The position numbers and the translations under genes were made by a program. A stretch of 64,000 nucleotides of DNA from positions 997 through 64,996 of the forward strand of contig DJJI01000003.1 in NCBI GenBank assembly GCA_002434045.1. The letters run 5' to 3'. A model generated the notes under the pieces. The model made no database searches. It saw only the letters and a program-made list of their open reading frames with translations, and was not told the origin of the DNA. Source of the stretch: Candidatus Saccharibacteria bacterium UBA6572. Its GTDB lineage: Bacteria; Patescibacteriota; Saccharimonadia; Saccharimonadales; Saccharimonadaceae. Shown here piece by piece: positions 1 to 64,000 of this stretch (the first letter of the stretch is position 1; each line of letters begins with the position of its first letter).

Positions 1-1
1 T

Positions 2-208
2 GTACCGCTCAGCTCGGCGATTCTTTCAAACTACGCCGCGACCGTGCCAGGATTTGGTCAGTATCTCAGTGAAAAGATCGGCCTGAAGGCAGAACTAGGC
101 AACCCATGGCAGCAGATACGCGTTGGCGGCGCTGACCAGACCAATCTCCAGCCATATTCAGCGCAATTCGCCGTAGCAATCGGACTCGCCCAGAGGGGTA
201 ATCAATGA
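2..208 (+). CDS. pilM: Type IV pilus assembly protein PilM, C-terminal fragment (5' end lies outside the window)
   Basis: The frame is open from the window edge to TGA at 206-208. The translated tail ...PYSAQFAVAIGLAQRGNQ* resembles the conserved PilM C-terminus. It has an ATGA stop/start overlap with the next gene and heads a pilN-pilO-pilB-pilT-pilC locus. Confidence 0.7.
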   Translation, partial: VPLSSAILSNYAATVPGFGQYLSEKIGLKAELGNPWQQIRVGGADQTNLQPYSAQFAVAIGLAQRGNQ

Positions 209-918
209 TTACGCTCAACCTTCTTCCAGACGTAAAGCGTGAATATCTGCGGACTCGACGCTTGCAGGCAAAAGTTATGGCGATTGCGACGCTGGTTTCA
301 CTCGGTGCTATCGGTCTCGTCGTGTTGCTTGCGGTTTGGGTCTACGGTGGACAGACGGTCTACAAGAGTTTTTTGACTGGTGAGATAGAAAAGCACGGCA
401 AAGAACTCAAAGAGATCAAGGAGATTGATAAATACCTGACACTGCAAAACCAGCTGAACTACCTCACGGAGCTACATGACGGCAAGATGGACTTCTCTCG
501 GCTTATGACGTTCTTGCCGGCAATGAATCCAGCGGCACCAAATAACGTGAGACTTACAAAAGTAGAGGCAACCGCCGATGAAGCGCTGGACCAGAACACA
601 ATGATTCTCGAAGGGGAGGTAGTGAACTATACAGCCCTCAATACCTTCCGTGACACCCTGAAAAACGCAGAGTTTACCTATGAGGGGCAAAACGATCCGA
701 TCAAGCTATTTGACTCCATAGAGGTCGCAACAAGCTCGCTCGAACGCAGTCAGCTTGGTGGCACGATGGTCGTTTTCAAGATAGAAACTACCTATAATCC
801 TGAAGCTTTCCTATTCAGCACCGAGGAGCCAGTCGTTACGGTTCCAAAGATGAGCACAACACAGTCATTGCAAAACGCACCAAATGTCTTTGGTGGTAGT
901 ACAAGGGAGGAGGAGTGA
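205..918 (+). CDS. pilN: Type IV pilus assembly protein PilN
   Basis: The N-terminus MITLNLLPDVKREY followed by one TM helix (AIATLVSLGAIGLVVLLAVWV) is the PilN/fimbrial assembly signature. The gene is translationally coupled on both sides. Confidence 0.8.
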   Translation: MITLNLLPDVKREYLRTRRLQAKVMAIATLVSLGAIGLVVLLAVWVYGGQTVYKSFLTGEIEKHGKELKEIKEIDKYLTLQNQLNYLTELHDGKMDFSRLMTFLPAMNPAAPNNVRLTKVEATADEALDQNTMILEGEVVNYTALNTFRDTLKNAEFTYEGQNDPIKLFDSIEVATSSLERSQLGGTMVVFKIETTYNPEAFLFSTEEPVVTVPKMSTTQSLQNAPNVFGGSTREEE

Positions 919-1646
919 TGGACAAAGAAAAACAACCAGCACCAGCACCTCAGCAACCAACTCCAACTCCGTTGACGGGTCTGCGAAAGCGTCAGCAGAT
1001 CGAGATGACGAACAGGCGCATATTTATATGGGTTGCCGTCGCTTCCGTCGTCGTGTCCTTCAGTCTGATAGCTTTACAGTTCCTCGTCAAAGAATTTCTC
1101 TTCAATCAAAAGATTATTTCCGCGAAGAACCAGACAAACAACACGCTCATCAAGAACATTGATACTGCAGAGGAGCTGAAGGCGAATGTCAATAAACTGC
1201 TGGCAGATGAAAATCTAGGTTCGGTCCAAGGGCTCGATCAGAACGCAGAGACTTCCAACCTGAGTCTCATCCTGGATGCACTGCCAGTCGATGGTGATGC
1301 GACTGGATTTGCGAACTCGCTCCAAGCAGTTGTTCTGCAAAGGTCTGGCGTTGGCATCGACGAACTCTCAACGACCAATCAAGCCTATGACGCTTCGGGT
1401 ATGACGACGGACCAGACGAGCCTTGCCTCATCTCCGCAACCACTACCGTTCAGTGTCAAGTTCGGGGGTAATTTCCAGCAGACGAGTCAGACCCTCAGTG
1501 ATCTCGCGAAAGTCATTCGACCGATTTCGGTCAATAAGCTAGAGATCAGTGCTTCTGATAGCACGCTGACCCTGACACTCAACGGTGTGACATATTTCGT
1601 GCCTGCTAAAACGGTCAGTATTACCAAGGAGCAATTGAAGCCATGA
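918..1646 (+). CDS. PilO-like pilus alignment protein (bitopic membrane protein)
   Basis: It has a single N-terminal TM (IFIWVAVASVVVSFSLIALQFLV) followed by an extracytoplasmic domain, and it follows pilN. ATG 918 lies 7 nt after GGAGG; the ORF track starts at GTG 915. I recognise no diagnostic motif, so the call rests on position. Confidence 0.5.
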   Translation: MDKEKQPAPAPQQPTPTPLTGLRKRQQIEMTNRRIFIWVAVASVVVSFSLIALQFLVKEFLFNQKIISAKNQTNNTLIKNIDTAEELKANVNKLLADENLGSVQGLDQNAETSNLSLILDALPVDGDATGFANSLQAVVLQRSGVGIDELSTTNQAYDASGMTTDQTSLASSPQPLPFSVKFGGNFQQTSQTLSDLAKVIRPISVNKLEISASDSTLTLTLNGVTYFVPAKTVSITKEQLKP

Positions 1647-1885
1647 AGAAAAGCGATATCGCACTACTGATTCTTATCGTTTCCGTCAGCCTCGGAGTGG
1701 CATACTTTGTCGGTCAATCATTGCTCGGTTCAAGAACCCAACAGCCGGTGCCGGTGGAGAAAACCGAAGCCATCACTTCTGATGTAAAAGAACCTGACGC
1801 AAGAGTGTTTAACACGGATGCAATCAACCCCTCAGTACCTATCAACATAGGTAACTCAACAAACCAAGAACCATTCGGTAACTAG
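1643..1885 (+). CDS. Small membrane-anchored protein of the pilMNO module (PilP-position protein)
   Basis: 80 aa with an N-terminal TM (IALLILIVSVSLGVAYFV) and an ATGA overlap with the upstream gene. Function is inferred only from position. Confidence 0.4.
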   Translation: MKKSDIALLILIVSVSLGVAYFVGQSLLGSRTQQPVPVEKTEAITSDVKEPDARVFNTDAINPSVPINIGNSTNQEPFGN

Positions 1886-1897
1886 GAGGAGCCAAAG

Positions 1898-3685
1898 GTG
1901 GCACTCCTCACAGACGAGAATCAGCAAAAGGTCGTCGACCTGCTCATCGGCGAGAATACGCTCACCGCTGATCAGGTCGAGGGCTATCGTATTAATGCCA
2001 AGAGCAAAGGCACGCCGCTCCTGACGGAGCTAATTCAATCTGGTGCGGTGACTGAAGAGGACATCACACGTGGTCTTGCCTCAGTTAGCAACATTCCATA
2101 CGTCAACCTGAATAACGTCACTATCACCCAGGACGTGCTCGCGTTGCTGCCAAAAGATGTCGCAGAGTGGTATATGGCTGTACCTATCGGCATGCTCAAA
2201 GAAGGTAACGGCAAGTCCCGGCTTGCCGTCGCGATGCTCGATGCGAATAACGTGCAGGCCGTCGACTTTCTTGCGAACAAAATCCAACAACCGCTCAAAG
2301 TCTACATGGCCTCAGAAAAAGGCGTTCAGCACGTTCTCGATCAGTACCATGCCGATCTTGCGCAAGGCGTGAGTGCGGCAATCACCTCTGCGCAGCAAGA
2401 GGAGCAGGCAAAAGCAGAAGTTGCGGCTGCGGCTCCCGAAATCAAACAAGACTCACCGATTTCACGGGCACTCAGTACGATTCTTGAGTACGCTGTTCGC
2501 TCCCGCGCGTCCGATATACACATCGAACCTACCGAGACAGATCTGTTGATTCGCTGTCGAATTGACGGTGTGCTGCGGGAAATCATGAAGCTTCCGAAGC
2601 AGATTGAACCGGCACTGATCTCACGTATCAAGATTCTCAGTAACCTCAAGATTGATGAACACCGCGTGCCACAAGACGGTCAGTTCACGGTGAGCGCAGC
2701 TGGTAAGGAGGTTGACCTACGTATCGCGATCAGCCCCGTCGTTTGGGGTGAACAGGTTGTCATACGTCTGCTCGATAAGTCAGGGACAAGCTTCAAGCTC
2801 GAGGAGATGGGTTACGCGGGACGCGCCCTACGAACGATTCGAAAAGGCATCAAAAAGCCGAATGGCATGATTCTTACTTCTGGCCCGACCGGTTCTGGTA
2901 AGTCAACCAGTCTCTATGCTCTGGTCCAAGAGATCAAGAACGAGAGCATCAACATCGTGACGCTTGAAGACCCGGTTGAGTACAAGATGAACGGGGTGAA
3001 TCAGATTCAGGTGAATGCCGAGGTCGGTTTGACGTTCGCATCAGGCCTGAGGTCTATCCTTCGACAAGACCCAAACGTCGTTCTGGTTGGTGAGATTCGC
3101 GACAAAGAGACGGCGAACTTGGCGGTCCAGGCGGCTCTCACAGGGCACTTGGTCTTCAGTACGCTTCACACGAACTCGGCGGCAGGTGTCTTGCCGCGCC
3201 TCCTCGATATGGGTATCGAGCCTTTCCTGTTAGCTAGCACCGTTAACACGGTTATCGGTCAGCGTCTTGTTCGACGCTTGGCAGATACGAAAGAATCAGT
3301 CAATTCAACCGAGCTTGAAACCAAGAGTATCCAAGAGACAATAGGCTCATTATTACCAGGTACGAAAGAGGATGTTGCCAAGGTTTCCGAGGACCTCGGA
3401 TACAAAGACCTTCCGCTTAGAACACAAAGCGCTTATACTTTAGCCAGAGGCAAGGATAGCCAACAAACACCAGGAGGCTTTAAAGGTAGGGCAGGGGTGT
3501 ACGAGGTTATGGATGTCAGTGAAGCGATCCAAGGACTTATCGTGAAGAAGGCGACAAGCGCCGACATTCAGCGACAAGCGATTGCCGAGGGAATGCTGAC
3601 GATGCGTCAAGATGGATATCTCAAGGCGCTGCAGGGCATAACAACCTTAGACGAAGTAAACCGCGTGGCGGCTAACATGGCATAA
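1898..3685 (+). CDS. pilB: Type IV pilus extension ATPase PilB (GspE family)
   Basis: Walker A GPTGSGKST, Walker B NVVLVGEIRD and His box LTGHLVFSTLHTN are present, with a long N-terminal GspE-N type region. The GTG start lies 7 nt after AGGAGG. Confidence 0.95.
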   Translation: MALLTDENQQKVVDLLIGENTLTADQVEGYRINAKSKGTPLLTELIQSGAVTEEDITRGLASVSNIPYVNLNNVTITQDVLALLPKDVAEWYMAVPIGMLKEGNGKSRLAVAMLDANNVQAVDFLANKIQQPLKVYMASEKGVQHVLDQYHADLAQGVSAAITSAQQEEQAKAEVAAAAPEIKQDSPISRALSTILEYAVRSRASDIHIEPTETDLLIRCRIDGVLREIMKLPKQIEPALISRIKILSNLKIDEHRVPQDGQFTVSAAGKEVDLRIAISPVVWGEQVVIRLLDKSGTSFKLEEMGYAGRALRTIRKGIKKPNGMILTSGPTGSGKSTSLYALVQEIKNESINIVTLEDPVEYKMNGVNQIQVNAEVGLTFASGLRSILRQDPNVVLVGEIRDKETANLAVQAALTGHLVFSTLHTNSAAGVLPRLLDMGIEPFLLASTVNTVIGQRLVRRLADTKESVNSTELETKSIQETIGSLLPGTKEDVAKVSEDLGYKDLPLRTQSAYTLARGKDSQQTPGGFKGRAGVYEVMDVSEAIQGLIVKKATSADIQRQAIAEGMLTMRQDGYLKALQGITTLDEVNRVAANMA

Positions 3686-3704
3686 CAGAGTGGGGAACGA
3701 AGCG

Positions 3705-4775
3705 ATGCAACCAACAGATTTACGAATAGAGACACTGCTAGAGGACGTTATACGAAAACGTGCGTCAGACCTGCACCTGCAGGTTGGGCTACCGCCGATG
3801 CTCAGGATCGATGGGTCTCTGGTACCAGTTCCAGGATTAGAGCCGCTCGATATCGAAACGGTTGAAAAACTGGTTTTCGCCATTCTCGACCAGGATCAAC
3901 AGCAGATTCTGATGAAGGATAAGGAGTTCGATTTCAGCTTTGCTTTCGGTGACCTCGGTCGTTTCCGTGTTAACGCGTTCCACGAGCGAGGCAATCTCGC
4001 CGCTGCGCTACGTCTCATTCCGAATGAGATCAAGACGATCGCTGAGCTTGGTATGCCAAACGTGGTCAATACGTTCTCTAGCTATCCACGTGGTCTCGTC
4101 TTGGTGACCGGACCGACAGGTTCCGGTAAATCGACGACACTGGCAGCACTCATTGATCAAATCAACACCGACAAAGCGCACCACATCATCACCATCGAGG
4201 ATCCAATCGAGTTTACGCACAAGTCCAAAAAGTCGGTCGTAGTGCAGCGAGAAGTCCACTACGATACGTATTCATTCAGCGCCGCACTTCGCTCAAGCCT
4301 GCGTCAGGACCCTGATGTCGTTCTGATTGGTGAGATGCGTGACCTCGAGACCATCTCGGCGGCCATTACGATCGCTGAGACCGGGCACCTCGTCTTTGCG
4401 ACGCTTCACACCAACTCAGCCGCGCAGTCGATCGATCGTATGATCGATGTCTTCCCACCGCACCAACAGCCGCAAATCCGTGCCCAGCTGGCAAATATCC
4501 TGATGGGTATCTGTTCACAACGCCTCGTACCGGCGATCGGTGGTGGTAGGATCGTTGCGGCCGAGATCCTGACCGCTACGCCTGCGGTACGTAACATTAT
4601 CCGTGAAGGCAAGACGCACCAGCTTGATGCGGTTATCCAGACCGGTGGTGACCAGGGTATGCAGACCATGGACAAGACACTCGTCGGACTCGTCCAGGCC
4701 GGAACTGTTACCTACGAAGAAGCGCGAAACTTTGCCGTAGATATCACTGAATTCGATAGGATGATGCGAGGCTAA
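3705..4775 (+). CDS. pilT: Twitching-motility retraction ATPase PilT
   Basis: ASDLHL, GPTGSGKSTT, DVVLIGEMRD and ETGHLVFATLHTN motifs are present, and the size (about 356 aa) fits PilT. The ORF track start is GTG 3690; ATG 3705 is an equally plausible start. Confidence 0.93.
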   Translation: MQPTDLRIETLLEDVIRKRASDLHLQVGLPPMLRIDGSLVPVPGLEPLDIETVEKLVFAILDQDQQQILMKDKEFDFSFAFGDLGRFRVNAFHERGNLAAALRLIPNEIKTIAELGMPNVVNTFSSYPRGLVLVTGPTGSGKSTTLAALIDQINTDKAHHIITIEDPIEFTHKSKKSVVVQREVHYDTYSFSAALRSSLRQDPDVVLIGEMRDLETISAAITIAETGHLVFATLHTNSAAQSIDRMIDVFPPHQQPQIRAQLANILMGICSQRLVPAIGGGRIVAAEILTATPAVRNIIREGKTHQLDAVIQTGGDQGMQTMDKTLVGLVQAGTVTYEEARNFAVDITEFDRMMRG

Positions 4776-4777
4776 CC

Positions 4778-5983
4778 ATGTTAACGTTTAGTTACACAGC
4801 TAGGGATAGGGCGAACAACAAGATTGTGAAATCCACCCTGCAGGCTGAATCGGAGGCGGAAGCAGCTAAACTGTTGATGGCTCGTGATCTCATCCCGCAC
4901 GAGATCAAGCCAGAGTCGGCAGGTGGCGGACTGAACTTCCTCAAAAACCATGTCGGTACCAAGGACAAGGTCGTCTTTACGAGGCAGCTTGCAACACTGA
5001 TCAATGCAGGCCTACCGCTTGCTAAGAGCTTGCACACAGTCCAGGAGCAGACCGAGAACAAACGCCTCAAGACGATTGCGCAAGAAGTGATAGCAAGCGT
5101 CGAAGGCGGTAGTTCGCTGGCAGACGCATTCGCGAAGCACAAAGAGTTCGATGAGCTTTTTATCGCCCTTGTGGCTGCAGGTGAGGTGTCTGGTACGCTC
5201 GACAAAGCTCTGGAGCGCATAGCTAACCAGCAGGAAAAGGACGCGGAGATCGCCGGCAAGATCAAGGGCGCTATGCTCTATCCGGCAATCGTGCTTGTCG
5301 TTATCATCGGTGTTATCATCTTTATGCTCACGACTGTCGTGCCGCAGATCGAAACTCTTTACGCGAGCCTTAAACAGTCACTACCGTTCTTGACCGCCAT
5401 GATGGTGGCGATGGCTGACCTCTTGACGAATTTCTGGTGGCTCATCCTCATCGTGCTCGGTATCGGTGTCTACTACCTCCGCCACTACGTTGAAACGACC
5501 TCTGGTAAGCGACAACTTGATCTTTTCAAGCTCAATGTGCCGCTTTTTGGCACTATGTTTCGAAAGCTCTACATGGCGCGATTCACGCGGACCGGCCAAA
5601 CGCTTCTTATGAGCGGTGTGCCGATGCTCGAGATGCTCCGTATCGCAGGTCGCTCCTCAGGCAACAGCCACGTCACAGACGCGATTCTTCGAAGCGCCGA
5701 TAAGGTCAAGACCGGTAAAGCACTTTCGGAGTCGATCAAGAACGAAGAGTATGTCCTCCCGCTTGTACCTCAGATGATTAGCATCGGTGAACAGTCGGGA
5801 ACGATCGACGACATGATGGGCAAGGCTGCGACATTCTATGAAAATGAGCTGGATGCTGCGATCCGTTCTATCTCAACGGCTATCGAACCGCTTCTCATGG
5901 TCGTGCTTGCGATAGTCGCCGGTGGTATGGTTGGTGCTATCTTGCTACCTATCTACCAGCTGGTCGGTAACACCTCTCTCTAG
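4778..5983 (+). CDS. pilC: Type IV pilus platform protein PilC (GspF family)
   Basis: 401 aa with a duplicated GspF-type domain and three TM segments, placed directly after pilB and pilT. Confidence 0.93.
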   Translation: MLTFSYTARDRANNKIVKSTLQAESEAEAAKLLMARDLIPHEIKPESAGGGLNFLKNHVGTKDKVVFTRQLATLINAGLPLAKSLHTVQEQTENKRLKTIAQEVIASVEGGSSLADAFAKHKEFDELFIALVAAGEVSGTLDKALERIANQQEKDAEIAGKIKGAMLYPAIVLVVIIGVIIFMLTTVVPQIETLYASLKQSLPFLTAMMVAMADLLTNFWWLILIVLGIGVYYLRHYVETTSGKRQLDLFKLNVPLFGTMFRKLYMARFTRTGQTLLMSGVPMLEMLRIAGRSSGNSHVTDAILRSADKVKTGKALSESIKNEEYVLPLVPQMISIGEQSGTIDDMMGKAATFYENELDAAIRSISTAIEPLLMVVLAIVAGGMVGAILLPIYQLVGNTSL

Positions 5984-5994
5984 AAAAAAAGGGC

Positions 5995-6023
5995 TTGTCA
6001 GCCGTCCAAAGAAGATGTTAAAT
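5995..6023 (+). promoter_or_regulatory. Candidate sigma-70 promoter for the major pilin gene
   Basis: TTGTCA (5995-6000), a 17-nt spacer, then TTAAAT (6018-6023), located about 70 nt upstream of the pilin start codon. Confidence 0.35.
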
Positions 6024-6091
6024 TAACCATGAGTGTGATATAGTCACATCATATTAAGCAATCGTGCTAACAAATTAGGGGGTATATAACA

Positions 6092-6559
6092 GTGACTAAC
6101 AAACAAAAAGAAGGGTTCACAATCATCGAAGTTGTGCTGGTGCTTGCTATTGCCGGTCTGATCTTCTTGGTTGTTTTCCTGGCGCTTCCTGCGCTTCAGC
6201 GTAGCCAGCGTGACACACAACGTCGCAGCGATGTCGGTCGTCTTGCTACCTCGATCAGCAACTACCAGTCTAATAACCGTGGTGCAGTCCCAACAACGGC
6301 CGCGAACCTCACGACATTGTTGAATGACTATGTGAGGACTGCAGCTGCTGACCCATTCGCAGATCCAAATGGTACTGACTACACTTTGACACTTTCAACC
6401 GTTGGTGCTACCGGTGCTGGAACGGTCCCAGCGAACACCATGTACTACTACACCAACGCAACCTGTAACGGTGAAGCAGCCGTGGCATCAACCGGTGCGC
6501 GAAAAGTCGCCGTCAGGGTTGACCTAGAAGGTGGTGGTAGTTTCTGCCAGAACAACTAG
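6092..6559 (+). CDS. pilA: Major type IV pilin
   Basis: Class III signal peptide VTNKQKEG|FTIIEVVLVLAIAGLIF with G-1, F+1 and E+5. A C-terminal Cys pair is present (CNGEA...FCQNN). GGGGG precedes the GTG start, and a strong terminator follows the gene. Confidence 0.85.
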   Translation: MTNKQKEGFTIIEVVLVLAIAGLIFLVVFLALPALQRSQRDTQRRSDVGRLATSISNYQSNNRGAVPTTAANLTTLLNDYVRTAAADPFADPNGTDYTLTLSTVGATGAGTVPANTMYYYTNATCNGEAAVASTGARKVAVRVDLEGGGSFCQNN

Positions 6560-6586
6560 TTAGATAGCTGGTTAGGGCAATCTCAT

Positions 6587-6615
6587 AAATAACGCGCCGT
6601 TTCGGCGCGTTATTT
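6587..6615 (+). terminator. Rho-independent terminator after the pilin gene
   Basis: Perfect 12-bp stem aaataacgcgcc / ggcgcgttattt with a 5-nt loop and a T-rich tail. Confidence 0.85.
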
Positions 6616-6621
6616 GCTATC

Positions 6622-7449
6622 ATGGTGCTAATGTTCATCTACGAGGTATTCATCTGCGTGTTCTTGGCCATTCTGGGCGCAGCTATGGGTAGTTTCGCTG
6701 GCGCAGTCGTATGGCGGCTCAAACATAAGCGTGACATCGTTCGCGAGCGCTCAGAGTGTGAATATTGCCATCACAAGCTCGGTGTCCTCGATCTTATCCC
6801 AATCGTGAGTTGGGTTACTCTGGCTGGAAAATGTCGATATTGTCACAAACCGATAGGCAGGAGCGCGCTACTGCTTGAAGTGGCACTGGCAGTTTATTTC
6901 GTCATCTCATATCTTGCGTGGCCGTACGGACTCACGACGGGTCTTGAGTGGTTGGCGCTCGTGTTATGGCTCGTAATGGGAGTAGGACTCGCGATACTTT
7001 TCGTCTACGACCTGAGATGGTATTTGTTGCCGGACAAGGTCGTTTTCCCGTTGATCGCCGTATCGGGTGTGCTGTTTGTGCTACGGGCAGTCGCAGAAGG
7101 ATGGACGCCGGGCATTTTCATCGTTGAGCTTGCACTCGCGCTGCTTGCTGTCGCCGGCTTTTACGGCTTTATTTATACAGTTTCGAAGGGTGAATGGGTT
7201 GGATTTGGCGACGTCAAACTCGGCGTGGTCATCGGCTTGGCTCTTGGGTGGCAACTCGCGCTCCTGGCCGTTCTGATTGCGAACCTCGTCGGCGTCCTGG
7301 TCATCTTGCCCGGTCTGGCCTCTGGGAAGCTGCAACGTAGCTCACGGGTTCCATTCGGTCCGTTTCTTATCACTGGTCTTGTGCTATCAGGCCTTTTTGG
7401 TCAGCAGATACTGCTTTGGTACGCAAGCCTCATTACCCCTGGTTTCTAG
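6622..7449 (+). CDS. pilD: Prepilin peptidase / N-methyltransferase PilD (peptidase A24)
   Basis: Polytopic membrane protein with the N-terminal zinc motif CEYCHHK...CRYCHKP, and the catalytic Asp motifs in the contexts FGDVKLG and VPFGPFL. Confidence 0.9.
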   Translation: MVLMFIYEVFICVFLAILGAAMGSFAGAVVWRLKHKRDIVRERSECEYCHHKLGVLDLIPIVSWVTLAGKCRYCHKPIGRSALLLEVALAVYFVISYLAWPYGLTTGLEWLALVLWLVMGVGLAILFVYDLRWYLLPDKVVFPLIAVSGVLFVLRAVAEGWTPGIFIVELALALLAVAGFYGFIYTVSKGEWVGFGDVKLGVVIGLALGWQLALLAVLIANLVGVLVILPGLASGKLQRSSRVPFGPFLITGLVLSGLFGQQILLWYASLITPGF

Positions 7450-7478
7450 TTAAAACGGTTGTGCTATAATCAACTCAA

Positions 7479-8342
7479 ATGGTGCGACAGAGTGGGTTTA
7501 CGATCATCGAGGTGCTTTTATTCCTAGCGGTGAGTGGGCTACTCTTTATGATTGCAGCCAGTTCTCTGAACGCGACAATTCGTAACACTCGGCTTACTGA
7601 TGCGACTAATGGACTTGAGAACTTCGTCAGCCAACAGTATAGTGACGTCCGTTCTGGGGTATCGTTTCGCTCCGATGCTGCACAGACCTGTGGCGTTGGT
7701 GGTGCGGGCGCAGCAGAGCTGCCCGGTGCGTCAGATGACTGCATCGTCGTAGGCAGGCTCTTGGATTTCGTGGCGACCGGCGGGTCGGCAGATCCAAATG
7801 CTATCAATGTCTATTCAATCGTCGCAAACCGGTGCCCGCAGAACACCGTACAGCCAACCGAGAACGGTTGTCCGAATGCACCCGGTGTCTGCGCTAATAC
7901 CGACAGCAGCGACGCAGGCAAGATTGCCACGTATTGCCCAAGGGTTTTATGGGCCAACCAGCTGGATTCATACAATTTCCAGTGGGGCGTCTCGCTACCG
8001 CCAAACGTTGCCGGCGGAACGTTCCAAAATCCTCGAGTCGCACAGGTTGATAGTTCGCAACCTAGGATAAATCGCCTGGCTATCATCCATTCGCCAACAT
8101 CAGAGCGTATCTATACGTACGCATTCAATGATCCTGCCACTCCTACCAATACACAGGTAATCGATCGTACCAAGCTCGTGAGAAACACTGCTGATCGTAA
8201 CGTCATGATGTGTATCAGTGGCATGGAGTTCGGTGCTACGCTATCGCACTTCGTTTCGATTGAGGCTGGGCAGAGTTCGGATCTCGTGACGAGCGGCGCG
8301 GTCCGTCCTGTGGCTCAGATGCCTGGGGGGATGGCATGCTGA
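7479..8342 (+). CDS. Minor pilin (prepilin-type N-terminal cleavage/methylation domain)
   Basis: N-terminus MVRQSG|FTIIEVLLFLAVSGLLF with G-1 and E+5. 287 aa, within the pilus locus. Confidence 0.75.
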   Translation: MVRQSGFTIIEVLLFLAVSGLLFMIAASSLNATIRNTRLTDATNGLENFVSQQYSDVRSGVSFRSDAAQTCGVGGAGAAELPGASDDCIVVGRLLDFVATGGSADPNAINVYSIVANRCPQNTVQPTENGCPNAPGVCANTDSSDAGKIATYCPRVLWANQLDSYNFQWGVSLPPNVAGGTFQNPRVAQVDSSQPRINRLAIIHSPTSERIYTYAFNDPATPTNTQVIDRTKLVRNTADRNVMMCISGMEFGATLSHFVSIEAGQSSDLVTSGAVRPVAQMPGGMAC

Positions 8343-8926
8343 GAAAGAAGAGTGAACGAGGAGATACCCTTGTCGAGGTACTGCTTGCAACGGCAATACT
8401 GGCTTTTTTGGTGGCAGCCTGCGCGGTGATTATGAATAGTGGCCTGGCAAGTGTGCAGACCGCTCTCGAACGTACTCAAGTACAAGCTGCTATGCAAGGA
8501 CAGGCGTCGATTCTCAGGGCGCTTCGCGATGCTGCGCTAAAAGAGTTTTCCGAAGAAGCGAAGGTACAATGGAGCACTGTTATGAGTTACGCTACATCGA
8601 AAAACTCGACAGCCGAGACGGCCGTGTGTACTGTCGGAGGATACAGCGGTACGAGATTTCATTTCAGCGACAGCAGTACGACAGAGACGAGCTCTTGGCT
8701 GCGTCCACAGGCGCTCAGCGCCATCACCAACCCCGACCAAGCCGTGCCAAGCGGTAGTGAGATTTTGCCGACACCTGGTGACGGGCTGTGGATAGAGGCG
8801 TATCGTGGCATGGAAGGTGGCACGGTCCCGTACTATGACTTCTATATCAAGTCATGCTGGGAAAATATCGGTTCCGGTCCGAAACAGGAACTCAAAACGG
8901 TCGTGAGGTTATATGGCGATCTCTAG
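8336..8926 (+). CDS. Minor pilin (prepilin-type N-terminus)
   Basis: N-terminus MLRKKSERG|DTLVEVLLATAILAFLV with E+5. It overlaps both neighbouring genes, suggesting translational coupling. Confidence 0.7.
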   Translation: MLRKKSERGDTLVEVLLATAILAFLVAACAVIMNSGLASVQTALERTQVQAAMQGQASILRALRDAALKEFSEEAKVQWSTVMSYATSKNSTAETAVCTVGGYSGTRFHFSDSSTTETSSWLRPQALSAITNPDQAVPSGSEILPTPGDGLWIEAYRGMEGGTVPYYDFYIKSCWENIGSGPKQELKTVVRLYGDL

Positions 8927-9566
8927 TCGTACACGAAACCAGGGCTTCACACTCATCGAATTGATGCTTGCGATGGTATTTTTGAGCGCGATCATCTTGT
9001 TTGGTGTGCTTACGTTTGTCCAGGCGCTTGCCGTCTACAACAAGGGTATTTCAATCTCACAAATCAACGAAACTGGCCGAGCATTGACGAATGACCTCAA
9101 CCGATCGTCAAATAACGCCACATCCTTTATGGTCTCTGATCAAATCATGTGCATCGGCAAGACTGCCTACATGTGGAACACGGTTGCAACGCCAACTGGC
9201 CAGCAGTATCGCGTGAGTGGCCAACCGATAGGTATTGTGCGAACGGTCGACAGTATAGACGCGCGTAACACCTACTGCAACAGCGCTAGTCGGACGATTC
9301 AGCCAAACGACGTTACTAGTCTCATCGGCACGCAGGTTCGTGTCCTTGACGTTACGGTTGGGCAGCCAGATTCCGCAGCTGCCGAGGGGAGCTCTCTTGA
9401 GGCGCCGCTCCTGAAATTCGTTCTCACTATCGGTACGAGGAGTGAGGATGGGGCGGTTGACCCAGTCCAAAGTGGTACCTACTGGACGTGTCCTACCGGT
9501 ACATTCGGTACGTTTTGCGCGGTCGGCACCTACTCAACTACCATTTACGTGCAGAGTGGGTCATAA
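8913..9566 (+). CDS. Minor pilin (prepilin-type N-terminus)
   Basis: N-terminus ...RTRNQG|FTLIELMLAMVFLSAIILF. Confidence 0.75.
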   Translation: MAISSRTRNQGFTLIELMLAMVFLSAIILFGVLTFVQALAVYNKGISISQINETGRALTNDLNRSSNNATSFMVSDQIMCIGKTAYMWNTVATPTGQQYRVSGQPIGIVRTVDSIDARNTYCNSASRTIQPNDVTSLIGTQVRVLDVTVGQPDSAAAEGSSLEAPLLKFVLTIGTRSEDGAVDPVQSGTYWTCPTGTFGTFCAVGTYSTTIYVQSGS

Positions 9567-11104
9567 TGAAGGCAATCATGAGGGAAATGGGGAACAGAAA
9601 GACCGAGAACGGATTCGTTTCGATACTGACGGTCTTGATGTTCATGATCTTGACGACCATCGTGACCGTAAGTTTCGTGACCCTTACACTCGGAGAGCAG
9701 CGCCAGACACTTAACGATGACCTCGCAAAAGGCGCGTACGATGCTGCTCAGGCTGGGATAGAGGACGCGAAACGAGCTATTCGACATTGTCGCAACACTG
9801 GATGTGAAACGGCACTTTACAACCAATCATGTCCAGGTTTTTTTGAGACTAATCAGATGAAGACGGACCTTGGCCTGACGACCGTATCGCCGACGACCAA
9901 TGCCATCAGGGTTGGAGAGCCCTCTGCGAACCAGCGCTATACTTGCGTGACGGTGTCAAATGTCATCAACAAGTTCTGGGGTGAGCTTGATCCAAATTCT
10001 GCTGCCTCGCAGACCGTCTTTCTGCCGCTCAAGGGCGAAACTCCCTTTAACAGTGTGAAAATATCATGGTCGATGCGATCAGGCACTGCCGCGCTGCCAA
10101 GTGCAGCCCAGGTCCAAACAACTAATCCCTCGCTGCCGAACTGGAATGCGAACTGGCCTGCGGCCATGAGGACGATGATACTGAGTCACCCAACCGGTAA
10201 TGTTTCGGAGAGCTCCGTCACATCTCGATCAACCTTTTTCGTACCGGCTTCCGGAGGCGTGAACAACTATGGCCACGGTAGTACGAACGCCCGAATCGTC
10301 ACAAGGTGTAATACTGCCAACCAGGGTGGTGCGGAAAACGTCGATGGTGATTATCTATGTCAGATGACGATTACAGGGGTAGGTATAACAGGCCAAGATT
10401 GGTATCTTCAGCTCGCACCTTATTACCAAGCAGCCGCGTTCAAGGTGGAACTGTTCAATAACAGTACTCGGGTCAATATGGTGGACGCTGGTTATTTAGT
10501 AGACTCAACTGGCGCAGTTTCAGATGTCTATCGTCGGGTCCAAGTGATGCTCGGTCCTGATGATGTTGTTTCTCCGAGCAGCTCGATACAAAGTGGTGAA
10601 AAACTATGTAAGAACTTCAGAGTAACCGGCTTCTTTAATACTGTCTTGTCCCTTGGTGAAAACTGTGATCCGACCGTTTCGGTGACGCCGCCCGTGGGAG
10701 GTGGTGGCGGCGGCGGTGGTGGCAGTGCCCAGGCATTGCTCGGAGGTTATTGCTCAATTAATGTGTGTAACCCAGGTGATGACGATGATGGACCCGGGGG
10801 TGGTGGAGGCAACGGAAATGGTAACGGCAATGCGCCTCCAACCAACTATACGCAAAGAATCTTTAACGCGTCGAACAACCCCTCATCAGAAGTCGCAGGC
10901 TGTCGTTGGGCGATCAGTGACGGGACAGTGATAAATAACCAATACTGTAATTTCAATGACAGCTTTCTCCACACGTTCCCAACCACACCATACCCACCAA
11001 GAGTGAGATATGATGTTACCCTGACAGTTACACTGCGATCAGGTGAGCAGGCAACATATACGGGTGCGTTCTACGAGCCAAACTACACCAGCGCAGGCAA
11101 CTAG
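9566..11104 (+). CDS. PilX-like minor pilin with Gly-rich linkers and a C-terminal PKD-like domain
   Basis: ATG 9566 overlaps the upstream stop (TAATG). The N-terminus ...KTENGFVSILTVLMFMILTTIVTVSF is PilX-like, with no E+5. It has a poly-Gly tract (G9), a GGGGGNGNGNGN tract, and a C-terminal segment CRWAISDGTV...FLHTF...YDVTLTVTLRSG resembling the PKD signature. The ORF track extension to 9488 overlaps the previous gene and is not needed. Confidence 0.65.
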   Translation: MKAIMREMGNRKTENGFVSILTVLMFMILTTIVTVSFVTLTLGEQRQTLNDDLAKGAYDAAQAGIEDAKRAIRHCRNTGCETALYNQSCPGFFETNQMKTDLGLTTVSPTTNAIRVGEPSANQRYTCVTVSNVINKFWGELDPNSAASQTVFLPLKGETPFNSVKISWSMRSGTAALPSAAQVQTTNPSLPNWNANWPAAMRTMILSHPTGNVSESSVTSRSTFFVPASGGVNNYGHGSTNARIVTRCNTANQGGAENVDGDYLCQMTITGVGITGQDWYLQLAPYYQAAAFKVELFNNSTRVNMVDAGYLVDSTGAVSDVYRRVQVMLGPDDVVSPSSSIQSGEKLCKNFRVTGFFNTVLSLGENCDPTVSVTPPVGGGGGGGGGSAQALLGGYCSINVCNPGDDDDGPGGGGGNGNGNGNAPPTNYTQRIFNASNNPSSEVAGCRWAISDGTVINNQYCNFNDSFLHTFPTTPYPPRVRYDVTLTVTLRSGEQATYTGAFYEPNYTSAGN

Positions 11105-12021
11105 GCTGGTTTTTTAGTTCTATGGAACTTGCTGTGCACGTCGTGGAGATGCTGGTCAGTCACATGGGTGTAAATCTGGGTGGTCGCGATATTGCTATGA
11201 CCGAGCATACTCTGGACCGACCGGATGTCAGCACCGTTCATGAGCAGATCAGTCGCGAAACTGTGACGCAACGTATGTGGTGAGACATGCTTGGTGATGC
11301 CTGCCAGCTTTGCGTAGTGCGAGACGATGCGCTGGACGGAGCGAGGAGTGAGACGGAAGCTTTCCCCCTCGCTGTCTCCGTGTTTTGCGCCGCTGTAGCG
11401 GATAAAGAGTGGTTTGGCAGGGTCGCTACGAGTTTCGAGGTACGCGGCGAGGCACTCGGTAGCTTCGGGGCTGACAAAGACCGGCCGGTCCTTTTGTCCC
11501 TTACCACGCACCATGAACTCGCCGCGCTGCAGGTTGACGTGGTCGCGGTTCAGGTTACACAGCTCGCTGACGCGGAGCCCAGATGAGTAGAGCAGCTCCA
11601 GGATAGCTTTGTCACGTAGCCCCCCAGCCGATTGGCCGTCAATTGCCTCGAGGATACGCTCGGTCTCCTCCTGAGTTAGGAAACTAACCTGTTTGCGCTT
11701 TGTTTTCGGTAATTCCACCTTTTCCGGAGTCAGCGTCTCGATATCACGCTTCGAGCAGTAGCCAAGGAAGCTTCGAAGGGCGATCAGGTGGTAGCTCTGG
11801 GTAAGGGTACTGAGGCTATCGCCGGCTTCGTTTTCATAACGATTGAGCCATAGGCGCCATTTACGGACCATCTCGCTGGTAATCTTTTCGACTTCGATGT
11901 CGCCGGCAAATTCAACCAGCCGATCAAGGTAGAGGTGGTAGTTCTCGGCTGTGCGCTGTGAACGGCCGCGTTCAACCTCGACGTGCTCGATGAAGTCGAT
12001 GATGAGCTCTGAGAGGTACAT
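11101..12021 (-). CDS. xerC: Tyrosine recombinase, XerC/XerD family
   Basis: Catalytic contexts GLRVSEL, HTLRHSFAT and LGHSNIATTQIYTHV are present, with an N-terminal SAM-like core-binding domain. The start is taken at MYLSELIID (ATG 12021); the ORF track extends to 12171. Confidence 0.85.
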   Translation of the reverse strand: MYLSELIIDFIEHVEVERGRSQRTAENYHLYLDRLVEFAGDIEVEKITSEMVRKWRLWLNRYENEAGDSLSTLTQSYHLIALRSFLGYCSKRDIETLTPEKVELPKTKRKQVSFLTQEETERILEAIDGQSAGGLRDKAILELLYSSGLRVSELCNLNRDHVNLQRGEFMVRGKGQKDRPVFVSPEATECLAAYLETRSDPAKPLFIRYSGAKHGDSEGESFRLTPRSVQRIVSHYAKLAGITKHVSPHTLRHSFATDLLMNGADIRSVQSMLGHSNIATTQIYTHVTDQHLHDVHSKFHRTKKPA

Positions 12022-12085
12022 ACGCCTATCATACCGCTTACGTTCATATTTTGCGACACGGTGCCGTGCGGTACAATAAATTGCA

Positions 12086-12880
12086 ATGACTATCTTTGAA
12101 GCCATCGTCCTGGGTCTCGTCCAGGGTTTGACCGAGTTTATCCCGGTTTCGAGCTCAGGGCATCTACTCATCTTTCAGAATTTCTTGCTCGGAGAGGTTG
12201 ATCACCTATTTATTCAAGCGCTTGATTTCGGGACCTTAGCGGCGCTACTCATCTACTTCTGGCCAAAACTCAAAGACTTGTTTCTACAGGTAACGAAACA
12301 AGATGATTACCGTCTGGCACGTAATATTCTCATCACGAGTATTCCAGCGGGGCTTTTGGGGCTCTTACTGGCTGACTTCATCCAGACCAACCCGTTTATC
12401 CTCTCGCCGTACCTGACGGTAGCGATGCTGGCCAGTGTCGGTGTGCTGATGATACTATCCGATATGCTGCCTCAGAAAACTGCTCGTGAGAGCGGTAGTG
12501 ATCTTAGTGCACGCCGTTCATTGTTCATCGGTTTGGCACAGAGCCTCGCGCTGATACCGGGTGTATCTCGTTCTGGTTCAACGATACTGGCTAGCCGCGT
12601 TATGGGGCTCAACCCTAAGGCTGCCGCAGAATACAGCTTTATGGTTTCGATCCCGATCATGGTCGGTCTGGTCGGCAAGCTGCTCCTCAAGCCATCCGAC
12701 CGCCAATACCTCATCGACAACGCCGGAGTATTGTTAGTGGCTAACCTGACAGCCTTTGTCGCGGCGCTTCTCGCCATCCATTTCCTGCTGAGCTACTTGT
12801 CGAAACATGGCCTCAGTATATTTGGCTATTACCGCATAGCCCTTGCTACGGTCGTACTGTATCTACTTCTGTTACAATAG
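12086..12880 (+). CDS. uppP: Undecaprenyl-diphosphate phosphatase (BacA/UppP)
   Basis: Motifs EFIPVSSSGHL and PGVSRSGSTI in a polytopic membrane protein of 264 aa. Confidence 0.9.
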   Translation: MTIFEAIVLGLVQGLTEFIPVSSSGHLLIFQNFLLGEVDHLFIQALDFGTLAALLIYFWPKLKDLFLQVTKQDDYRLARNILITSIPAGLLGLLLADFIQTNPFILSPYLTVAMLASVGVLMILSDMLPQKTARESGSDLSARRSLFIGLAQSLALIPGVSRSGSTILASRVMGLNPKAAAEYSFMVSIPIMVGLVGKLLLKPSDRQYLIDNAGVLLVANLTAFVAALLAIHFLLSYLSKHGLSIFGYYRIALATVVLYLLLLQ

Positions 12881-12911
12881 GGACAAGATTGAACAACAAA
12901 AGGAGTCATTT

Positions 12912-13427
12912 GTGGAGCAAACGCTCGTCGTCTTAAAACCTGACACTGTGCAGCGAGGTATCGCTGGAGAGATTATTACTCGGTTCGAAAAAGCCGGCCT
13001 AAAGATCGTGGGCATGAAAATGGTCGCACCCGATGAAAAACATTTCCACGAACACTATGAGGGCATCAGTCAGCTCATCAGTAGGTGGGGAGAAGAGATT
13101 TACCGTATTACGCTCAGCCACATGACTGAAGGTCCGGTCGTCGCACTCGTGCTTGAAGGCGTCGAAGCGGTTGAACATGTTCGCAAGATGGTCGGCGCGA
13201 CCGACCCCAAAGATTCAGCACCCGGTACTATCAGGGGTGACTACACGCACGTGACCCGTAACTTCACCAACTCCCGTGGTGGGACCTTGCCGAACATCCT
13301 TCATGCATCGGGTGACAAAACAGAAGCTGAGAAGGAAATTGCCCTCTGGTTTGATAAGACGGATATCTATAGCTATACCACTGCCACCGAAAGTACGGTT
13401 CACGGCCGCGTCCCAGAGAAAAAATAG
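12912..13427 (+). CDS. ndk: Nucleoside diphosphate kinase
   Basis: TLVVLKPD, GATDP...PGTIRGD and NILHASGD (the N-x-x-H-x-S-D active-site context) are present. The GTG 12912 start lies 7 nt after AGGAG; the ORF track start at 12843 overlaps uppP. Confidence 0.85.
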   Translation: MEQTLVVLKPDTVQRGIAGEIITRFEKAGLKIVGMKMVAPDEKHFHEHYEGISQLISRWGEEIYRITLSHMTEGPVVALVLEGVEAVEHVRKMVGATDPKDSAPGTIRGDYTHVTRNFTNSRGGTLPNILHASGDKTEAEKEIALWFDKTDIYSYTTATESTVHGRVPEKK

Positions 13428-13441
13428 TATACTAGCTAGGC

Positions 13442-13516
13442 GCCCTGGTAGTTCAACGGATAGAATAATACCGTCCTAAGGTGGAGATGTTGGTTCGATT
13501 CCAGCCCGGGGTACCA
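13442..13516 (+). tRNA. tRNA-Arg (anticodon CCT)
   Basis: Hand-folded cloverleaf: acceptor gccctgg/ccggggt, D arm gttc-aacggata-gaat, anticodon loop gtCCTaa, T arm gttgg-ttcgatt-ccagc, and an encoded CCA. The anticodon stem has one mismatch. Confidence 0.75.
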
Positions 13517-13569
13517 CATAAGCGAATGAAATACCGGTAATTCACCGGTATTTTTAGTATCATAGTCCC

Positions 13570-14085
13570 ATGGAACCTGCATTTGATGGTCAGCGAGAGG
13601 GCGAAGAAGTCGTCCTGGTCTTTCGCCGTCATATCATCGCGCTTCGCAAAGGTTTTTACTCGATACTGGTACCATTCGCGTTGGCCAGCCTACCAACCCT
13701 TTTCTTTCCGGGAGAGTTGCTCTATCTCTACATTGCGTTCGGTGGTCTTGCGTTCGGTCTCGTCCTGTTCTTTTACCACTGGATTGGTTGGTACTTCACG
13801 ATATTCATCCTGACTGACCAGCGCCTTAGACAGAGCACGCAAAAGGGCTTTTTCGGCAAGAGCGTCATCGACCTACCGGTATCAAAGATCCAAAACATAA
13901 GCTATACTATTCCTGGATTGAGTGGTGAGTTGTTTGGCTTCGGAACCATCGTTATTCAGACGTATGTTGGCGACCTTATCCTCGATCTCATCCACCAACC
14001 GGGCGAAGTGTATAACAAGCTGCAAGATGTCGCGGCAACAGCCGCCCCTAATACCTCAGGAAATCATGAAGAAATTAACAGCTAA
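13570..14085 (+). CDS. Membrane protein with a bacterial PH (bPH_2/YdbT-like) domain
   Basis: Two TM helices followed by ILTDQRLRQ...VIDLPVSKIQNISY...GFGTIVIQT, which resembles the bPH_2 pattern. Confidence 0.55.
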   Translation: MEPAFDGQREGEEVVLVFRRHIIALRKGFYSILVPFALASLPTLFFPGELLYLYIAFGGLAFGLVLFFYHWIGWYFTIFILTDQRLRQSTQKGFFGKSVIDLPVSKIQNISYTIPGLSGELFGFGTIVIQTYVGDLILDLIHQPGEVYNKLQDVAATAAPNTSGNHEEINS

Positions 14086-15097
14086 GTTCAAAAAGGCTCA
14101 ACCGCCTGAAGAGAAGTCGAGCCGGATCACCAACGAGACGGTCGCAGAACATCGTGAACAGATTTTGGCCGGCGGACGCAAGTTCAAGTATCCGGTCCAA
14201 TACGCAAAGCACAAACTCGTGCTCAACAGCCTCCTGATTGCGTTCGGTGCCATAGTACTCTTGTTCGTCCTCTGTTGGTACCTGCTGTACTTCGCGCAAG
14301 TGAACACCAAATTTATGTATCGGCTTACGCAGCTCGTGCCAGTGCCAGTCGCGAACGTCGACGGTGAAGATGTCCGCTATAGTGAATACCTCAAGAAATA
14401 TCGCAGCGATATCTTCTCGCTGGTTCAACAGGAGCAGATCAATCTCAAGAGCGCCGACGGCAAGCGCCAGAGCGAGTACTACAAGCGTCGCGAGCTCGAT
14501 GCGGCCATCAAAGAGGCGTATGCAGCCAAGTTGGCACGTGAACTCAAGATTACCGTCAGCCGTGCCGAAGTGGACGAATTTATCACCAAGACGGTGAACA
14601 GCAAGTCGATCAGCCTCGAAGCTTACGAAAAGACGGTGCTCCGCAACTTTTATGACTGGTCGCTCGATGAGTACCGTGGTGTCGTCAAAGCACGCCTCAT
14701 CACGCAAAAGGTAAGCTTTGCTATCGACGATGCTGCTCTCGCTCGTACCAAGTCGCTTGCCGCGCAGGCCAAAGGTGGGGCGGACTTTGCAAAGCTAGCT
14801 GCCGAGAACTCTGACGACCTCGCAACCAAGGGCAATGGTGGTGATGTTGGTGGCTTGCCGCTGGACAACCAAGACCCAAATCGTCTGATCGTTGCTGCTC
14901 AAAAACTTGAAAAGGGTCAGGTAAGTGATCCAATTCAGGGAAGCGATGGTTACTATGTCATCAAACTTATCGAAAAGAGTGACACAGCAGTGCACTACGC
15001 ACAGATAAAGGTAAATCTGACTGAGTTTGACAAGCGATTTGAGGCCGTTAAGAACGACAAAAAGATCAAAGAACACATCAAGGTCGAGCAGCTGTAG
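14066..15097 (+). CDS. Membrane-anchored PpiC/parvulin-type peptidyl-prolyl isomerase (PrsA/SurA-like)
   Basis: N-terminal TM (LLIAFGAIVLLFVLCWYLLYF) and a C-terminal parvulin block GADFAKLAAENSDD...GGDVGGL...GQVSDPIQGSDGYYVIKL. The start is taken at ATG 14066 (MKKLTAKF); the ORF track start at 13922 lies inside the previous gene. Confidence 0.8.
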   Translation: MKKLTAKFKKAQPPEEKSSRITNETVAEHREQILAGGRKFKYPVQYAKHKLVLNSLLIAFGAIVLLFVLCWYLLYFAQVNTKFMYRLTQLVPVPVANVDGEDVRYSEYLKKYRSDIFSLVQQEQINLKSADGKRQSEYYKRRELDAAIKEAYAAKLARELKITVSRAEVDEFITKTVNSKSISLEAYEKTVLRNFYDWSLDEYRGVVKARLITQKVSFAIDDAALARTKSLAAQAKGGADFAKLAAENSDDLATKGNGGDVGGLPLDNQDPNRLIVAAQKLEKGQVSDPIQGSDGYYVIKLIEKSDTAVHYAQIKVNLTEFDKRFEAVKNDKKIKEHIKVEQL

Positions 15098-15101
15098 GAC
15101 C

Positions 15102-15129
15102 AAAAATCACCTCCTTCGAGGTGATTTTC
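15102..15129 (+). terminator. Rho-independent terminator
   Basis: Stem aaaatcacctc / gaggtgatttt with loop cttc and a T-run. Confidence 0.85.
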
Positions 15130-15251
15130 ATATGCTTTGTAGCGGGCCCTGGTGGATGAAGTTGGAACTTTAGATACTCTAAGAAATGAAAGCGCCCCTC
15201 AGGGCACCTTCACCTCGAAATGAGAGAGGTGCCCTTTAGGGCTGTTGTTGG

Positions 15252-15863
15252 TCACGCCGCCCGCATGAGGGGGTTGACTGTGAAGTAGGGCTCGCGTCCG
15301 TGGACTCCGCTGCCGACGATGCGCAGGAACTGCCGGTCGAAGTCGGCCTGTACCGGGAGGCTCTCGTGAGGTGTGAGGATCCCGATGCGGTGTACCTCGC
15401 CAGCCTGCATGAGAACAGCGTCCTCGTATGGATACAGGTCAGCCTGATTGCCGATGTCACCGTCGTACGAGGTGTCCTCGTGCTCGACGTCCCACAGGGC
15501 GCAGCTGCCGCTCAGGTTGTTCGCGAGCAGCACCCGGACATCGCGGTCAAGGAATACGTTGGTCGCCGATCCCCAGCCACTTCCGCCCCAGCCGAACTGG
15601 CCTGTGGGCCGGCGACCTGCTTCGGTGTGAAGCGCGCGGCCGAACGTGGCGCGGGCTCCGCGGTGCGGCACACCCTTGCGAACGGGTGACTCGTCGATGG
15701 TCAGGAACCCGACGTCGCCTCTCGTGAGGTACGTCGACTCGACGATGCTGCGGTACGCAGCGTAGTCGTCCGGAATCGAATCCGGATCGCCCTGGATGTA
15801 GGGCATCATGAGGCAACGAACTTCCGAATACTCGGGGAAGGTCACCGTTCCAACTTGTGTCAT
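15252..15863 (-). CDS. Hypothetical protein encoded by a high-GC (actinobacterial-like) gene
   Basis: 203-aa ORF with AAGGA 8 nt upstream of the ATG. Codon third positions are strongly G/C. Five other ORFs of 60 aa or more overlap it on both strands, which is typical of GC-rich DNA. I recognise no family motif. Confidence 0.6.
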   Translation of the reverse strand: MTQVGTVTFPEYSEVRCLMMPYIQGDPDSIPDDYAAYRSIVESTYLTRGDVGFLTIDESPVRKGVPHRGARATFGRALHTEAGRRPTGQFGWGGSGWGSATNVFLDRDVRVLLANNLSGSCALWDVEHEDTSYDGDIGNQADLYPYEDAVLMQAGEVHRIGILTPHESLPVQADFDRQFLRIVGSGVHGREPYFTVNPLMRAA

Positions 15864-15922
15864 TGGCGTTCCTTAATGTTCGAGGTATTCCTACACACAC
15901 CCGAATGGGCACGATAATAAAA

Positions 15923-15946
15923 TTAATACCACAAAAGTGGTATTAA
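15923..15946 (-). terminator. Hairpin with T-run (minus strand) between the tRNA-Asp repeat copy and the high-GC gene
   Basis: Perfect 10-bp stem ttaataccac / gtggtattaa with loop aaaa. On the minus strand it is followed by ttttatt. Confidence 0.5.
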
Positions 15947-15954
15947 TCAATACT

Positions 15955-15972
15955 TGGCGGGCCCGACCGGAT
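15955..15972 (-). repeat. Direct repeat: perfect 18-nt copy of the tRNA-Asp 3' end (att-like)
   Basis: tggcgggcccgaccggat at 15955-15972 is identical to 16126-16143, which is the 3' end of tRNA-Asp including CCA. A third, degenerate copy at 15141-15160 (agcgggccctggtggatgaa) shares the blocks gcgggccc and ggatgaa at the same spacing. Confidence 0.85.
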
Positions 15973-16125
15973 GAACGCACGATGATAGACTAGCTTCGCT
16001 ATTCCACCATCGGCTAAACCTTGTACAAATCAGAGATTTGACAAGCTTCTGAACCGTCTTCGCCGGTTCGTATCCGAAACGAGCAAACACGAAAAAAGTC
16101 CACCAGAGTAGGTGAACTTTTTTCG

Positions 16126-16203
16126 TGGCGGGCCCGACCGGATTCGAACCGGCGATCTCCTCCGTGACAGGGAGGCGTGATAGGCCAACTTCACTACGAG
16201 CCC
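16126..16203 (-). tRNA. tRNA-Asp (anticodon GTC)
   Basis: Hand-folded: acceptor gggctcg/cgggccc, D arm gtga...tcac, anticodon arm cctcc-ctGTCac-ggagg, T arm gccgg-ttcgaat-ccggt, and an encoded CCA. Confidence 0.9.
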
Positions 16204-16320
16204 GCGACGTCAGTCGCGCCCAGTCACAGGTTTCGGGCACGAATTCGACCAAGCAATCTTAGCAAATTTTCACCCCCTACGCAACAGGGGAGAGTTTGCT
16301 ATAATGGTCGGCGGACCTGT

Positions 16321-16396
16321 GCCACTTTAGCTCAGTTGGTAGAGCGACACATTCGTAACGTGTAGGTCAGCAGTTCGATCCTGCTAAGTGGCTCCA
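16321..16396 (+). tRNA. tRNA-Thr (anticodon CGT)
   Basis: gccactt acceptor, gctc-agttggta-gagc D arm, anticodon loop ttCGTaa, T arm cagca?gttcgatcctgct context, and an encoded CCA. Confidence 0.88.
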
Positions 16397-16415
16397 CGTC
16401 GGTATTCACTTCGGC

Positions 16416-16458
16416 GTCGCCAATCATTTTGCGATCAAGTAGCAAAATGATTGGCGAC
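16416..16458 (+). terminator. Perfect 17-bp hairpin after tRNA-Thr (terminator-like, no T-run)
   Basis: gtcgccaatcattttgc - gatcaagta - gcaaaatgattggcgac. Confidence 0.45.
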
Positions 16459-16554
16459 ACCTCCGTTATACCTCCTTTCGACTGAAAACAGGGTTTTCAC
16501 TCGGGAATCGCAGAGAATATGGGGCGCATTCGCGCTATACTAATGCATAGAGTT

Positions 16555-16920
16555 ATGAAGAAAACCTTTCAAAGTTCCATCCGAGATCGCAGCTATGTGA
16601 TACCACTGGCGCTCGGGGCACTGCTCGTCATCGTCCTGCTCATCATGGGTGCGGCTCAGATTCGCATCTCTGAGCTCCAGGTACCGGTGCGTTATACCAG
16701 TTTTGGTATCACGAACTTTTACCGTGAACAGTGGTTTTATCAGCTGACATTTCTGTTTTTTGGGCTTCTTGTCTATGTCATGCACACGCTCGTTGGGCTC
16801 AAGCTGTTCGAGAAAAAAGGACACGACTTCGCTGTTGCGTTCCAGTGGCTGACGGTCGGCTTACTACTTATGACCGTCATCACGGTAGCGGCAATCTTTC
16901 AGGTGGCGGACCTCGTCTAA
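16555..16920 (+). CDS. Small polytopic membrane protein (partner of the downstream GT2 synthase)
   Basis: Three or four TM helices, with its stop 1 nt before the next start. The start is taken at MKKTFQ (ATG 16555), downstream of a TATACT box; the ORF track starts at 16519. Confidence 0.5.
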   Translation: MKKTFQSSIRDRSYVIPLALGALLVIVLLIMGAAQIRISELQVPVRYTSFGITNFYREQWFYQLTFLFFGLLVYVMHTLVGLKLFEKKGHDFAVAFQWLTVGLLLMTVITVAAIFQVADLV

Positions 16921-16921
16921 C

Positions 16922-18553
16922 ATGACTGATCTCGAAATTCCTCTCGGTAAGCGCACGCGGTTCTACAGGTTTTTCGAGATGCTGCCCGCGATCCTCAGCT
17001 ATACGATGATACTGCTGCCAATCGTGCTCAGTTTCATCAATCCGATCTACGGCGCGGTGTTCATCATCGTGTTCATCATCGTGTTCTTCGTCAAAGCGAT
17101 CGGTATGTCATACCGCACGATACAGGGCTATAACACCCTCCAACGTGCTCAAAAGATTGATTGGAAGGGTCGTCTGGCTGATCTCGAGGATCCTGCAGCT
17201 GCGCTGCACTCTCGGCACTACTCAGACTCATGGCGCTCAGAGGTGCATCAGCATAATCTCGAACAGCTCGATGCGACGGTGCACGCCAGAAAGCCATCAG
17301 ATATCTATAATGCGGTCATCATTGCTACTTACAATGAGGCGCGTGAAGTACTGGAACCGACTATAAAAGCCGTTCTAGAGGGTGATTACGACGCGAGTCG
17401 TATCATCATGACTATTGCGTACGAAGGCCGTGGACCTGAAAGTACTGAGGCGGCAGTCAAGGCGCTGCAGAAGAAATACGCACATGCCTTCCATAGTTTC
17501 TATATCGTCAAACACCCGGCAAACATGCCGAACGAAGTCGTCGGCAAGGGCGGCAACATCACCTATGCCGGTAAGTACTTGGCTGGTGAGATTAAAAAGC
17601 TCGGTATCGACCCCGAGAACGTGCTCGTGACAACGCTTGATAGCGACAACCGGCCGCATGGCAGCTATTTCAGCTATGTGACTTACGAATTTATCGTTCA
17701 CCCCGAGCCGCGACACGTGGCGTTTCAGCCGCTAGCGCTGTTTCTCAACAATATTTGGGACGTGCCGGCACCGATGCGAGTGCTTGCCACCGGTAACTCG
17801 TTCTGGAACCTCGTGAACTCGCTGCGGCCACATATGCTGCGAAACTTCGCTGCTCATTCACAGAGCATGGCCGCGCTGATCGACATGGACTTTTGGAGCA
17901 CACGAACCATCGTCGAGGATGGCCACCAGTTCTGGCGCAGCTATTTCCGTTATGATGGTCACTACTCGGTGGTGCCGATCTATATTCCGATCTATCAGGA
18001 TGCCGTGCTCGCCGAAGGCTATCGCAAGACGCTCAAAGCTCAGTTCATACAACTTCGGCGCTGGGCGTATGGTGCCTCTGATGTACCATATGTCGCCGAA
18101 AAGGTATTCACACGCGAGCGTACCGTACCGTTTTGGGATGGCCTCACCAAGTTTGTTCGACTCCTCGAAGGTCACGTCAACTGGGCGAGTGCTAGCATCA
18201 TCTTGCTGGTTGGCGCCTGGGGGCCGTTGTTCATCAATCCAGAGAGCAACCGTAGCTTAGTCGCACACGAGCTACCAACGGTCGCGAGCAGCCTGCAGCA
18301 GTTTGCCATGGTCGGATTGTTTATCACGATATTCCTGTCATTTCGCATGTTGCCGCCACGCCCAGAGCGCTACAAGCGGCATCGTAACATCGGTATGCTA
18401 CTCCAGTGGGTGCTGATGCCGGTTACGAGCGTCATCTATGGTTCGGCCGCGGCGATATACGCCCAAACCCGACTCCTCATCGGTAAATATCTCGATCGGT
18501 TCGATGTAACCGAAAAAGCTGTCGTCAAAGAAGACGGCGAGACTGTTAGCTGA
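16922..18553 (+). CDS. Membrane-embedded family 2 glycosyltransferase, processive synthase type
   Basis: N- and C-terminal TM bundles flank a GT-A domain containing IIATYNE, TLDSDN (DxD), VEDGHQFW (ED) and QLRRWAYG (QxxRW). Confidence 0.8.
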   Translation: MTDLEIPLGKRTRFYRFFEMLPAILSYTMILLPIVLSFINPIYGAVFIIVFIIVFFVKAIGMSYRTIQGYNTLQRAQKIDWKGRLADLEDPAAALHSRHYSDSWRSEVHQHNLEQLDATVHARKPSDIYNAVIIATYNEAREVLEPTIKAVLEGDYDASRIIMTIAYEGRGPESTEAAVKALQKKYAHAFHSFYIVKHPANMPNEVVGKGGNITYAGKYLAGEIKKLGIDPENVLVTTLDSDNRPHGSYFSYVTYEFIVHPEPRHVAFQPLALFLNNIWDVPAPMRVLATGNSFWNLVNSLRPHMLRNFAAHSQSMAALIDMDFWSTRTIVEDGHQFWRSYFRYDGHYSVVPIYIPIYQDAVLAEGYRKTLKAQFIQLRRWAYGASDVPYVAEKVFTRERTVPFWDGLTKFVRLLEGHVNWASASIILLVGAWGPLFINPESNRSLVAHELPTVASSLQQFAMVGLFITIFLSFRMLPPRPERYKRHRNIGMLLQWVLMPVTSVIYGSAAAIYAQTRLLIGKYLDRFDVTEKAVVKEDGETVS

Positions 18554-19019
18554 TACCACGCCTTGTCGTGCGTGGACGACCACGGTTGGCTCTCTGAGAC
18601 GTGTTCTGGACCAATCCATGTCGGGCACCGTACTGGATACCAGCGGTCGCATCAAAGTTTGAGAGGGTGGCGTAGACTTCCTCGGCGATCGCGACAGTTG
18701 TTACCGTATCTGTCGCCGTCGCTTGGATGTTTTGGGCAACGGTCTGAGCGAGCCAGTAGCTGTCGTCTGGAACGCTGTCGCTCGCACGGTGCGACAGACT
18801 GCCAGCGATACTAAAGATCAACCGTGGCAAACTAAAGGACGAGAGCCTCCCAGATGCGTCTTTGACCGAAAAAACGTAACTGTCATCAGCGACAACTTCA
18901 GAGGTCGTAAAAACGGCCCCACACGCCTTACATTCTCGTCGACGCCATACACTGGGCGTTTTTTTGTGTGGCCGTGAGTTCATGACCCTGGTATCGTGGC
19001 TACATTTTATGCAAATCAT
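18546..19019 (-). CDS. nrdR: Transcriptional repressor NrdR
   Basis: N-terminal zinc ribbon MICIKCSHDTRVMNSR...RRRECKACGAVFTTSE followed by an ATP-cone-sized domain. Confidence 0.85.
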   Translation of the reverse strand: MICIKCSHDTRVMNSRPHKKTPSVWRRRECKACGAVFTTSEVVADDSYVFSVKDASGRLSSFSLPRLIFSIAGSLSHRASDSVPDDSYWLAQTVAQNIQATATDTVTTVAIAEEVYATLSNFDATAGIQYGARHGLVQNTSQRANRGRPRTTRRGIS

Positions 19020-19083
19020 GTCTATATATTGTCATAACGCTTGGGAAAACGCTAGTGGATAAACAGTTTGGGTGTGGGGATAA

Positions 19084-19118
19084 GAAAAACCGCAGATCTA
19101 TGAGGGGATAGATCTGCG
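19084..19118 (-). terminator. Rho-independent terminator (minus strand) after the small ORF
   Basis: 11-bp stem cgcagatctat / atagatctgcg with loop gagggg. The A-run at 19084-19089 is a T-run on the minus strand. Confidence 0.75.
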
Positions 19119-19150
19119 ACCGGCGAGGGTAATATCTGTGGTAGACGGCG

Positions 19151-19288
19151 TTATTTTGCCGAGATGCGTGATCGCTTTATACGACCTGAGTCTTTGGAGA
19201 CGGGCACCATCTCGTAGAAGAGTTGAAACTTTTCTAATTCTGAGCTGATGTGGCCACGGCGGGCCTGGGTGGATGTGGTGGTATCCAT
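19151..19288 (-). CDS. Unannotated small basic protein (45 aa), possibly bS21-like
   Basis: ATG 19288 to TAA 19151 encodes MDTTTSTQARRGHISSELEKFQLFYEMVPVSKDSGRIKRSRISAK. It lies below the 60-aa cutoff of the ORF track. It is flanked by an extended -10-like box (tgcTAGTAT) ending 7 nt before the ATG and by a strong terminator. The segment FYE..P..K....KR loosely recalls the ribosomal protein S21 C-terminus. Confidence 0.35.
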   Translation of the reverse strand: MDTTTSTQARRGHISSELEKFQLFYEMVPVSKDSGRIKRSRISAK

Positions 19289-19502
19289 AGTTATTATACT
19301 AGCACATAAGCGTTTTAATGTCAATAGTGCTCATGCTTGCTGCCTATATCACCAGGTGCATAAACACCATGATTTTTTGACGTATCTACCGGTGGAAAAG
19401 TCCCTGAATTCGTGTGGAAAGCGTTAAAACATCGGTAAACTGGCAGTTTTGCGGTACACTAGTAGATAGATAACAGGGGTAAGAAGGGCGGAAGGATCCA
19501 GC

Positions 19503-20210
19503 ATGATTACGCTGCGCGGTATCAACAAGACCTATGGCAAGAAAAAGCAGCGTTTTCAGGCGCTCAAGGATATCGATCTCGAGATACCTGACGGTGCCTC
19601 GGTTGCTATCGTCGGTAAGTCTGGTTCTGGCAAATCTACCCTGATGCATGTCATGTCTGGACTCGATCGGCCTCAGAGCGGTGAAGTAGTCGTCGACGGT
19701 CAGGATATCTTGAAACTAAAGGCCAAAGCGGTTGATAGGTTTCGCTCTGAAAAGATGGGCTTTATCTTTCAGGCGTTCTTTGTACAGGGGAACGAGAGCA
19801 GTTTTCATAACGTATCCCTACCGCTAGAGATCGCCAAAGTGTCGCGTGGCAAGCGCAAAAAGATGATTCTTGAGGCACTTGAGCGCGTCGAGATGACTGA
19901 CAAAGCCCAGGAACGGGCTCGTAACCTTTCAGGCGGTCAAAAGCAGCGCCTGGCTATCGCACGGGCTATCGTTGCGAAACCAAGCATCCTGTTCGCCGAC
20001 GAGCCGACCGGCAATCTCGACTCTACCACTGGCGAGCACATCGAAGAATTGCTGTTTGACCTCAATAAACAACAAGGCGTAACGCTGGTTATTGTGACGC
20101 ATGACAGAGATCTCGCCTCTCGCTGCGATATTCGGGTAAACATTAAGGATGGTGCGATCCAGAGTATCGAGACTCCCAAGCGGCCGAAGGCAAAAGGAGG
20201 CAAGTCATGA
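19503..20210 (+). CDS. ABC transporter ATP-binding protein (MacB/LolD-type)
   Basis: Walker A GKSGSGKST, signature LSGGQKQR, Walker B ILFADEPTGNLD and H-loop VTHD. Confidence 0.92.
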   Translation: MITLRGINKTYGKKKQRFQALKDIDLEIPDGASVAIVGKSGSGKSTLMHVMSGLDRPQSGEVVVDGQDILKLKAKAVDRFRSEKMGFIFQAFFVQGNESSFHNVSLPLEIAKVSRGKRKKMILEALERVEMTDKAQERARNLSGGQKQRLAIARAIVAKPSILFADEPTGNLDSTTGEHIEELLFDLNKQQGVTLVIVTHDRDLASRCDIRVNIKDGAIQSIETPKRPKAKGGKS

Positions 20211-21598
20211 ATGCGTTCGATTTGATTCAACGTGCCGGTCGCTCTCTAGGGAATGCCAAGGTTCGTACGGTTCTGACCTCACTTGCTATCGGTGTTGGTG
20301 CCTTTACATTGACGGCTACTTTGGCGGCCGGTAACGGTATACGTGACTACACTGACCGACTTATCAGCAATAACTTCGATCCGGCAGAGTTAATCGTCGG
20401 GCGAGACGCTGAGATAGAGAACAATGGAGCACCTAACAGCTCACCGAAGGAGTACGATGAGTCAGTTTCTAGTCTGACGGTCGGCGGTGATGGCAGTAGT
20501 CTCCAGGTAAAGCAGGTGACAAGTGAGGATGTTGAGGAGCTCAAGAAATACGACTTCGTCGAACAGGTTAGGCCGAACTATCAAGTCCAGGCGCGCTACG
20601 TGACTACACCTGGCAACGACAAGCGTTACACACTGACGCTTCAGGCGTACAATCCTGGCCAAAAGCCAGAGCTCGAGGCCGGTAAACTGCCAGAGCGGGG
20701 TGATATCAAGAACGGTACGCTGTTGCTCCCGATGAGCTACGTGCAGTTGCTTGGCTTTAAGAACGCTGCTGATGCTATCGGCAAAGAGGTGAGTATCGCG
20801 ACTGCGCAACCTTTTACTGAGGAGGCGCTCCAGGAGTATTTCATGAATCTTCAGATGGGTACGATGTCCGGTGAAGAGTCGGCCACACCGGAGCCGACCG
20901 AACAACTGACGACGTACAAGGTTGCTGCGGTGACCAAACAAGGTGCCGCTTCACTCAGCTTTGCGGGACTGCCTATCATGCTTTCGAACGAAGATACCGG
21001 TGCGCTCTATGACTTCACGACCGAAGGTACTCAGAACCACGGGAAATACGTCTACGTCTACGTTCGAGTCAAAGGCGGTGAGGACGAACAGAAAGCGCTT
21101 GATGCCAAGGCTGAGCTCAAAGAAGACGGTTATTACGTCCAAACGAGCCAAGACATCCAAAAGACCATCACCCAGTTCGTTGACGTGCTCCAGATACTCG
21201 TCGGTGTGTTCGGTGTGATTACGGTTGTAGCAAGCGTATTCGGTATCATTAACACGATGTACATCTCTGTTCTCGAACGCACCCGCGAGATCGGCCTGAT
21301 GAAAGCGCTCGGTATGCGTGGTCGTGACGTGGCATGGCTCTTTAGGATTGAGGCGGCTTGGATAGGCTTCCTTGGTGGTGTCATCGGTGCTGGTATAGCC
21401 TATGGTGTCGGTACGGCACTCAATCCGTGGCTGACTGAAACGCTCGGTCTCGGTGAAGGTAACTCGATCCTCATCTTTGACTTCGGCCAGATCGCCATCT
21501 TGATACTCAGCCTTATACTGGTTGCTATCATTGCAGGTTGGTTCCCAGCCCGCAAGGCGGCCAAGCTCGATCCGATCGAGGCGCTCAGAACAGAGTAG
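20207..21598 (+). CDS. ABC transporter permease, FtsX/MacB family with a large extracytoplasmic domain
   Basis: TM1, then a loop of about 300 aa, then three C-terminal TMs carrying the FtsX-like motif (ERTREIGLMKALGMRG). ATGA overlap with the ATPase gene. Confidence 0.85.
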   Translation: MNAFDLIQRAGRSLGNAKVRTVLTSLAIGVGAFTLTATLAAGNGIRDYTDRLISNNFDPAELIVGRDAEIENNGAPNSSPKEYDESVSSLTVGGDGSSLQVKQVTSEDVEELKKYDFVEQVRPNYQVQARYVTTPGNDKRYTLTLQAYNPGQKPELEAGKLPERGDIKNGTLLLPMSYVQLLGFKNAADAIGKEVSIATAQPFTEEALQEYFMNLQMGTMSGEESATPEPTEQLTTYKVAAVTKQGAASLSFAGLPIMLSNEDTGALYDFTTEGTQNHGKYVYVYVRVKGGEDEQKALDAKAELKEDGYYVQTSQDIQKTITQFVDVLQILVGVFGVITVVASVFGIINTMYISVLERTREIGLMKALGMRGRDVAWLFRIEAAWIGFLGGVIGAGIAYGVGTALNPWLTETLGLGEGNSILIFDFGQIAILILSLILVAIIAGWFPARKAAKLDPIEALRTE

Positions 21599-21610
21599 CT
21601 CATACAAACA

Positions 21611-21640
21611 AAAAGCCGGTCATATTAGGACCGGTTCTTT
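21611..21640 (+). terminator. Rho-independent terminator
   Basis: aaaagccggtc-atattag-gaccggttcttt. Confidence 0.7.
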
Positions 21641-21643
21641 GAT

Positions 21644-21720
21644 TGGTGGGCGATAGAGGATTCGAACCTCTCACCTCCACAACGTCAATGTGGCGCTCTA
21701 GCCAAATGAGCTAATCGCCC
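21644..21720 (-). tRNA. tRNA-Val (anticodon GAC)
   Basis: Reverse complement: gggcgat-ta-gctc-atttggcta-gagc-g-ccaca-ttGACgt-tgtgg-aggtg-agagg-ttcgaat-cctct-atcgccc-a-cca. Confidence 0.9.
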
Positions 21721-21763
21721 TGATTGAGGGGGGCGCAAGGCCATAAAGGTGCGTGACGTACTG

Positions 21764-21843
21764 AGCTGTCATTTGGCTAGAGCGCTGGCGCTGATATTTC
21801 GCTGAAGGCTCCCCAAATGAGCTAATCGCTCGTAAAGGACAGA
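21764..21843. repeat. tRNA-Val-derived fragments (one inverted D-arm copy, one direct acceptor+D-arm copy)
   Basis: ccaaatgagctaatcgc at 21826-21842 repeats 21704-21720, the 5' end of tRNA-Val. gtcatttggctagagcgc at about 21768-21785 is the same D-arm segment in inverted orientation. The fragments do not fold into a cloverleaf. Confidence 0.7.
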
Positions 21844-21894
21844 TAAAAGCATACCAAAAACAGGGGCGGGAAGCAACTGTGGTATTATTGATAC

Positions 21895-22055
21895 CAAGTG
21901 GTGACACGGTCTAACCAGCCGTCGAGCTTCGCCGGGAGCGGTCGCAGACAGGCGTCATATGAATGCGACAAGAGTAAAGCCAAGGTGGAACCTCCGGGCA
22001 ACCGGACCGAGGCACGCTAAGAGAAAACTTCTCAAGTAGCGTGTTTTTTATTTTT
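21895..22055 (+). promoter_or_regulatory. Candidate T-box leader (Thr) with intrinsic terminator upstream of thrS
   Basis: GGTGGAACC at 21984-21992 matches the core of the T-box sequence. A terminator hairpin cacgcta...tagcgtg (22013-22043) is followed by ttttttattttt. A candidate specifier ACC followed by A lies at 21914-21917. The position is immediately 5' of thrS. Stem I was not convincingly folded by hand. Confidence 0.5.
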
Positions 22056-22085
22056 CTAAGAGGCGAAAGCGCCAAGGAGATGAGT

Positions 22086-23927
22086 ATGAGTGACGACCAA
22101 CTTTACGCTATGCGACATAGCCTGGCGCATATCACGGCGCAGGCGGTGCAGCACCTGTGGCCAGAGGCAAAGTTCGGTGTCGGTCCGGTGGTGGAAAACG
22201 GGTTTTATTATGATATAGACCTCGGAGAGACGAAGATATCTGAGAGTGATTTCGAGCGTATCGAAAAAGAAATGCAAGCCATCATCAAAGCGGGTTACCG
22301 GTTTGAACGTAGCGAAAAAAGCATCGATGAGGCGCTGACATGGGCCGAGCAAGCGAATCAACCGTACAAGGTTGAGCTTCTGAACGATTTGAAGCGTGCT
22401 GGTACGACGGTCGCGAGCGACTTAGATGCCGAGACTCTCGGGGTAGAAGCGTCAGGTGAAGGCGTTGTTGAAAATGTATCATTTTACACGGACGGTGACT
22501 TCACCGATCTCTGCCGCGGTCCGCACGTCGAAGATACGAGCAAAGTCGGTGCGTTCAAACTGATGCGTGTAGCCGGGGCTTATTGGCGGGGCAATGAGAA
22601 GAACGCTCAGATGCAGCGTCTCTATGGGGTGGCATTTGCGACCAAAGAGGAGCTCGATACGCATCTTGAAATGCTCGAAGAAGCTAAAAAACGTGATCAC
22701 CGCAAGCTCGGTCAAGAACTCGACCTATTCGTGACATCTCCACTTGTTGGCGCTGGTTTGCCGCTGTTTACACCTCGCGGAACCGTGCTCCGAGAAGAGA
22801 TTAGCCGGCTCTCAAACGAAGTGCGCGAGAGTCGTGGCTTTCAGAAAGTCTGGGTGCCGCACATCACCAAGAAGGAGTTATATGAGACTTCTGGGCACTG
22901 GTCAAAATTCGGTGACGAACTCTTTCTCGTAACGTCCCAAGAGACAAGCGATAACTTTGTGATGAAACCGATGAATTGTCCGCACCACACGCAGCTCTAT
23001 GCAAGTCAGGCTCGAAGTTACCGTGATCTACCAATCCGCTACCTCGAGACCACAACCGTTTACCGTGATGAAAAGAGTGGTGAGCTTGGTGGACTCAGCC
23101 GAGTTCGATCGATCACGCAAGATGACAGTCATGCGTTCGTGCGTCCCGATCAGATCGAAGAGCAAGTTGACCAACTGCTCACCGCTGCCCATGAGCTCTA
23201 TAGTGCGGTTGATATGGAGCTGCATGTCCGTCTTAGTTATCGTGATGACAGTGATGCCTATCTCGGCGACCCCGGACTTTGGGAGAGCGCACAAGCCCAA
23301 CTCAAGCAGGCCATTGAAAGGGGTGGGCTCGAGTTCTACGAAGAGACTGGTGAAGCAGCCTTTTATGGTCCGAAGGTCGACTTCATGGCGACAGATGCCA
23401 TCGGCCGTGAGCATCAGGTTGCAACCGTACAGCTAGACTTCGTACAGCCGGAACGCTTCAAGCTTGAGTACACGAACGCCGAAGGTGCAAAACAGCGTCC
23501 AGTCATGATCCACTGCGCCCTCCTTGGCTCAATTGAGCGGTTCCTCAGTGTCTATATCGAACACACTGCTGGCCGTTTTCCGCTGTGGCTTGCGCCCGAA
23601 CAACTCCGCGTTATCCAGGTCAACGATGATGAAAAAGTGGTGTCATTCGTGCAACAACTTAAGTACATCGCCTCTGATAAGGGTATCCGTATGACGGTTG
23701 ACGACAGCAACGACTCGGTTGGCAAGAAAATTCGCGCCGCCGCGACGCTCAAGGTTCCATACTCACTGGTCGTTGGTGACAAGGAAGTCGAACAGGGCAA
23801 GGTAACGCCTCGAGTTCGCGGTGATCTAGCGGTCGAGGGTCGTGAAGATAAGGCCTACGAGGTTGAACAGTTCTTTACGAGCATTGCCCACGAGGCAAAA
23901 GCTCGCGCTAGCAAATCGTCTATTTAA
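22086..23927 (+). CDS. thrS: Threonine--tRNA ligase (lacks the N-terminal TGS domain)
   Basis: It begins directly in the editing/second-additional domain (MRHSLAHITAQAVQHLWPEAKFGVGPVVENGFYYD), then has a class II core (FVMKPMNCPHH, RVRSITQDDSH, GPKVDF) and an anticodon-binding domain. ATG 22086 lies 6 nt after AAGGAG. The ORF track start at 22041 sits inside the leader terminator. Confidence 0.95.
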   Translation: MSDDQLYAMRHSLAHITAQAVQHLWPEAKFGVGPVVENGFYYDIDLGETKISESDFERIEKEMQAIIKAGYRFERSEKSIDEALTWAEQANQPYKVELLNDLKRAGTTVASDLDAETLGVEASGEGVVENVSFYTDGDFTDLCRGPHVEDTSKVGAFKLMRVAGAYWRGNEKNAQMQRLYGVAFATKEELDTHLEMLEEAKKRDHRKLGQELDLFVTSPLVGAGLPLFTPRGTVLREEISRLSNEVRESRGFQKVWVPHITKKELYETSGHWSKFGDELFLVTSQETSDNFVMKPMNCPHHTQLYASQARSYRDLPIRYLETTTVYRDEKSGELGGLSRVRSITQDDSHAFVRPDQIEEQVDQLLTAAHELYSAVDMELHVRLSYRDDSDAYLGDPGLWESAQAQLKQAIERGGLEFYEETGEAAFYGPKVDFMATDAIGREHQVATVQLDFVQPERFKLEYTNAEGAKQRPVMIHCALLGSIERFLSVYIEHTAGRFPLWLAPEQLRVIQVNDDEKVVSFVQQLKYIASDKGIRMTVDDSNDSVGKKIRAAATLKVPYSLVVGDKEVEQGKVTPRVRGDLAVEGREDKAYEVEQFFTSIAHEAKARASKSSI

Positions 23928-23931
23928 ACCC

Positions 23932-24237
23932 ATGAGTGAGCTTAGTTTTCGAGACACCGTTTATGAGCTAGTCGCTTCTATACCAGAGGGTCGACTGATG
24001 ACCTATGGCGATATTGCAGCGATTGCTGGACATCCGTATGCGGCACGACAGGTCGGCGGACTTGCGCACTTCGGTCCAACCGAACTGCCGTGGCATCGGG
24101 TCGTGAACCGACTTGGTGAGTGCGCCAGTGGCTATTATGGTGGAAAGGCAGGCCATCAAGCGGCTCTCGAAGCCGAGGGCTTCACAGTGGTTGATTTTCG
24201 GGTGGTTGATTTTGAGGAGCGTCGATGGCGCCCTTGA
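23932..24237 (+). CDS. Alkyltransferase-like protein (ATL; MGMT DNA-binding domain without the active-site Cys)
   Basis: 101 aa. IPEGRLMTYGDIA...ARQVG...LPWHRVVN carries PWHRV where O6-alkylguanine transferases have PCHRV. Confidence 0.8.
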   Translation: MSELSFRDTVYELVASIPEGRLMTYGDIAAIAGHPYAARQVGGLAHFGPTELPWHRVVNRLGECASGYYGGKAGHQAALEAEGFTVVDFRVVDFEERRWRP

Positions 24238-25070
24238 TCGTTATCACCGGGCCGACAGCGAGTGGCAAGACTGGTCTAGCGCTTAATCTGGCCGAGAAGT
24301 ACGGCGGCGAAATTATCTGTGCCGATTCGCGGACTATCTATCGAGGCATGGATATCGGTACTGCCAAGCCAACGGTTGACGAGCAGGCCAGGGTTCCACA
24401 TCATCTACTCGGAATCGTGGAACCTGGCGAGCGTTACACTGCACGTGATTTCCAGCGTGATGCAAATACGGCTATTACCGAGATTCGAAGTCGCGGCAAG
24501 GTACCATTCTTAGTTGGAGGTACCGGGCTCTATATCGATGCGGTGACACTTGATTTTGAATGGCCAGAGCAGATGGATGATGTGAGGTATGACGAGAAGG
24601 ATATAGATGAATTACAAGAGTTGATAAAAATGCAACACATTGATTTGCCCGAGAATCCACAGAACAAACGACACCTTATAAGTACTCTCAAGCGTGCAGG
24701 TCAACGGGGCACTTCTCGAGATAAACCTGCGGATGATACCGTAGTTGTTTCAATTGCAACGGATAGAAGTATCCTGAGTAAGCGTATACGGGCAAGGGCT
24801 GAGGTGATGTTCAGAACAGGAGTCGTCGACGAGACGATGCGTCTCGCAGATCGGTATGGTTGGGATAGTGAAGCGATGAAGAGTAACATTTACCCGATCG
24901 TGCGACGGGTGATTGACGGGGAGCTGACTGAGCATCAGGCAATCGATCTCTTTGTTGCAAAAGATATGGGTCTTGCCAAGCGCCAAGTGACCTGGCTGAA
25001 ACGTCACGAGTATGTTCAATGGCTATCGCTGGATGAGGCTGGGCCCTATATAGAGACGGTACTAGCGTAA
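24225..25070 (+). CDS. miaA: tRNA dimethylallyltransferase
   Basis: P-loop ITGPTASGKT plus ADSRTIYRGMDIGTAKP. Confidence 0.9.
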   Translation: MAPLIVITGPTASGKTGLALNLAEKYGGEIICADSRTIYRGMDIGTAKPTVDEQARVPHHLLGIVEPGERYTARDFQRDANTAITEIRSRGKVPFLVGGTGLYIDAVTLDFEWPEQMDDVRYDEKDIDELQELIKMQHIDLPENPQNKRHLISTLKRAGQRGTSRDKPADDTVVVSIATDRSILSKRIRARAEVMFRTGVVDETMRLADRYGWDSEAMKSNIYPIVRRVIDGELTEHQAIDLFVAKDMGLAKRQVTWLKRHEYVQWLSLDEAGPYIETVLA

Positions 25071-25111
25071 GTGTGCTAGTATAGTACTCGATATGAGTGA
25101 GGGATTCCGCC

Positions 25112-25702
25112 ATGATTGACGCACTATTTGGTTCAAAGACACGAGTGAAGCTGTTACATCTGTTCCTGAATAATCCTGGTCGAGCATTTTATGTGCGCGA
25201 AATCACAAGAAAGATTGACGAACAGATTAACTCAGTCCGCCGTGAGCTCGCTAATATGCTCAGTATCGGTATTATCAAGAGTGAAAACAGCAACAATCGC
25301 CTCTATTACGAAATCAACCAAGAGTACCCTCACTTCGGCCCGCTTCACCAGATCTTTGCCGATAGCGGTGTCTCAGATGCCGTCGGCGTCGCAGATGCGA
25401 ACGACTGGACAAAGCGCCTCAAGCCACTTGGCGATATCCGTGTCGTGATTTTCGGTGGTAAGCTGGTGCACGGCAGTACTAGTGATGTCGACCTACTCAT
25501 CGCCGGTACGGTTAACAAGACGCAGCTCAAGAAGTTCATCAAGGAGCTCGAAGAGGAAGAGAACAAGGCGCTCAACTACTCAGTCATGGACTACGAGGAC
25601 TTCTACTACCGTCTCAGCATCAAAGATCGCTTCGTGACGACGCTGCTTGCAACTAAACATACTGTCATCACCGACTCCGAAGGTGTGTTGACCGACTCAT
25701 AG
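25112..25702 (+). CDS. Winged-helix (ArsR-like) DNA-binding domain fused to a nucleotidyltransferase-like domain
   Basis: N-terminal KTRVKLLHLFLNNPGRAFYVREITRKIDEQINSVRRELANM (wHTH), and C-terminal GSTSDVDLLIAG resembling the pol-beta NTase G-S...D-x-D motif. Confidence 0.55.
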   Translation: MIDALFGSKTRVKLLHLFLNNPGRAFYVREITRKIDEQINSVRRELANMLSIGIIKSENSNNRLYYEINQEYPHFGPLHQIFADSGVSDAVGVADANDWTKRLKPLGDIRVVIFGGKLVHGSTSDVDLLIAGTVNKTQLKKFIKELEEEENKALNYSVMDYEDFYYRLSIKDRFVTTLLATKHTVITDSEGVLTDS

Positions 25703-25718
25703 GAAATAGGAGAGAGAT

Positions 25719-26345
25719 ATGGATATTGAATACAAAGGCGCCAACTGCCTCACTATCAGCACTAAAAAGACAACCGTCACTATTGATCCGAAGCTATCCA
25801 ATGTCGGTCTCAAGGACCAGGCAGCTAAGAACTCTGTTGTCCTCGCTACCCAAGCTGACTTTTTGTTCGCTGGTGACGACGCTGTCGTTATCGATCGGCC
25901 GGGTGAGTACGAAGTCCGTGATGTTTCAATCACAGGCGTGAGTGCTGAGCGAATGATTGACCACGACAAGAGTCAGCAATCGACTATCTATCGCATGACG
26001 GTTGGCGATGTGACGTTTGCGGTCGTTGGTCACGTAGCCGCTCCACTCACCGAGGAGCAGCTCGAGGCACTTGGGGTTGTCGATGTTGCGATCGTACCAG
26101 TTGGCGGGAGTGGTTACACACTAGATGCTCACCAGGCTGTTGCTGTCGTGCGCCAGATTGACCCGAAGGTTGTCATTCCGACACATTACGCTGACAAGGC
26201 CGTCAAATACGAAGTCCCACAGATGGAGCTTGAGCCGTTCGTAAAAGAACTAGGTGCCCCTCAACACGAAAAGACTCCTAGGTGGAAAGTGAAGGGTGCA
26301 CTGCCAGAGATCCTGACGCTCGTTGAGTTTGAACGCACTGCCTAG
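25719..26345 (+). CDS. MBL-fold (Lactamase_B_3/UPF0173-like) protein with degenerate metal motif
   Basis: The overall pattern (ITIDP...; PVGG.YT...A......P..VIPTHY) resembles UPF0173-type MBL-fold proteins, but the HxHxDH motif is absent (ATQADF is in its place). Confidence 0.45.
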   Translation: MDIEYKGANCLTISTKKTTVTIDPKLSNVGLKDQAAKNSVVLATQADFLFAGDDAVVIDRPGEYEVRDVSITGVSAERMIDHDKSQQSTIYRMTVGDVTFAVVGHVAAPLTEEQLEALGVVDVAIVPVGGSGYTLDAHQAVAVVRQIDPKVVIPTHYADKAVKYEVPQMELEPFVKELGAPQHEKTPRWKVKGALPEILTLVEFERTA

Positions 26346-26366
26346 GTTACCTACGTAAACCGATAC

Positions 26367-26395
26367 TAAAAAACCTCCCGAGCGGGAGGTTTTTT
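26367..26395. terminator. Bidirectional rho-independent terminator
   Basis: aaaaaaa-cctccc-gagc-gggagg-tttttt, located between convergent genes. Confidence 0.85.
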
Positions 26396-26411
26396 AGTAC
26401 AGTCCGGTTAT

Positions 26412-26603
26412 CTAGAGAACACCCTTTTTCTTGAGAGTGCGAATCGCTTGGGTAGAGAGGGTCATAGTGACCTTCTGGCCGTCGACGACAAACGTCTTTT
26501 TCTGCAGGTTAGGCTTGAAGACGCGCTTGGTGCGGCGCAGCGAAAAGCTCACGTTGTTGCCGTGCATCTTGCCTTTACCGGTGAGTTCACATTGTGCTGC
26601 CAT
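26412..26603 (-). CDS. rpmB: 50S ribosomal protein L28
   Basis: MAAQCELTGKGKMHGNNVSFSLRRTKRVFKPNLQKK... is the typical bL28 sequence. Confidence 0.92.
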   Translation of the reverse strand: MAAQCELTGKGKMHGNNVSFSLRRTKRVFKPNLQKKTFVVDGQKVTMTLSTQAIRTLKKKGVL

Positions 26604-26697
26604 TAGATTTGTTCCTTTACAACCGTTCTATACTACTGTTTTTTCGCGTTCACGTCAAGAGGTAGGTGGAAGAAAATCTACGCTATACTAATAAGCG

Positions 26698-27351
26698 ATG
26701 ACGTTTGATGTTGCTTATATCGCTTTAGTGATCGCTACTGTGCTGGCGAGCATGACGCTGCACGAAGCGATGCACGCCTATACTGGCCATTGGCTAGGGG
26801 ACGACACGGCCAAAATTCACGGCAGGCTGACACTAAATCCGATCGCACATATCGATCCCTTCCTGACGTTACTGCTACCAGTAATGCTCGCAGTTCTCGG
26901 ACTCCCCATCTTTGGTGGTGCTAAACCAGTGCCGTTTAACCCGATGCGAGTACGCTACGGAGAGCTTGGGGCTGCGCTTGTCGGATTGGCTGGTCCGCTG
27001 ACGAACCTGGTGATCGCATTCTTTGCCTTCGGAATCGCAGCCATCCTTGGTATCAACGCTGGTGACTTCCTGGCGTACAGCTTCGCTGACCTGGCGTTTA
27101 CGACGGTCGTCTTCGTGAATCTCGGTTTCTTTATCTTTAACATGCTACCTATCCCACCACTCGATGGCTCACGACTCCTGTACGCAGTCGCACCAGATGG
27201 CTTCCGAAGCGTCATGGAGGTTATCGAGCGTAACGGCATCATCCTCGTCTTTGCGCTGGTTCTGCTTTTCAGCCAACAGATTGGGCAGTTTATCATTGGT
27301 GCACGCGACGTTATTTTGGCAGTTTTCTCGGTCATTTTTGGTGTCAGCTGA
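26698..27351 (+). CDS. Site-2 protease family zinc metalloprotease (peptidase M50)
   Basis: HEAMHA (HExxH) in TM1, a later NMLPIPPLDG motif, and a polytopic membrane topology. Confidence 0.8.
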   Translation: MTFDVAYIALVIATVLASMTLHEAMHAYTGHWLGDDTAKIHGRLTLNPIAHIDPFLTLLLPVMLAVLGLPIFGGAKPVPFNPMRVRYGELGAALVGLAGPLTNLVIAFFAFGIAAILGINAGDFLAYSFADLAFTTVVFVNLGFFIFNMLPIPPLDGSRLLYAVAPDGFRSVMEVIERNGIILVFALVLLFSQQIGQFIIGARDVILAVFSVIFGVS

Positions 27352-27519
27352 GCTATACTATAAGTAGCCTTCGAGACAGCACCGGGGGTAATGTTTTCCT
27401 AACATGTAGATGACAGGGAGCTTTATATGACCGACGTCCGTGGACGGCAGTTGCGAGCACCCACCTTGCGCGTACGCGGGGAACTCATCTCCCTCGGTGT
27501 CTCGGAGGTTTTCCATTTC

Positions 27520-27595
27520 CAGGGTGTGGCGCAGTTGGTAGCGCGTACGGCTGGGGGCCGTGAGGTCGCTGGTTCAAGTCCAGTCACCCTGACCA
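27520..27595 (+). tRNA. tRNA-Pro (anticodon GGG)
   Basis: cagggtg-tg-gcgc-agttggta-gcgc-g-tacgg-ctGGGgg-ccgtg-aggtc-gctgg-ttcaagt-ccagt-caccctg-a-cca. Confidence 0.88.
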
Positions 27596-27610
27596 AGAGA
27601 GTATACGTAA

Positions 27611-28219
27611 TTACCCAAAGATACGTTCGGGCGTGATCACCATCGTGACACGTCCTTCTTCGTCTCTTGATACTTCCTCGAAACCGACTTTTTTATAGAG
27701 AGGGATTGAACGGGGATTATCAGCATCTGTTTCTAAGTGGATCCCATTGAATGTAGCGATTTCGCCTGATCTAATAAGCCCCTCAACATAGTCGTGCATT
27801 GTTTCAATCATGAATGGACGGGCAAGCCCACGTCCTTCGGTGCCTTCATACATACGAATTGCAAATGTGTGGTTTGGGTCTGTAGCGGGGTTGAGGATAT
27901 CAGTACCTGTGAATGGCTGAGGTCCGTACCAGATCAGCCCTGCGAGATCACCTGACCCATCAGTAAGCGGATACGGGTTTCGTCCACCTTTGCTCGTTCT
28001 CCATGCCTCAAAACTTTCAGGACTAGCGAATCGCTCTTCGGCGTCTCTGTGGCAATACCGCCTGATATGAGACTGCTTTGATTTCTTGATTAACTGATCG
28101 ATAAGCGCCGGATTCAGTCCTCGGCCGATCATGAACCGGTCTCCGGTACCACTCTCACGAATAATACCGATCTCTGTCACAGTAAGCTCATGTTGCGAAG
28201 GTTTTTCAGGATGTGTCAT
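27611..28219 (-). CDS. GNAT family N-acetyltransferase
   Basis: C-terminal acetyl-CoA binding pattern ...GRGLARPFMIETM...ADNPRSIPLYKKVGFEEV. Confidence 0.7.
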   Translation of the reverse strand: MTHPEKPSQHELTVTEIGIIRESGTGDRFMIGRGLNPALIDQLIKKSKQSHIRRYCHRDAEERFASPESFEAWRTSKGGRNPYPLTDGSGDLAGLIWYGPQPFTGTDILNPATDPNHTFAIRMYEGTEGRGLARPFMIETMHDYVEGLIRSGEIATFNGIHLETDADNPRSIPLYKKVGFEEVSRDEEGRVTMVITPERIFG

Positions 28220-28305
28220 AGTGACAGTATGACAGGTGGAATCGTGAAAATGAACGCGAATATTGTAATTATATCGTTCTTATGCTATAATTAAGGAGTA
28301 AACCT

Positions 28306-29175
28306 ATGAAACAAAAAGTTTCCACCAGAGCAATCATCAAGCAGGACGGCAAGGTCCTGCTTTTGCGCCGTAAGGGCGGCCGACCAAGTATCCGAGGTAT
28401 GTTCGAACTCCCGGGGGGTAGGGTGCACATGAACCAACAGCCCGAGGACGCCATACGACATGCGCTCAGAATCCATGCTGGTGTGTCTGCAGAAACGGTT
28501 CAACTGTCCGATGTCTTGTCGTTTGTCGACCCAGATGATCGTGAGCTGCAATACGTCTTCGTCGTGTACGAAGCGACGCTCAAGCCGACCGACAAAACGG
28601 TTGCGCTGAGCAATGAGTATGACAAATACGTTTGGAAAAAGTTGTCAGATGCACAGCGGAATGAACTCACACAATCGACTCTGCAGATACTTGGCTTACA
28701 GGAGATACCGTACGCAACAAGTACTCCCCAAGAGGTAGATATGACGAGCGATGTCAAAAATTCTACTATTTCATCAGCGATCATCTACTCGGATGGTGGT
28801 TCCCGAGGCAACCCTGGTCCATCAGCAAGCGGTTTCGTCATTATGAACGAAACCGGCGAAGTTGTAATGGAAGGCGGTGCCTACCTAGGTGTTACGACCA
28901 ACAATGTGGCTGAATATCAGGCAGTTTATCTCGGACTTGAACGAGCACAAGAGCTCGGAGTACGAGTGGTAGACTTTCGTATGGACTCACAACTCGTTGC
29001 GAACCAGATGAACGGTATCTACAAGATAAAACACCCGGATCTTGCGATCATCAATAACCGAATCAAGGAACTCACTCAGCAGTTTGAGCGAGTTACGTTC
29101 TCGCATGTACGCCGTGAATACAACAAGTTAGCTGACGGTGTCGTCAACAAGATTCTCGATCAGCACCAAGCATAA
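28306..29175 (+). CDS. Fusion protein: Nudix-fold domain (degenerate Nudix box) + RNase HI
   Basis: The N-terminal half is ELPGGRVHMNQQPEDAIRHALRIHAGV; the Nudix box position is retained, but the RE..EE glutamates are replaced. The C-terminal half has the RNase H DEDD contexts YSDGGSRGNPGPSA, NNVAEYQAV, MDSQLV and NKLADGV. Confidence 0.8.
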   Translation: MKQKVSTRAIIKQDGKVLLLRRKGGRPSIRGMFELPGGRVHMNQQPEDAIRHALRIHAGVSAETVQLSDVLSFVDPDDRELQYVFVVYEATLKPTDKTVALSNEYDKYVWKKLSDAQRNELTQSTLQILGLQEIPYATSTPQEVDMTSDVKNSTISSAIIYSDGGSRGNPGPSASGFVIMNETGEVVMEGGAYLGVTTNNVAEYQAVYLGLERAQELGVRVVDFRMDSQLVANQMNGIYKIKHPDLAIINNRIKELTQQFERVTFSHVRREYNKLADGVVNKILDQHQA

Positions 29176-29190
29176 GGTATAATAGTTCTC

Positions 29191-29551
29191 GGCCAGATGA
29201 TTAGACGATCGCGTGCTTCACGGCACGAGGAAAGTCCGGGCAGCACAGAACAACGACAGTTGCTAACGGCAACCGGGGGTGACCCTAGGGAAAGTGCCAC
29301 AGAAACGATACCGCCAACGTATCCCTAAAGGATGCACGGTAAGGGCGAAAAGAGTGAGGTAAGAGCTCACAGCGACGTATGGTGACATGCGGAGGAGGTA
29401 AACCCTGTCGGCTGCAAGGAGATTTGCTACTGCCACCTAGTGTGGTGACTGTTCGTCAGCAAATCGCTATACCCCGCTTGAACTGATGAGCAATCATCAG
29501 TCTAGATAGATGATCGTCCACGACAGAACCCGGCTTATATGTCATCTGGCC
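29191..29551 (+). ncRNA. rnpB: RNase P RNA, bacterial type A
   Basis: P4 strands gaggaaagtccgggc (29227) and acagaacccggctta (29523), terminal pairing ggccagatga.../...tcatctggcc, a TATAAT box at 29178-29183, and a terminator directly after. Confidence 0.9.
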
Positions 29552-29554
29552 ACT

Positions 29555-29581
29555 AAAAAACTCCCATATCGGGAGTTTTTT
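29555..29581. terminator. Bidirectional rho-independent terminator
   Basis: aaaaaa-ctccc-atatc-gggag-tttttt, between rnpB (+) and rplT (-). Confidence 0.85.
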
Positions 29582-29595
29582 AGATTGTCATAGGT

Positions 29596-29937
29596 TTACT
29601 TGGCTGCTTTGACGATAGCAGCGAAGGCTGCTGGCTCACGGACTGCCATGTCGGCGAGCGTCTTGCGGTCCAGCTCGATACCAGCCTGCTTGAGGCCGTG
29701 CATCAGTTTACCGTAGGTCGTGCCGTTTTCACGAGCCGCGGCGTTGATGCGGGTAATCCACAGAGAACGCAGGTCGCGCTTTTTGTTGCGGCGATCGCGG
29801 TAGGCGTACTGCAGGGCACGGATGACCGCTTGCTTAGCAAGGCGGTAGCTACGCGTGCGGTTGTGCTGCATACCCTTGGCTTGCTTTAGTACCTTCTTGT
29901 GTTTGGCGCGCTGGGTAGTTCCTCGTTTGACTCGCAT
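29596..29937 (-). CDS. rplT: 50S ribosomal protein L20
   Basis: [22 protein letters not shown]... is the typical bL20 sequence. Confidence 0.95.
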
Positions 29938-29939
29938 GC

Positions 29940-30134
29940 TTAGACTCCTAGAGCTCGCTTAACGTTTTTAGAAATCTTGCCAGTGATCTCGGCACTGGAA
30001 CCGATAACGCGCTTGCGACGGTTGCTCTTTTTCGCGAGCAGGTGACCACCAGATGCGCGACGACGGGTGACTTTGCCACTGGCGGTCAACTTGACACGCT
30101 TGGCCGTCCCCTTGTGGGTCTTTAGTTTAGGCAT
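29940..30134 (-). CDS. rpmI: 50S ribosomal protein L35
   Basis: [22 protein letters not shown]... is the typical bL35 sequence. Confidence 0.95.
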
Positions 30135-30640
30135 TACTTACTCCTTACCGTGATGCTCAGATTGCGACCAGCCATCTGAGGCTTCTGTTCGACGATAGCG
30201 TCTTCTTCGAGCGCCGCTATAATGCGGTTCATCAGTTCGTATCCCAGCTCCTGGTGGGCCATTTCACGTCCTCGGAAGAATATTTGGATTCGTACCTTGT
30301 CGCCATCACTCAAAAAAGAACGGATCTTTTTGAGTTTGATGTCGAGGTCGTGCTGGCCAATCTTGAGACCAAGGCGCATTTGCTTGAGCTCGCTTTGCTT
30401 CGCATTCTTTCGGTTCCGCTGCTGCTCCTTCATCTTCTGGTACTGGTACTTGCCCCAGTCAATGATTTTCGCGACAGGCGGAGATGCGGCAGGAGATATC
30501 TCAACCAAATCGAGTCCGGCTTTTTCGGCCGCTGCTATAGCATCAGTACGCGACATGATACCTAACTGCTCACCGCTTTCGCCGATAACTCGCAGTTCCG
30601 AAGCACGGATAGCTTCGTTTATTCGAACTGACTTGTTAAT
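30134..30640 (-). CDS. infC: Translation initiation factor IF-3 (ATT start codon)
   Basis: The ORF track shows only the part from an internal Met. The frame stays open upstream and reads INKSVRINEAIRASELRVIGESGEQLGIMSRTD, the conserved IF-3 N-domain. It starts at ATT (30640), 9 nt after GAGGAG. A non-canonical AUU start is the classical infC feature. Confidence 0.88.
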   Translation of the reverse strand: MNKSVRINEAIRASELRVIGESGEQLGIMSRTDAIAAAEKAGLDLVEISPAASPPVAKIIDWGKYQYQKMKEQQRNRKNAKQSELKQMRLGLKIGQHDLDIKLKKIRSFLSDGDKVRIQIFFRGREMAHQELGYELMNRIIAALEEDAIVEQKPQMAGRNLSITVRSK

Positions 30641-30716
30641 ACCGAAGGACTCCTCGTCTTACAGTTTGTGTTAATACCAGGGGCCATTTTAGCAAATAAC
30701 AGAGAAAGAGGCAAGG

Positions 30717-32228
30717 CTAGTTGATATTGTCGCGCTTGCGGTACTGAAGAGCCTCTGCCATATGTGTCGGGGTTATCGTATCACTGTCTTCGAGATCGGC
30801 GATAGTACGGGCGACTTTGATGAGTTTGAAGTAGCTGCGGGCGGATAATTTCAAGCGGTCAGTGGCCTGGTTGAGCAGCACGGTTGCCTCTTGCGAGAGG
30901 TTGGTGAGGTCGGCGATATTTTTGCTCGGCAGTTCGGCGTTCGAGCGACGCTTGCCGTGACGGTCGGCTTGTCGCTGACGAGCTTTCTCGACCCGGGCGC
31001 GTACAGCAGGGCTCTCGCCGGGGCCATCGTGGGTGGCGAGCAAATCTTTTTCAGGAACGCGAGCCACGCTCAGCACCATATCGATACGGTCCATCAGCGG
31101 TCCCGAGACGCGCTTTTGGTAGTTCAATATCTGAGGGATAGCGCAGCTACACTCATGATCGGGGTCCCCGTAGTAACCGCAAGGACAGGGGTTTTTGGTA
31201 GCGACCAGCATAAAACTAGCCGGGTAGGTGATGCGGCTGGCGGCGCGCGATACATGAACCTTGCGGTCCTCGAGCGGTTGGCGGAGTGCTTCGAGAACCG
31301 ACCGTGGGTACTCAGGCAGCTCGTCGAGAAACAGAACTCCATGATGGGCTAGGCTGACTTCACCTGGAAGTGGGCGTGTACCGCCACCGATCAGGGCAAT
31401 ACTGCTCGTGGTGTGATGTGGTGATCGGAAGGGGCGAGAGGTAACAATACCGTCGACATCCTCACCAACCAAGCTGTGCAACTTGGTGATTGCAATCTGT
31501 TCAGCGTAGGTTGGCTGTGGCAATATCGACATCAGTGCACGAGCCAGCATCGTTTTTCCAGCCCCAGGCGGTCCATCCAGGAGTAGATTGTGGCCACCAG
31601 CCGCAGCGATCAGAAGTGCCCGCTTAGCCTGCTCCTGGCCTTTAATGTCAGCGATATCAACAGGGTAGGATGGTGATATTGTTGATTTTTTCGCATCGAA
31701 AGGAGGTAGGTTTTTCTCCCCAATGAGATGAAGGAATAGGTTTGCAAGTGTATCTGCACCAATAACGGTTACGCCGTCGACGAGAGCGGCTTGGTGTTGG
31801 TTAGCCTTTGGGATGATCACCGTAGTGAAACCATGTTCTCGAGCCGTCTCAACAATATTGATAACCCCTTTGATCGGACGTAGCTCACCGCTGAGCGCTA
31901 GCTCACCAGCACAGAGTATGCCTTTGACACTCTCCTGACGGAGCTGTCCCGCGACGATGAGGATAGCAAGTGCTATCGGTAGGTCAAAGTGCGAGCCATC
32001 TTTAGGTAGATCGGCCGGCGCAAGGTTTATGGTTACTTTCTGATTCGGAAAGTCGAGCATGGAGTTTTTGATAGCGCTCCGTACTCGTTCCTTAGACTCA
32101 TCGATGGCTTTGTTGCCGAGACCGACGATCGACAGTGTAGGCAGGCCCCTGGACGTATCGCACTCGATATCAATCAGGCGTCCTTCGAAGCCATAGGCCG
32201 TGGCAGATATAACCCTCGCAGTAGCCAT
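30717..32228 (-). CDS. comM: Mg-chelatase-like ATPase YifB/ComM
   Basis: N-terminal Lon-protease-like domain, Walker A GPPGAGKT, Walker B VLFLDELPE, a zinc-ribbon-like CPCGYYGDPDHECSC, and the C-terminal Mg_chelatase_C region. The start is taken at MATARV (32228). Confidence 0.9.
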   Translation of the reverse strand: MATARVISATAYGFEGRLIDIECDTSRGLPTLSIVGLGNKAIDESKERVRSAIKNSMLDFPNQKVTINLAPADLPKDGSHFDLPIALAILIVAGQLRQESVKGILCAGELALSGELRPIKGVINIVETAREHGFTTVIIPKANQHQAALVDGVTVIGADTLANLFLHLIGEKNLPPFDAKKSTISPSYPVDIADIKGQEQAKRALLIAAAGGHNLLLDGPPGAGKTMLARALMSILPQPTYAEQIAITKLHSLVGEDVDGIVTSRPFRSPHHTTSSIALIGGGTRPLPGEVSLAHHGVLFLDELPEYPRSVLEALRQPLEDRKVHVSRAASRITYPASFMLVATKNPCPCGYYGDPDHECSCAIPQILNYQKRVSGPLMDRIDMVLSVARVPEKDLLATHDGPGESPAVRARVEKARQRQADRHGKRRSNAELPSKNIADLTNLSQEATVLLNQATDRLKLSARSYFKLIKVARTIADLEDSDTITPTHMAEALQYRKRDNIN

Positions 32229-32457
32229 AACTGTTTTAGAGTATACATGGGTCTTTATTTCTGACAACGCTTTTGGTAAAATAAGGGTGTCGAACCGTAG
32301 GAATAGGCACCTGCGAGTCGGTTCGACCATCTGCGACCCTGCAGTTCTACGGCTAAAGATCGTTTAACGATGTTTAGCCGAGAGGAAGAGGGAGTGCTAT
32401 AAAACGATGCTCTGCGAGCTTGCTCGTCAGAGCGAGTCCAAGGCATCACTCTGACGA

Positions 32458-32847
32458 GGGGCTGACACAGCTTTCGACGATTGGACCTTAACAGATCATT
32501 TTGCAAGTCGATTTACTGACGCAATCAGTTATTTAACTGCAAACACATTTGCATCAGCATGGGCGAAAGTAAAGAACGCTTTCAGCGTTCCTAGCTACGC
32601 CTTTGCGCCAGCCGTAGCCTAAGTGCTCGCGGCCGCGCCTACCGTGACGTCATATAGCGGCCAGGCGTGTCATACCATATGACTTGACGTCTCCGTAGCT
32701 GTGAAGCGAATACGTGACACTTATTCATAGACCGTCCTTACTTTTTTGTCAGTTCTCTATGTAGGGCCGCACTAAAAACTGACTATGCTTGTAGAAGAAT
32801 GATCCGTTACCGATCGGACCGGGGGGCAGTACCCCGCAGCTCCACCA
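32458..32847 (+). ncRNA. ssrA: tmRNA (SsrA)
   Basis: The 5' ggggctg pairs with the 3' cagctcc-a-cca, including a G3:U pair. The T arm is cgggg-ggcagta-ccccg. The internal tag frame from GCG 32563 to TAA 32620-32622 encodes AKVKNAFSVPSYAFAPAVA*. A terminator follows. Confidence 0.85.
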
Positions 32848-32855
32848 ATGTAAGC

Positions 32856-32878
32856 GCCCGTCCTCGTGACGGGCTTTT
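32856..32878 (+). terminator. Rho-independent terminator after ssrA
   Basis: gcccgtc-ctcgt-gacgggc-tttt. Confidence 0.8.
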
Positions 32879-32901
32879 ACATAGGTCGTTATACTGGTGA
32901 T

Positions 32902-33885
32902 ATGACGAAAGCACTGAGAGGGCTGAACCTTGGCGGGTGGCTGGTAGCGGAACGCTGGATGACGCCGTCGTTGTTTGAGGGTGTCGTTGCGAGCGGGGAG
33001 GCGGCTCTGGTTCGAGAGCTGGGGGTCGAAGAGGCTAGGAGGCGTCTCACGGCTCATCGCGGTACCTTTATTACCAAGAAGGACTTCAAATGGATCGCCG
33101 AGGCTGGCTTTGATTTCGTGCGGTTGCCAGTCGGCTACTGGCTATTCGCCGAGACAGATGATTTTATTGACGGCGAGATATATCTACGCCAGGCTTTCGA
33201 TTGGGCCAAAGAACATGACCTACAGGTTATTCTCGACTTCCATGGGTTGCAAGGTTCGCAGAACGGGCAGGACCATAGCGGACAGGTGGGCAAGATAAAG
33301 TTTTACCGGCGCGGGAATCGTGGCGATGCACTGCAAACACTGGAGTATATGGCAAAAATGTATGGCCGTCACCCGGCGTTACTCGGCATTGAGATTATCA
33401 ACGAGCCGAAGGTTCGCTGGTTTTTGTGGCGACTCCTTCGCTATTATGACCGAGCAATACCCCTTATAAAGCCGAATCTGGCATCGAACGTAAAAATTAT
33501 TGTCAGTGATGCGTTCAAGCCTCTCAAAATGGCACGAGTGCTCTCACAACGGTCGTACGCACAGCATATCGTCATGGATATTCACCTATACCAAGTGTTT
33601 GGCAAACAGGAACAAAGCATGTCAGTCGACCAACACCTACGTGTTGTCCGTCATGACTGGTCCCAGCTACTCACCGAAATAGGCTCTTACATGCCGGTCA
33701 TCGTGGGCGAGTGGAGCGCGGGTCTGCCCGAAGCAGCTGACCGTGAAGGTCGAGCTGATGAGTATTTTCAGGCTCAGCACGATACCTTTTCGGCTGAGGT
33801 TTGGGCGCAGTGCTACTGGTCGTATAAAGCACCGGGTGCCGGAGTTTGGGACTACCGCTCAGGCGTCCATTCGTGGATGAAATAG
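32902..33885 (+). CDS. Glycoside hydrolase family 5 exo-1,3-beta-glucanase-like enzyme
   Basis: LRGLNLGGWLVAERWMTPSLFEG, FDFVRLPVGYW, ILDFHGLQGSQNGQDHSG, IEIINEP (acid/base Glu) and VGEWSAG (nucleophile Glu) closely follow the Exg-type GH5 pattern. There is no signal peptide. ATG 32902 was chosen because the GTG 32866 start overlaps the ssrA terminator. Confidence 0.85.
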   Translation: MTKALRGLNLGGWLVAERWMTPSLFEGVVASGEAALVRELGVEEARRRLTAHRGTFITKKDFKWIAEAGFDFVRLPVGYWLFAETDDFIDGEIYLRQAFDWAKEHDLQVILDFHGLQGSQNGQDHSGQVGKIKFYRRGNRGDALQTLEYMAKMYGRHPALLGIEIINEPKVRWFLWRLLRYYDRAIPLIKPNLASNVKIIVSDAFKPLKMARVLSQRSYAQHIVMDIHLYQVFGKQEQSMSVDQHLRVVRHDWSQLLTEIGSYMPVIVGEWSAGLPEAADREGRADEYFQAQHDTFSAEVWAQCYWSYKAPGAGVWDYRSGVHSWMK

Positions 33886-33898
33886 GGAAGTTAACACT

Positions 33899-33932
33899 AA
33901 AAAAACAGCCGTCTGCGAGTAACGGCTGTTTT
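33899..33932 (+). terminator. Rho-independent terminator
   Basis: aaaaaa-acagccgt-ctgcgagta-acggctgt-ttt. Confidence 0.85.
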
Positions 33933-34160
33933 AGAGTTTGTTTTCTTTTGGTCTTTTGGTTTTGGGTTCCTGAGTAAGTTTTGTATTCAGGAACTACCTC
34001 TAATATAATGCGCCAAAACGCTCATGTCAACAGTAATTTTGACCTTTACAAAACTGTGGAAAACTTCCCGTATTTATGGCATATATAGTGTTCGTTGTTA
34101 TTTTCGGGCGCTATGGGGTTTTATAATGACTGCAATATGTAAAAGAATCTGCAAAATGCA

Positions 34161-34652
34161 GTGAATACTATTTGGGATTACATGCAGCTGCATGATAAGC
34201 CTGAGTCTGCAGAGTGCATGATCGTGCTTGGGAGCCGTGACGATCGGGTTGCGCTACTTGCCACGGAACTTTTAACCAAACATACATATGAGCATGTGCT
34301 GATTACGGGTGGAGTTGCTCACACCCAGGATATGCTACACGCAATGTGGGGCGAGGTAGCTGAAGCAGAGCACTTTGCCAGCGTTATGCGCCAAAATGGC
34401 TACCAAGGCGAGCTACTACTGGAGAAAGAAGCTCGTAACACCGGTGAGAACGCAGCATTTTCCTATAAACTACTCGAGTCAAAGGGTATCCGACCGAGAA
34501 GTCTGCTACTGGTAACCAAGCCCTACATGGAGAGGCGGGCAAAAGCGACGTTCGAGAAGCAGTGGCCGGATCAAGGTGTGACGCTTCATGTCACGTCCCA
34601 AGCAACGTCGTTCAACGACTATTTAGCCATGAACAACCAGCTGATACAGTGA
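34161..34652 (+). CDS. DUF218/YdcF-family protein (apparently interrupted; see the 34161-34795 finding)
   Basis: CMIVLGSRDDRVA...ITGGVAHT...EARNTGENA...LLVTKPYMERRA follows the YdcF/ElyC pattern. GTG start. Confidence 0.7.
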   Translation: MNTIWDYMQLHDKPESAECMIVLGSRDDRVALLATELLTKHTYEHVLITGGVAHTQDMLHAMWGEVAEAEHFASVMRQNGYQGELLLEKEARNTGENAAFSYKLLESKGIRPRSLLLVTKPYMERRAKATFEKQWPDQGVTLHVTSQATSFNDYLAMNNQLIQ

Positions 34653-34654
34653 TC

Positions 34655-34795
34655 GATATCATGGTTGGCGACCTATGGCGTGTCATCGAATACCCAAGGC
34701 TCGGCCACCAATCGCACCAAGCTGTTCCGGGCGATGTCGGTGCCGCACTGAAGATACTTATTGGTGCAGGCTACGACAAACATTTGCCTAAATAG
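34655..34795 (+). pseudogene. Out-of-frame C-terminal continuation of the DUF218/YdcF gene
   Basis: The reading frame of ORF 34562-34795 encodes ...DTVIDIMVGDLWRVIEYPRLGHQSHQAVPGDVGAALKIL, which looks like the usual YdcF C-terminal extension. It is offset by one nucleotide relative to 34161-34652. Confidence 0.4.
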
Positions 34796-34905
34796 GTCAT
34801 AATAGCTACGTTGTCTATAAGTCTACAGTAATATGTTAACAGATATAAACTATCAAAATTATCTAATCATTGAAAATATAACAATATAAATTTTTACCAC
34901 GAGCG

Positions 34906-34934
34906 TTGACAGCAAAGCATAAGCATGCTAGTGT
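34906..34934 (+). promoter_or_regulatory. Candidate strong promoter driving a ~370-nt leader or ncRNA
   Basis: TTGACA (34906-34911), a 17-nt spacer containing TGc, then TAGTGT (34929-34934), i.e. an extended -10. It sits in an AT-rich intergenic region. Confidence 0.4.
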
Positions 34935-35003
34935 ACGAGTAAGCTTTTTAAAACAAAAACGATACTAGTTTTATGAAGCTTTGCACCTTTCATTCATCTC
35001 ACC

Positions 35004-35084
35004 GTTTGGTGATGGCCTGGTAACACTTCGATAGTGTGTCCAAAACACAAAAGCGTTACCAACACATCACCAAACTATACGTCG
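35004..35084 (+). other. Long imperfect hairpin in the 34.8-35.3 kb intergenic region (structured RNA candidate)
   Basis: gtttggtgatg-gcc-tggtaac ... gttacca-aca-catcaccaaac, i.e. 11 + 7 bp arms. These enclose two small hairpins, acact-tcgat-agtgt and gtgt-ccaaa-acac. Confidence 0.4.
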
Positions 35085-35312
35085 AGCGTTGATCTGCTTG
35101 GGTTACCTTAAGCAAGAAGCTCCGTAGAGATATAAGCTCGGAGACCTCCTTACGGAAGTCAAAGAGCGGTCAGTCGCCTCGAGCGACAGACCGTCTGGAA
35201 CGCACGCGCCCTAATTAAACCAGTGGCGGATGTCGCATTCTCAGACATATAGGTTTGTCGCTCAGGCATTTTTTCTTCTTTTACAGTTCGTAGAGTGGGG
35301 TAGGATAAGAGT

Positions 35313-35714
35313 ATGAATAAGTCGCTAAAAGCCTTGGTGTACACCGCGTGGTTTTGGCTCCTTTTAATCCTCTTGTTCGTTATGAATCAGATCGATCCAG
35401 TGTCGGCTGGTCCGGGGGGTATATTGCTGGTATTTGTACTTGTTTACGCTATCGTTGCAAGTCTGCTGTTTACAGTGTTTCACTGGGGAGTTCGGGTCGT
35501 GAGTGATATTATCGTGCGCCGCGGGAGGAGGGTGACTGCTCGGTCATACAGAGTTGGGGTACGCAAAGCCTACTATATCGCGAGCGCTTTGGCGTTCGGC
35601 CCGGTTCTGCTGCTCGCTCTAAGTTCTGTGAGACAGCTTCGGTGGACCGACATTCTTCTGGTCGTTATCTTTTTAGCGCTCGCGATTTTCTACATCACTA
35701 AGCGTGAAAAATAG
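35313..35714 (+). CDS. Hypothetical polytopic membrane protein
   Basis: 133 aa with four predicted TM helices and a central Arg-rich loop (RRGRRVTARSYRVGVRK). Confidence 0.5.
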   Translation: MNKSLKALVYTAWFWLLLILLFVMNQIDPVSAGPGGILLVFVLVYAIVASLLFTVFHWGVRVVSDIIVRRGRRVTARSYRVGVRKAYYIASALAFGPVLLLALSSVRQLRWTDILLVVIFLALAIFYITKREK

Positions 35715-35764
35715 TCGATTCGCACCTCGCTGACGCGAGAATCCTTGTGCTATACTTACCTCAT

Positions 35765-36202
35765 ATGGAGCCTCAGTTACCGTCACCATCTCATTCACCA
35801 GAGAACGGTCCGGCTCACTTCCCGGGGGGTGAGGTTTTTTCTGGTGCGAACCAGCAAGAAAAAGCACCCCAGCAACCGGAAAAACAGGAGACCAAAGAAA
35901 CTCACGTCGGTGGACCGAGCGGTGATCCAGTCGCGGCTCAACCAGTAGCGCCGGCACTACCACCGCTTCCGACGATAACGCCGACGCCAAAGAGTACCCT
36001 GCCAGTCGTTGATGACACCAATCCAGCTTCGGCAGGTGACGATGATCTAATCGAGAAGGAATGGGTTGAAAAAGCTAAGAAAGTTGTTGCCGAAACAAAG
36101 CACGATCCATACCTCCAAGGACAAGAAGTCAGTAAATTGCAAGCAGATTACCTCAAGAAACGTTACGGCAAGACGGTTAATTTGCCGACGGATGGGGCAT
36201 AA
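35765..36202 (+). CDS. Hypothetical protein with a Pro-rich N-terminus and conserved-looking C-terminal helical domain
   Basis: ATG 35765 lies 8 nt after an extended -10-like box tgcTATACT and has no SD; the ORF track starts at GTG 35747. The C-terminus reads DDLIEKEWVEKAKKVVAETKHDPYLQGQEVSKLQADYLKKRYG. Confidence 0.5.
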   Translation: MEPQLPSPSHSPENGPAHFPGGEVFSGANQQEKAPQQPEKQETKETHVGGPSGDPVAAQPVAPALPPLPTITPTPKSTLPVVDDTNPASAGDDDLIEKEWVEKAKKVVAETKHDPYLQGQEVSKLQADYLKKRYGKTVNLPTDGA

Positions 36203-36211
36203 GGGGGCACC

Positions 36212-39124
36212 GTGCTCAACGTCGTCATCGTCATACTTGTCGTCCTGGTAGCGGCCGGTGGCATCGTCGGCTTCTTTTACTGGCAATACCAACGAGTTCT
36301 TCGTGAGGCAAAGAACTACGAGCGCGGCCTCAAGATGGTACCGCTTCTTATTCATATACCACCGGCGAGCGATGATATCGAAGCAGGCGGACGTGATGAA
36401 CGTGATATTACCGAGGAGACAATATCCCAGGCACAGGTGATGTACAACATCATTGCCAGCACGGTTACGAAAGGGTTCAAGAGCAAGCTGTATGGACAGC
36501 GGCACTTAGCCTTCGAAATCATCGGTAGTAAAGGGCTGATCCATTACTACGTTGTTGTACCGATGGCACTTCTCGATGTCGTGAGGCAAGCGGTCGCGGC
36601 AGCGTACCCAGCAGCACGGCTGGAGGAGGTTGAAGAACACAACATCTTTAGTAAGGTCGGTAAGATCAGCGCAACTATTGGTGGTGAGCTGACCCTCAAG
36701 ACCAAGTATGCCTATCCGATTGCGACCTTCCAGGAGAGTAAACGTGATGCGATGCGTGCTATCCTTAACGCGCTTGCGGTCGCAGGGCGCGAAGACGGTG
36801 TCGGTATCCAGATGCTACTCCGGCCCGCTCCAGAGGGCTGGACAAAGAACGTTATGGGCGCTGCTGCGAAGATCCGCAAAGACAAGGGCGTCAAGACCGG
36901 TGTTGGCGGCGCACTCGCGCCAAAAGACCTCCTGGAGGCTCTCTGGAAGGCGCCAGAACAAAAGGAAGTAAAGCCAGAGGACAAGCAGCTAAGTAGTTTA
37001 GAGCAAGCCACAGTGGACGCTCTCGAGGACAAGACACGTCATCCAGGGTACGAAGTACTTATCAGAGTAGTGGCCAGCAGTAATACGTCTGCCCGTTCAC
37101 AGGTGCTGCTCAAGAACGTCGTAGCAGCTTTTGCATTGTTCGATAGCCCTGGTAAAAATGGATTTAAGTTCTCACTTGCTAAGGATATCGAGTCATTCGT
37201 GACGTCGTTCATCTTCCGATTTTTCCCTCAGGACATCAAGCAGAATATCCTCAACAGCGTTGAGCTCGCAACCATATTTCACCTTCCAGACCAGCGGAAT
37301 ATTCCGACGTCACAATTACAACGTCAAGCAAGCAAGCAAGTTGATGGTCCGCACCAGTTACTCACAGAAGGCTTCCTGATGGGTTACAACGTTTACAGGG
37401 GTGTCAAGAAAGAAATCCGTCTTAGTACTAACGATCGTCGCCGTCATACTTACATCATTGGTCAGACTGGTACCGGTAAGTCGAAACTGCTTGAGAACCT
37501 AGCATTGCAGGATATGCTCGACGGGAAAGGCTTTGCATTCATCGATCCACATGGTGACTCTGCCGAGGCACTGCTCGGCATGGTGCCTAAGGAGCGGGTT
37601 GAGGATGTCATCTACTTTAACCCTGGCGACATGGATAACCCGCTTGGTCTTAATCTGTTCGAGTTCGAGACGCCTGATCAACGTGACTTCCTCGTGCAGG
37701 AGGCAATCGCGATGTTGTATCGCCTGTATGACCCCGGTCACACAGGCATTATAGGTCCTCGCTACGAACACTGGTTCCGAAATGCCGCACTGACCATCAT
37801 GAGCGACCCAGCTGGGAGCAGTTTCATCGACATCCCGCAGGTATTTAACGACGATGCGTTTGCGAAGGAGAAGATAAAGCATGTCACCGACCAGACCGTA
37901 CTCGACTTCTGGAACAAAGAGATGGCACAAACTAGTGATTATCATAAATCGGAGGTGCTCGGCTGGTTCGTGAGCAAGTTCGGCGCCTTCCTGAGTAATG
38001 AGATGATGCGGAACATCATCGGTCAGACCAAGAGCGGCTTTGACCTGCGTGACATCATGGATAACAAAAAGATCTTGCTCGTGAACCTTAGTAAAGGCCG
38101 CACCGGTGAACTCAACTCGCAGCTGCTCGGTATGATTTTTGTCATGAAGTTCCAAGCAGCCGCAATGGGGCGGGCTGACATCCCAGAGGAGCAGCGAGAA
38201 GATTTCGCGCTCTACGTCGACGAGTTCCAGAACTTTGCAACCGATAGTTTCGAGAGTATCTTGTCCGAGGCTCGTAAGTATCGTCTCAACCTCATCCTTG
38301 CGAACCAGTTCGTTTCCCAGTTGACCGACAAAATACGTGAAGCCATCATCGGTAACGTTGGTACGGTGATTTCGGGTCGTATCGGTACGACGGATGCAGA
38401 GTTGATGGCAAAAAAGTTCGTGCCGGTATTTGACGCTGAAGATCTCACGAAGCTACCAAACTACGAAGGTGTTGCGGTCATGCAGATCAGTGGTGTCCCA
38501 TCAGCGCCGTTCAGCATGATCTTCCCACCGATTCTGGGTCATCCGAACCCTCAGCTTGCAGGAGCACTCAAGAAGCTCTCAGCGGCAAAATACGGCAAGC
38601 CGCGTTCAGATGTCGAGCGTGAAATATTCGCGCGCCTGAGGGCCGGAGATGCGGCCAAGGAAGCAAAGAAGAAGGCATTCGAAGAGCGTATGAAGAGCGG
38701 TGGTCAGCAACAAGGTAGTGGTTCTGGTTCATCGTTCCTCGATGAATGGCTCGCCAAGCGTAAACAGATACAAGCAACAAAGTCACCAACCTCAAAACCA
38801 GCACCAGCGCCTAAGCCAGCTGAGCCAGAGCCAAAGTCAGAAGCGCCGACGTCGGAACCAATACAGGTATCATTACCGCCAAAACCTACTAAGCCTGAGG
38901 CGGTTTCAAAGCCCGCTCCAGAAAAACTAAAGGCAACTATCTCTGCACCAGCGCTTGCCACGGAACAAGAACCAGAGAAGCCCAAAGAAGAACTTGTCGT
39001 GCGTGAGCAGGAAACTGACGCGATGGATGACGAAATATTCATCGATCTACGAGGCAATCTTCACCACAAGAGCGACCAGGATACAACTGCATCCGACGAA
39101 CCAAAAAAACCGGCCGCTTCCTAG
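36212..39124 (+). CDS. VirD4/TraG/TraD-like type IV coupling-protein family ATPase with N-terminal TM and low-complexity C-terminal tail
   Basis: N-terminal TM (VVIVILVVLVAAGGIVGFFYW), Walker A GQTGTGKS, FIDPHGD, Walker B ALYVDEFQNFAT and KYRLNLILANQ, matching the TraG-D_C/TraM-recognition-type ATPase pattern. The last ~170 aa form a Pro/Lys/Glu/Ala-rich tail. Confidence 0.75.
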   Translation: MLNVVIVILVVLVAAGGIVGFFYWQYQRVLREAKNYERGLKMVPLLIHIPPASDDIEAGGRDERDITEETISQAQVMYNIIASTVTKGFKSKLYGQRHLAFEIIGSKGLIHYYVVVPMALLDVVRQAVAAAYPAARLEEVEEHNIFSKVGKISATIGGELTLKTKYAYPIATFQESKRDAMRAILNALAVAGREDGVGIQMLLRPAPEGWTKNVMGAAAKIRKDKGVKTGVGGALAPKDLLEALWKAPEQKEVKPEDKQLSSLEQATVDALEDKTRHPGYEVLIRVVASSNTSARSQVLLKNVVAAFALFDSPGKNGFKFSLAKDIESFVTSFIFRFFPQDIKQNILNSVELATIFHLPDQRNIPTSQLQRQASKQVDGPHQLLTEGFLMGYNVYRGVKKEIRLSTNDRRRHTYIIGQTGTGKSKLLENLALQDMLDGKGFAFIDPHGDSAEALLGMVPKERVEDVIYFNPGDMDNPLGLNLFEFETPDQRDFLVQEAIAMLYRLYDPGHTGIIGPRYEHWFRNAALTIMSDPAGSSFIDIPQVFNDDAFAKEKIKHVTDQTVLDFWNKEMAQTSDYHKSEVLGWFVSKFGAFLSNEMMRNIIGQTKSGFDLRDIMDNKKILLVNLSKGRTGELNSQLLGMIFVMKFQAAAMGRADIPEEQREDFALYVDEFQNFATDSFESILSEARKYRLNLILANQFVSQLTDKIREAIIGNVGTVISGRIGTTDAELMAKKFVPVFDAEDLTKLPNYEGVAVMQISGVPSAPFSMIFPPILGHPNPQLAGALKKLSAAKYGKPRSDVEREIFARLRAGDAAKEAKKKAFEERMKSGGQQQGSGSGSSFLDEWLAKRKQIQATKSPTSKPAPAPKPAEPEPKSEAPTSEPIQVSLPPKPTKPEAVSKPAPEKLKATISAPALATEQEPEKPKEELVVREQETDAMDDEIFIDLRGNLHHKSDQDTTASDEPKKPAAS

Positions 39125-39149
39125 CCGGTTTCATAAACTTACGCTGCTG

Positions 39150-39722
39150 CTAACGCTTTGTTGGTAGCATCAATCGAGCATAGTCATAAATAAGACCGAG
39201 TGCCCATCCAAGCAGGAACGTCGCGATGGTTTCGAAACCAGATAACCTATAGCCATATTGTTTTGCTATCAAGAATACGGTGAGCGTCAGGAAAGTCGCT
39301 GCCATACTGCCAGCAAGCACAGCGTTTGGCCGGGCAGCACTGGAGCCGATGGCGTCACTTAATTTCTCGACCGTTGGATTGTGGATGACTTTACTAAAAG
39401 TACGTGAGGAACGGTTCATTTCGGACTGAATCTGGCGCATCGTCGCAGCGTAGCTGTCAGCTCGCTGTTTCTTCGTCGCGTGGGGCAGGGATGGTGCGCG
39501 GTCGCTGCTGGCACGCCGTTTTTCGGCACCCCCTGACTCACGACCCATGAGCGCCTCTTTGGTTTCTGTGCGTGCTTCAGCGACTCGCTCAGCTTTTTCT
39601 TCGGGCGAGGTCTCAACCGATCGCTCAGCGCTTTTCAGCAACTCATTTGAGCGCTCAGCGGCGGCGTTCTGACTTTCGATACCGCGTTCAGCGCTGTTTG
39701 GTAAGTGTTCAGGATTTACCAT
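39150..39722 (-). CDS. Hypothetical membrane protein (charged N-terminal region with SAER/AAER repeats, two C-terminal TMs)
   Basis: 190-aa ORF. Four (S/A)AER-type motifs lie in the first 50 aa, and the C-terminus is hydrophobic (AVLAGSMAATFLTLTVFLIA; IATFLLGWALGLIY). Confidence 0.5.
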   Translation of the reverse strand: MVNPEHLPNSAERGIESQNAAAERSNELLKSAERSVETSPEEKAERVAEARTETKEALMGRESGGAEKRRASSDRAPSLPHATKKQRADSYAATMRQIQSEMNRSSRTFSKVIHNPTVEKLSDAIGSSAARPNAVLAGSMAATFLTLTVFLIAKQYGYRLSGFETIATFLLGWALGLIYDYARLMLPTKR

Positions 39723-39731
39723 ACTCGTTCC

Positions 39732-42035
39732 TTAGATTGTCCCCATGTTGAAGTCTTTACGAATCAATTTTACCTCACGCTTTAGTTGGCGAGAACGAGC
39801 CCAGAAGAAGGTGACGATCGTGCCGATTACACCAGCGAACAGGAGGTTTTCACCCGGACCGGTTTTTGGCAGCTCAGACACTGCTGATTCCACCAGTTTC
39901 GGTGTCTCGCACGCTACAGGTATATTAACGGTGTTACCAAACGAGTTAGTCATGATGCAGTCGTAGCTGCTTGGTTCCGATGCACCACGTGCTGTTGTCG
40001 GGATGGTATGGAGTAACTGGATAACAAAGCTGCGGCTCGTCTTCTCACCAGGTTGAAGCGTGATGTCGCCCCAAGCGAGCACTTTGTTAGCCTCATCGAA
40101 GGTTCCACCACCATTTTGGATCAGCTTAGCGTATTCGAGGACGTCACTCAACTCCTCTGACACCGTACGTGTCATCGGTAATTGACCAACGTTCTCAAGG
40201 TAAACAGTGTATTCGATACGGTCACTCGCTTGCGCCTTCATGGTTGTGGCGTCAACGCCCTGCGTGAGGTTGCGGCCAGTCTTTGACTCGGTTACCTGGA
40301 TACATGCAGGGTTGTTGTTCTCGCATGGGTTTTTACAGTCATCGAGGTTCTTCGAGTGTTTTGAAGCATCAAACTCAGTTTCCTTGATGGAGATAATAGT
40401 CTTTGAGGCCAGCTCACAAACCTGTATCACTGCGACGGGTGGGTTAACTGTGACCGTTGCGTCATCGCAGTCATCGGTCTGAGTTGGCTGAGATGGGCTC
40501 ACTTCGGCTGCGTTGACGCAAGCCGTGTTCACGAGCGAGCCTGCAATATATTTCGCCACCTTTGCGGTGATGGTGATAGTCAGACTTTCACCCATCTTAA
40601 GCGTTGGGATCGTATATGACCATTTATTGTTCTTGATATTGCCAACGCTTGCGCTCTGCATTGTGACACCATTTGGCGCAGGATCCGTAACCGCGACGTT
40701 CTTGAGGTTAACTTCCCCAGTATTCGTAACGGTTAACTGGTAGGTGAAAGGGGCGTTGACTTCGACAGCTTTGAGATCAACACCATCTACCTTCTTATCT
40801 ATATCAACAGCTGGTGTTGTCGGGGCATTGACTTTGAATGAGGCGACACAGTTTTCATTTGTCTTATCTCCCTCAGAGGTCTTAACCGTAACCCGAGCGG
40901 TATAAGTGCCTGGTTCGCTGATATTAAGGCGACCACTACTTGCCTTTAGCGACGTCGTAGAGACGTCTTTGGTCAGTACGACAGATTTACCTGAGTCAAT
41001 TACAGTGAAACGATAACTCTTTATCTTGGCACCATTTTCAGCTAGAGCCTTACCCTCGAGGCTAAAGTCAGTGCGACTGATGCGGTTAAAGATTAATTGC
41101 TCGCACTTTGCGACCGGTTCAGGCTTGATGCAGCCGCCTGGAATTGTAGCTGTTTTGTCGAACTGGACAGTCGAATCACCCCAACCAGCGAGTGGCACCA
41201 TGACTCCCCACACTTTGGTCGACTCCTCAGATTTTTTATATTTTTCAGGAACCTTAACACTGAATTTATTTTCCTTGTCGGTCATGATCGGACCAACTTT
41301 CTCACCTTTTCCTGGAGGACCGTCAAAGTATAGGAAAACCTTGATACGTGCGTCTTTATCGCGGCTATCAACCGCCTTACCACGCACCATTTCACAGCTG
41401 GCGGCGATGAAGTGGGCACCAACATCAGGCTTTGGCGTGTTGCGAGTAACCAGGTTGCCACAGTCTTTCATGATGGCGAACATACCGCGTTTTGCGGAGT
41501 GACCAACGAAAGCTCCGTAGGTCGACCCGTTGGCAATCGTATAAGAGGTGCTGTCAAATAACCAAAGAGGACGAGAGTAGATAGTTGTGGCGCCACCGGT
41601 ATCAAGTGGCACTGAATGCTTCACTTCACCTTGGCCAGGGCTGAATCGCTTAGCTCGTCCCCAAGTCTTCCAAGCGTCATTGTCGGTGCCGTGCCCCTTG
41701 CTATTGATCGTTCCTTCACGCATATTTGCGAGCTCGGCACGGGTAATACCGTTGTAATCCATGATGTCTTTGAAATCGCTACGAAGTTTGTCATATTCAG
41801 CCAGGACGGCTTTCTTTGATTGCACACCACCGTAGATCATGTCCGAGCCGTTTGCCGCGTTTGCAGATTCAGGGGGGGTGAACACTGTCAATGACTGCAC
41901 AACAAGTGCTAGTGCAGTAAATACCAGCCCAAGCCGTCGGGTTGCCTCCTCTTTCTTTAGGCGCTTTGCATAAAAACCAAGTTGGCCCACCAAAGCCGGG
42001 GAAAAAGCGAGATTCGATACAATCTTGCGAAACAT
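39732..42035 (-). CDS. LPXTG-anchored surface protein with DUF11-type repeat domains
   Basis: C-terminal sorting signal LPKTGPGENLLFAGVIGTIVTFFWARSRQLKRE. Ig-like repeats of DUF11 type (TYQLTVTNTGEVNLKNVAVTDPAP; EYTVYLENVGQLPM) are present, along with an N-terminal TM/signal anchor. The start is taken at MFRKIV (42035). Confidence 0.8.
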   Translation of the reverse strand: MFRKIVSNLAFSPALVGQLGFYAKRLKKEEATRRLGLVFTALALVVQSLTVFTPPESANAANGSDMIYGGVQSKKAVLAEYDKLRSDFKDIMDYNGITRAELANMREGTINSKGHGTDNDAWKTWGRAKRFSPGQGEVKHSVPLDTGGATTIYSRPLWLFDSTSYTIANGSTYGAFVGHSAKRGMFAIMKDCGNLVTRNTPKPDVGAHFIAASCEMVRGKAVDSRDKDARIKVFLYFDGPPGKGEKVGPIMTDKENKFSVKVPEKYKKSEESTKVWGVMVPLAGWGDSTVQFDKTATIPGGCIKPEPVAKCEQLIFNRISRTDFSLEGKALAENGAKIKSYRFTVIDSGKSVVLTKDVSTTSLKASSGRLNISEPGTYTARVTVKTSEGDKTNENCVASFKVNAPTTPAVDIDKKVDGVDLKAVEVNAPFTYQLTVTNTGEVNLKNVAVTDPAPNGVTMQSASVGNIKNNKWSYTIPTLKMGESLTITITAKVAKYIAGSLVNTACVNAAEVSPSQPTQTDDCDDATVTVNPPVAVIQVCELASKTIISIKETEFDASKHSKNLDDCKNPCENNNPACIQVTESKTGRNLTQGVDATTMKAQASDRIEYTVYLENVGQLPMTRTVSEELSDVLEYAKLIQNGGGTFDEANKVLAWGDITLQPGEKTSRSFVIQLLHTIPTTARGASEPSSYDCIMTNSFGNTVNIPVACETPKLVESAVSELPKTGPGENLLFAGVIGTIVTFFWARSRQLKREVKLIRKDFNMGTI

Positions 42036-42117
42036 TTTTCCTGTTTGTTTTATTTTTGTCTCCTTAAGAGAAACATTAGCATAATAAATATGTTCAATGC
42101 AATAGATTTCCAGTTGG

Positions 42118-42146
42118 TTGCCTGAGTACAATTTGCCAGGTATAAT
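42118..42146 (+). promoter_or_regulatory. Candidate gyrB promoter
   Basis: TTGCCT, a 17-nt spacer, then TATAAT (42141-42146), located 35 nt upstream of the gyrB ATG. Confidence 0.45.
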
Positions 42147-42174
42147 GTGAGTATTGTAAATAGCGTGTAAGTGA

Positions 42175-44157
<1,983 letters not shown>

Positions 44158-44160
44158 ATT

Positions 44161-46695
44161 ATGGACGATGAAACAACCACACCACTTGAGGGCGAAGTTT
44201 TGCCACAGACTCACTCAAAGACACTTGAGCTAAGAACTGTCGAGAACATTATGGAAGATAGCTTCCTGAAATATTCGATGTCAGTTATTGTTGAACGCGC
44301 CCTTCCTGACGTACGAGACGGTCTGAAGCCGGTTCATCGCCGCATCCTGTACTCTATGAACCAAAACGGCAACCGTAGTAACGCGAAGTTTGTGAAGTCG
44401 GCACGTATCATCGGTGACGTCATGGGTAAGTATCACCCGCACGGTGACACAGCGATTTATGACTCAATGGTGCGACTCGCTCAAGAGTGGAGCATGCGCT
44501 ACATGTTGGTGCAAGGTCAGGGAAACTTCGGTTCTATGGATGGTGATCCACCAGCTGCACACCGATATACCGAAGCTCGCATGAACAAGCATGCCGAAGA
44601 GCTTCTCGTCGATATCGACAAAGAAACTGTCGATTTTCGCGATAACTTCGATGGCTCTGAGCAGGAACCTATCGTGTTGCCTGCTAAGTTACCGAACCTT
44701 CTTCTGAACGGTCAGATTGGTATTGCAGTTGGTATGGCAACAAACATTCCACCACATAATCTATCCGAACTGGTCGACGCTACCATCGAAATGATCGACA
44801 AGGGCGAAGATGTTACGCTTGACGACCTTCTGAAGCATGTGAAGGGGCCAGATTTCCCAACCGGCGGTGTTGTGTACGGCGGGGTACCTATGCGACAAGC
44901 ATACGCAACCGGACGAGGTAGTGTTGTTATCCGTGCAGTTGCTGACATCGAAGAGTCCAAGAAAGGTCGTCACCAGATTGTCGTAACAGAGATGCCTTAC
45001 GCCGTAAATAAAGCAACGTTAATTGAACGAATAGCTGATCTTGTCAAAGAGAAGAAGCTTACGTCGATTTCTGACCTCCGTGACGAATCAGCCCGAGGCA
45101 AAGTTCGGGTCGTCATCGAGCTTAAGAAAGACGCTTACCCGAAGAAGGTACTCAACCAGCTCTATAAGATGACCTCTCTTCAGACAAGCCTCCACTATAA
45201 TATGCTCGCGCTTGTCGACGGTCTTCAGCCGAGAGTACTTGGCTTACAGGACATCTTGAGTGAGTACGTTAAGCATCGACAAACCGTTGTTAGACGCCGT
45301 ACTGAATTCGAGCTACGCAAAGCTCAGGAACGAGCTCATATCCTCGAGGGGTACAAGATTGCGCTTGATAATATCGATGAAGTCATACGTATTATTCGTG
45401 CCAGCAAAACAAGTGATGAGGCCGAGAAGAATCTCGTCAAATCATTCAAGCTGAGCGAGATTCAAGCCAAAGCTATTCTAGCTATGCAGCTCCGCCGGCT
45501 TACAGGCCTCGAACGACAGGCGATTGAGGACGAGCTCAAAGAACTTCTTGCGCTCATTGCGAAGCTTGAAGGTATCCTTTCAAGTGAACTTGAGATACTC
45601 AAGATTATCAAAACCGAGCTTCTCGAGATGAAAGAGAAGTATGGTGATGAACGACGAAGCCAAATCATGAACCATGAGCTAGGCAAGATCAGTGAAGAGG
45701 AAATGATCGCTGATGAAAATGTAGTAGTTCTTTTGACAACAGAAAACTACGTTAAACGTACCTTAGCCACTGATTACCGTCGTCAGCATCGCGGCGGTAA
45801 GGGTAAGCGAGGCATGACGACTAAGGAAATGGACGTCATTGACCAGCTCGTTACCTGTTCGACCCATGACTGGCTGCTGTTCTTTACTAACCGGGGCCGC
45901 GTCTTCCGCCTCAAGGCCTATGAAGTACCGGCTGCTAGCCTCCAGGCTAAAGGTGTTGCGGTTGTGAATCTACTCCAACTCCAGCCTGAAGAGAAAATCA
46001 CCTCGATGATTAAGATCGGCAAGGAAGAAAGTGACGAAGGTTACCTCTTTATGAGTACTACGCACGGTACCGTCAAAAAGACACCGCTCAAGGATTATGC
46101 TAATATTCGTCAAACAGGTCTGATCGCTATCAAGCTTGATGATGGCGATGAGCTGCGCTGGATCCGTAGAAGTTCAGGTGACGATGAGATTATCATCAGC
46201 ACCAATTTCGGTCAGGCTATCCGTTTCAAAGAGTCTGATGCTCGTCCGATGGGTCGTGCGGCCCGTGGTGTTCGCGGTATCCGCCTTCGTCCTGGAGACA
46301 GCGTTGTTGGTATGGATCTCGCCAATGAAGACCGTAAACTACTTGTCATGAGCGAGAATGGCTACGGTAAGTTGACTAAGGTTGAGCACTTCGCAACGCA
46401 CAAGCGCGGCGGCGTCGGCATAAAGGCGGGTGTAGTTAACAAAAAGACCGGTAATATCGTGACGGTAACGTCACTTGATCCAGCATCGTCAGAGGTGTTG
46501 ATGATTTCGGTCAAGGGTCAAACGATTCGCGTTTCACTTGAGGACATACCGACACTTGGTCGCACGACACAGGGCGTGCGTGTGATGCGTCTTAATGATG
46601 ATGATAGCGTGACTTCGATCGGCTTCATCCCCGAGCAGCAGCGAGAACTCGTTGGTGATGCAGATGAAGCAGAAGCTAACAGAGCAGAGGATTAG
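44161..46695 (+). CDS. gyrA: DNA gyrase subunit A
   Basis: [19 protein letters not shown], the active-site region [10 protein letters not shown], the QRDR context [10 protein letters not shown], and a C-terminal beta-pinwheel. Confidence 0.97.
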
Positions 46696-46698
46696 GAC

Positions 46699-47136
46699 AT
46701 GCTACCTGACGTCTCGGCCTACTTCATCGCAACAGGACTTGCGTTTGCACTTGCGCAGGGTATCAAGTACTTCCTAAATCGTCACTCAAAGGGCGGGGGT
46801 AACTGGCGACAGCTTTATATGTCGGGGCGTATGCCAAGCGCCCACACGGCCACGATGGTAGCGCTGGCGACCGTGGTTGGCGTTCGCGACGGTGTAGAGT
46901 CTGGGCTATTCGCCGTGACGGCTGTTATTGCACTTATAACCGCATACGACTCTATGATGTCGCGTCGCTCTGCTGGTGAGCAGGGGGTAGCGCTACGCAA
47001 GCTTCTTGAGAAATCACCGTTCGCAAAAGATCCACTGCCGTACGTGGCGCTCGGTCATAAGCCTCTCGAGGTAGCAGCCGGTGCATTACTTGGATTTCTC
47101 ATCGGTTTAAGCGTTGCATTTTTAATAACGAAATAA
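46699..47136 (+). CDS. Divergent PAP2 family membrane protein (DUF212)
   Basis: GRMPSAHTATMVALATVVG and a later SRRSAGE...GHKPLEV pattern; 145 aa with 3-4 TMs. Confidence 0.7.
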   Translation: MLPDVSAYFIATGLAFALAQGIKYFLNRHSKGGGNWRQLYMSGRMPSAHTATMVALATVVGVRDGVESGLFAVTAVIALITAYDSMMSRRSAGEQGVALRKLLEKSPFAKDPLPYVALGHKPLEVAAGALLGFLIGLSVAFLITK

Positions 47137-47148
47137 GCCAGTTTACCC

Positions 47149-47177
47149 CTTGACGTAGCTGTGCTATCAGAGTATGA
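47149..47177 (+). promoter_or_regulatory. Candidate 16S rRNA promoter
   Basis: TTGACG (47149-47154), a 17-nt spacer, then TATGAT (47172-47177), about 105 nt upstream of the mature 16S 5' end. Confidence 0.5.
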
Positions 47178-47282
47178 TGGATATCAGTCTGAGCGCTCAA
47201 GGGAGTAGTAACAGATATGAACGTTCACAATTTGGCAGTGCAAGTCAATTTCGTCAGCGCACTGTAGCGATACAGTGCATCT

Positions 47283-48801
<1,519 letters not shown>

Positions 48802-48980
48802 TAGGGAGAAACTATGCCTGCTTATCGAGAAATCATAAGTAGAGCTAGGTCGGTCTTGTTGTTATGCTGAGCTTACATAACAACCTATCCCTTCGGGGAA
48901 AGACAAAGTTCACCTTTTACTTGTCAGTAATGATAAGAACCCTGACGAATGACGCTTGCACTGCTAAGTTGTGAAACACT

Positions 48981-49010
48981 AAAAATACCGCCTTATAGGG
49001 CGGTATTTTT
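48981..49010 (+). terminator. Rho-independent terminator directly downstream of the 16S processing stem
   Basis: aaaataccgcc-ttatag-ggcggtatttt followed by t. Confidence 0.65.
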
Positions 49011-49021
49011 ATGTTAAAACC

Positions 49022-49051
49022 TTGCATTCACCTCTGTTTTTCTGGTACAAT
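49022..49051 (+). promoter_or_regulatory. Candidate promoter for the tRNA-Ala/tRNA-Ile unit
   Basis: TTGCAT (49022-49027), an 18-nt spacer containing TGg, then TACAAT (49046-49051). Confidence 0.45.
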
Positions 49052-49085
49052 GTCCTCTGACCTTCACGGTCGATCTTTTCTACTT

Positions 49086-49162
49086 GGGGCGTTAGCTCAG
49101 TTGGCTAGAGCACCTGCTTTGCAAGCAGGGGGTCCGGGGTTCGAGTCCCCGACGCTCCACCA
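49086..49162 (+). tRNA. tRNA-Ala (anticodon TGC)
   Basis: ggggcgt acceptor with G3:T70, anticodon loop ttTGCaa, T arm ccggggttcgagtccccg, and an encoded CCA. Confidence 0.95.
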
Positions 49163-49196
49163 AGTTTATTTTGAAAACACCACGTATTTGGTGTGT

Positions 49197-49231
49197 GGGC
49201 GATTAGCTCAGTTGGTTAGAGCGCGTCACTG
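49197..49231 (+). pseudogene. Truncated tRNA-Ile copy (5' half only: acceptor strand, D arm, 5' anticodon stem)
   Basis: gggcgattagctcagttggttagagcgcgtcactg is identical to 49269-49303 of the intact gene. With the preceding tgt, the perfect direct repeat is 38 nt (49194-49231 and 49266-49303). Identity breaks off exactly at the anticodon loop. Confidence 0.85.
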
Positions 49232-49268
49232 CTGTTTAACAATCGATATTATGCGTATTCTCACTTGT

Positions 49269-49345
49269 GGGCGATTAGCTCAGTTGGTTAGAGCGCGTCA
49301 CTGATAATGACGAGGTCGGAGGTTCAAATCCCTCATCGCCCACCA
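49269..49345 (+). tRNA. tRNA-Ile (anticodon GAT)
   Basis: gggcgat-ta-gctc-agttggtta-gagc-g-cgtca-ctGATaa-tgacg-aggtc-ggagg-ttcaaat-ccctc-atcgccc-a-cca. It is flanked by complementary segments attctcac / gtgagaat. Confidence 0.95.
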
Positions 49346-49816
49346 GTGAGAATGCACATCAATCGTTAACACACACGCCTGAAAGGCGCAGTGTAATGAC
49401 TCGGCCGAAGCACGACTGTGTCGCGCGCCAGAGGCGAACAGATCCCATGCCTTCGGCGCGTTTCACGAACATCACCCACCAGATATGTGGTGTTTTATTT
49501 TGTTTTGTGCAAAATAAATGAAGTAGAATAATCAACACTTTAGTCAAAATCATAGATCTGTTTACGTGCGAGCATTTCAGTATGTATGTGTAGCTCAATA
49601 CACTACAAATAAACGATCCTCTTGAGACAAAAACCAATCATAAGAATAAAATAAAAATGTAATATTAACATCGAAATTAGGCAAATCATTACATTCCACA
49701 AAGCGCAAACTGGCACAGATTGTCCACCACTGTTTTGAGTGAGTGAAAAGACTACTTTTTTTATTCAGCAAAGCGTATACTAAACCCAAGCCACAAAACA
49801 GAAAAAACCTAAAAAA

Positions 49817-52800
49817 ATGGAAAACAAAGATTATTCAACGACAGGTTCGTCGTTGGGGGACCTAAATGGTAACCCAGGGGTTTCTGTTGCTCAACAACCT
49901 GTCACTTCAGCGGGTACGACGTCAGTTTCTGGTGGCGCTACGCAGCCAGGCCTATCTGTGAAGGTTGGCAAAGGACTGCCAAGTTCATGGAAGTTGATCG
50001 TTGTTAGCCTTCTTTTCATTGCGGGTCTTGCACTCGTAGGTTTTCTCGGATATCGACAGTACCAACAGGGACAGCTGAGTAATCCGGCGCAGAGCGCCGC
50101 CCCGGCGGATACCTATGCTATTCAAGATATTAACCTGGATGACCTTGTAGCATCTGGCGGTCTTGACCTTGCAACCTCGCAAGCACTGAGCGTGAATGGC
50201 CAGCTACGCACGAATAATTCACTCATTTTGACACCGACAGAACGTCCGAGCGACGGTAGTGCCGGACAACTCTACTATGACCAAGGTGAGAACGGACTGG
50301 CGTTCTTTAACGGTACAGAGTTCGTCAGTGTTGCGTCAGAACAGGATCTGACAGAGCTTCGCACCCAACTACAGGGTGTCCAGGCAAGCATACCGACGAT
50401 TCCAAACATCCCAACTATCCCATCAGATTTGGCAACTCTCGGATCGCAAAACGTTTTCCAAGGATTAAACTCGTTCAATGGTGGGCTCAATACTGCCAAC
50501 CTCACAGTTAGCGGTAGCGCTGCCCTGCAGGGCAGCCTGACAGTAAATGGTCCAGCTACTCTCGGCGCGACAACGATGTCGAGTCTACTGCTTTCATCTC
50601 CACTCAGTGTGAGCTCTGGAGGGACAGGTACTACAAACCTTACAAACAACGGTGTCTTGATCGGTCAGGGAACGAGCCCGATTTCGGCTGTAACAGCAGG
50701 AGGCGCTGGACTCTGTCTGTTATCAACAGCCGGGGCGCCAGCGTTCTCAGCGTGTCCGGGTGGGGGTGGTTCAGGCGTTAACTCGCTTAACGCCTTGATA
50801 GGTGACCTGACTATCGCGAACAGTAGTGCTGCAGGCACGGTTATCACGATCAATGACGCATCGACGAGCGCCAAGGGCATAGCGAGCTTTAACGCTGGTA
50901 ATTTCATCGTCACAAGTGGCGCGGTCAATACTGTGCAAGATATCAGTGTCACCGCATCACCGACATTTGCGAATGTAACAGCTACAACACTCTCCGGTAG
51001 CGGTAGCGGGGTCACGAATCTGAACGCGAGTAACGTGAGCAGTGGAACTCTTGGTGACGGGCGTCTTAGCGTGAATGTGCCGCTGCTCGGCGCGGCGACA
51101 AACAACTTCACTGGCACGCTCCAGCAAGCGGGCAATACCGTCTGTGACAACTCAAATAACTGTGGATATTTGACTGGCTCGGCAGCTGATGGTTCATACG
51201 TACAACTTCAGGTCGGTACCCCTGGAACGGCACAGACCGGACATTTTAATATCACTGGTACTGGTATCGCCAATGCCTTAACCGCCGTGACACTAGCTGG
51301 TAACGGAGCTGCTGTGACAAACGTGAACGCTGCTCAGCTGAATAGTCAAGCGCCGAGCTATTACCTCAACGCGACTAACTTGTCTGCTGGTACGCTTAAT
51401 GACGCACGCTTGAGTGCAAATGTCGCCCTCCTGAACGCGGCAACAAACAACTTCACCGGCACGCTCCAGCGAGCTGGGAACGATGTCTGTGACAACTCAA
51501 ACAACTGTAATTATCTAACAGGGAGCGCCGCTAACGGTGCCTACGTTCAGCTGCAGGTTAGTACCCCTGGAACGGCACAGACCGGACATTTTAATATCAC
51601 TGGTACGGGACGCGCTGCTGCTCTTTACCAAAACGGAAACCAAGTCTGTGACACGACCGGTAACTGTGCAGGCCTCGGTGGTAGTTTGACGGGTTCGGGC
51701 ACGACAGGAACTATTGCAAAATTTACAGCTAGTGGAAACCTCGGTGACTCACTGCTCACGGAGAGCGGAAGCGTGATAACCGTTAACGGTGATCTGTTCG
51801 CTGATAGTTTCGATGGAGATGGTTCAGCTGTTACAAACGTAAATGCAGCCCAACTTGGTGGACAAGTTGCTGGCTACTACCTCAATGCAACAAATATTAG
51901 TTCAGGTACGTTGTCGGACTCGCGACTTAGTGCGAATGTTACGATACAAGGTAATACCTTTAACGGTGCGAACCAGTTGGTTCAGCTCAATGCCTCAAGT
52001 CAGTTACCGGCTTTGTCAGGTGCGTTACTTACGAATCTAAATGGTAGCGCAATCACGAGCGGTACCGTCGCAGACGCGCGTCTCAGCGCAAATATCCCAC
52101 TACTCAACGCCGCTACGAACAACTTCACCGGCGCGCTCCAGCAAGGTGGCAATGACGTGTGTGACGACTCGAATAACTGTAATTACCTAACAGGATCGGC
52201 AGCCAATGGCGCATATATCCAGCTACAGGGCACAACTCCGGGATCGGCACAGACAGGAAATATTAATATCACAGGCACCGCAATCGCCGGTAACTTCAGC
52301 GGCAATGGATCAGCGCTATCCAATCTCAACGCCAGTAACCTGGCTTCGGGATCGGTCGCGGATGTCCGTCTCAGTGCGAATGTTCCTCTGCTAAATGCCG
52401 CTACGAACAACTTCACGGGTACGATACAACAAGGCGGTAACGATGTCTGTGATGACTCCAATAACTGTAACTATCTCACCGGTAGTGCAGCAAACGGGCT
52501 GTACGTGCAATTACAGGGAGCAACTCCTGGCAGTGCTCAGACAGGTCACTTAAACATTACTGGCACCGCGATCGCCGCAAACTTTAGTGGTAATGGCTCC
52601 GCCCTAACAAGCTTGAACGGTACTAATATCAGTTCTGGCACCGTTGCTGACGCACGACTTACGAGTAATGTGACACTCCAAGGCAATACGTTTAACGGTG
52701 TGAGCCAGTTGGTTCAAACCGACGGCTCAGGGCAATTACCAGCTCTTTCCGGGGTACTGCTCACGAGTCTCAATGGTAGTAATATCGCGTCTGGCACCGT

Positions 52801-54616
52801 TGCTGACGCACGTCTCAGTGCAAACGTCGCGCTCCTCAACGCAGCGACCGTGAACTTCACCGGCACCCTCCAACGGGCTGGTAGCAACGTGTGTACCGCA
52901 AGCGGTAACTGTACGAGCGTGACAGCTATTGGCGCACTCGATGGGGGAACGGCAAATGCGACAGGCGCAACCTTATCAAGTAATACATTATATCTACAGA
53001 GTGCGAGCGCGACATACGCTGGATTGGTCAACACTTCTTCTCAGAGTTTTGCAGGTGTGAAGACGTTTACGAACGGGGCCGTACTCTCAGCTGATCAGTC
53101 GCTGACACTATCGAGCTCAACTGGTAACAGCGCTCTACTGTCGGTCGGTGGTCTCAACAGCGCAGCCCTTACCGTCGATACATCTGCCTCAACTGGCTCA
53201 CTACGCGTGGCGATCGGCGTGCCGGGAACCTGTGGAACGGGCCGGTTCTGCGTGAACCAGGGCGTTACTTCATCGTCGGGTGGCGGACCGTTCACGAATT
53301 CACAGAACATCCTAGATATAAACAGAACATCCGCATCAGCGATCACATTTACCGGGCAACGCGTGAGGGTTAACGATGTGACAACCGGTGGAGTAGCAAA
53401 TAATATACAGGGCTTCATCGTTGATTCACGTGCGGGTACGACCAATAACTCAGCGACGATCAACAGCTACATGGCAGATATCTCGAGTAGCCATGGTGGC
53501 AACTTCCTTTGGCTGCAGCACAATGGCTCGACGAACGTCTTTACGGTGACGAACGCTGGCAACCTGACGACGAACGGCACAGGAGCCTTCACTGGCAATC
53601 TGACAACGAGTGGGAATCTCGGCGCTAACAATGCGTCACCTAACTTCCGCCTGACGGTAAATTCCCAAGGTACAGGTACGCATAACTCAGCAGCTTATAT
53701 TAATACTGGTTCAGCGAGTGACACTGGACTTATTATCCAAGGGGTTTCAGGCCAATCTGGTAATTATCTCACAGTGAAGTCATCCTCGGGTGGTGTGGTT
53801 GCGAGCATTAGCGCCTCAGCAGGGAGCTTCTATAATGCTGGTAGTTACTCAGCGGGAAATGGCCAGTTTATTTCTGAGGACGGTGTCGGATCGAGCAGCA
53901 CGAGCGTTATCGTGCGAAGTGGTGGTGCGACTGGCGGCAGCTCAACGACCGGTGACGTCACAATACGGAGTGGAAACGGTACTAGTGGCGCTTCGTCCGG
54001 TAATATCATCATCGATAGCGGTAATGCTGCAGGAACAACCGGGGCGGTTAGTATCGCGGCTAGCAACGCTAGCGCGCTAGCGTTAGGACGTTCAGGGATC
54101 ACGACAACCTTTGCTGGTAATACTCTCTATAATGGCTCGAACAATACAATCAGCGTCAACTCGGCAACTGCACTGTTGATACAGAACACGAGCGCAACCG
54201 CGCTGTTTACCGCCAACACCAGTACGATGACAGTCACGGTTAGATCGCTCGACGTAACACTGAACCTAACGGTCAATGGACATCTCATCAGCGGTGGTAC
54301 GGCGCCAGGTATCTCAGCTGGGACGGCAGCGTGTACGAGTCCAACGGTATCAGTTTCAGGAACTGATACATCCGGTCGCATCACCGTTAAGACTGGTACC
54401 GGATGTGCTTCTGGAGGAAGGCTGGCAACGATAACTTTCGCAACTGCGTTCGGCGCAGCTCCAAGAGTGACACTCACCCCGGCAAGTCAAAATGCGGCAG
54501 GTCTCACGACGTATATCGACGATTCAACGATCAGCACAACGGCATTTGACCTCTCGACGACCACAACCGCGGCGAACAGCACGACATACCGTTGGTACTA
54601 CCACGTCATTCAGTAA
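49817..54616 (+). CDS. Giant N-terminally anchored surface protein with tail-fibre-like repeats and a lectin-like C-terminal domain
   Basis: 1599-aa ORF with a single TM near the N-terminus (WKLIVVSLLFIAGLALVGFLGY). It carries five copies of a ~65-aa module RLSANV.LLNAATNNFTG.LQ..GNDVCD.SNNCNYLTGSAANG.YVQLQ..TPG.AQTGH.NITGT, interspersed SGT(L/V).D.RLS motifs, a Ser/Thr/Gly/Asn-rich beta-type sequence, and a C-terminus ITFATAFGAAPRVTLTP...TAFDLS...YRWYYHVIQ. Confidence 0.85.
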   Translation: MENKDYSTTGSSLGDLNGNPGVSVAQQPVTSAGTTSVSGGATQPGLSVKVGKGLPSSWKLIVVSLLFIAGLALVGFLGYRQYQQGQLSNPAQSAAPADTYAIQDINLDDLVASGGLDLATSQALSVNGQLRTNNSLILTPTERPSDGSAGQLYYDQGENGLAFFNGTEFVSVASEQDLTELRTQLQGVQASIPTIPNIPTIPSDLATLGSQNVFQGLNSFNGGLNTANLTVSGSAALQGSLTVNGPATLGATTMSSLLLSSPLSVSSGGTGTTNLTNNGVLIGQGTSPISAVTAGGAGLCLLSTAGAPAFSACPGGGGSGVNSLNALIGDLTIANSSAAGTVITINDASTSAKGIASFNAGNFIVTSGAVNTVQDISVTASPTFANVTATTLSGSGSGVTNLNASNVSSGTLGDGRLSVNVPLLGAATNNFTGTLQQAGNTVCDNSNNCGYLTGSAADGSYVQLQVGTPGTAQTGHFNITGTGIANALTAVTLAGNGAAVTNVNAAQLNSQAPSYYLNATNLSAGTLNDARLSANVALLNAATNNFTGTLQRAGNDVCDNSNNCNYLTGSAANGAYVQLQVSTPGTAQTGHFNITGTGRAAALYQNGNQVCDTTGNCAGLGGSLTGSGTTGTIAKFTASGNLGDSLLTESGSVITVNGDLFADSFDGDGSAVTNVNAAQLGGQVAGYYLNATNISSGTLSDSRLSANVTIQGNTFNGANQLVQLNASSQLPALSGALLTNLNGSAITSGTVADARLSANIPLLNAATNNFTGALQQGGNDVCDDSNNCNYLTGSAANGAYIQLQGTTPGSAQTGNINITGTAIAGNFSGNGSALSNLNASNLASGSVADVRLSANVPLLNAATNNFTGTIQQGGNDVCDDSNNCNYLTGSAANGLYVQLQGATPGSAQTGHLNITGTAIAANFSGNGSALTSLNGTNISSGTVADARLTSNVTLQGNTFNGVSQLVQTDGSGQLPALSGVLLTSLNGSNIASGTVADARLSANVALLNAATVNFTGTLQRAGSNVCTASGNCTSVTAIGALDGGTANATGATLSSNTLYLQSASATYAGLVNTSSQSFAGVKTFTNGAVLSADQSLTLSSSTGNSALLSVGGLNSAALTVDTSASTGSLRVAIGVPGTCGTGRFCVNQGVTSSSGGGPFTNSQNILDINRTSASAITFTGQRVRVNDVTTGGVANNIQGFIVDSRAGTTNNSATINSYMADISSSHGGNFLWLQHNGSTNVFTVTNAGNLTTNGTGAFTGNLTTSGNLGANNASPNFRLTVNSQGTGTHNSAAYINTGSASDTGLIIQGVSGQSGNYLTVKSSSGGVVASISASAGSFYNAGSYSAGNGQFISEDGVGSSSTSVIVRSGGATGGSSTTGDVTIRSGNGTSGASSGNIIIDSGNAAGTTGAVSIAASNASALALGRSGITTTFAGNTLYNGSNNTISVNSATALLIQNTSATALFTANTSTMTVTVRSLDVTLNLTVNGHLISGGTAPGISAGTAACTSPTVSVSGTDTSGRITVKTGTGCASGGRLATITFATAFGAAPRVTLTPASQNAAGLTTYIDDSTISTTAFDLSTTTTAANSTTYRWYYHVIQ
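51062..52910 (+). repeat. Intragenic repeat array of the giant surface protein (5 module copies, irregular spacing)
   Basis: Module cores start near 51062, 51416, 52078, 52367 and 52811. A perfect 46-nt repeat gtacccctggaacggcacagaccggacattttaatatcactggtac occurs at 51216-51261 and 51561-51606. Confidence 0.85.
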
Positions 54617-54662
54617 AACAGAGGTAATCAGCAAGGGTGGCTATGCTACAATCATTAGCAGT

Positions 54663-55478
54663 ATGAGTAGAAAATACATCGTAAAACGAAACCTTTGGGT
54701 GGCACTGGCGATGGCAGTATCTGCAGTCCCCGCTCTCGTGAGTGCAGAAGCAGCCATCTCGCAAGGGTTTACGTCTGATGAATCAATTCGGACAGGGGCG
54801 CTTGTCAGTTCTGTCAACGATGAAAAACGCATTGAGCCGGCATCGACCGATAACGGCGATAAACTACTTGGTGTGGCCGGCAAGGATTCACTGGTTGAAT
54901 TATCTAATACCTCAACGCAGGTTCAGGTAGTGACGAGCGGTCTGACACAAACATTCGTTAGCGACATAAACGGTGAAGTCGAGGTCGGTGATCCGATCAC
55001 AGTCTCGCCACTAGTTGGTGTCGGCATGAAGGCGACCGAGAGCGGCTATGTTGTCGGGACGGCACGGGCAAATTTCTCAGAAATCTCAGATAAACAGCAG
55101 CATATCGTCAAGGACAAGAGTGGTAATGATAAACAAGTAAATGTTGCGTTGCTACCAATACAGGTAAACGTCATCTACTTCAGCAAAATGGATGACGAGA
55201 AATCAATCCTGCCCCAGTTCCTCATCAATATCGCCCAATCCGTGGCAGGCAAGGATGTTTCAGTTGCACGTATCCTGATCGCCATGCTAGTCCTGATGGC
55301 GGGAATCGGCTCGATCGGTGTCGTGCTTTATTCATCAGTACGGTCGAGTATTCTATCGATCGGTCGCAACCCGTTGGCAGCATCGGCGGTACACAAAAGC
55401 TTGCTCGAAGTATCTCTCCTTTCACTCGGCATCTTGCTTGTCATGCTCGGAGCGGTTTACTTGATTCTTGTCGTTTAG
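54663..55478 (+). CDS. Secreted/membrane protein: signal peptide, ~190-aa extracytoplasmic domain, and a C-terminal two-helix hairpin resembling an ATP synthase c subunit
   Basis: The start is at MSRKYIVKRNLWVALAMAVSAVPALVSAEA (signal peptide). The C-terminal 73 aa read ...LVLMAGIGSIGVVLYSSV-RSSILSIGRNPLAASAVHKS-LLEVSLLSLGILLVMLGAVYLILVV. The ORF track extension to 54492 overlaps the giant gene. Confidence 0.6.
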   Translation: MSRKYIVKRNLWVALAMAVSAVPALVSAEAAISQGFTSDESIRTGALVSSVNDEKRIEPASTDNGDKLLGVAGKDSLVELSNTSTQVQVVTSGLTQTFVSDINGEVEVGDPITVSPLVGVGMKATESGYVVGTARANFSEISDKQQHIVKDKSGNDKQVNVALLPIQVNVIYFSKMDDEKSILPQFLINIAQSVAGKDVSVARILIAMLVLMAGIGSIGVVLYSSVRSSILSIGRNPLAASAVHKSLLEVSLLSLGILLVMLGAVYLILVV

Positions 55479-55489
55479 TATCTGGCTGC

Positions 55490-56170
55490 GTGACAACGTT
55501 TACTCCTTATGGTTATTGGGGTATAGTAAGTCGTAGAGAAAAAAGGGGAAATAAAGGGGTGGATACACTACAAATCGTAATGTTGGCTGGGCTTATCCTG
55601 ATGGCCTGTATCAGCTTTGCGAGCCTTGCATGGGCTTCTTTCTTAGACGGTAAGTACCGTAATCGGCCGTCACCCAAGCACTACGCTGTTCATGTCGAGG
55701 GTGTGAATGTTTTCTCCGAAGAAGATATTGCAGCCGCCAAAGAAGAAGCACAGGCTGGTTTCCGCAAAGCGGTGACTGATTCCGTTGGCGCGATCGAGCC
55801 AGCATTGACATCGTCCATCAGCACTATCAGTGAGAAGGCCGAAGAGATGGCCAAGATCACATTGAGCCAAGAGTTTGAAAAGTATCAGAGCAGCTTTGCT
55901 GCCCTTCGTGAAGAGACGATAAAAGAGTTCGGCGAGCTCCAAAAACAAATCGATGCTCGACGCGATCAGCTCGTTATCGACATGGAAGCTCAGTTCAAGA
56001 AACAGCAAGCCGAACGGATGGACGCGTTCAATACTCGGATTGCAGATGTCGTATCAAGTTATCTGGTTGAAGCACTCGATAAAGGTGTCGACCTTGGCGC
56101 ACAGTCGAAATATATCATCCACACACTTGAGGCACACAAAGAAGACATCAAGAAAGATGTATTGTCGTGA
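55490..56170 (+). CDS. atpF: ATP synthase subunit b-like protein (single TM + long charged helix); start uncertain
   Basis: TM MLAGLILMACISFASLAWASF followed by about 170 aa of Glu/Lys/Ala/Gln-rich predicted helix. The stop overlaps the delta start (GTGA). Alternative starts are GTG 55559 (10 nt after AAAAGGGG) and ATG 55580. The call rests on architecture and position. Confidence 0.5.
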   Translation: MTTFTPYGYWGIVSRREKRGNKGVDTLQIVMLAGLILMACISFASLAWASFLDGKYRNRPSPKHYAVHVEGVNVFSEEDIAAAKEEAQAGFRKAVTDSVGAIEPALTSSISTISEKAEEMAKITLSQEFEKYQSSFAALREETIKEFGELQKQIDARRDQLVIDMEAQFKKQQAERMDAFNTRIADVVSSYLVEALDKGVDLGAQSKYIIHTLEAHKEDIKKDVLS

Positions 56171-56655
56171 GTGCTCGTCTGCCTGTCGATGTTTACTCCC
56201 CCGATCAGATCGGGATTGTGCTTTGGGAGCTCGATAAGCTAATAAGCGCTCTGAGGGATACAAACACGAGAAGTGTGGTGACGGGAAGCGAGTCTGTAGC
56301 TGCTGAGCATCATGTGTCAGCGTTGCTACTTGGTGTCCTGCGGACATCTGGTATCTCTGAACGTGACCAGGTGGCGCTTGAGTCGCTCCAAGCGGAACTC
56401 CAAACGGTCCGCAGCTCGGCTCCTGTAGCCCATTTTTTACTATCAGCGCTCCCAAACCGTAATTTCAAACGAGAGCTTGTGGCGTGGTGTCGTCAGAATT
56501 TGCACGAGAACCTGCTCGTAACATTCGCGACCAGAGGTGATCTCGGTGGTGGGTTTGTGCTCAGGGTTGGCTCAAAGCAATATGATTTCACCTATCGGGC
56601 ACAGCTGTTAAATGATAAGAAACGGCTCGTGGAGATCTTTGACAATGTACGATAA
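56167..56655 (+). CDS. atpH: ATP synthase subunit delta (OSCP)
   Basis: 162 aa with the C-terminal pattern ...LLVTFATRGDLGGGFVLRVGSKQYDFTYRAQL typical of OSCP/delta, and a position between the b-like gene and alpha. Confidence 0.7.
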   Translation: MSARLPVDVYSPDQIGIVLWELDKLISALRDTNTRSVVTGSESVAAEHHVSALLLGVLRTSGISERDQVALESLQAELQTVRSSAPVAHFLLSALPNRNFKRELVAWCRQNLHENLLVTFATRGDLGGGFVLRVGSKQYDFTYRAQLLNDKKRLVEIFDNVR

Positions 56656-58065
56656 CAGCGCCTTTGAGCAGATGATCTCTGTCGGTAATCCGACCGGTGA
56701 AGTCATCGGTGTCGAGCGCTTTCTGATCAAAATCAAAGGCCTTGATGGAGCACCGGTTGGGGCGTTAGCGATGCTGCAAACCGGCCAACACTGCGTGATT
56801 CGTGAGATTCGTGATGGCTATGTTTTAGCACTCAACCTCGATACTGAGACGACTTCGATTGGTACACTTGTTGTACTCGAGGAGCTTGAACTAACAACCC
56901 CTGTTGGTGAGGCGATGATTGGTCGCGTTGTAAATCCACTCGGCCAGCCGTTAGATGCCAAAGGCGAGCTGACATTGACTGAAAGTCGACATGTTTTTGC
57001 TGAGGCGCCAGGTATCCACGAACGCAGTATCTTAAAGGACCAGTTATTTAGTGGTGTCACAATGGTTGATATGCTTTTTCCAGTAGTACTAGGCCAGCGC
57101 ATCGCCGTGCTCGGTGATACGAAATCAGGCAAATCAAGCTTTTTGATGCAGCTCGGCGTTAATCAAACAGGCAGTGATCGCATCGTTGTCTATGTCCTCA
57201 TCGGCAAGCGACGTGTTGAAATCGATCAAACGATTAGCCAGCTTAACGAGACAGGAGCGATACAGAATAGTATCGTTGTCGTTGCCAACATCTTTGACTC
57301 ACTTGCGCAGTCGTATATCGCACCATATGTCGGCTGTGCGATCGCCGAACACCTATGGCATGGAGGACGTGATGTCGTCATCGTTTACGATGACCTATCT
57401 TCGCACGCCAAGATTCACCGGGAAGTCTCGCTCCTCGCCAAGGTCAACCCTGGTCGTGACAGCTACCCGGGTGATATGTTCTACTCACATTCATCGCTAC
57501 TTGAGCGTGCTGGAAAGCTTGCGAGTAACGAGAAGACACTCACAGCCCTGCCAGTTGTCGTGACTCCAGGGGATGACATCACAGCCTACTTACCGACAAG
57601 TATTATGTCTATCACGGATGGACAAATCATCTTTGACCTCGCAACATTCCGTCGCAACATACGACCGGCCGTCAAAACCGGTCTATCGGTCTCACGTGTT
57701 GGTGGTCGAGCGCAGACAACGTCACAAAAACGTCTTTCGACGGCGCTTATGCAACGACTTGCGGCATATCAACAAGCGCAAGAGTTCGCCCACTTCGGCT
57801 CGGATATGTCGGCTGAGTCAAAACAGACGCTCGAACTTGGTAAACAGATCTATGAGGCCTTGCGCCAGACACCAACGGAGCGACTATCGATCGTCGAGCA
57901 AGAAATAATGTTGCGCGCTATCGTGCTTGGTGATGGCAAGCGATCCCTGAACGTCATGCAACTCAAACAGCAAGCCCACGTGGTCGCAGAGACGGTGCAG
58001 AATGAGGCGGATATCGAGAGACTATCCCAAGAAGTTCTCGAACAGTCAGTCGTGGAGGCAGCGAC

Positions 58066-58069
<4 letters not shown>
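56645..58069 (+). CDS. atpA: ATP synthase subunit alpha (divergent)
   Basis: P-loop GDTKSGKS, Walker B VVIVYDDLS, Arg-finger context GLSVSRVGGRAQ and PGDDITAYLPTSIMSITDGQI. The start is at MYDNSAF (ATG 56645). Confidence 0.9.
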
Positions 58070-60508
<2,439 letters not shown>

Positions 60509-60591
60509 GTTTTCACGGTTGTGTAATAGGGAGTCAATCAGGTACAATGATGACCATAAGCAATATAAGGGTGGAGAGATAATCTATTACT

Positions 60592-61146
60592 ATGGATTTT
60601 AAAGCTCAAACAAATCAGCAACCACAGCCTCAACCATCGGCTCCGCAACCTGCTGCACCTCGATCAGAGGCTATCTCACAAGTTGCTCCAACAGGTAGCG
60701 GCGGATCTGGTGGTCGCAAGCTCATAGCACTCGTCGTCGGCCTTGTCGTCGTTGCTATCATCGCCGTTGTCGGTGTGCTTTTATGGCAGGGCAGCCAAAG
60801 TGGTGAGACAACAGAAACCACGAGTGTCGACACGAGCAAATATCAAGCTGTTTTCATGACAAACGGTCAGGTTTATTTCGGTAAACTCTCAAATCTCGAC
60901 AGCAAGTACAGTGAGTTGACAGATGTCTACTATCTCCAGGTTCAACAGCAGAACATCCAGCCTGGTACCGGTGGCAACACCACCAACAGTGAACAACCAC
61001 AGGTCTCACTGACAAAGCTTGGTCAGGAGCTACATGGTCCAACTGACAAGATGCACATCGCTAGCGAGCAGATTCTCTTCTGGGAAGATCTCAAAGACGA
61101 TAGCACCGTCGTAAAGGCCATCAAGGACTACCAGGCTAAACAGTAG
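60592..61146 (+). CDS. Hypothetical bitopic membrane protein (Pro/Gln-rich cytoplasmic N-terminus, TM, ~110-aa external domain)
   Basis: 184-aa ORF with TM LIALVVGLVVVAIIAVVGVLLW. I recognise no motif. Confidence 0.5.
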   Translation: MDFKAQTNQQPQPQPSAPQPAAPRSEAISQVAPTGSGGSGGRKLIALVVGLVVVAIIAVVGVLLWQGSQSGETTETTSVDTSKYQAVFMTNGQVYFGKLSNLDSKYSELTDVYYLQVQQQNIQPGTGGNTTNSEQPQVSLTKLGQELHGPTDKMHIASEQILFWEDLKDDSTVVKAIKDYQAKQ

Positions 61147-61170
61147 TTTACCCACTATAATAAGCACTCC

Positions 61171-61196
61171 AAATCACCCCAACATCGGGGTGATTT
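61171..61196. terminator. Bidirectional terminator between convergent genes
   Basis: aaatcacccc-aacatc-ggggtgattt. Confidence 0.8.
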
Positions 61197-61199
61197 CCT

Positions 61200-63293
61200 T
61201 TAATCCTGGTTTGTACGTCGACTCAAGTAGCGCTCAGTACCGAGTAATGAAAGTCCAAGTGAGAGCGTGATTGCCGTGAATAACCAGTCGGTCTGAGAAA
61301 GCTTGTTCTGTTCCACCTGTTGGTTCACGGCCATACCCGAGCCAGTTGGTACGGATGGGCTAAGGATATCTGCGCTTGCCAGCGTGGCGACGCCGTCGTC
61401 CGAGGCCTCAAGGGTATAGCTTCCGTCGTTTTGCGGGACGAATCGGAAGGCGCGGACAGTGTTTGCCGTGAGCTGCGGGCCAACATTTGTCGTACTGTGC
61501 GTTGAAGGATTACTACTAGACGGTATTGTTCCAGCAGCCGTGTTAACGCCAAAGCTACCGTGCCAACTTCCGAAGACGTTGATAAACAAGATACCGAACC
61601 AGTCACTGAGTGCAAACTGACTATTATTGAGGTTAAGAATGTTAACTGCGGCATAGGCATCACCAGATGTAGCATCACCAGCCTTCGTGTTATTGGCGAC
61701 CGTCGCATCACCTGAACTTGCAGTGAGATTGATATCATTGACGATCGCTTGATCGGTCACGGCATCGATATCAAACGTCGAGTTTTCCGTTATACCGCCA
61801 CCGAGAGCGGCAGACGTCGTGCCGGCCGGCGCATCAACGATGACACCGACCCATGTCCCCATTACATTGATGAATACGAGAAGAGCGTTCTTGCCGACGA
61901 CTTGTTTACCTGTCAGATTGAGGAGGGTGATATTCGTATCGGCGTTACCCGAACTAGCGTTACCGGCTTCAGTGTTGTTGGTGACATTTGCCGAGCCGCT
62001 TGATGCCGTGGCATTCACGTTATTGGTTGTCGAGGCGGTGTTGTTGAATTCCCCGAGCACGGACGCGTTATTGATATTGCTAGTATCAAGCGTACCGAGA
62101 GTATTCGATGCGAGCAGGGTACTGATCAGTTCTTGGGGCAATAAAATATCGCCATCAAGGTTGCCGTAGATGTTGAGCATGCCGAGTAACGAATTACCAC
62201 TGATGATAGATGAGTTGATTGCGTTGATGATGTTGGCGATGACCGTTGCGGTGCCGGTCGTGGCATTCCCCGCCTCAGTATTGTTCGTAACACCGGCGTC
62301 ACCAGAAGCGGCCTCGAGGCTTATGGTGTTATGAATAGCTGCGTCACTTGATACATTCACGTCGATGTCGCCGCTCGTTTGCGGGTTGCTAGACCGAGAT
62401 GGGTCTGGTGGTTGCAACCATAGGTCACCAAGTATGTTACCGAAGAGATTTTGAGTAAATATGTTGAACGCATTGCCAGTGACGCCCATATTCCAGACGC
62501 TCTGGAGGAGATTGAAGACCGTTGCGATCGATGAAGCATTACCACTGAGCGCGCTACCCGCAAGGGTATTCATAGCAACGAGCGCATCGCCAGTGATTGC
62601 TGAAGAATCAATATTATTGCTGATAATTGCGTTATAAAACAGGTCAAAGATGCCTTCAGACTTTGCACCAGACGAGTCGACGCCGTTTGGCGCGAGTCCG
62701 AGTAGGCTTAGAAGTGGTGAACTGGCTCCCGCGCTCTTAGCGCTTGCTGCCTGTTTTGAATCCGTATCAGTTGTCTCGGGTGATCCCTTGCTCGTGTCCA
62801 GCTCAGCGCCTTGTGGAGGAACGGCTATTGAGATGACGTTAGGCTTGTACGTTCCGGATGGTGCATCAAAAACCCACTCAGTCGTGTCCCACATACCGGT
62901 TTGTGGGTTGTAGCTATAGGTAGGTGTTTGCTTTGGAGTTGTTTGATTTGTTGCGGGATTCCAGATGTACTGATCGTTCTCCCACATACCAGTACTATCG
63001 TTGTACGTATAGGTTGTACTGGCGGCACCAGTTGGCTGTGATGGACCCTGGTGCTCTGCTTCTGGTTCAGGTGCGGGCTGTTGTGGCTCTGGTTCAGGTG
63101 CGGGCTGTTGCGGCTCTGGCTCAGGTGGTTGCTCAGCAGGCGCAGGTTCCTGGGTTGTCGTCTCCTCGACTGGTGTCGTTGAGCCGTTTTCGGCCCGAAC
63201 GATATGCGGAAAAGAGAGCGTTGCAACAGAAAGCGCAAGGGCTAGGTATATAATGCGTCGAGATGTGCTGGTTATGGAATAGTTGAGAGTCAT
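61200..63293 (-). CDS. Secreted, C-terminally membrane-anchored repeat protein (Pro-rich tandem repeat, TG(M)W repeats, three Asn/Ser/Gly-rich solenoid-like modules)
   Basis: Signal peptide (IIYLALALSVATLSFPHIVRAEN). It has the tandem repeat EPEPQQPAP x2, the motif TY.YN..TGMW......W twice, and three modules containing A(A/S)SG(D/S)A.VTNNT(E/K)AG(N/D)A(T/S)(T/S)G.A plus ...N..G.W.G. The C-terminal TM is WLFTAITLSLGLSLLG. Confidence 0.7.
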   Translation of the reverse strand: MTLNYSITSTSRRIIYLALALSVATLSFPHIVRAENGSTTPVEETTTQEPAPAEQPPEPEPQQPAPEPEPQQPAPEPEAEHQGPSQPTGAASTTYTYNDSTGMWENDQYIWNPATNQTTPKQTPTYSYNPQTGMWDTTEWVFDAPSGTYKPNVISIAVPPQGAELDTSKGSPETTDTDSKQAASAKSAGASSPLLSLLGLAPNGVDSSGAKSEGIFDLFYNAIISNNIDSSAITGDALVAMNTLAGSALSGNASSIATVFNLLQSVWNMGVTGNAFNIFTQNLFGNILGDLWLQPPDPSRSSNPQTSGDIDVNVSSDAAIHNTISLEAASGDAGVTNNTEAGNATTGTATVIANIINAINSSIISGNSLLGMLNIYGNLDGDILLPQELISTLLASNTLGTLDTSNINNASVLGEFNNTASTTNNVNATASSGSANVTNNTEAGNASSGNADTNITLLNLTGKQVVGKNALLVFINVMGTWVGVIVDAPAGTTSAALGGGITENSTFDIDAVTDQAIVNDINLTASSGDATVANNTKAGDATSGDAYAAVNILNLNNSQFALSDWFGILFINVFGSWHGSFGVNTAAGTIPSSSNPSTHSTTNVGPQLTANTVRAFRFVPQNDGSYTLEASDDGVATLASADILSPSVPTGSGMAVNQQVEQNKLSQTDWLFTAITLSLGLSLLGTERYLSRRTNQD
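63063..63119 (-). repeat. Tandem 30-nt coding repeat (Pro/Glu/Gln-rich linker)
   Basis: tggttcaggtgcgggctgttg(t/c)ggctc occurs twice in tandem (63063-63089 and 63093-63119) and encodes PEPEPQQPAPEPEPQQPAP. Confidence 0.8.
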
Positions 63294-63404
63294 GGCCGCC
63301 CTTTCTTTCTGAAGTAATAATCACGAAGAATAAAGTTATGGAGCAGGGGATGAGTCGCATCCTACACCCCCTGCGGGAGTTACATATAACTAGTCCGTAG
63401 CAGG

Positions 63405-63992
63405 CTAGTTACTGACCGTTACGATGGTCTCAGACGTGTTTACATTACTTGCGTCACCGCTCGATGCACTACCGCCTGTGGTGTTGCCAGAGACGTTCGC
63501 CGATCCAGATGAGGCACTTTGCGAATTGGAGTTCGTAACGTTTACCTCATTGTGGTTGTGAACGTGAACCTTAGTGTGGCCATTGAACGTGACTTGGTTG
63601 TTCGAGTTAGGTCCGGTTGCTCCGGTGATGGCTCCGCTCATGTTACCAGCACCAGCACCAGTTGTAGCGTCACTACTATTTGTGAGACTAACACTCGTGC
63701 CCGCGTAGTTGTCATTCATCGCATCGCCACTGCTGGCTGAGCCACCGGTCGTGTTGCCGGATACATTGGCTGAGCCGGTGCTTGCACCTTGGCCGTTTGA
63801 GTTACTGACGTTAACCTTATTGCGGTTGTGAACAGATCGCCAGTCCGATCCGTTGAACGTCACTTGGTTATTTGAGCTTGGTCCTGTTGGGCCAGTGATC
63901 GTTCCCGTGGTTGCTGCTGATGCGACACCTGCACTAAAGCCGACGCCCAGCACAGTTGCAGCAGTGACACGTAGAAGTTTCAATTTTTTCAT
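63405..63992 (-). CDS. Small secreted protein made of two ~80-aa Asn/Ser/Gly/Thr-rich repeats (curlin-like composition)
   Basis: Signal peptide MKKLKLLRVTAATVLGVGFSAGVASA. The unit ITG.TGP.SNNQVTFNG....VHN.N.VNV.NSN.Q.AS.GSANVSGNTTGGSASSGDA occurs twice. It shares the SG.A.V..NT..G.A.SG.A motif with the neighbouring 697-aa protein. Confidence 0.7.
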   Translation of the reverse strand: MKKLKLLRVTAATVLGVGFSAGVASAATTGTITGPTGPSSNNQVTFNGSDWRSVHNRNKVNVSNSNGQGASTGSANVSGNTTGGSASSGDAMNDNYAGTSVSLTNSSDATTGAGAGNMSGAITGATGPNSNNQVTFNGHTKVHVHNHNEVNVTNSNSQSASSGSANVSGNTTGGSASSGDASNVNTSETIVTVSN

Positions 63993-64000
63993 CGTGTTTG

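Follow-up and report, generated by a model that had tools for sequence, protein, structure and literature searches.

Among the closest described systems are the F1-like X0 ATPases of the Mollicutes. The Type 2 enzyme of M. mobile (MMOB1610-1670) is the gliding motor, and the Type 3 enzyme of M. mycoides (MMCAP2_0575-0581) is associated with the MIB-MIP system (PMC3369863, PMC12994834). One F1-like X0 component in mycoplasmas carries an N-terminal signal peptide, one or more extracellular domains and two C-terminal TM helices (PMC12994834). F1-like subunits and the surface proteins MIB and MIP are recovered together with this component on purification, and MIB and MIP depend on the ATPase for their function (PMC12994834, PMC3369863). 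A genuine F1Fo enzyme alongside the F1-like X0 ATPase is the rule in mycoplasmas. Saccharimonadia, for their part, include members with canonical operons: that of Southlakia epibionticum reads AtpZ/I-a-c-b-delta-alpha-gamma-beta-epsilon, and 12 rhodopsin-bearing genomes of the class have a complete canonical operon with the same a-to-epsilon order. Why Saccharibacteria retain an ATP synthase is an acknowledged open question (PMC10633639, PMC11665869).

The window, that is, the whole 64-kb stretch of DNA analysed here, contains an atp operon of a different composition, with the order X, b-like, delta, alpha, gamma, beta, epsilon; all features given below are on the + strand. Gene X (54663-55478) encodes 271 aa. 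Its enclosing ORF spans 54492-55478, and the most likely true start is the ATG at 54663. The same protein is called by NCBI (P0001, 100% identity over 271 aa), where it is annotated as 'hypothetical protein'. Our homologue search collected 403 proteins including P0001, and no Pfam or NCBIfam family matched X. X is an uncharacterised, Saccharimonadia-specific protein. The preliminary description of this DNA had suggested that its hairpin may be divergent or unrelated to subunit c and that X, if homologous, would be a c subunit carrying a large external domain or a c-like assembly/anchor factor, and had placed it directly 5' of the b-like/delta/alpha/gamma/beta/epsilon genes, a position that the ORF list and Pfam matches confirm.

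The downstream genes encode alpha, beta, gamma, delta and epsilon, and b as judged by architecture. The b-like stalk protein (55490-56170; the true start may be ATG 55570) has one N-terminal TM helix followed by a coiled coil and ends in a conserved motif, D-L-G-A-Q..Y...L-E-x-H-K. The window copy has no Pfam match, and one orthologue matches ATP-synt_B weakly (E 0.049). The next gene (56167-56655) encodes a divergent delta/OSCP subunit with a weak OSCP match (E 0.005) and a conserved G-G...D-W-S motif; OSCP was matched in 5/6 diverse orthologues, one of which (L055), at 24.6 bits, exceeds the gathering score of 22.3. F1 alpha (56612-58069, true start probably Met12 at 56645) matches PF00006 (E 1e-62) and PF00306, and its best PDB matches are F1 alpha chains (E 3e-92). 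Alpha and beta of M. amalyticus are of canonical sizes and spacing. Gamma (58066-58929) matches PF00231 (E 8e-31). The 434-aa beta subunit (58926-60230; PF00006, E 1e-63) has the Walker A motif GGAGVGKT and a DELSEED-like SELSPDE; its identity to canonical F1 beta is ~50% (E 2e-114), and M. mobile G1 beta ranks far lower. Epsilon (60227-60508, 93 aa) matches PF02823 over residues 11-86 (E 3e-13) and consists of the beta-sandwich domain only, without the C-terminal helical domain. Pfam thus finds both gamma and epsilon retained in the cluster; the established role of these two subunits is contact with the c-ring.

What the operon lacks are subunits a and c. We detected no canonical a or c gene in the window (regular expressions, small c-subunit HMM), and no a-like motif or multi-TM ORF either in the operon or in the window. 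The relatives show the same absence: the c-subunit HMM, run on 166 loci with ±8-10 kb of context, had no match, the 86 cassettes surveyed are free of a and c genes for 10 kb on either side, and the precomputed Pfam annotation of six loci (L001-L006) contains neither within ±10 kb. Nor did the 86 loci examined for it have a second alpha/beta set within ±10 kb, and pam genes were not identified in the window. The canonical eight-subunit set atpBEFHAGDC is therefore incomplete, a and c being missing both from the window's operon and from every cassette examined. Compared with the canonical operon of the same bacterial class, the b-to-epsilon order is unchanged; however, the canonical operon has PF00119, PF00137 and a full-length alpha of 511 aa, whereas the window has X in the place of the first two.

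The cluster resembles the Mollicutes F1-like X0 systems in several respects. Both are clusters of seven genes that encode counterparts of alpha, beta, gamma and epsilon but none of a or c, both are found in genome-reduced, host-dependent bacteria, and X matches the mycoplasma component in its signal peptide, ectodomain and two C-terminal TM helices, a match of architecture only. There are also clear differences. In the Saccharimonadia cluster the b-like and delta/OSCP subunits of the stalk are retained, a 12-TM protein and a small cytoplasmic protein are lacking (none of its seven genes is polytopic), and its alpha and beta are much nearer to canonical F1 (beta scores 382 bits to PS3 versus 279 to M. 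mobile G1). X itself is small (271 aa) compared with the Mollicutes component, and its ectodomain is phage decoration-like.

The N-terminus of X, MSRKYIVKRNLWVALAMAVSAVPALVSAEA, reads as a Sec-type signal peptide of about 30 residues (54663-54752), in which a basic n-region leads into a hydrophobic core and then an A-x-A-like c-region; AlphaFold2 (AF2) models a helix at residues 2-20 here, with low confidence around residues 25-27. In the AF2 model of the full protein (pLDDT 87.9) a beta-rich domain at residues 32-173 is followed by a short helix (185-195) and two long helices (201-235 and 237-270). The first of these parts is the predicted exported ectodomain (54753-55214). The short juxtamembrane helix (55215-55247) is marked by a conserved LPxF motif, of which P184 and F186 are nearly invariant in the family alignment. 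The long helices form a hairpin, modelled on its own with a pLDDT of 94.5: helix 1 (55263-55367) is predicted to run from outside to inside, a G-R-N-P turn (55362-55373) follows, and helix 2 (55371-55472) would return to the outside, with Glu249 at 55407-55409 and a near-invariant Tyr266; Glu249 is not conserved. The turn is placed in the cytoplasm because a signal peptide precedes the two TM helices, and the predicted topology is accordingly N-out/loop-in/C-out, as in subunit c. The architecture read earlier by eye stands up well. The stretch 55257-55475 (+) does encode the 73 quoted residues at the C-terminus of X, and the signal peptide, external domain and two-helix hairpin are all recovered, the ectodomain being ~155 aa long.

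We found that the ectodomain resembles phage decoration and fibre-anchor folds. Foldseek comparison of the model with PDB retrieves the outer-shell protein of Borrelia phage BB1 (E 5.6e-5) and further TW1, lambda gpD and SHP, and in BFVD the matches are proteins of preneck appendages, head fibres and tails, the best at E 2.9e-9. The family PF23982 (XM1_gp53) is matched by the X relatives P0113 (30.6 bits) and P0104 (27.5 bits, gathering score 27), and is below detection in the window's own X (Pfam hmmscan). The fold appears to be common to phage decoration/cement proteins and the N-terminal domains of head fibres and appendages (XM1_gp53, lambda gpD, BB1, preneck appendage). In X, unlike in the phage proteins, the domain is cellular, predicted to be Sec-exported, and fused to a membrane hairpin.

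The hairpin shares several properties with AtpE (PF00137): equal length and geometry, an R-(Q/N)-P polar cytoplasmic turn, the predicted topology and a gene position in front of atpF. Its best structural matches in PDB are also c subunits. When the hairpin-only model was compared with PDB by Foldseek, ranks 1-49 were all F-type c subunits (TM-scores mostly ~0.7-0.85, rmsd mostly 1.6-2.7 Å), with E-values of only 0.12-1.4. Such a resemblance in a simple helical hairpin can arise from geometry alone, and VirB2-type pilins of the Southlakia T4SS have also been given a c-subunit fold by other authors. As far as the model goes, the X hairpin is c-like in fold.

Sequence comparison tells a different story. 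Profile similarity to ATP-synt_C, whose absence had been set beforehand as refuting the c-subunit reading, is absent: Pfam hmmscan gave no PF00137 match for full-length X or its 68-aa hairpin (E ≤ 1), nor for any of 31 family hairpins (E ≤ 10). A profile of the X hairpin found no c subunits among PDB sequences (E ≤ 10). Against 1.84 billion representative proteins the same profile had 693 matches; in the best 150 of these the hairpin is always C-terminal in X-type proteins or fragments, and a free-standing form of ~80 aa does not occur among them. Aligning 158 X hairpins with 81 c subunits by hhalign gave a probability of 1.2% (P 0.042); the score of 14.3 slightly exceeds the highest of 20 column-shuffled controls (12.5), and the alignment puts G-R-N-P in register with the R-(Q/N)-P loop of subunit c, but at a P of 0.04.

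Three c-subunit hallmarks had been noted in the window's hairpin, and they fare unequally across the family. The R-(Q/N)-P loop holds: in 158 unique hairpins R, N and P are invariant and G is present in 157/158. This cytoplasmic G-R-N-P loop, set in a wider conserved stretch S-S-I-I-S-[IV]-G-R-N-P-[LM], is the only family-wide invariant part of the hairpin. The Gly-rich helix 1 is real in the window's X (AGIGSIG) but restricted to a subclade; family-wide, Gly plus Ala make up 17.6% of helix 1 (7% Gly), versus 57% (30% Gly) in 81 c subunits. The helix-2 Glu, taken earlier for a possible ion-binding residue, is present in the window as Glu249, but its column reads E90/Q59/R3/T2/V1 in the 158 unique hairpins (E 57%, Q 37%, others 4%), whereas the carboxylate column of the compared c subunits is E or D in 81/81. 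In comparison with AtpE, X therefore lacks profile similarity, a conserved carboxylate and the GxGxGxG motif of helix 1; it also has an N-terminal extension of ~200 residues (signal peptide plus ectodomain) and no adjacent subunit a, and its gene is sometimes found after epsilon or away from the cassette.

With four sequence and profile methods negative and two of three hallmarks non-conserved, we rejected true c-subunit homology as a family assignment, retaining it as a remote alternative. Judged by its sequence, X is no demonstrable member of the c-subunit family, and its description as a c subunit with an external domain is not upheld. The evidence agrees better with the fallback offered alongside that description, a c-like anchor factor of a kind new to the literature as far as its author knew. 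We also considered X forms of ~150 aa as possible links between c and X, but their first residue is the Met of a conserved internal G-M-K-A-T, which makes them miscalled or truncated genes. An AtpZ/AtpI-like identity of the hairpin was discarded as well, since neither PF09527 nor PF03899 was matched (E ≤ 10).

The association of X with the cassette was followed through 80 species-level Saccharimonadia genomes, in loci anchored on beta (beta identity from 82% down to 55%). Of the informative species loci, 71/73 have X next to the a/c-less cassette. In this set it lies immediately upstream of b-delta-alpha-gamma-beta-epsilon, and the context 5' of X varies between loci. Two loci (L079, L138) have X relocated to the other end of the cassette, where it is still adjacent, and two cassettes (L046, L075) have no X within 10 kb. 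Loci anchored on X itself give another picture. Among the metagenome loci with at least 5.5 kb of downstream sequence, 16/31 have no atp genes within 8 kb, and X is found there in parA-parB-lepB-X-giant-fibre contexts. X may hence not need an ATPase next to it, or any ATPase at all, to function. The preliminary description had named, as refuting its c-like reading, a normal atpB-atpE pair elsewhere in the genome together with a family unlinked to atp genes in other genomes. On the latter point the beta-anchored loci go against such unlinking, and the long X-anchored ones show it in about half of the cases.

Overall, we tentatively suggest, rating the chance at a little under even, that X provides the membrane part of an F1-like ATPase whose function would parallel that of the mycoplasma F1-like X0 enzymes. 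X would be exported by Sec, its architecture as read from sequence and model placing the phage-like ectodomain at the cell surface, and its two C-terminal helices would re-enter the membrane so that the S-S-I-I-S-x-G-R-N-P loop faces the cytoplasm. The alpha3-beta3 core with gamma, the epsilon beta-sandwich, delta and b, all of which are encoded, might assemble into a normal F1 with a peripheral stalk. The foot formed by gamma and epsilon sits, in F-ATPases, on the c-ring's R-Q/N-P loops; here it could dock on the G-R-N-P loops of a c-ring-shaped X oligomer. Because X lacks a conserved carboxylate and the operon lacks an a subunit, the complex would perform no classical ion movement, and ATP hydrolysis might instead be transmitted through X to the ectodomain. 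In the window's clade it could be relayed further to the neighbouring giant tail-fibre-like surface proteins.

A stronger form of this idea is quite doubtful in our estimation. According to it, X is a c-ring-shaped rotor without ion sites, and the F1 held by b and delta converts ATP hydrolysis into a rotation or power stroke of the ectodomains with the attached giant fibre proteins, the whole being a rotary surface motor that arose independently of the mycoplasma machines and replaces a proton-coupled ATP synthase. A difficulty, also for the basic proposal, is that without a membrane stator an X ring would have no evident structure to work against. A tight ring is also not implied by the sequence, because helix 1 is without the small-residue packing motif of c-rings.

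The giant proteins just mentioned suggest another role for X. In the window, a gene for a giant tail-fibre-like surface protein with an N-terminal TM anchor (49817-54616, 1599 aa) ends 46 nt 5' of X, and its family recurs beside X or after epsilon in one clade, that of the window. X might then be mainly an anchor or assembly platform for these proteins, binding them through its fibre-anchor-like ectodomain, with its hairpin a mere membrane anchor and its adjacency to atp genes a matter of co-regulation, or of the cassette having inserted between X and a fibre gene, rather than of a common complex. A tail-fibre-like gene stands directly 3' of X in 33 metagenome loci and directly 5' of it in 4, among them L088, the window's twin. 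Where atp genes are present in the window's clade the fibre gene follows epsilon (X-[atp]-fibre), and L138 has the order atp-X-fibre. Some of the neighbouring giant proteins carry an X-like ectodomain themselves, the ectodomain fold is that of phage head-fibre, preneck-appendage and decoration proteins, and the sixteen long loci with X and no atp genes point the same way. However, no X-like domain was found in the window's own fibre protein, and 54/70 beta-anchored loci, the larger and more divergent part of the family, have no flanking giant gene while X still abuts b. The X-atp link is therefore the deep one. In the Mollicutes systems the association with surface proteins is both genomic and functional; here giant genes flank X or the cassette in the window's clade, and are missing from the flanks in those 54 loci. 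A plain anchor also leaves the invariant 11-residue cytoplasmic loop unexplained, as well as the persistence of X beside the cassette after the rearrangements in L079 and L138. We consider this explanation unlikely.

It is equally improbable, in our view, that the cassette is simply the F1-plus-stalk half of an ordinary F1Fo enzyme, with atpB and atpE elsewhere in the genome and X serving as an accessory protein, helping in assembly, or being transcribed along with the cassette but unrelated to it. Split atp operons do occur in other bacteria, each of the five subunits alpha to epsilon can be recognised and is nearest to canonical F1, and canonical a and c genes exist within Saccharimonadia (Southlakia and the 12 rhodopsin-bearing genomes). 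One X-type cluster, that of the LacPavin MAG L055, comes from a genome that resembles, in name, GC content and size, a rhodopsin-bearing LacPavin genome reported to have a complete canonical cluster; this likeness is only suggestive, and it would mean two coexisting clusters rather than a split operon. Against a split, the documented Saccharimonadia a and c genes sit in one contiguous operon with their own b, delta, alpha and beta, with no detached atpBE, and the surroundings of the 86 cassettes contain neither gene within ±10 kb. A beta that is shortened and only about half identical to the canonical subunit, together with an epsilon lacking its C-terminal domain, also fits poorly with an ordinary enzyme. 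Finally, that X is an extremely diverged true c subunit with an external domain, forming an ion-translocating ring with an unrecognised a-like partner, seems to us highly improbable: the c-like fold, predicted topology, R-N-P loop, operon position and the slight hhalign excess over shuffled controls speak for it, but the four methods found no significant similarity, the carboxylate column and Gly motif are not kept, the operon encodes no multi-TM a-like protein, and no free-standing ~80-aa intermediate appears among the best 150 of the 693 representatives.

To return to the proposed F1-like ATPase with X in the membrane, an alpha/beta operon that lacks a and c and has an exported hairpin protein instead is present in at least 71 species-level genomes of Saccharimonadia. 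With these two genes missing from the operon and no conserved ion-binding residue in X, the enzyme may be something other than an ordinary ATP synthase. If neither a nor c is encoded anywhere in the genome, the 'ATP synthase' of these Saccharimonadia cannot be proton-coupled, and metabolic reconstructions that score a proton-coupled ATP synthase are wrong. It would also be a second independent case, after the mycoplasmas, of an F1 motor re-purposed for the cell surface, again in a minimal host-attached bacterium. Should the rotor reading be true, ultra-small episymbiotic CPR bacteria would possess an outward-facing rotary surface motor.

One more gene recurs at the margins of the cluster. The ORF list has, 3' of epsilon in the window, a single-pass membrane protein with an external domain, 'down184' (60592-61146). 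It adjoins the cluster, either divergently upstream or downstream, in ~24/86 loci and in many metagenome loci, and recurs in the closer clade.

The open reading frame containing gene X (54492–55478, + strand) ends with the 73 codons of a C-terminal hairpin, and the hairpin sequence reported in the preliminary description is the exact translation of codons 55257–55475. The true start is almost certainly the ATG at 54663, giving a 271-aa product identical to P0001, a database 'hypothetical protein' from a Candidatus Saccharibacteria MAG. A signal peptide and an exported domain had been proposed ahead of the hairpin; sequence reading, which finds a classical Sec signal peptide at the N-terminus, and an AlphaFold2 model (pLDDT 87.9, built on 120 homologues) agree with this. 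The model comprises a beta-rich domain (residues 32–173), a short helix (185–195), and two long helices (201–235 and 237–270), the one-residue break between the long helices falling inside a G-R-N-P sequence (55362–55373). X is predicted to have the topology of a subunit c that is extended outside the cell at its N-terminus: behind the signal peptide and the exported domain, the first long helix runs inward, the loop is cytoplasmic, and the second long helix runs outward. By Foldseek, the ectodomain fold is like those of phage capsid decoration/cement proteins and of N-terminal anchors of head fibres, preneck appendages, and tail proteins. PDB matches are the Borrelia phage BB1 outer shell (E 5.6e-5), TW1, lambda gpD, and SHP, and E-values against BFVD are as low as 2.9e-9. 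For some X family members, the score against PF23982 (XM1_gp53) exceeds the gathering threshold.

The cassette directly 3' of X (55490–60508, + strand) begins with a b-like gene (one TM helix and a coiled coil) and continues with a divergent delta/OSCP gene, then alpha, gamma, and beta in that order, and finally epsilon (60227–60508), whose 93-aa product consists of the beta-sandwich domain only, without the C-terminal helical (regulatory) domain. Beta shares ∼50% identity with its canonical F1 counterparts and retains Walker A and DELSEED-like motifs. Its C-terminus matches the V/A-type model PF22919, not the F-type one, and neither alpha nor beta (56612–60230) has a Pfam match to the N-terminal beta-barrel domain PF02874. 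Across the whole 64-kb window, neither a canonical a gene nor a canonical c gene could be detected. Scanning one-genome-per-species contigs with the window beta yielded 80 Saccharimonadia-type loci (beta identity 82% down to 55%). The position first noted for X, directly upstream of b-delta-alpha-gamma-beta-epsilon, holds in the window, and X lies directly before the cassette, or directly after epsilon (L079), in 71 of the 73 beta-anchored loci with enough upstream DNA. In L046 and L075, the cassette has no X within 10 kb. The genes upstream of X differ among loci. In two species-representative genomes a frameshift or stop interrupts the beta gene, which therefore reads as two ORFs (L007, 6161–7543; L018, 9962–11305); either a sequencing error or pseudogene formation might account for this. 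On the best-supported reading, still a tentative one, X would serve as membrane partner to an F1-like ATPase lacking a and c.

X might also be a fibre anchor whose ties to the ATPase are only indirect. A giant tail-fibre-like gene (49817–54616, + strand) ends 46 nt before X, and a consensus scan over the junction found no terminator. Its 1599-aa product, a surface protein, begins with a short cytoplasmic stretch, is anchored by a single TM segment, and contains many repeats of ∼100 aa with the motif L-N-A-[ST]-N-[IL]-S-[SA]-G-T-[LV]-x-D-A-R-L-S-A-N-V; homologues of 2000–2650 aa follow X or epsilon in relatives. In a reverse test with X as the anchor in metagenome contigs, alpha, gamma, and beta were present in 15 and absent from 16 of the 31 loci whose downstream sequence reached 5.5 kb or more. 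Unlinked X loci have the order parA-parB-lepB(-)-X-giant gene, and the N-terminus of this giant gene is homologous to the window fibre protein. This arrangement, with signal peptidase I on the opposite strand and a giant fibre gene after X, is the conserved one among L111–L165 in those clades whose X is away from atp genes (e.g. L136, 4397–13367; L118, 5279–16723). Gene order also varies where all elements are linked: fibre-X-[b..epsilon] in the window, of which the X-anchored locus L088 is a 100% identical twin, [b..epsilon]-X-fibre in L138, and X-[b..epsilon]-fibre in 20 cassette-bearing loci of the window's clade. Some neighbouring giant proteins contain an X-like ectodomain, among them those encoded immediately upstream of X in L109 (residues 2308–2444 of giant ORF 2–7840; 71 bits against the X HMM), L027, L093, and L021, which suggests that X and the giant surface proteins of some relatives share a phage-like module; none was found in the window's own fibre protein. 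The unlinked X genes fall into a few clades that lie within the diversity of the linked ones. Of 70 beta-anchored loci, 54, the more divergent majority, have no giant gene flanking the X-cassette cluster; therefore, the X-cassette link is the deep, class-wide one, while X and fibre genes are linked in a single clade. We consider a role purely as fibre anchor unlikely.

It is also improbable that the enzyme is an ordinary F1Fo whose a and c genes lie elsewhere in the genome, X being an accessory. In its favour, complete canonical operons exist in other Saccharimonadia: Southlakia epibionticum has one set only, a complete contiguous AtpZ/I-a-c-b-delta-alpha... operon, and twelve rhodopsin-bearing freshwater genomes have a-c-b-delta-alpha-gamma-beta-epsilon. 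Within ±10 kb of the beta-anchored loci, there is neither a c-subunit HMM match nor a second alpha/beta pair. The X-type locus L055 derives from a Lac Pavin MAG that is similar in name, GC content, and size to one of the rhodopsin-bearing genomes, a similarity that might at most hint that both types of cluster coexist.

The hairpin of X, the putative membrane partner, had been likened to subunit c. F-type c subunits occupy PDB ranks 1–49 for a hairpin-only model (pLDDT 94.5) without exception, with TM-scores mostly ∼0.7–0.85, rmsd mostly 1.6–2.7 Å, and sequence identity of 13–27%; E-values are weak (0.12–1.4), in line with a length of 76 residues. The resemblance of the predicted structure is real; a simple hairpin can converge on this shape, and other authors have also given a c-subunit fold to VirB2-type pilins of a Saccharibacterium. 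Homology to subunit c is unsupported, all sequence and profile tests being negative. Pfam and NCBIfam gave no match for the X protein or its last 68 residues, and no match to PF00137 was found for 31 family hairpins at E ≤ 10. The X hairpin profile retrieved no c subunit when run against the full set of PDB sequences at E ≤ 10. Searched against 1.84 billion representative proteins, it matched only 693, and in the best 150 every hairpin is C-terminal in a ∼250–316-aa X-type protein or a fragment of one. Among these listed matches the c-subunit family was not detected, although it is far larger than 693 representatives (in the 90%-identity collection alone, 7,752 of 8,000 candidates from a word-indexed search scored E ≤ 0.001). 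Profile–profile alignment of 158 X hairpins with 81 c subunits put the R-N-P and R-Q-P turns in register with a score of 14.3 (P 0.042, probability 1.2%), barely higher than the maximum of 20 column-shuffled controls (12.5). Judged by sequence, the hairpin does not appear to be a c subunit, and we rejected true c-family membership on the Pfam/NCBIfam, PDB, 1.84-billion-protein, and profile–profile tests.

Among the three c hallmarks of the preliminary description, family-wide conservation upholds the R-N-P loop, which lies in the invariant S-S-I-I-S-[IV]-G-R-N-P-[LM], but not the other two. The supposed ion-binding Glu falls in a mixed column (E90/Q59/R3/T2/V1), whereas c subunits keep the carboxylate in 81 of 81, and Gly and Ala make up 17.6% of helix 1 versus 57% for c subunits, AGIGSIG, as found in the window X, being a subclade motif. 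Tyr266 is near-invariant in the family. That X is a true ion-translocating c subunit, diverged past recognition, is highly improbable.

In F-ATPases, the R-Q/N-P loops of the c-ring are where gamma and the beta-sandwich of epsilon attach. By analogy, the gamma and epsilon beta-sandwich retained here would need a membrane docking surface, for which the invariant cytoplasmic G-R-N-P loop of the c-shaped hairpin, encoded in the same operon, is the obvious candidate. Classical ion translocation by such a complex is unlikely, since X has no conserved carboxylate and the operon has no subunit a. Energy might be passed outward to the X ectodomain and, in the window's clade, also to the giant fibres. 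X as a c-like anchor of an unusual ATPase is a plausible reading that appears undescribed, and our literature search found no description of an F1-like ATPase in Saccharibacteria or Patescibacteria. The ATPase may be a variant of the known F1-like X0 kind. In mycoplasmas, a genuine F1Fo is accompanied by clusters of seven genes, termed 'F1-like X0', that encode subunits resembling alpha, beta, gamma, and epsilon but include neither a nor c (PMC3369863). Their Type 3 ATPase is adjacent to the genes for MIB-MIP, a surface system that cleaves antibodies and depends on this ATPase, and MMCAP2_0577 co-purifies with F1-like subunits, MIB, and MIP (PMC12994834). X shares its architecture with the MMCAP2_0577-type protein, and the neighbourhoods are analogous. 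However, the Saccharimonadia cluster retains b and delta, has no counterpart of either the 12-TM or the small cytoplasmic protein of the mycoplasma clusters, and has alpha and beta far closer to canonical F1. The X-cassette is directly relevant to the question of why CPR bacteria that do not respire retain an 'ATP synthase'.

Elsewhere in the window, a 289-aa protein (28306–29175) has a NUDIX hydrolase domain at its N-terminus joined to an RNase H domain of RVT_3 type at its C-terminus. Genes for a 970-aa TraG/VirD4-like type IV coupling protein (36212–39124) and a 799-aa DUF11/DUF7507 surface-repeat protein (39732–42131, – strand) lie upstream, adjoining gyrB-gyrA (42181–46695). The rRNA operon appears split, since the complete 16S rRNA gene (47283–48800), tRNA-Ala(TGC) (49086–49162), and tRNA-Ile(GAT) (49269–49345) are followed by no 23S gene, the next gene being the giant fibre gene at 49817. 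In roughly one in four related loci, the X-atp cluster is flanked by a gene for a 184-aa single-pass membrane protein (60592–61146 in the window) with a Pro/Gln-rich N-terminus and an external domain, lying either divergently upstream of X or downstream of epsilon. Beyond this gene in the window lie those for a 697-aa secreted protein without a Pfam match (61200–63293, – strand; Pro-rich N-terminal region, Asn/Ser/Thr-rich repetitive body, C-terminal TM helix) and, beside it, a 195-aa protein of two near-identical halves (63405–63992, – strand), both candidate surface or pilus-related proteins.
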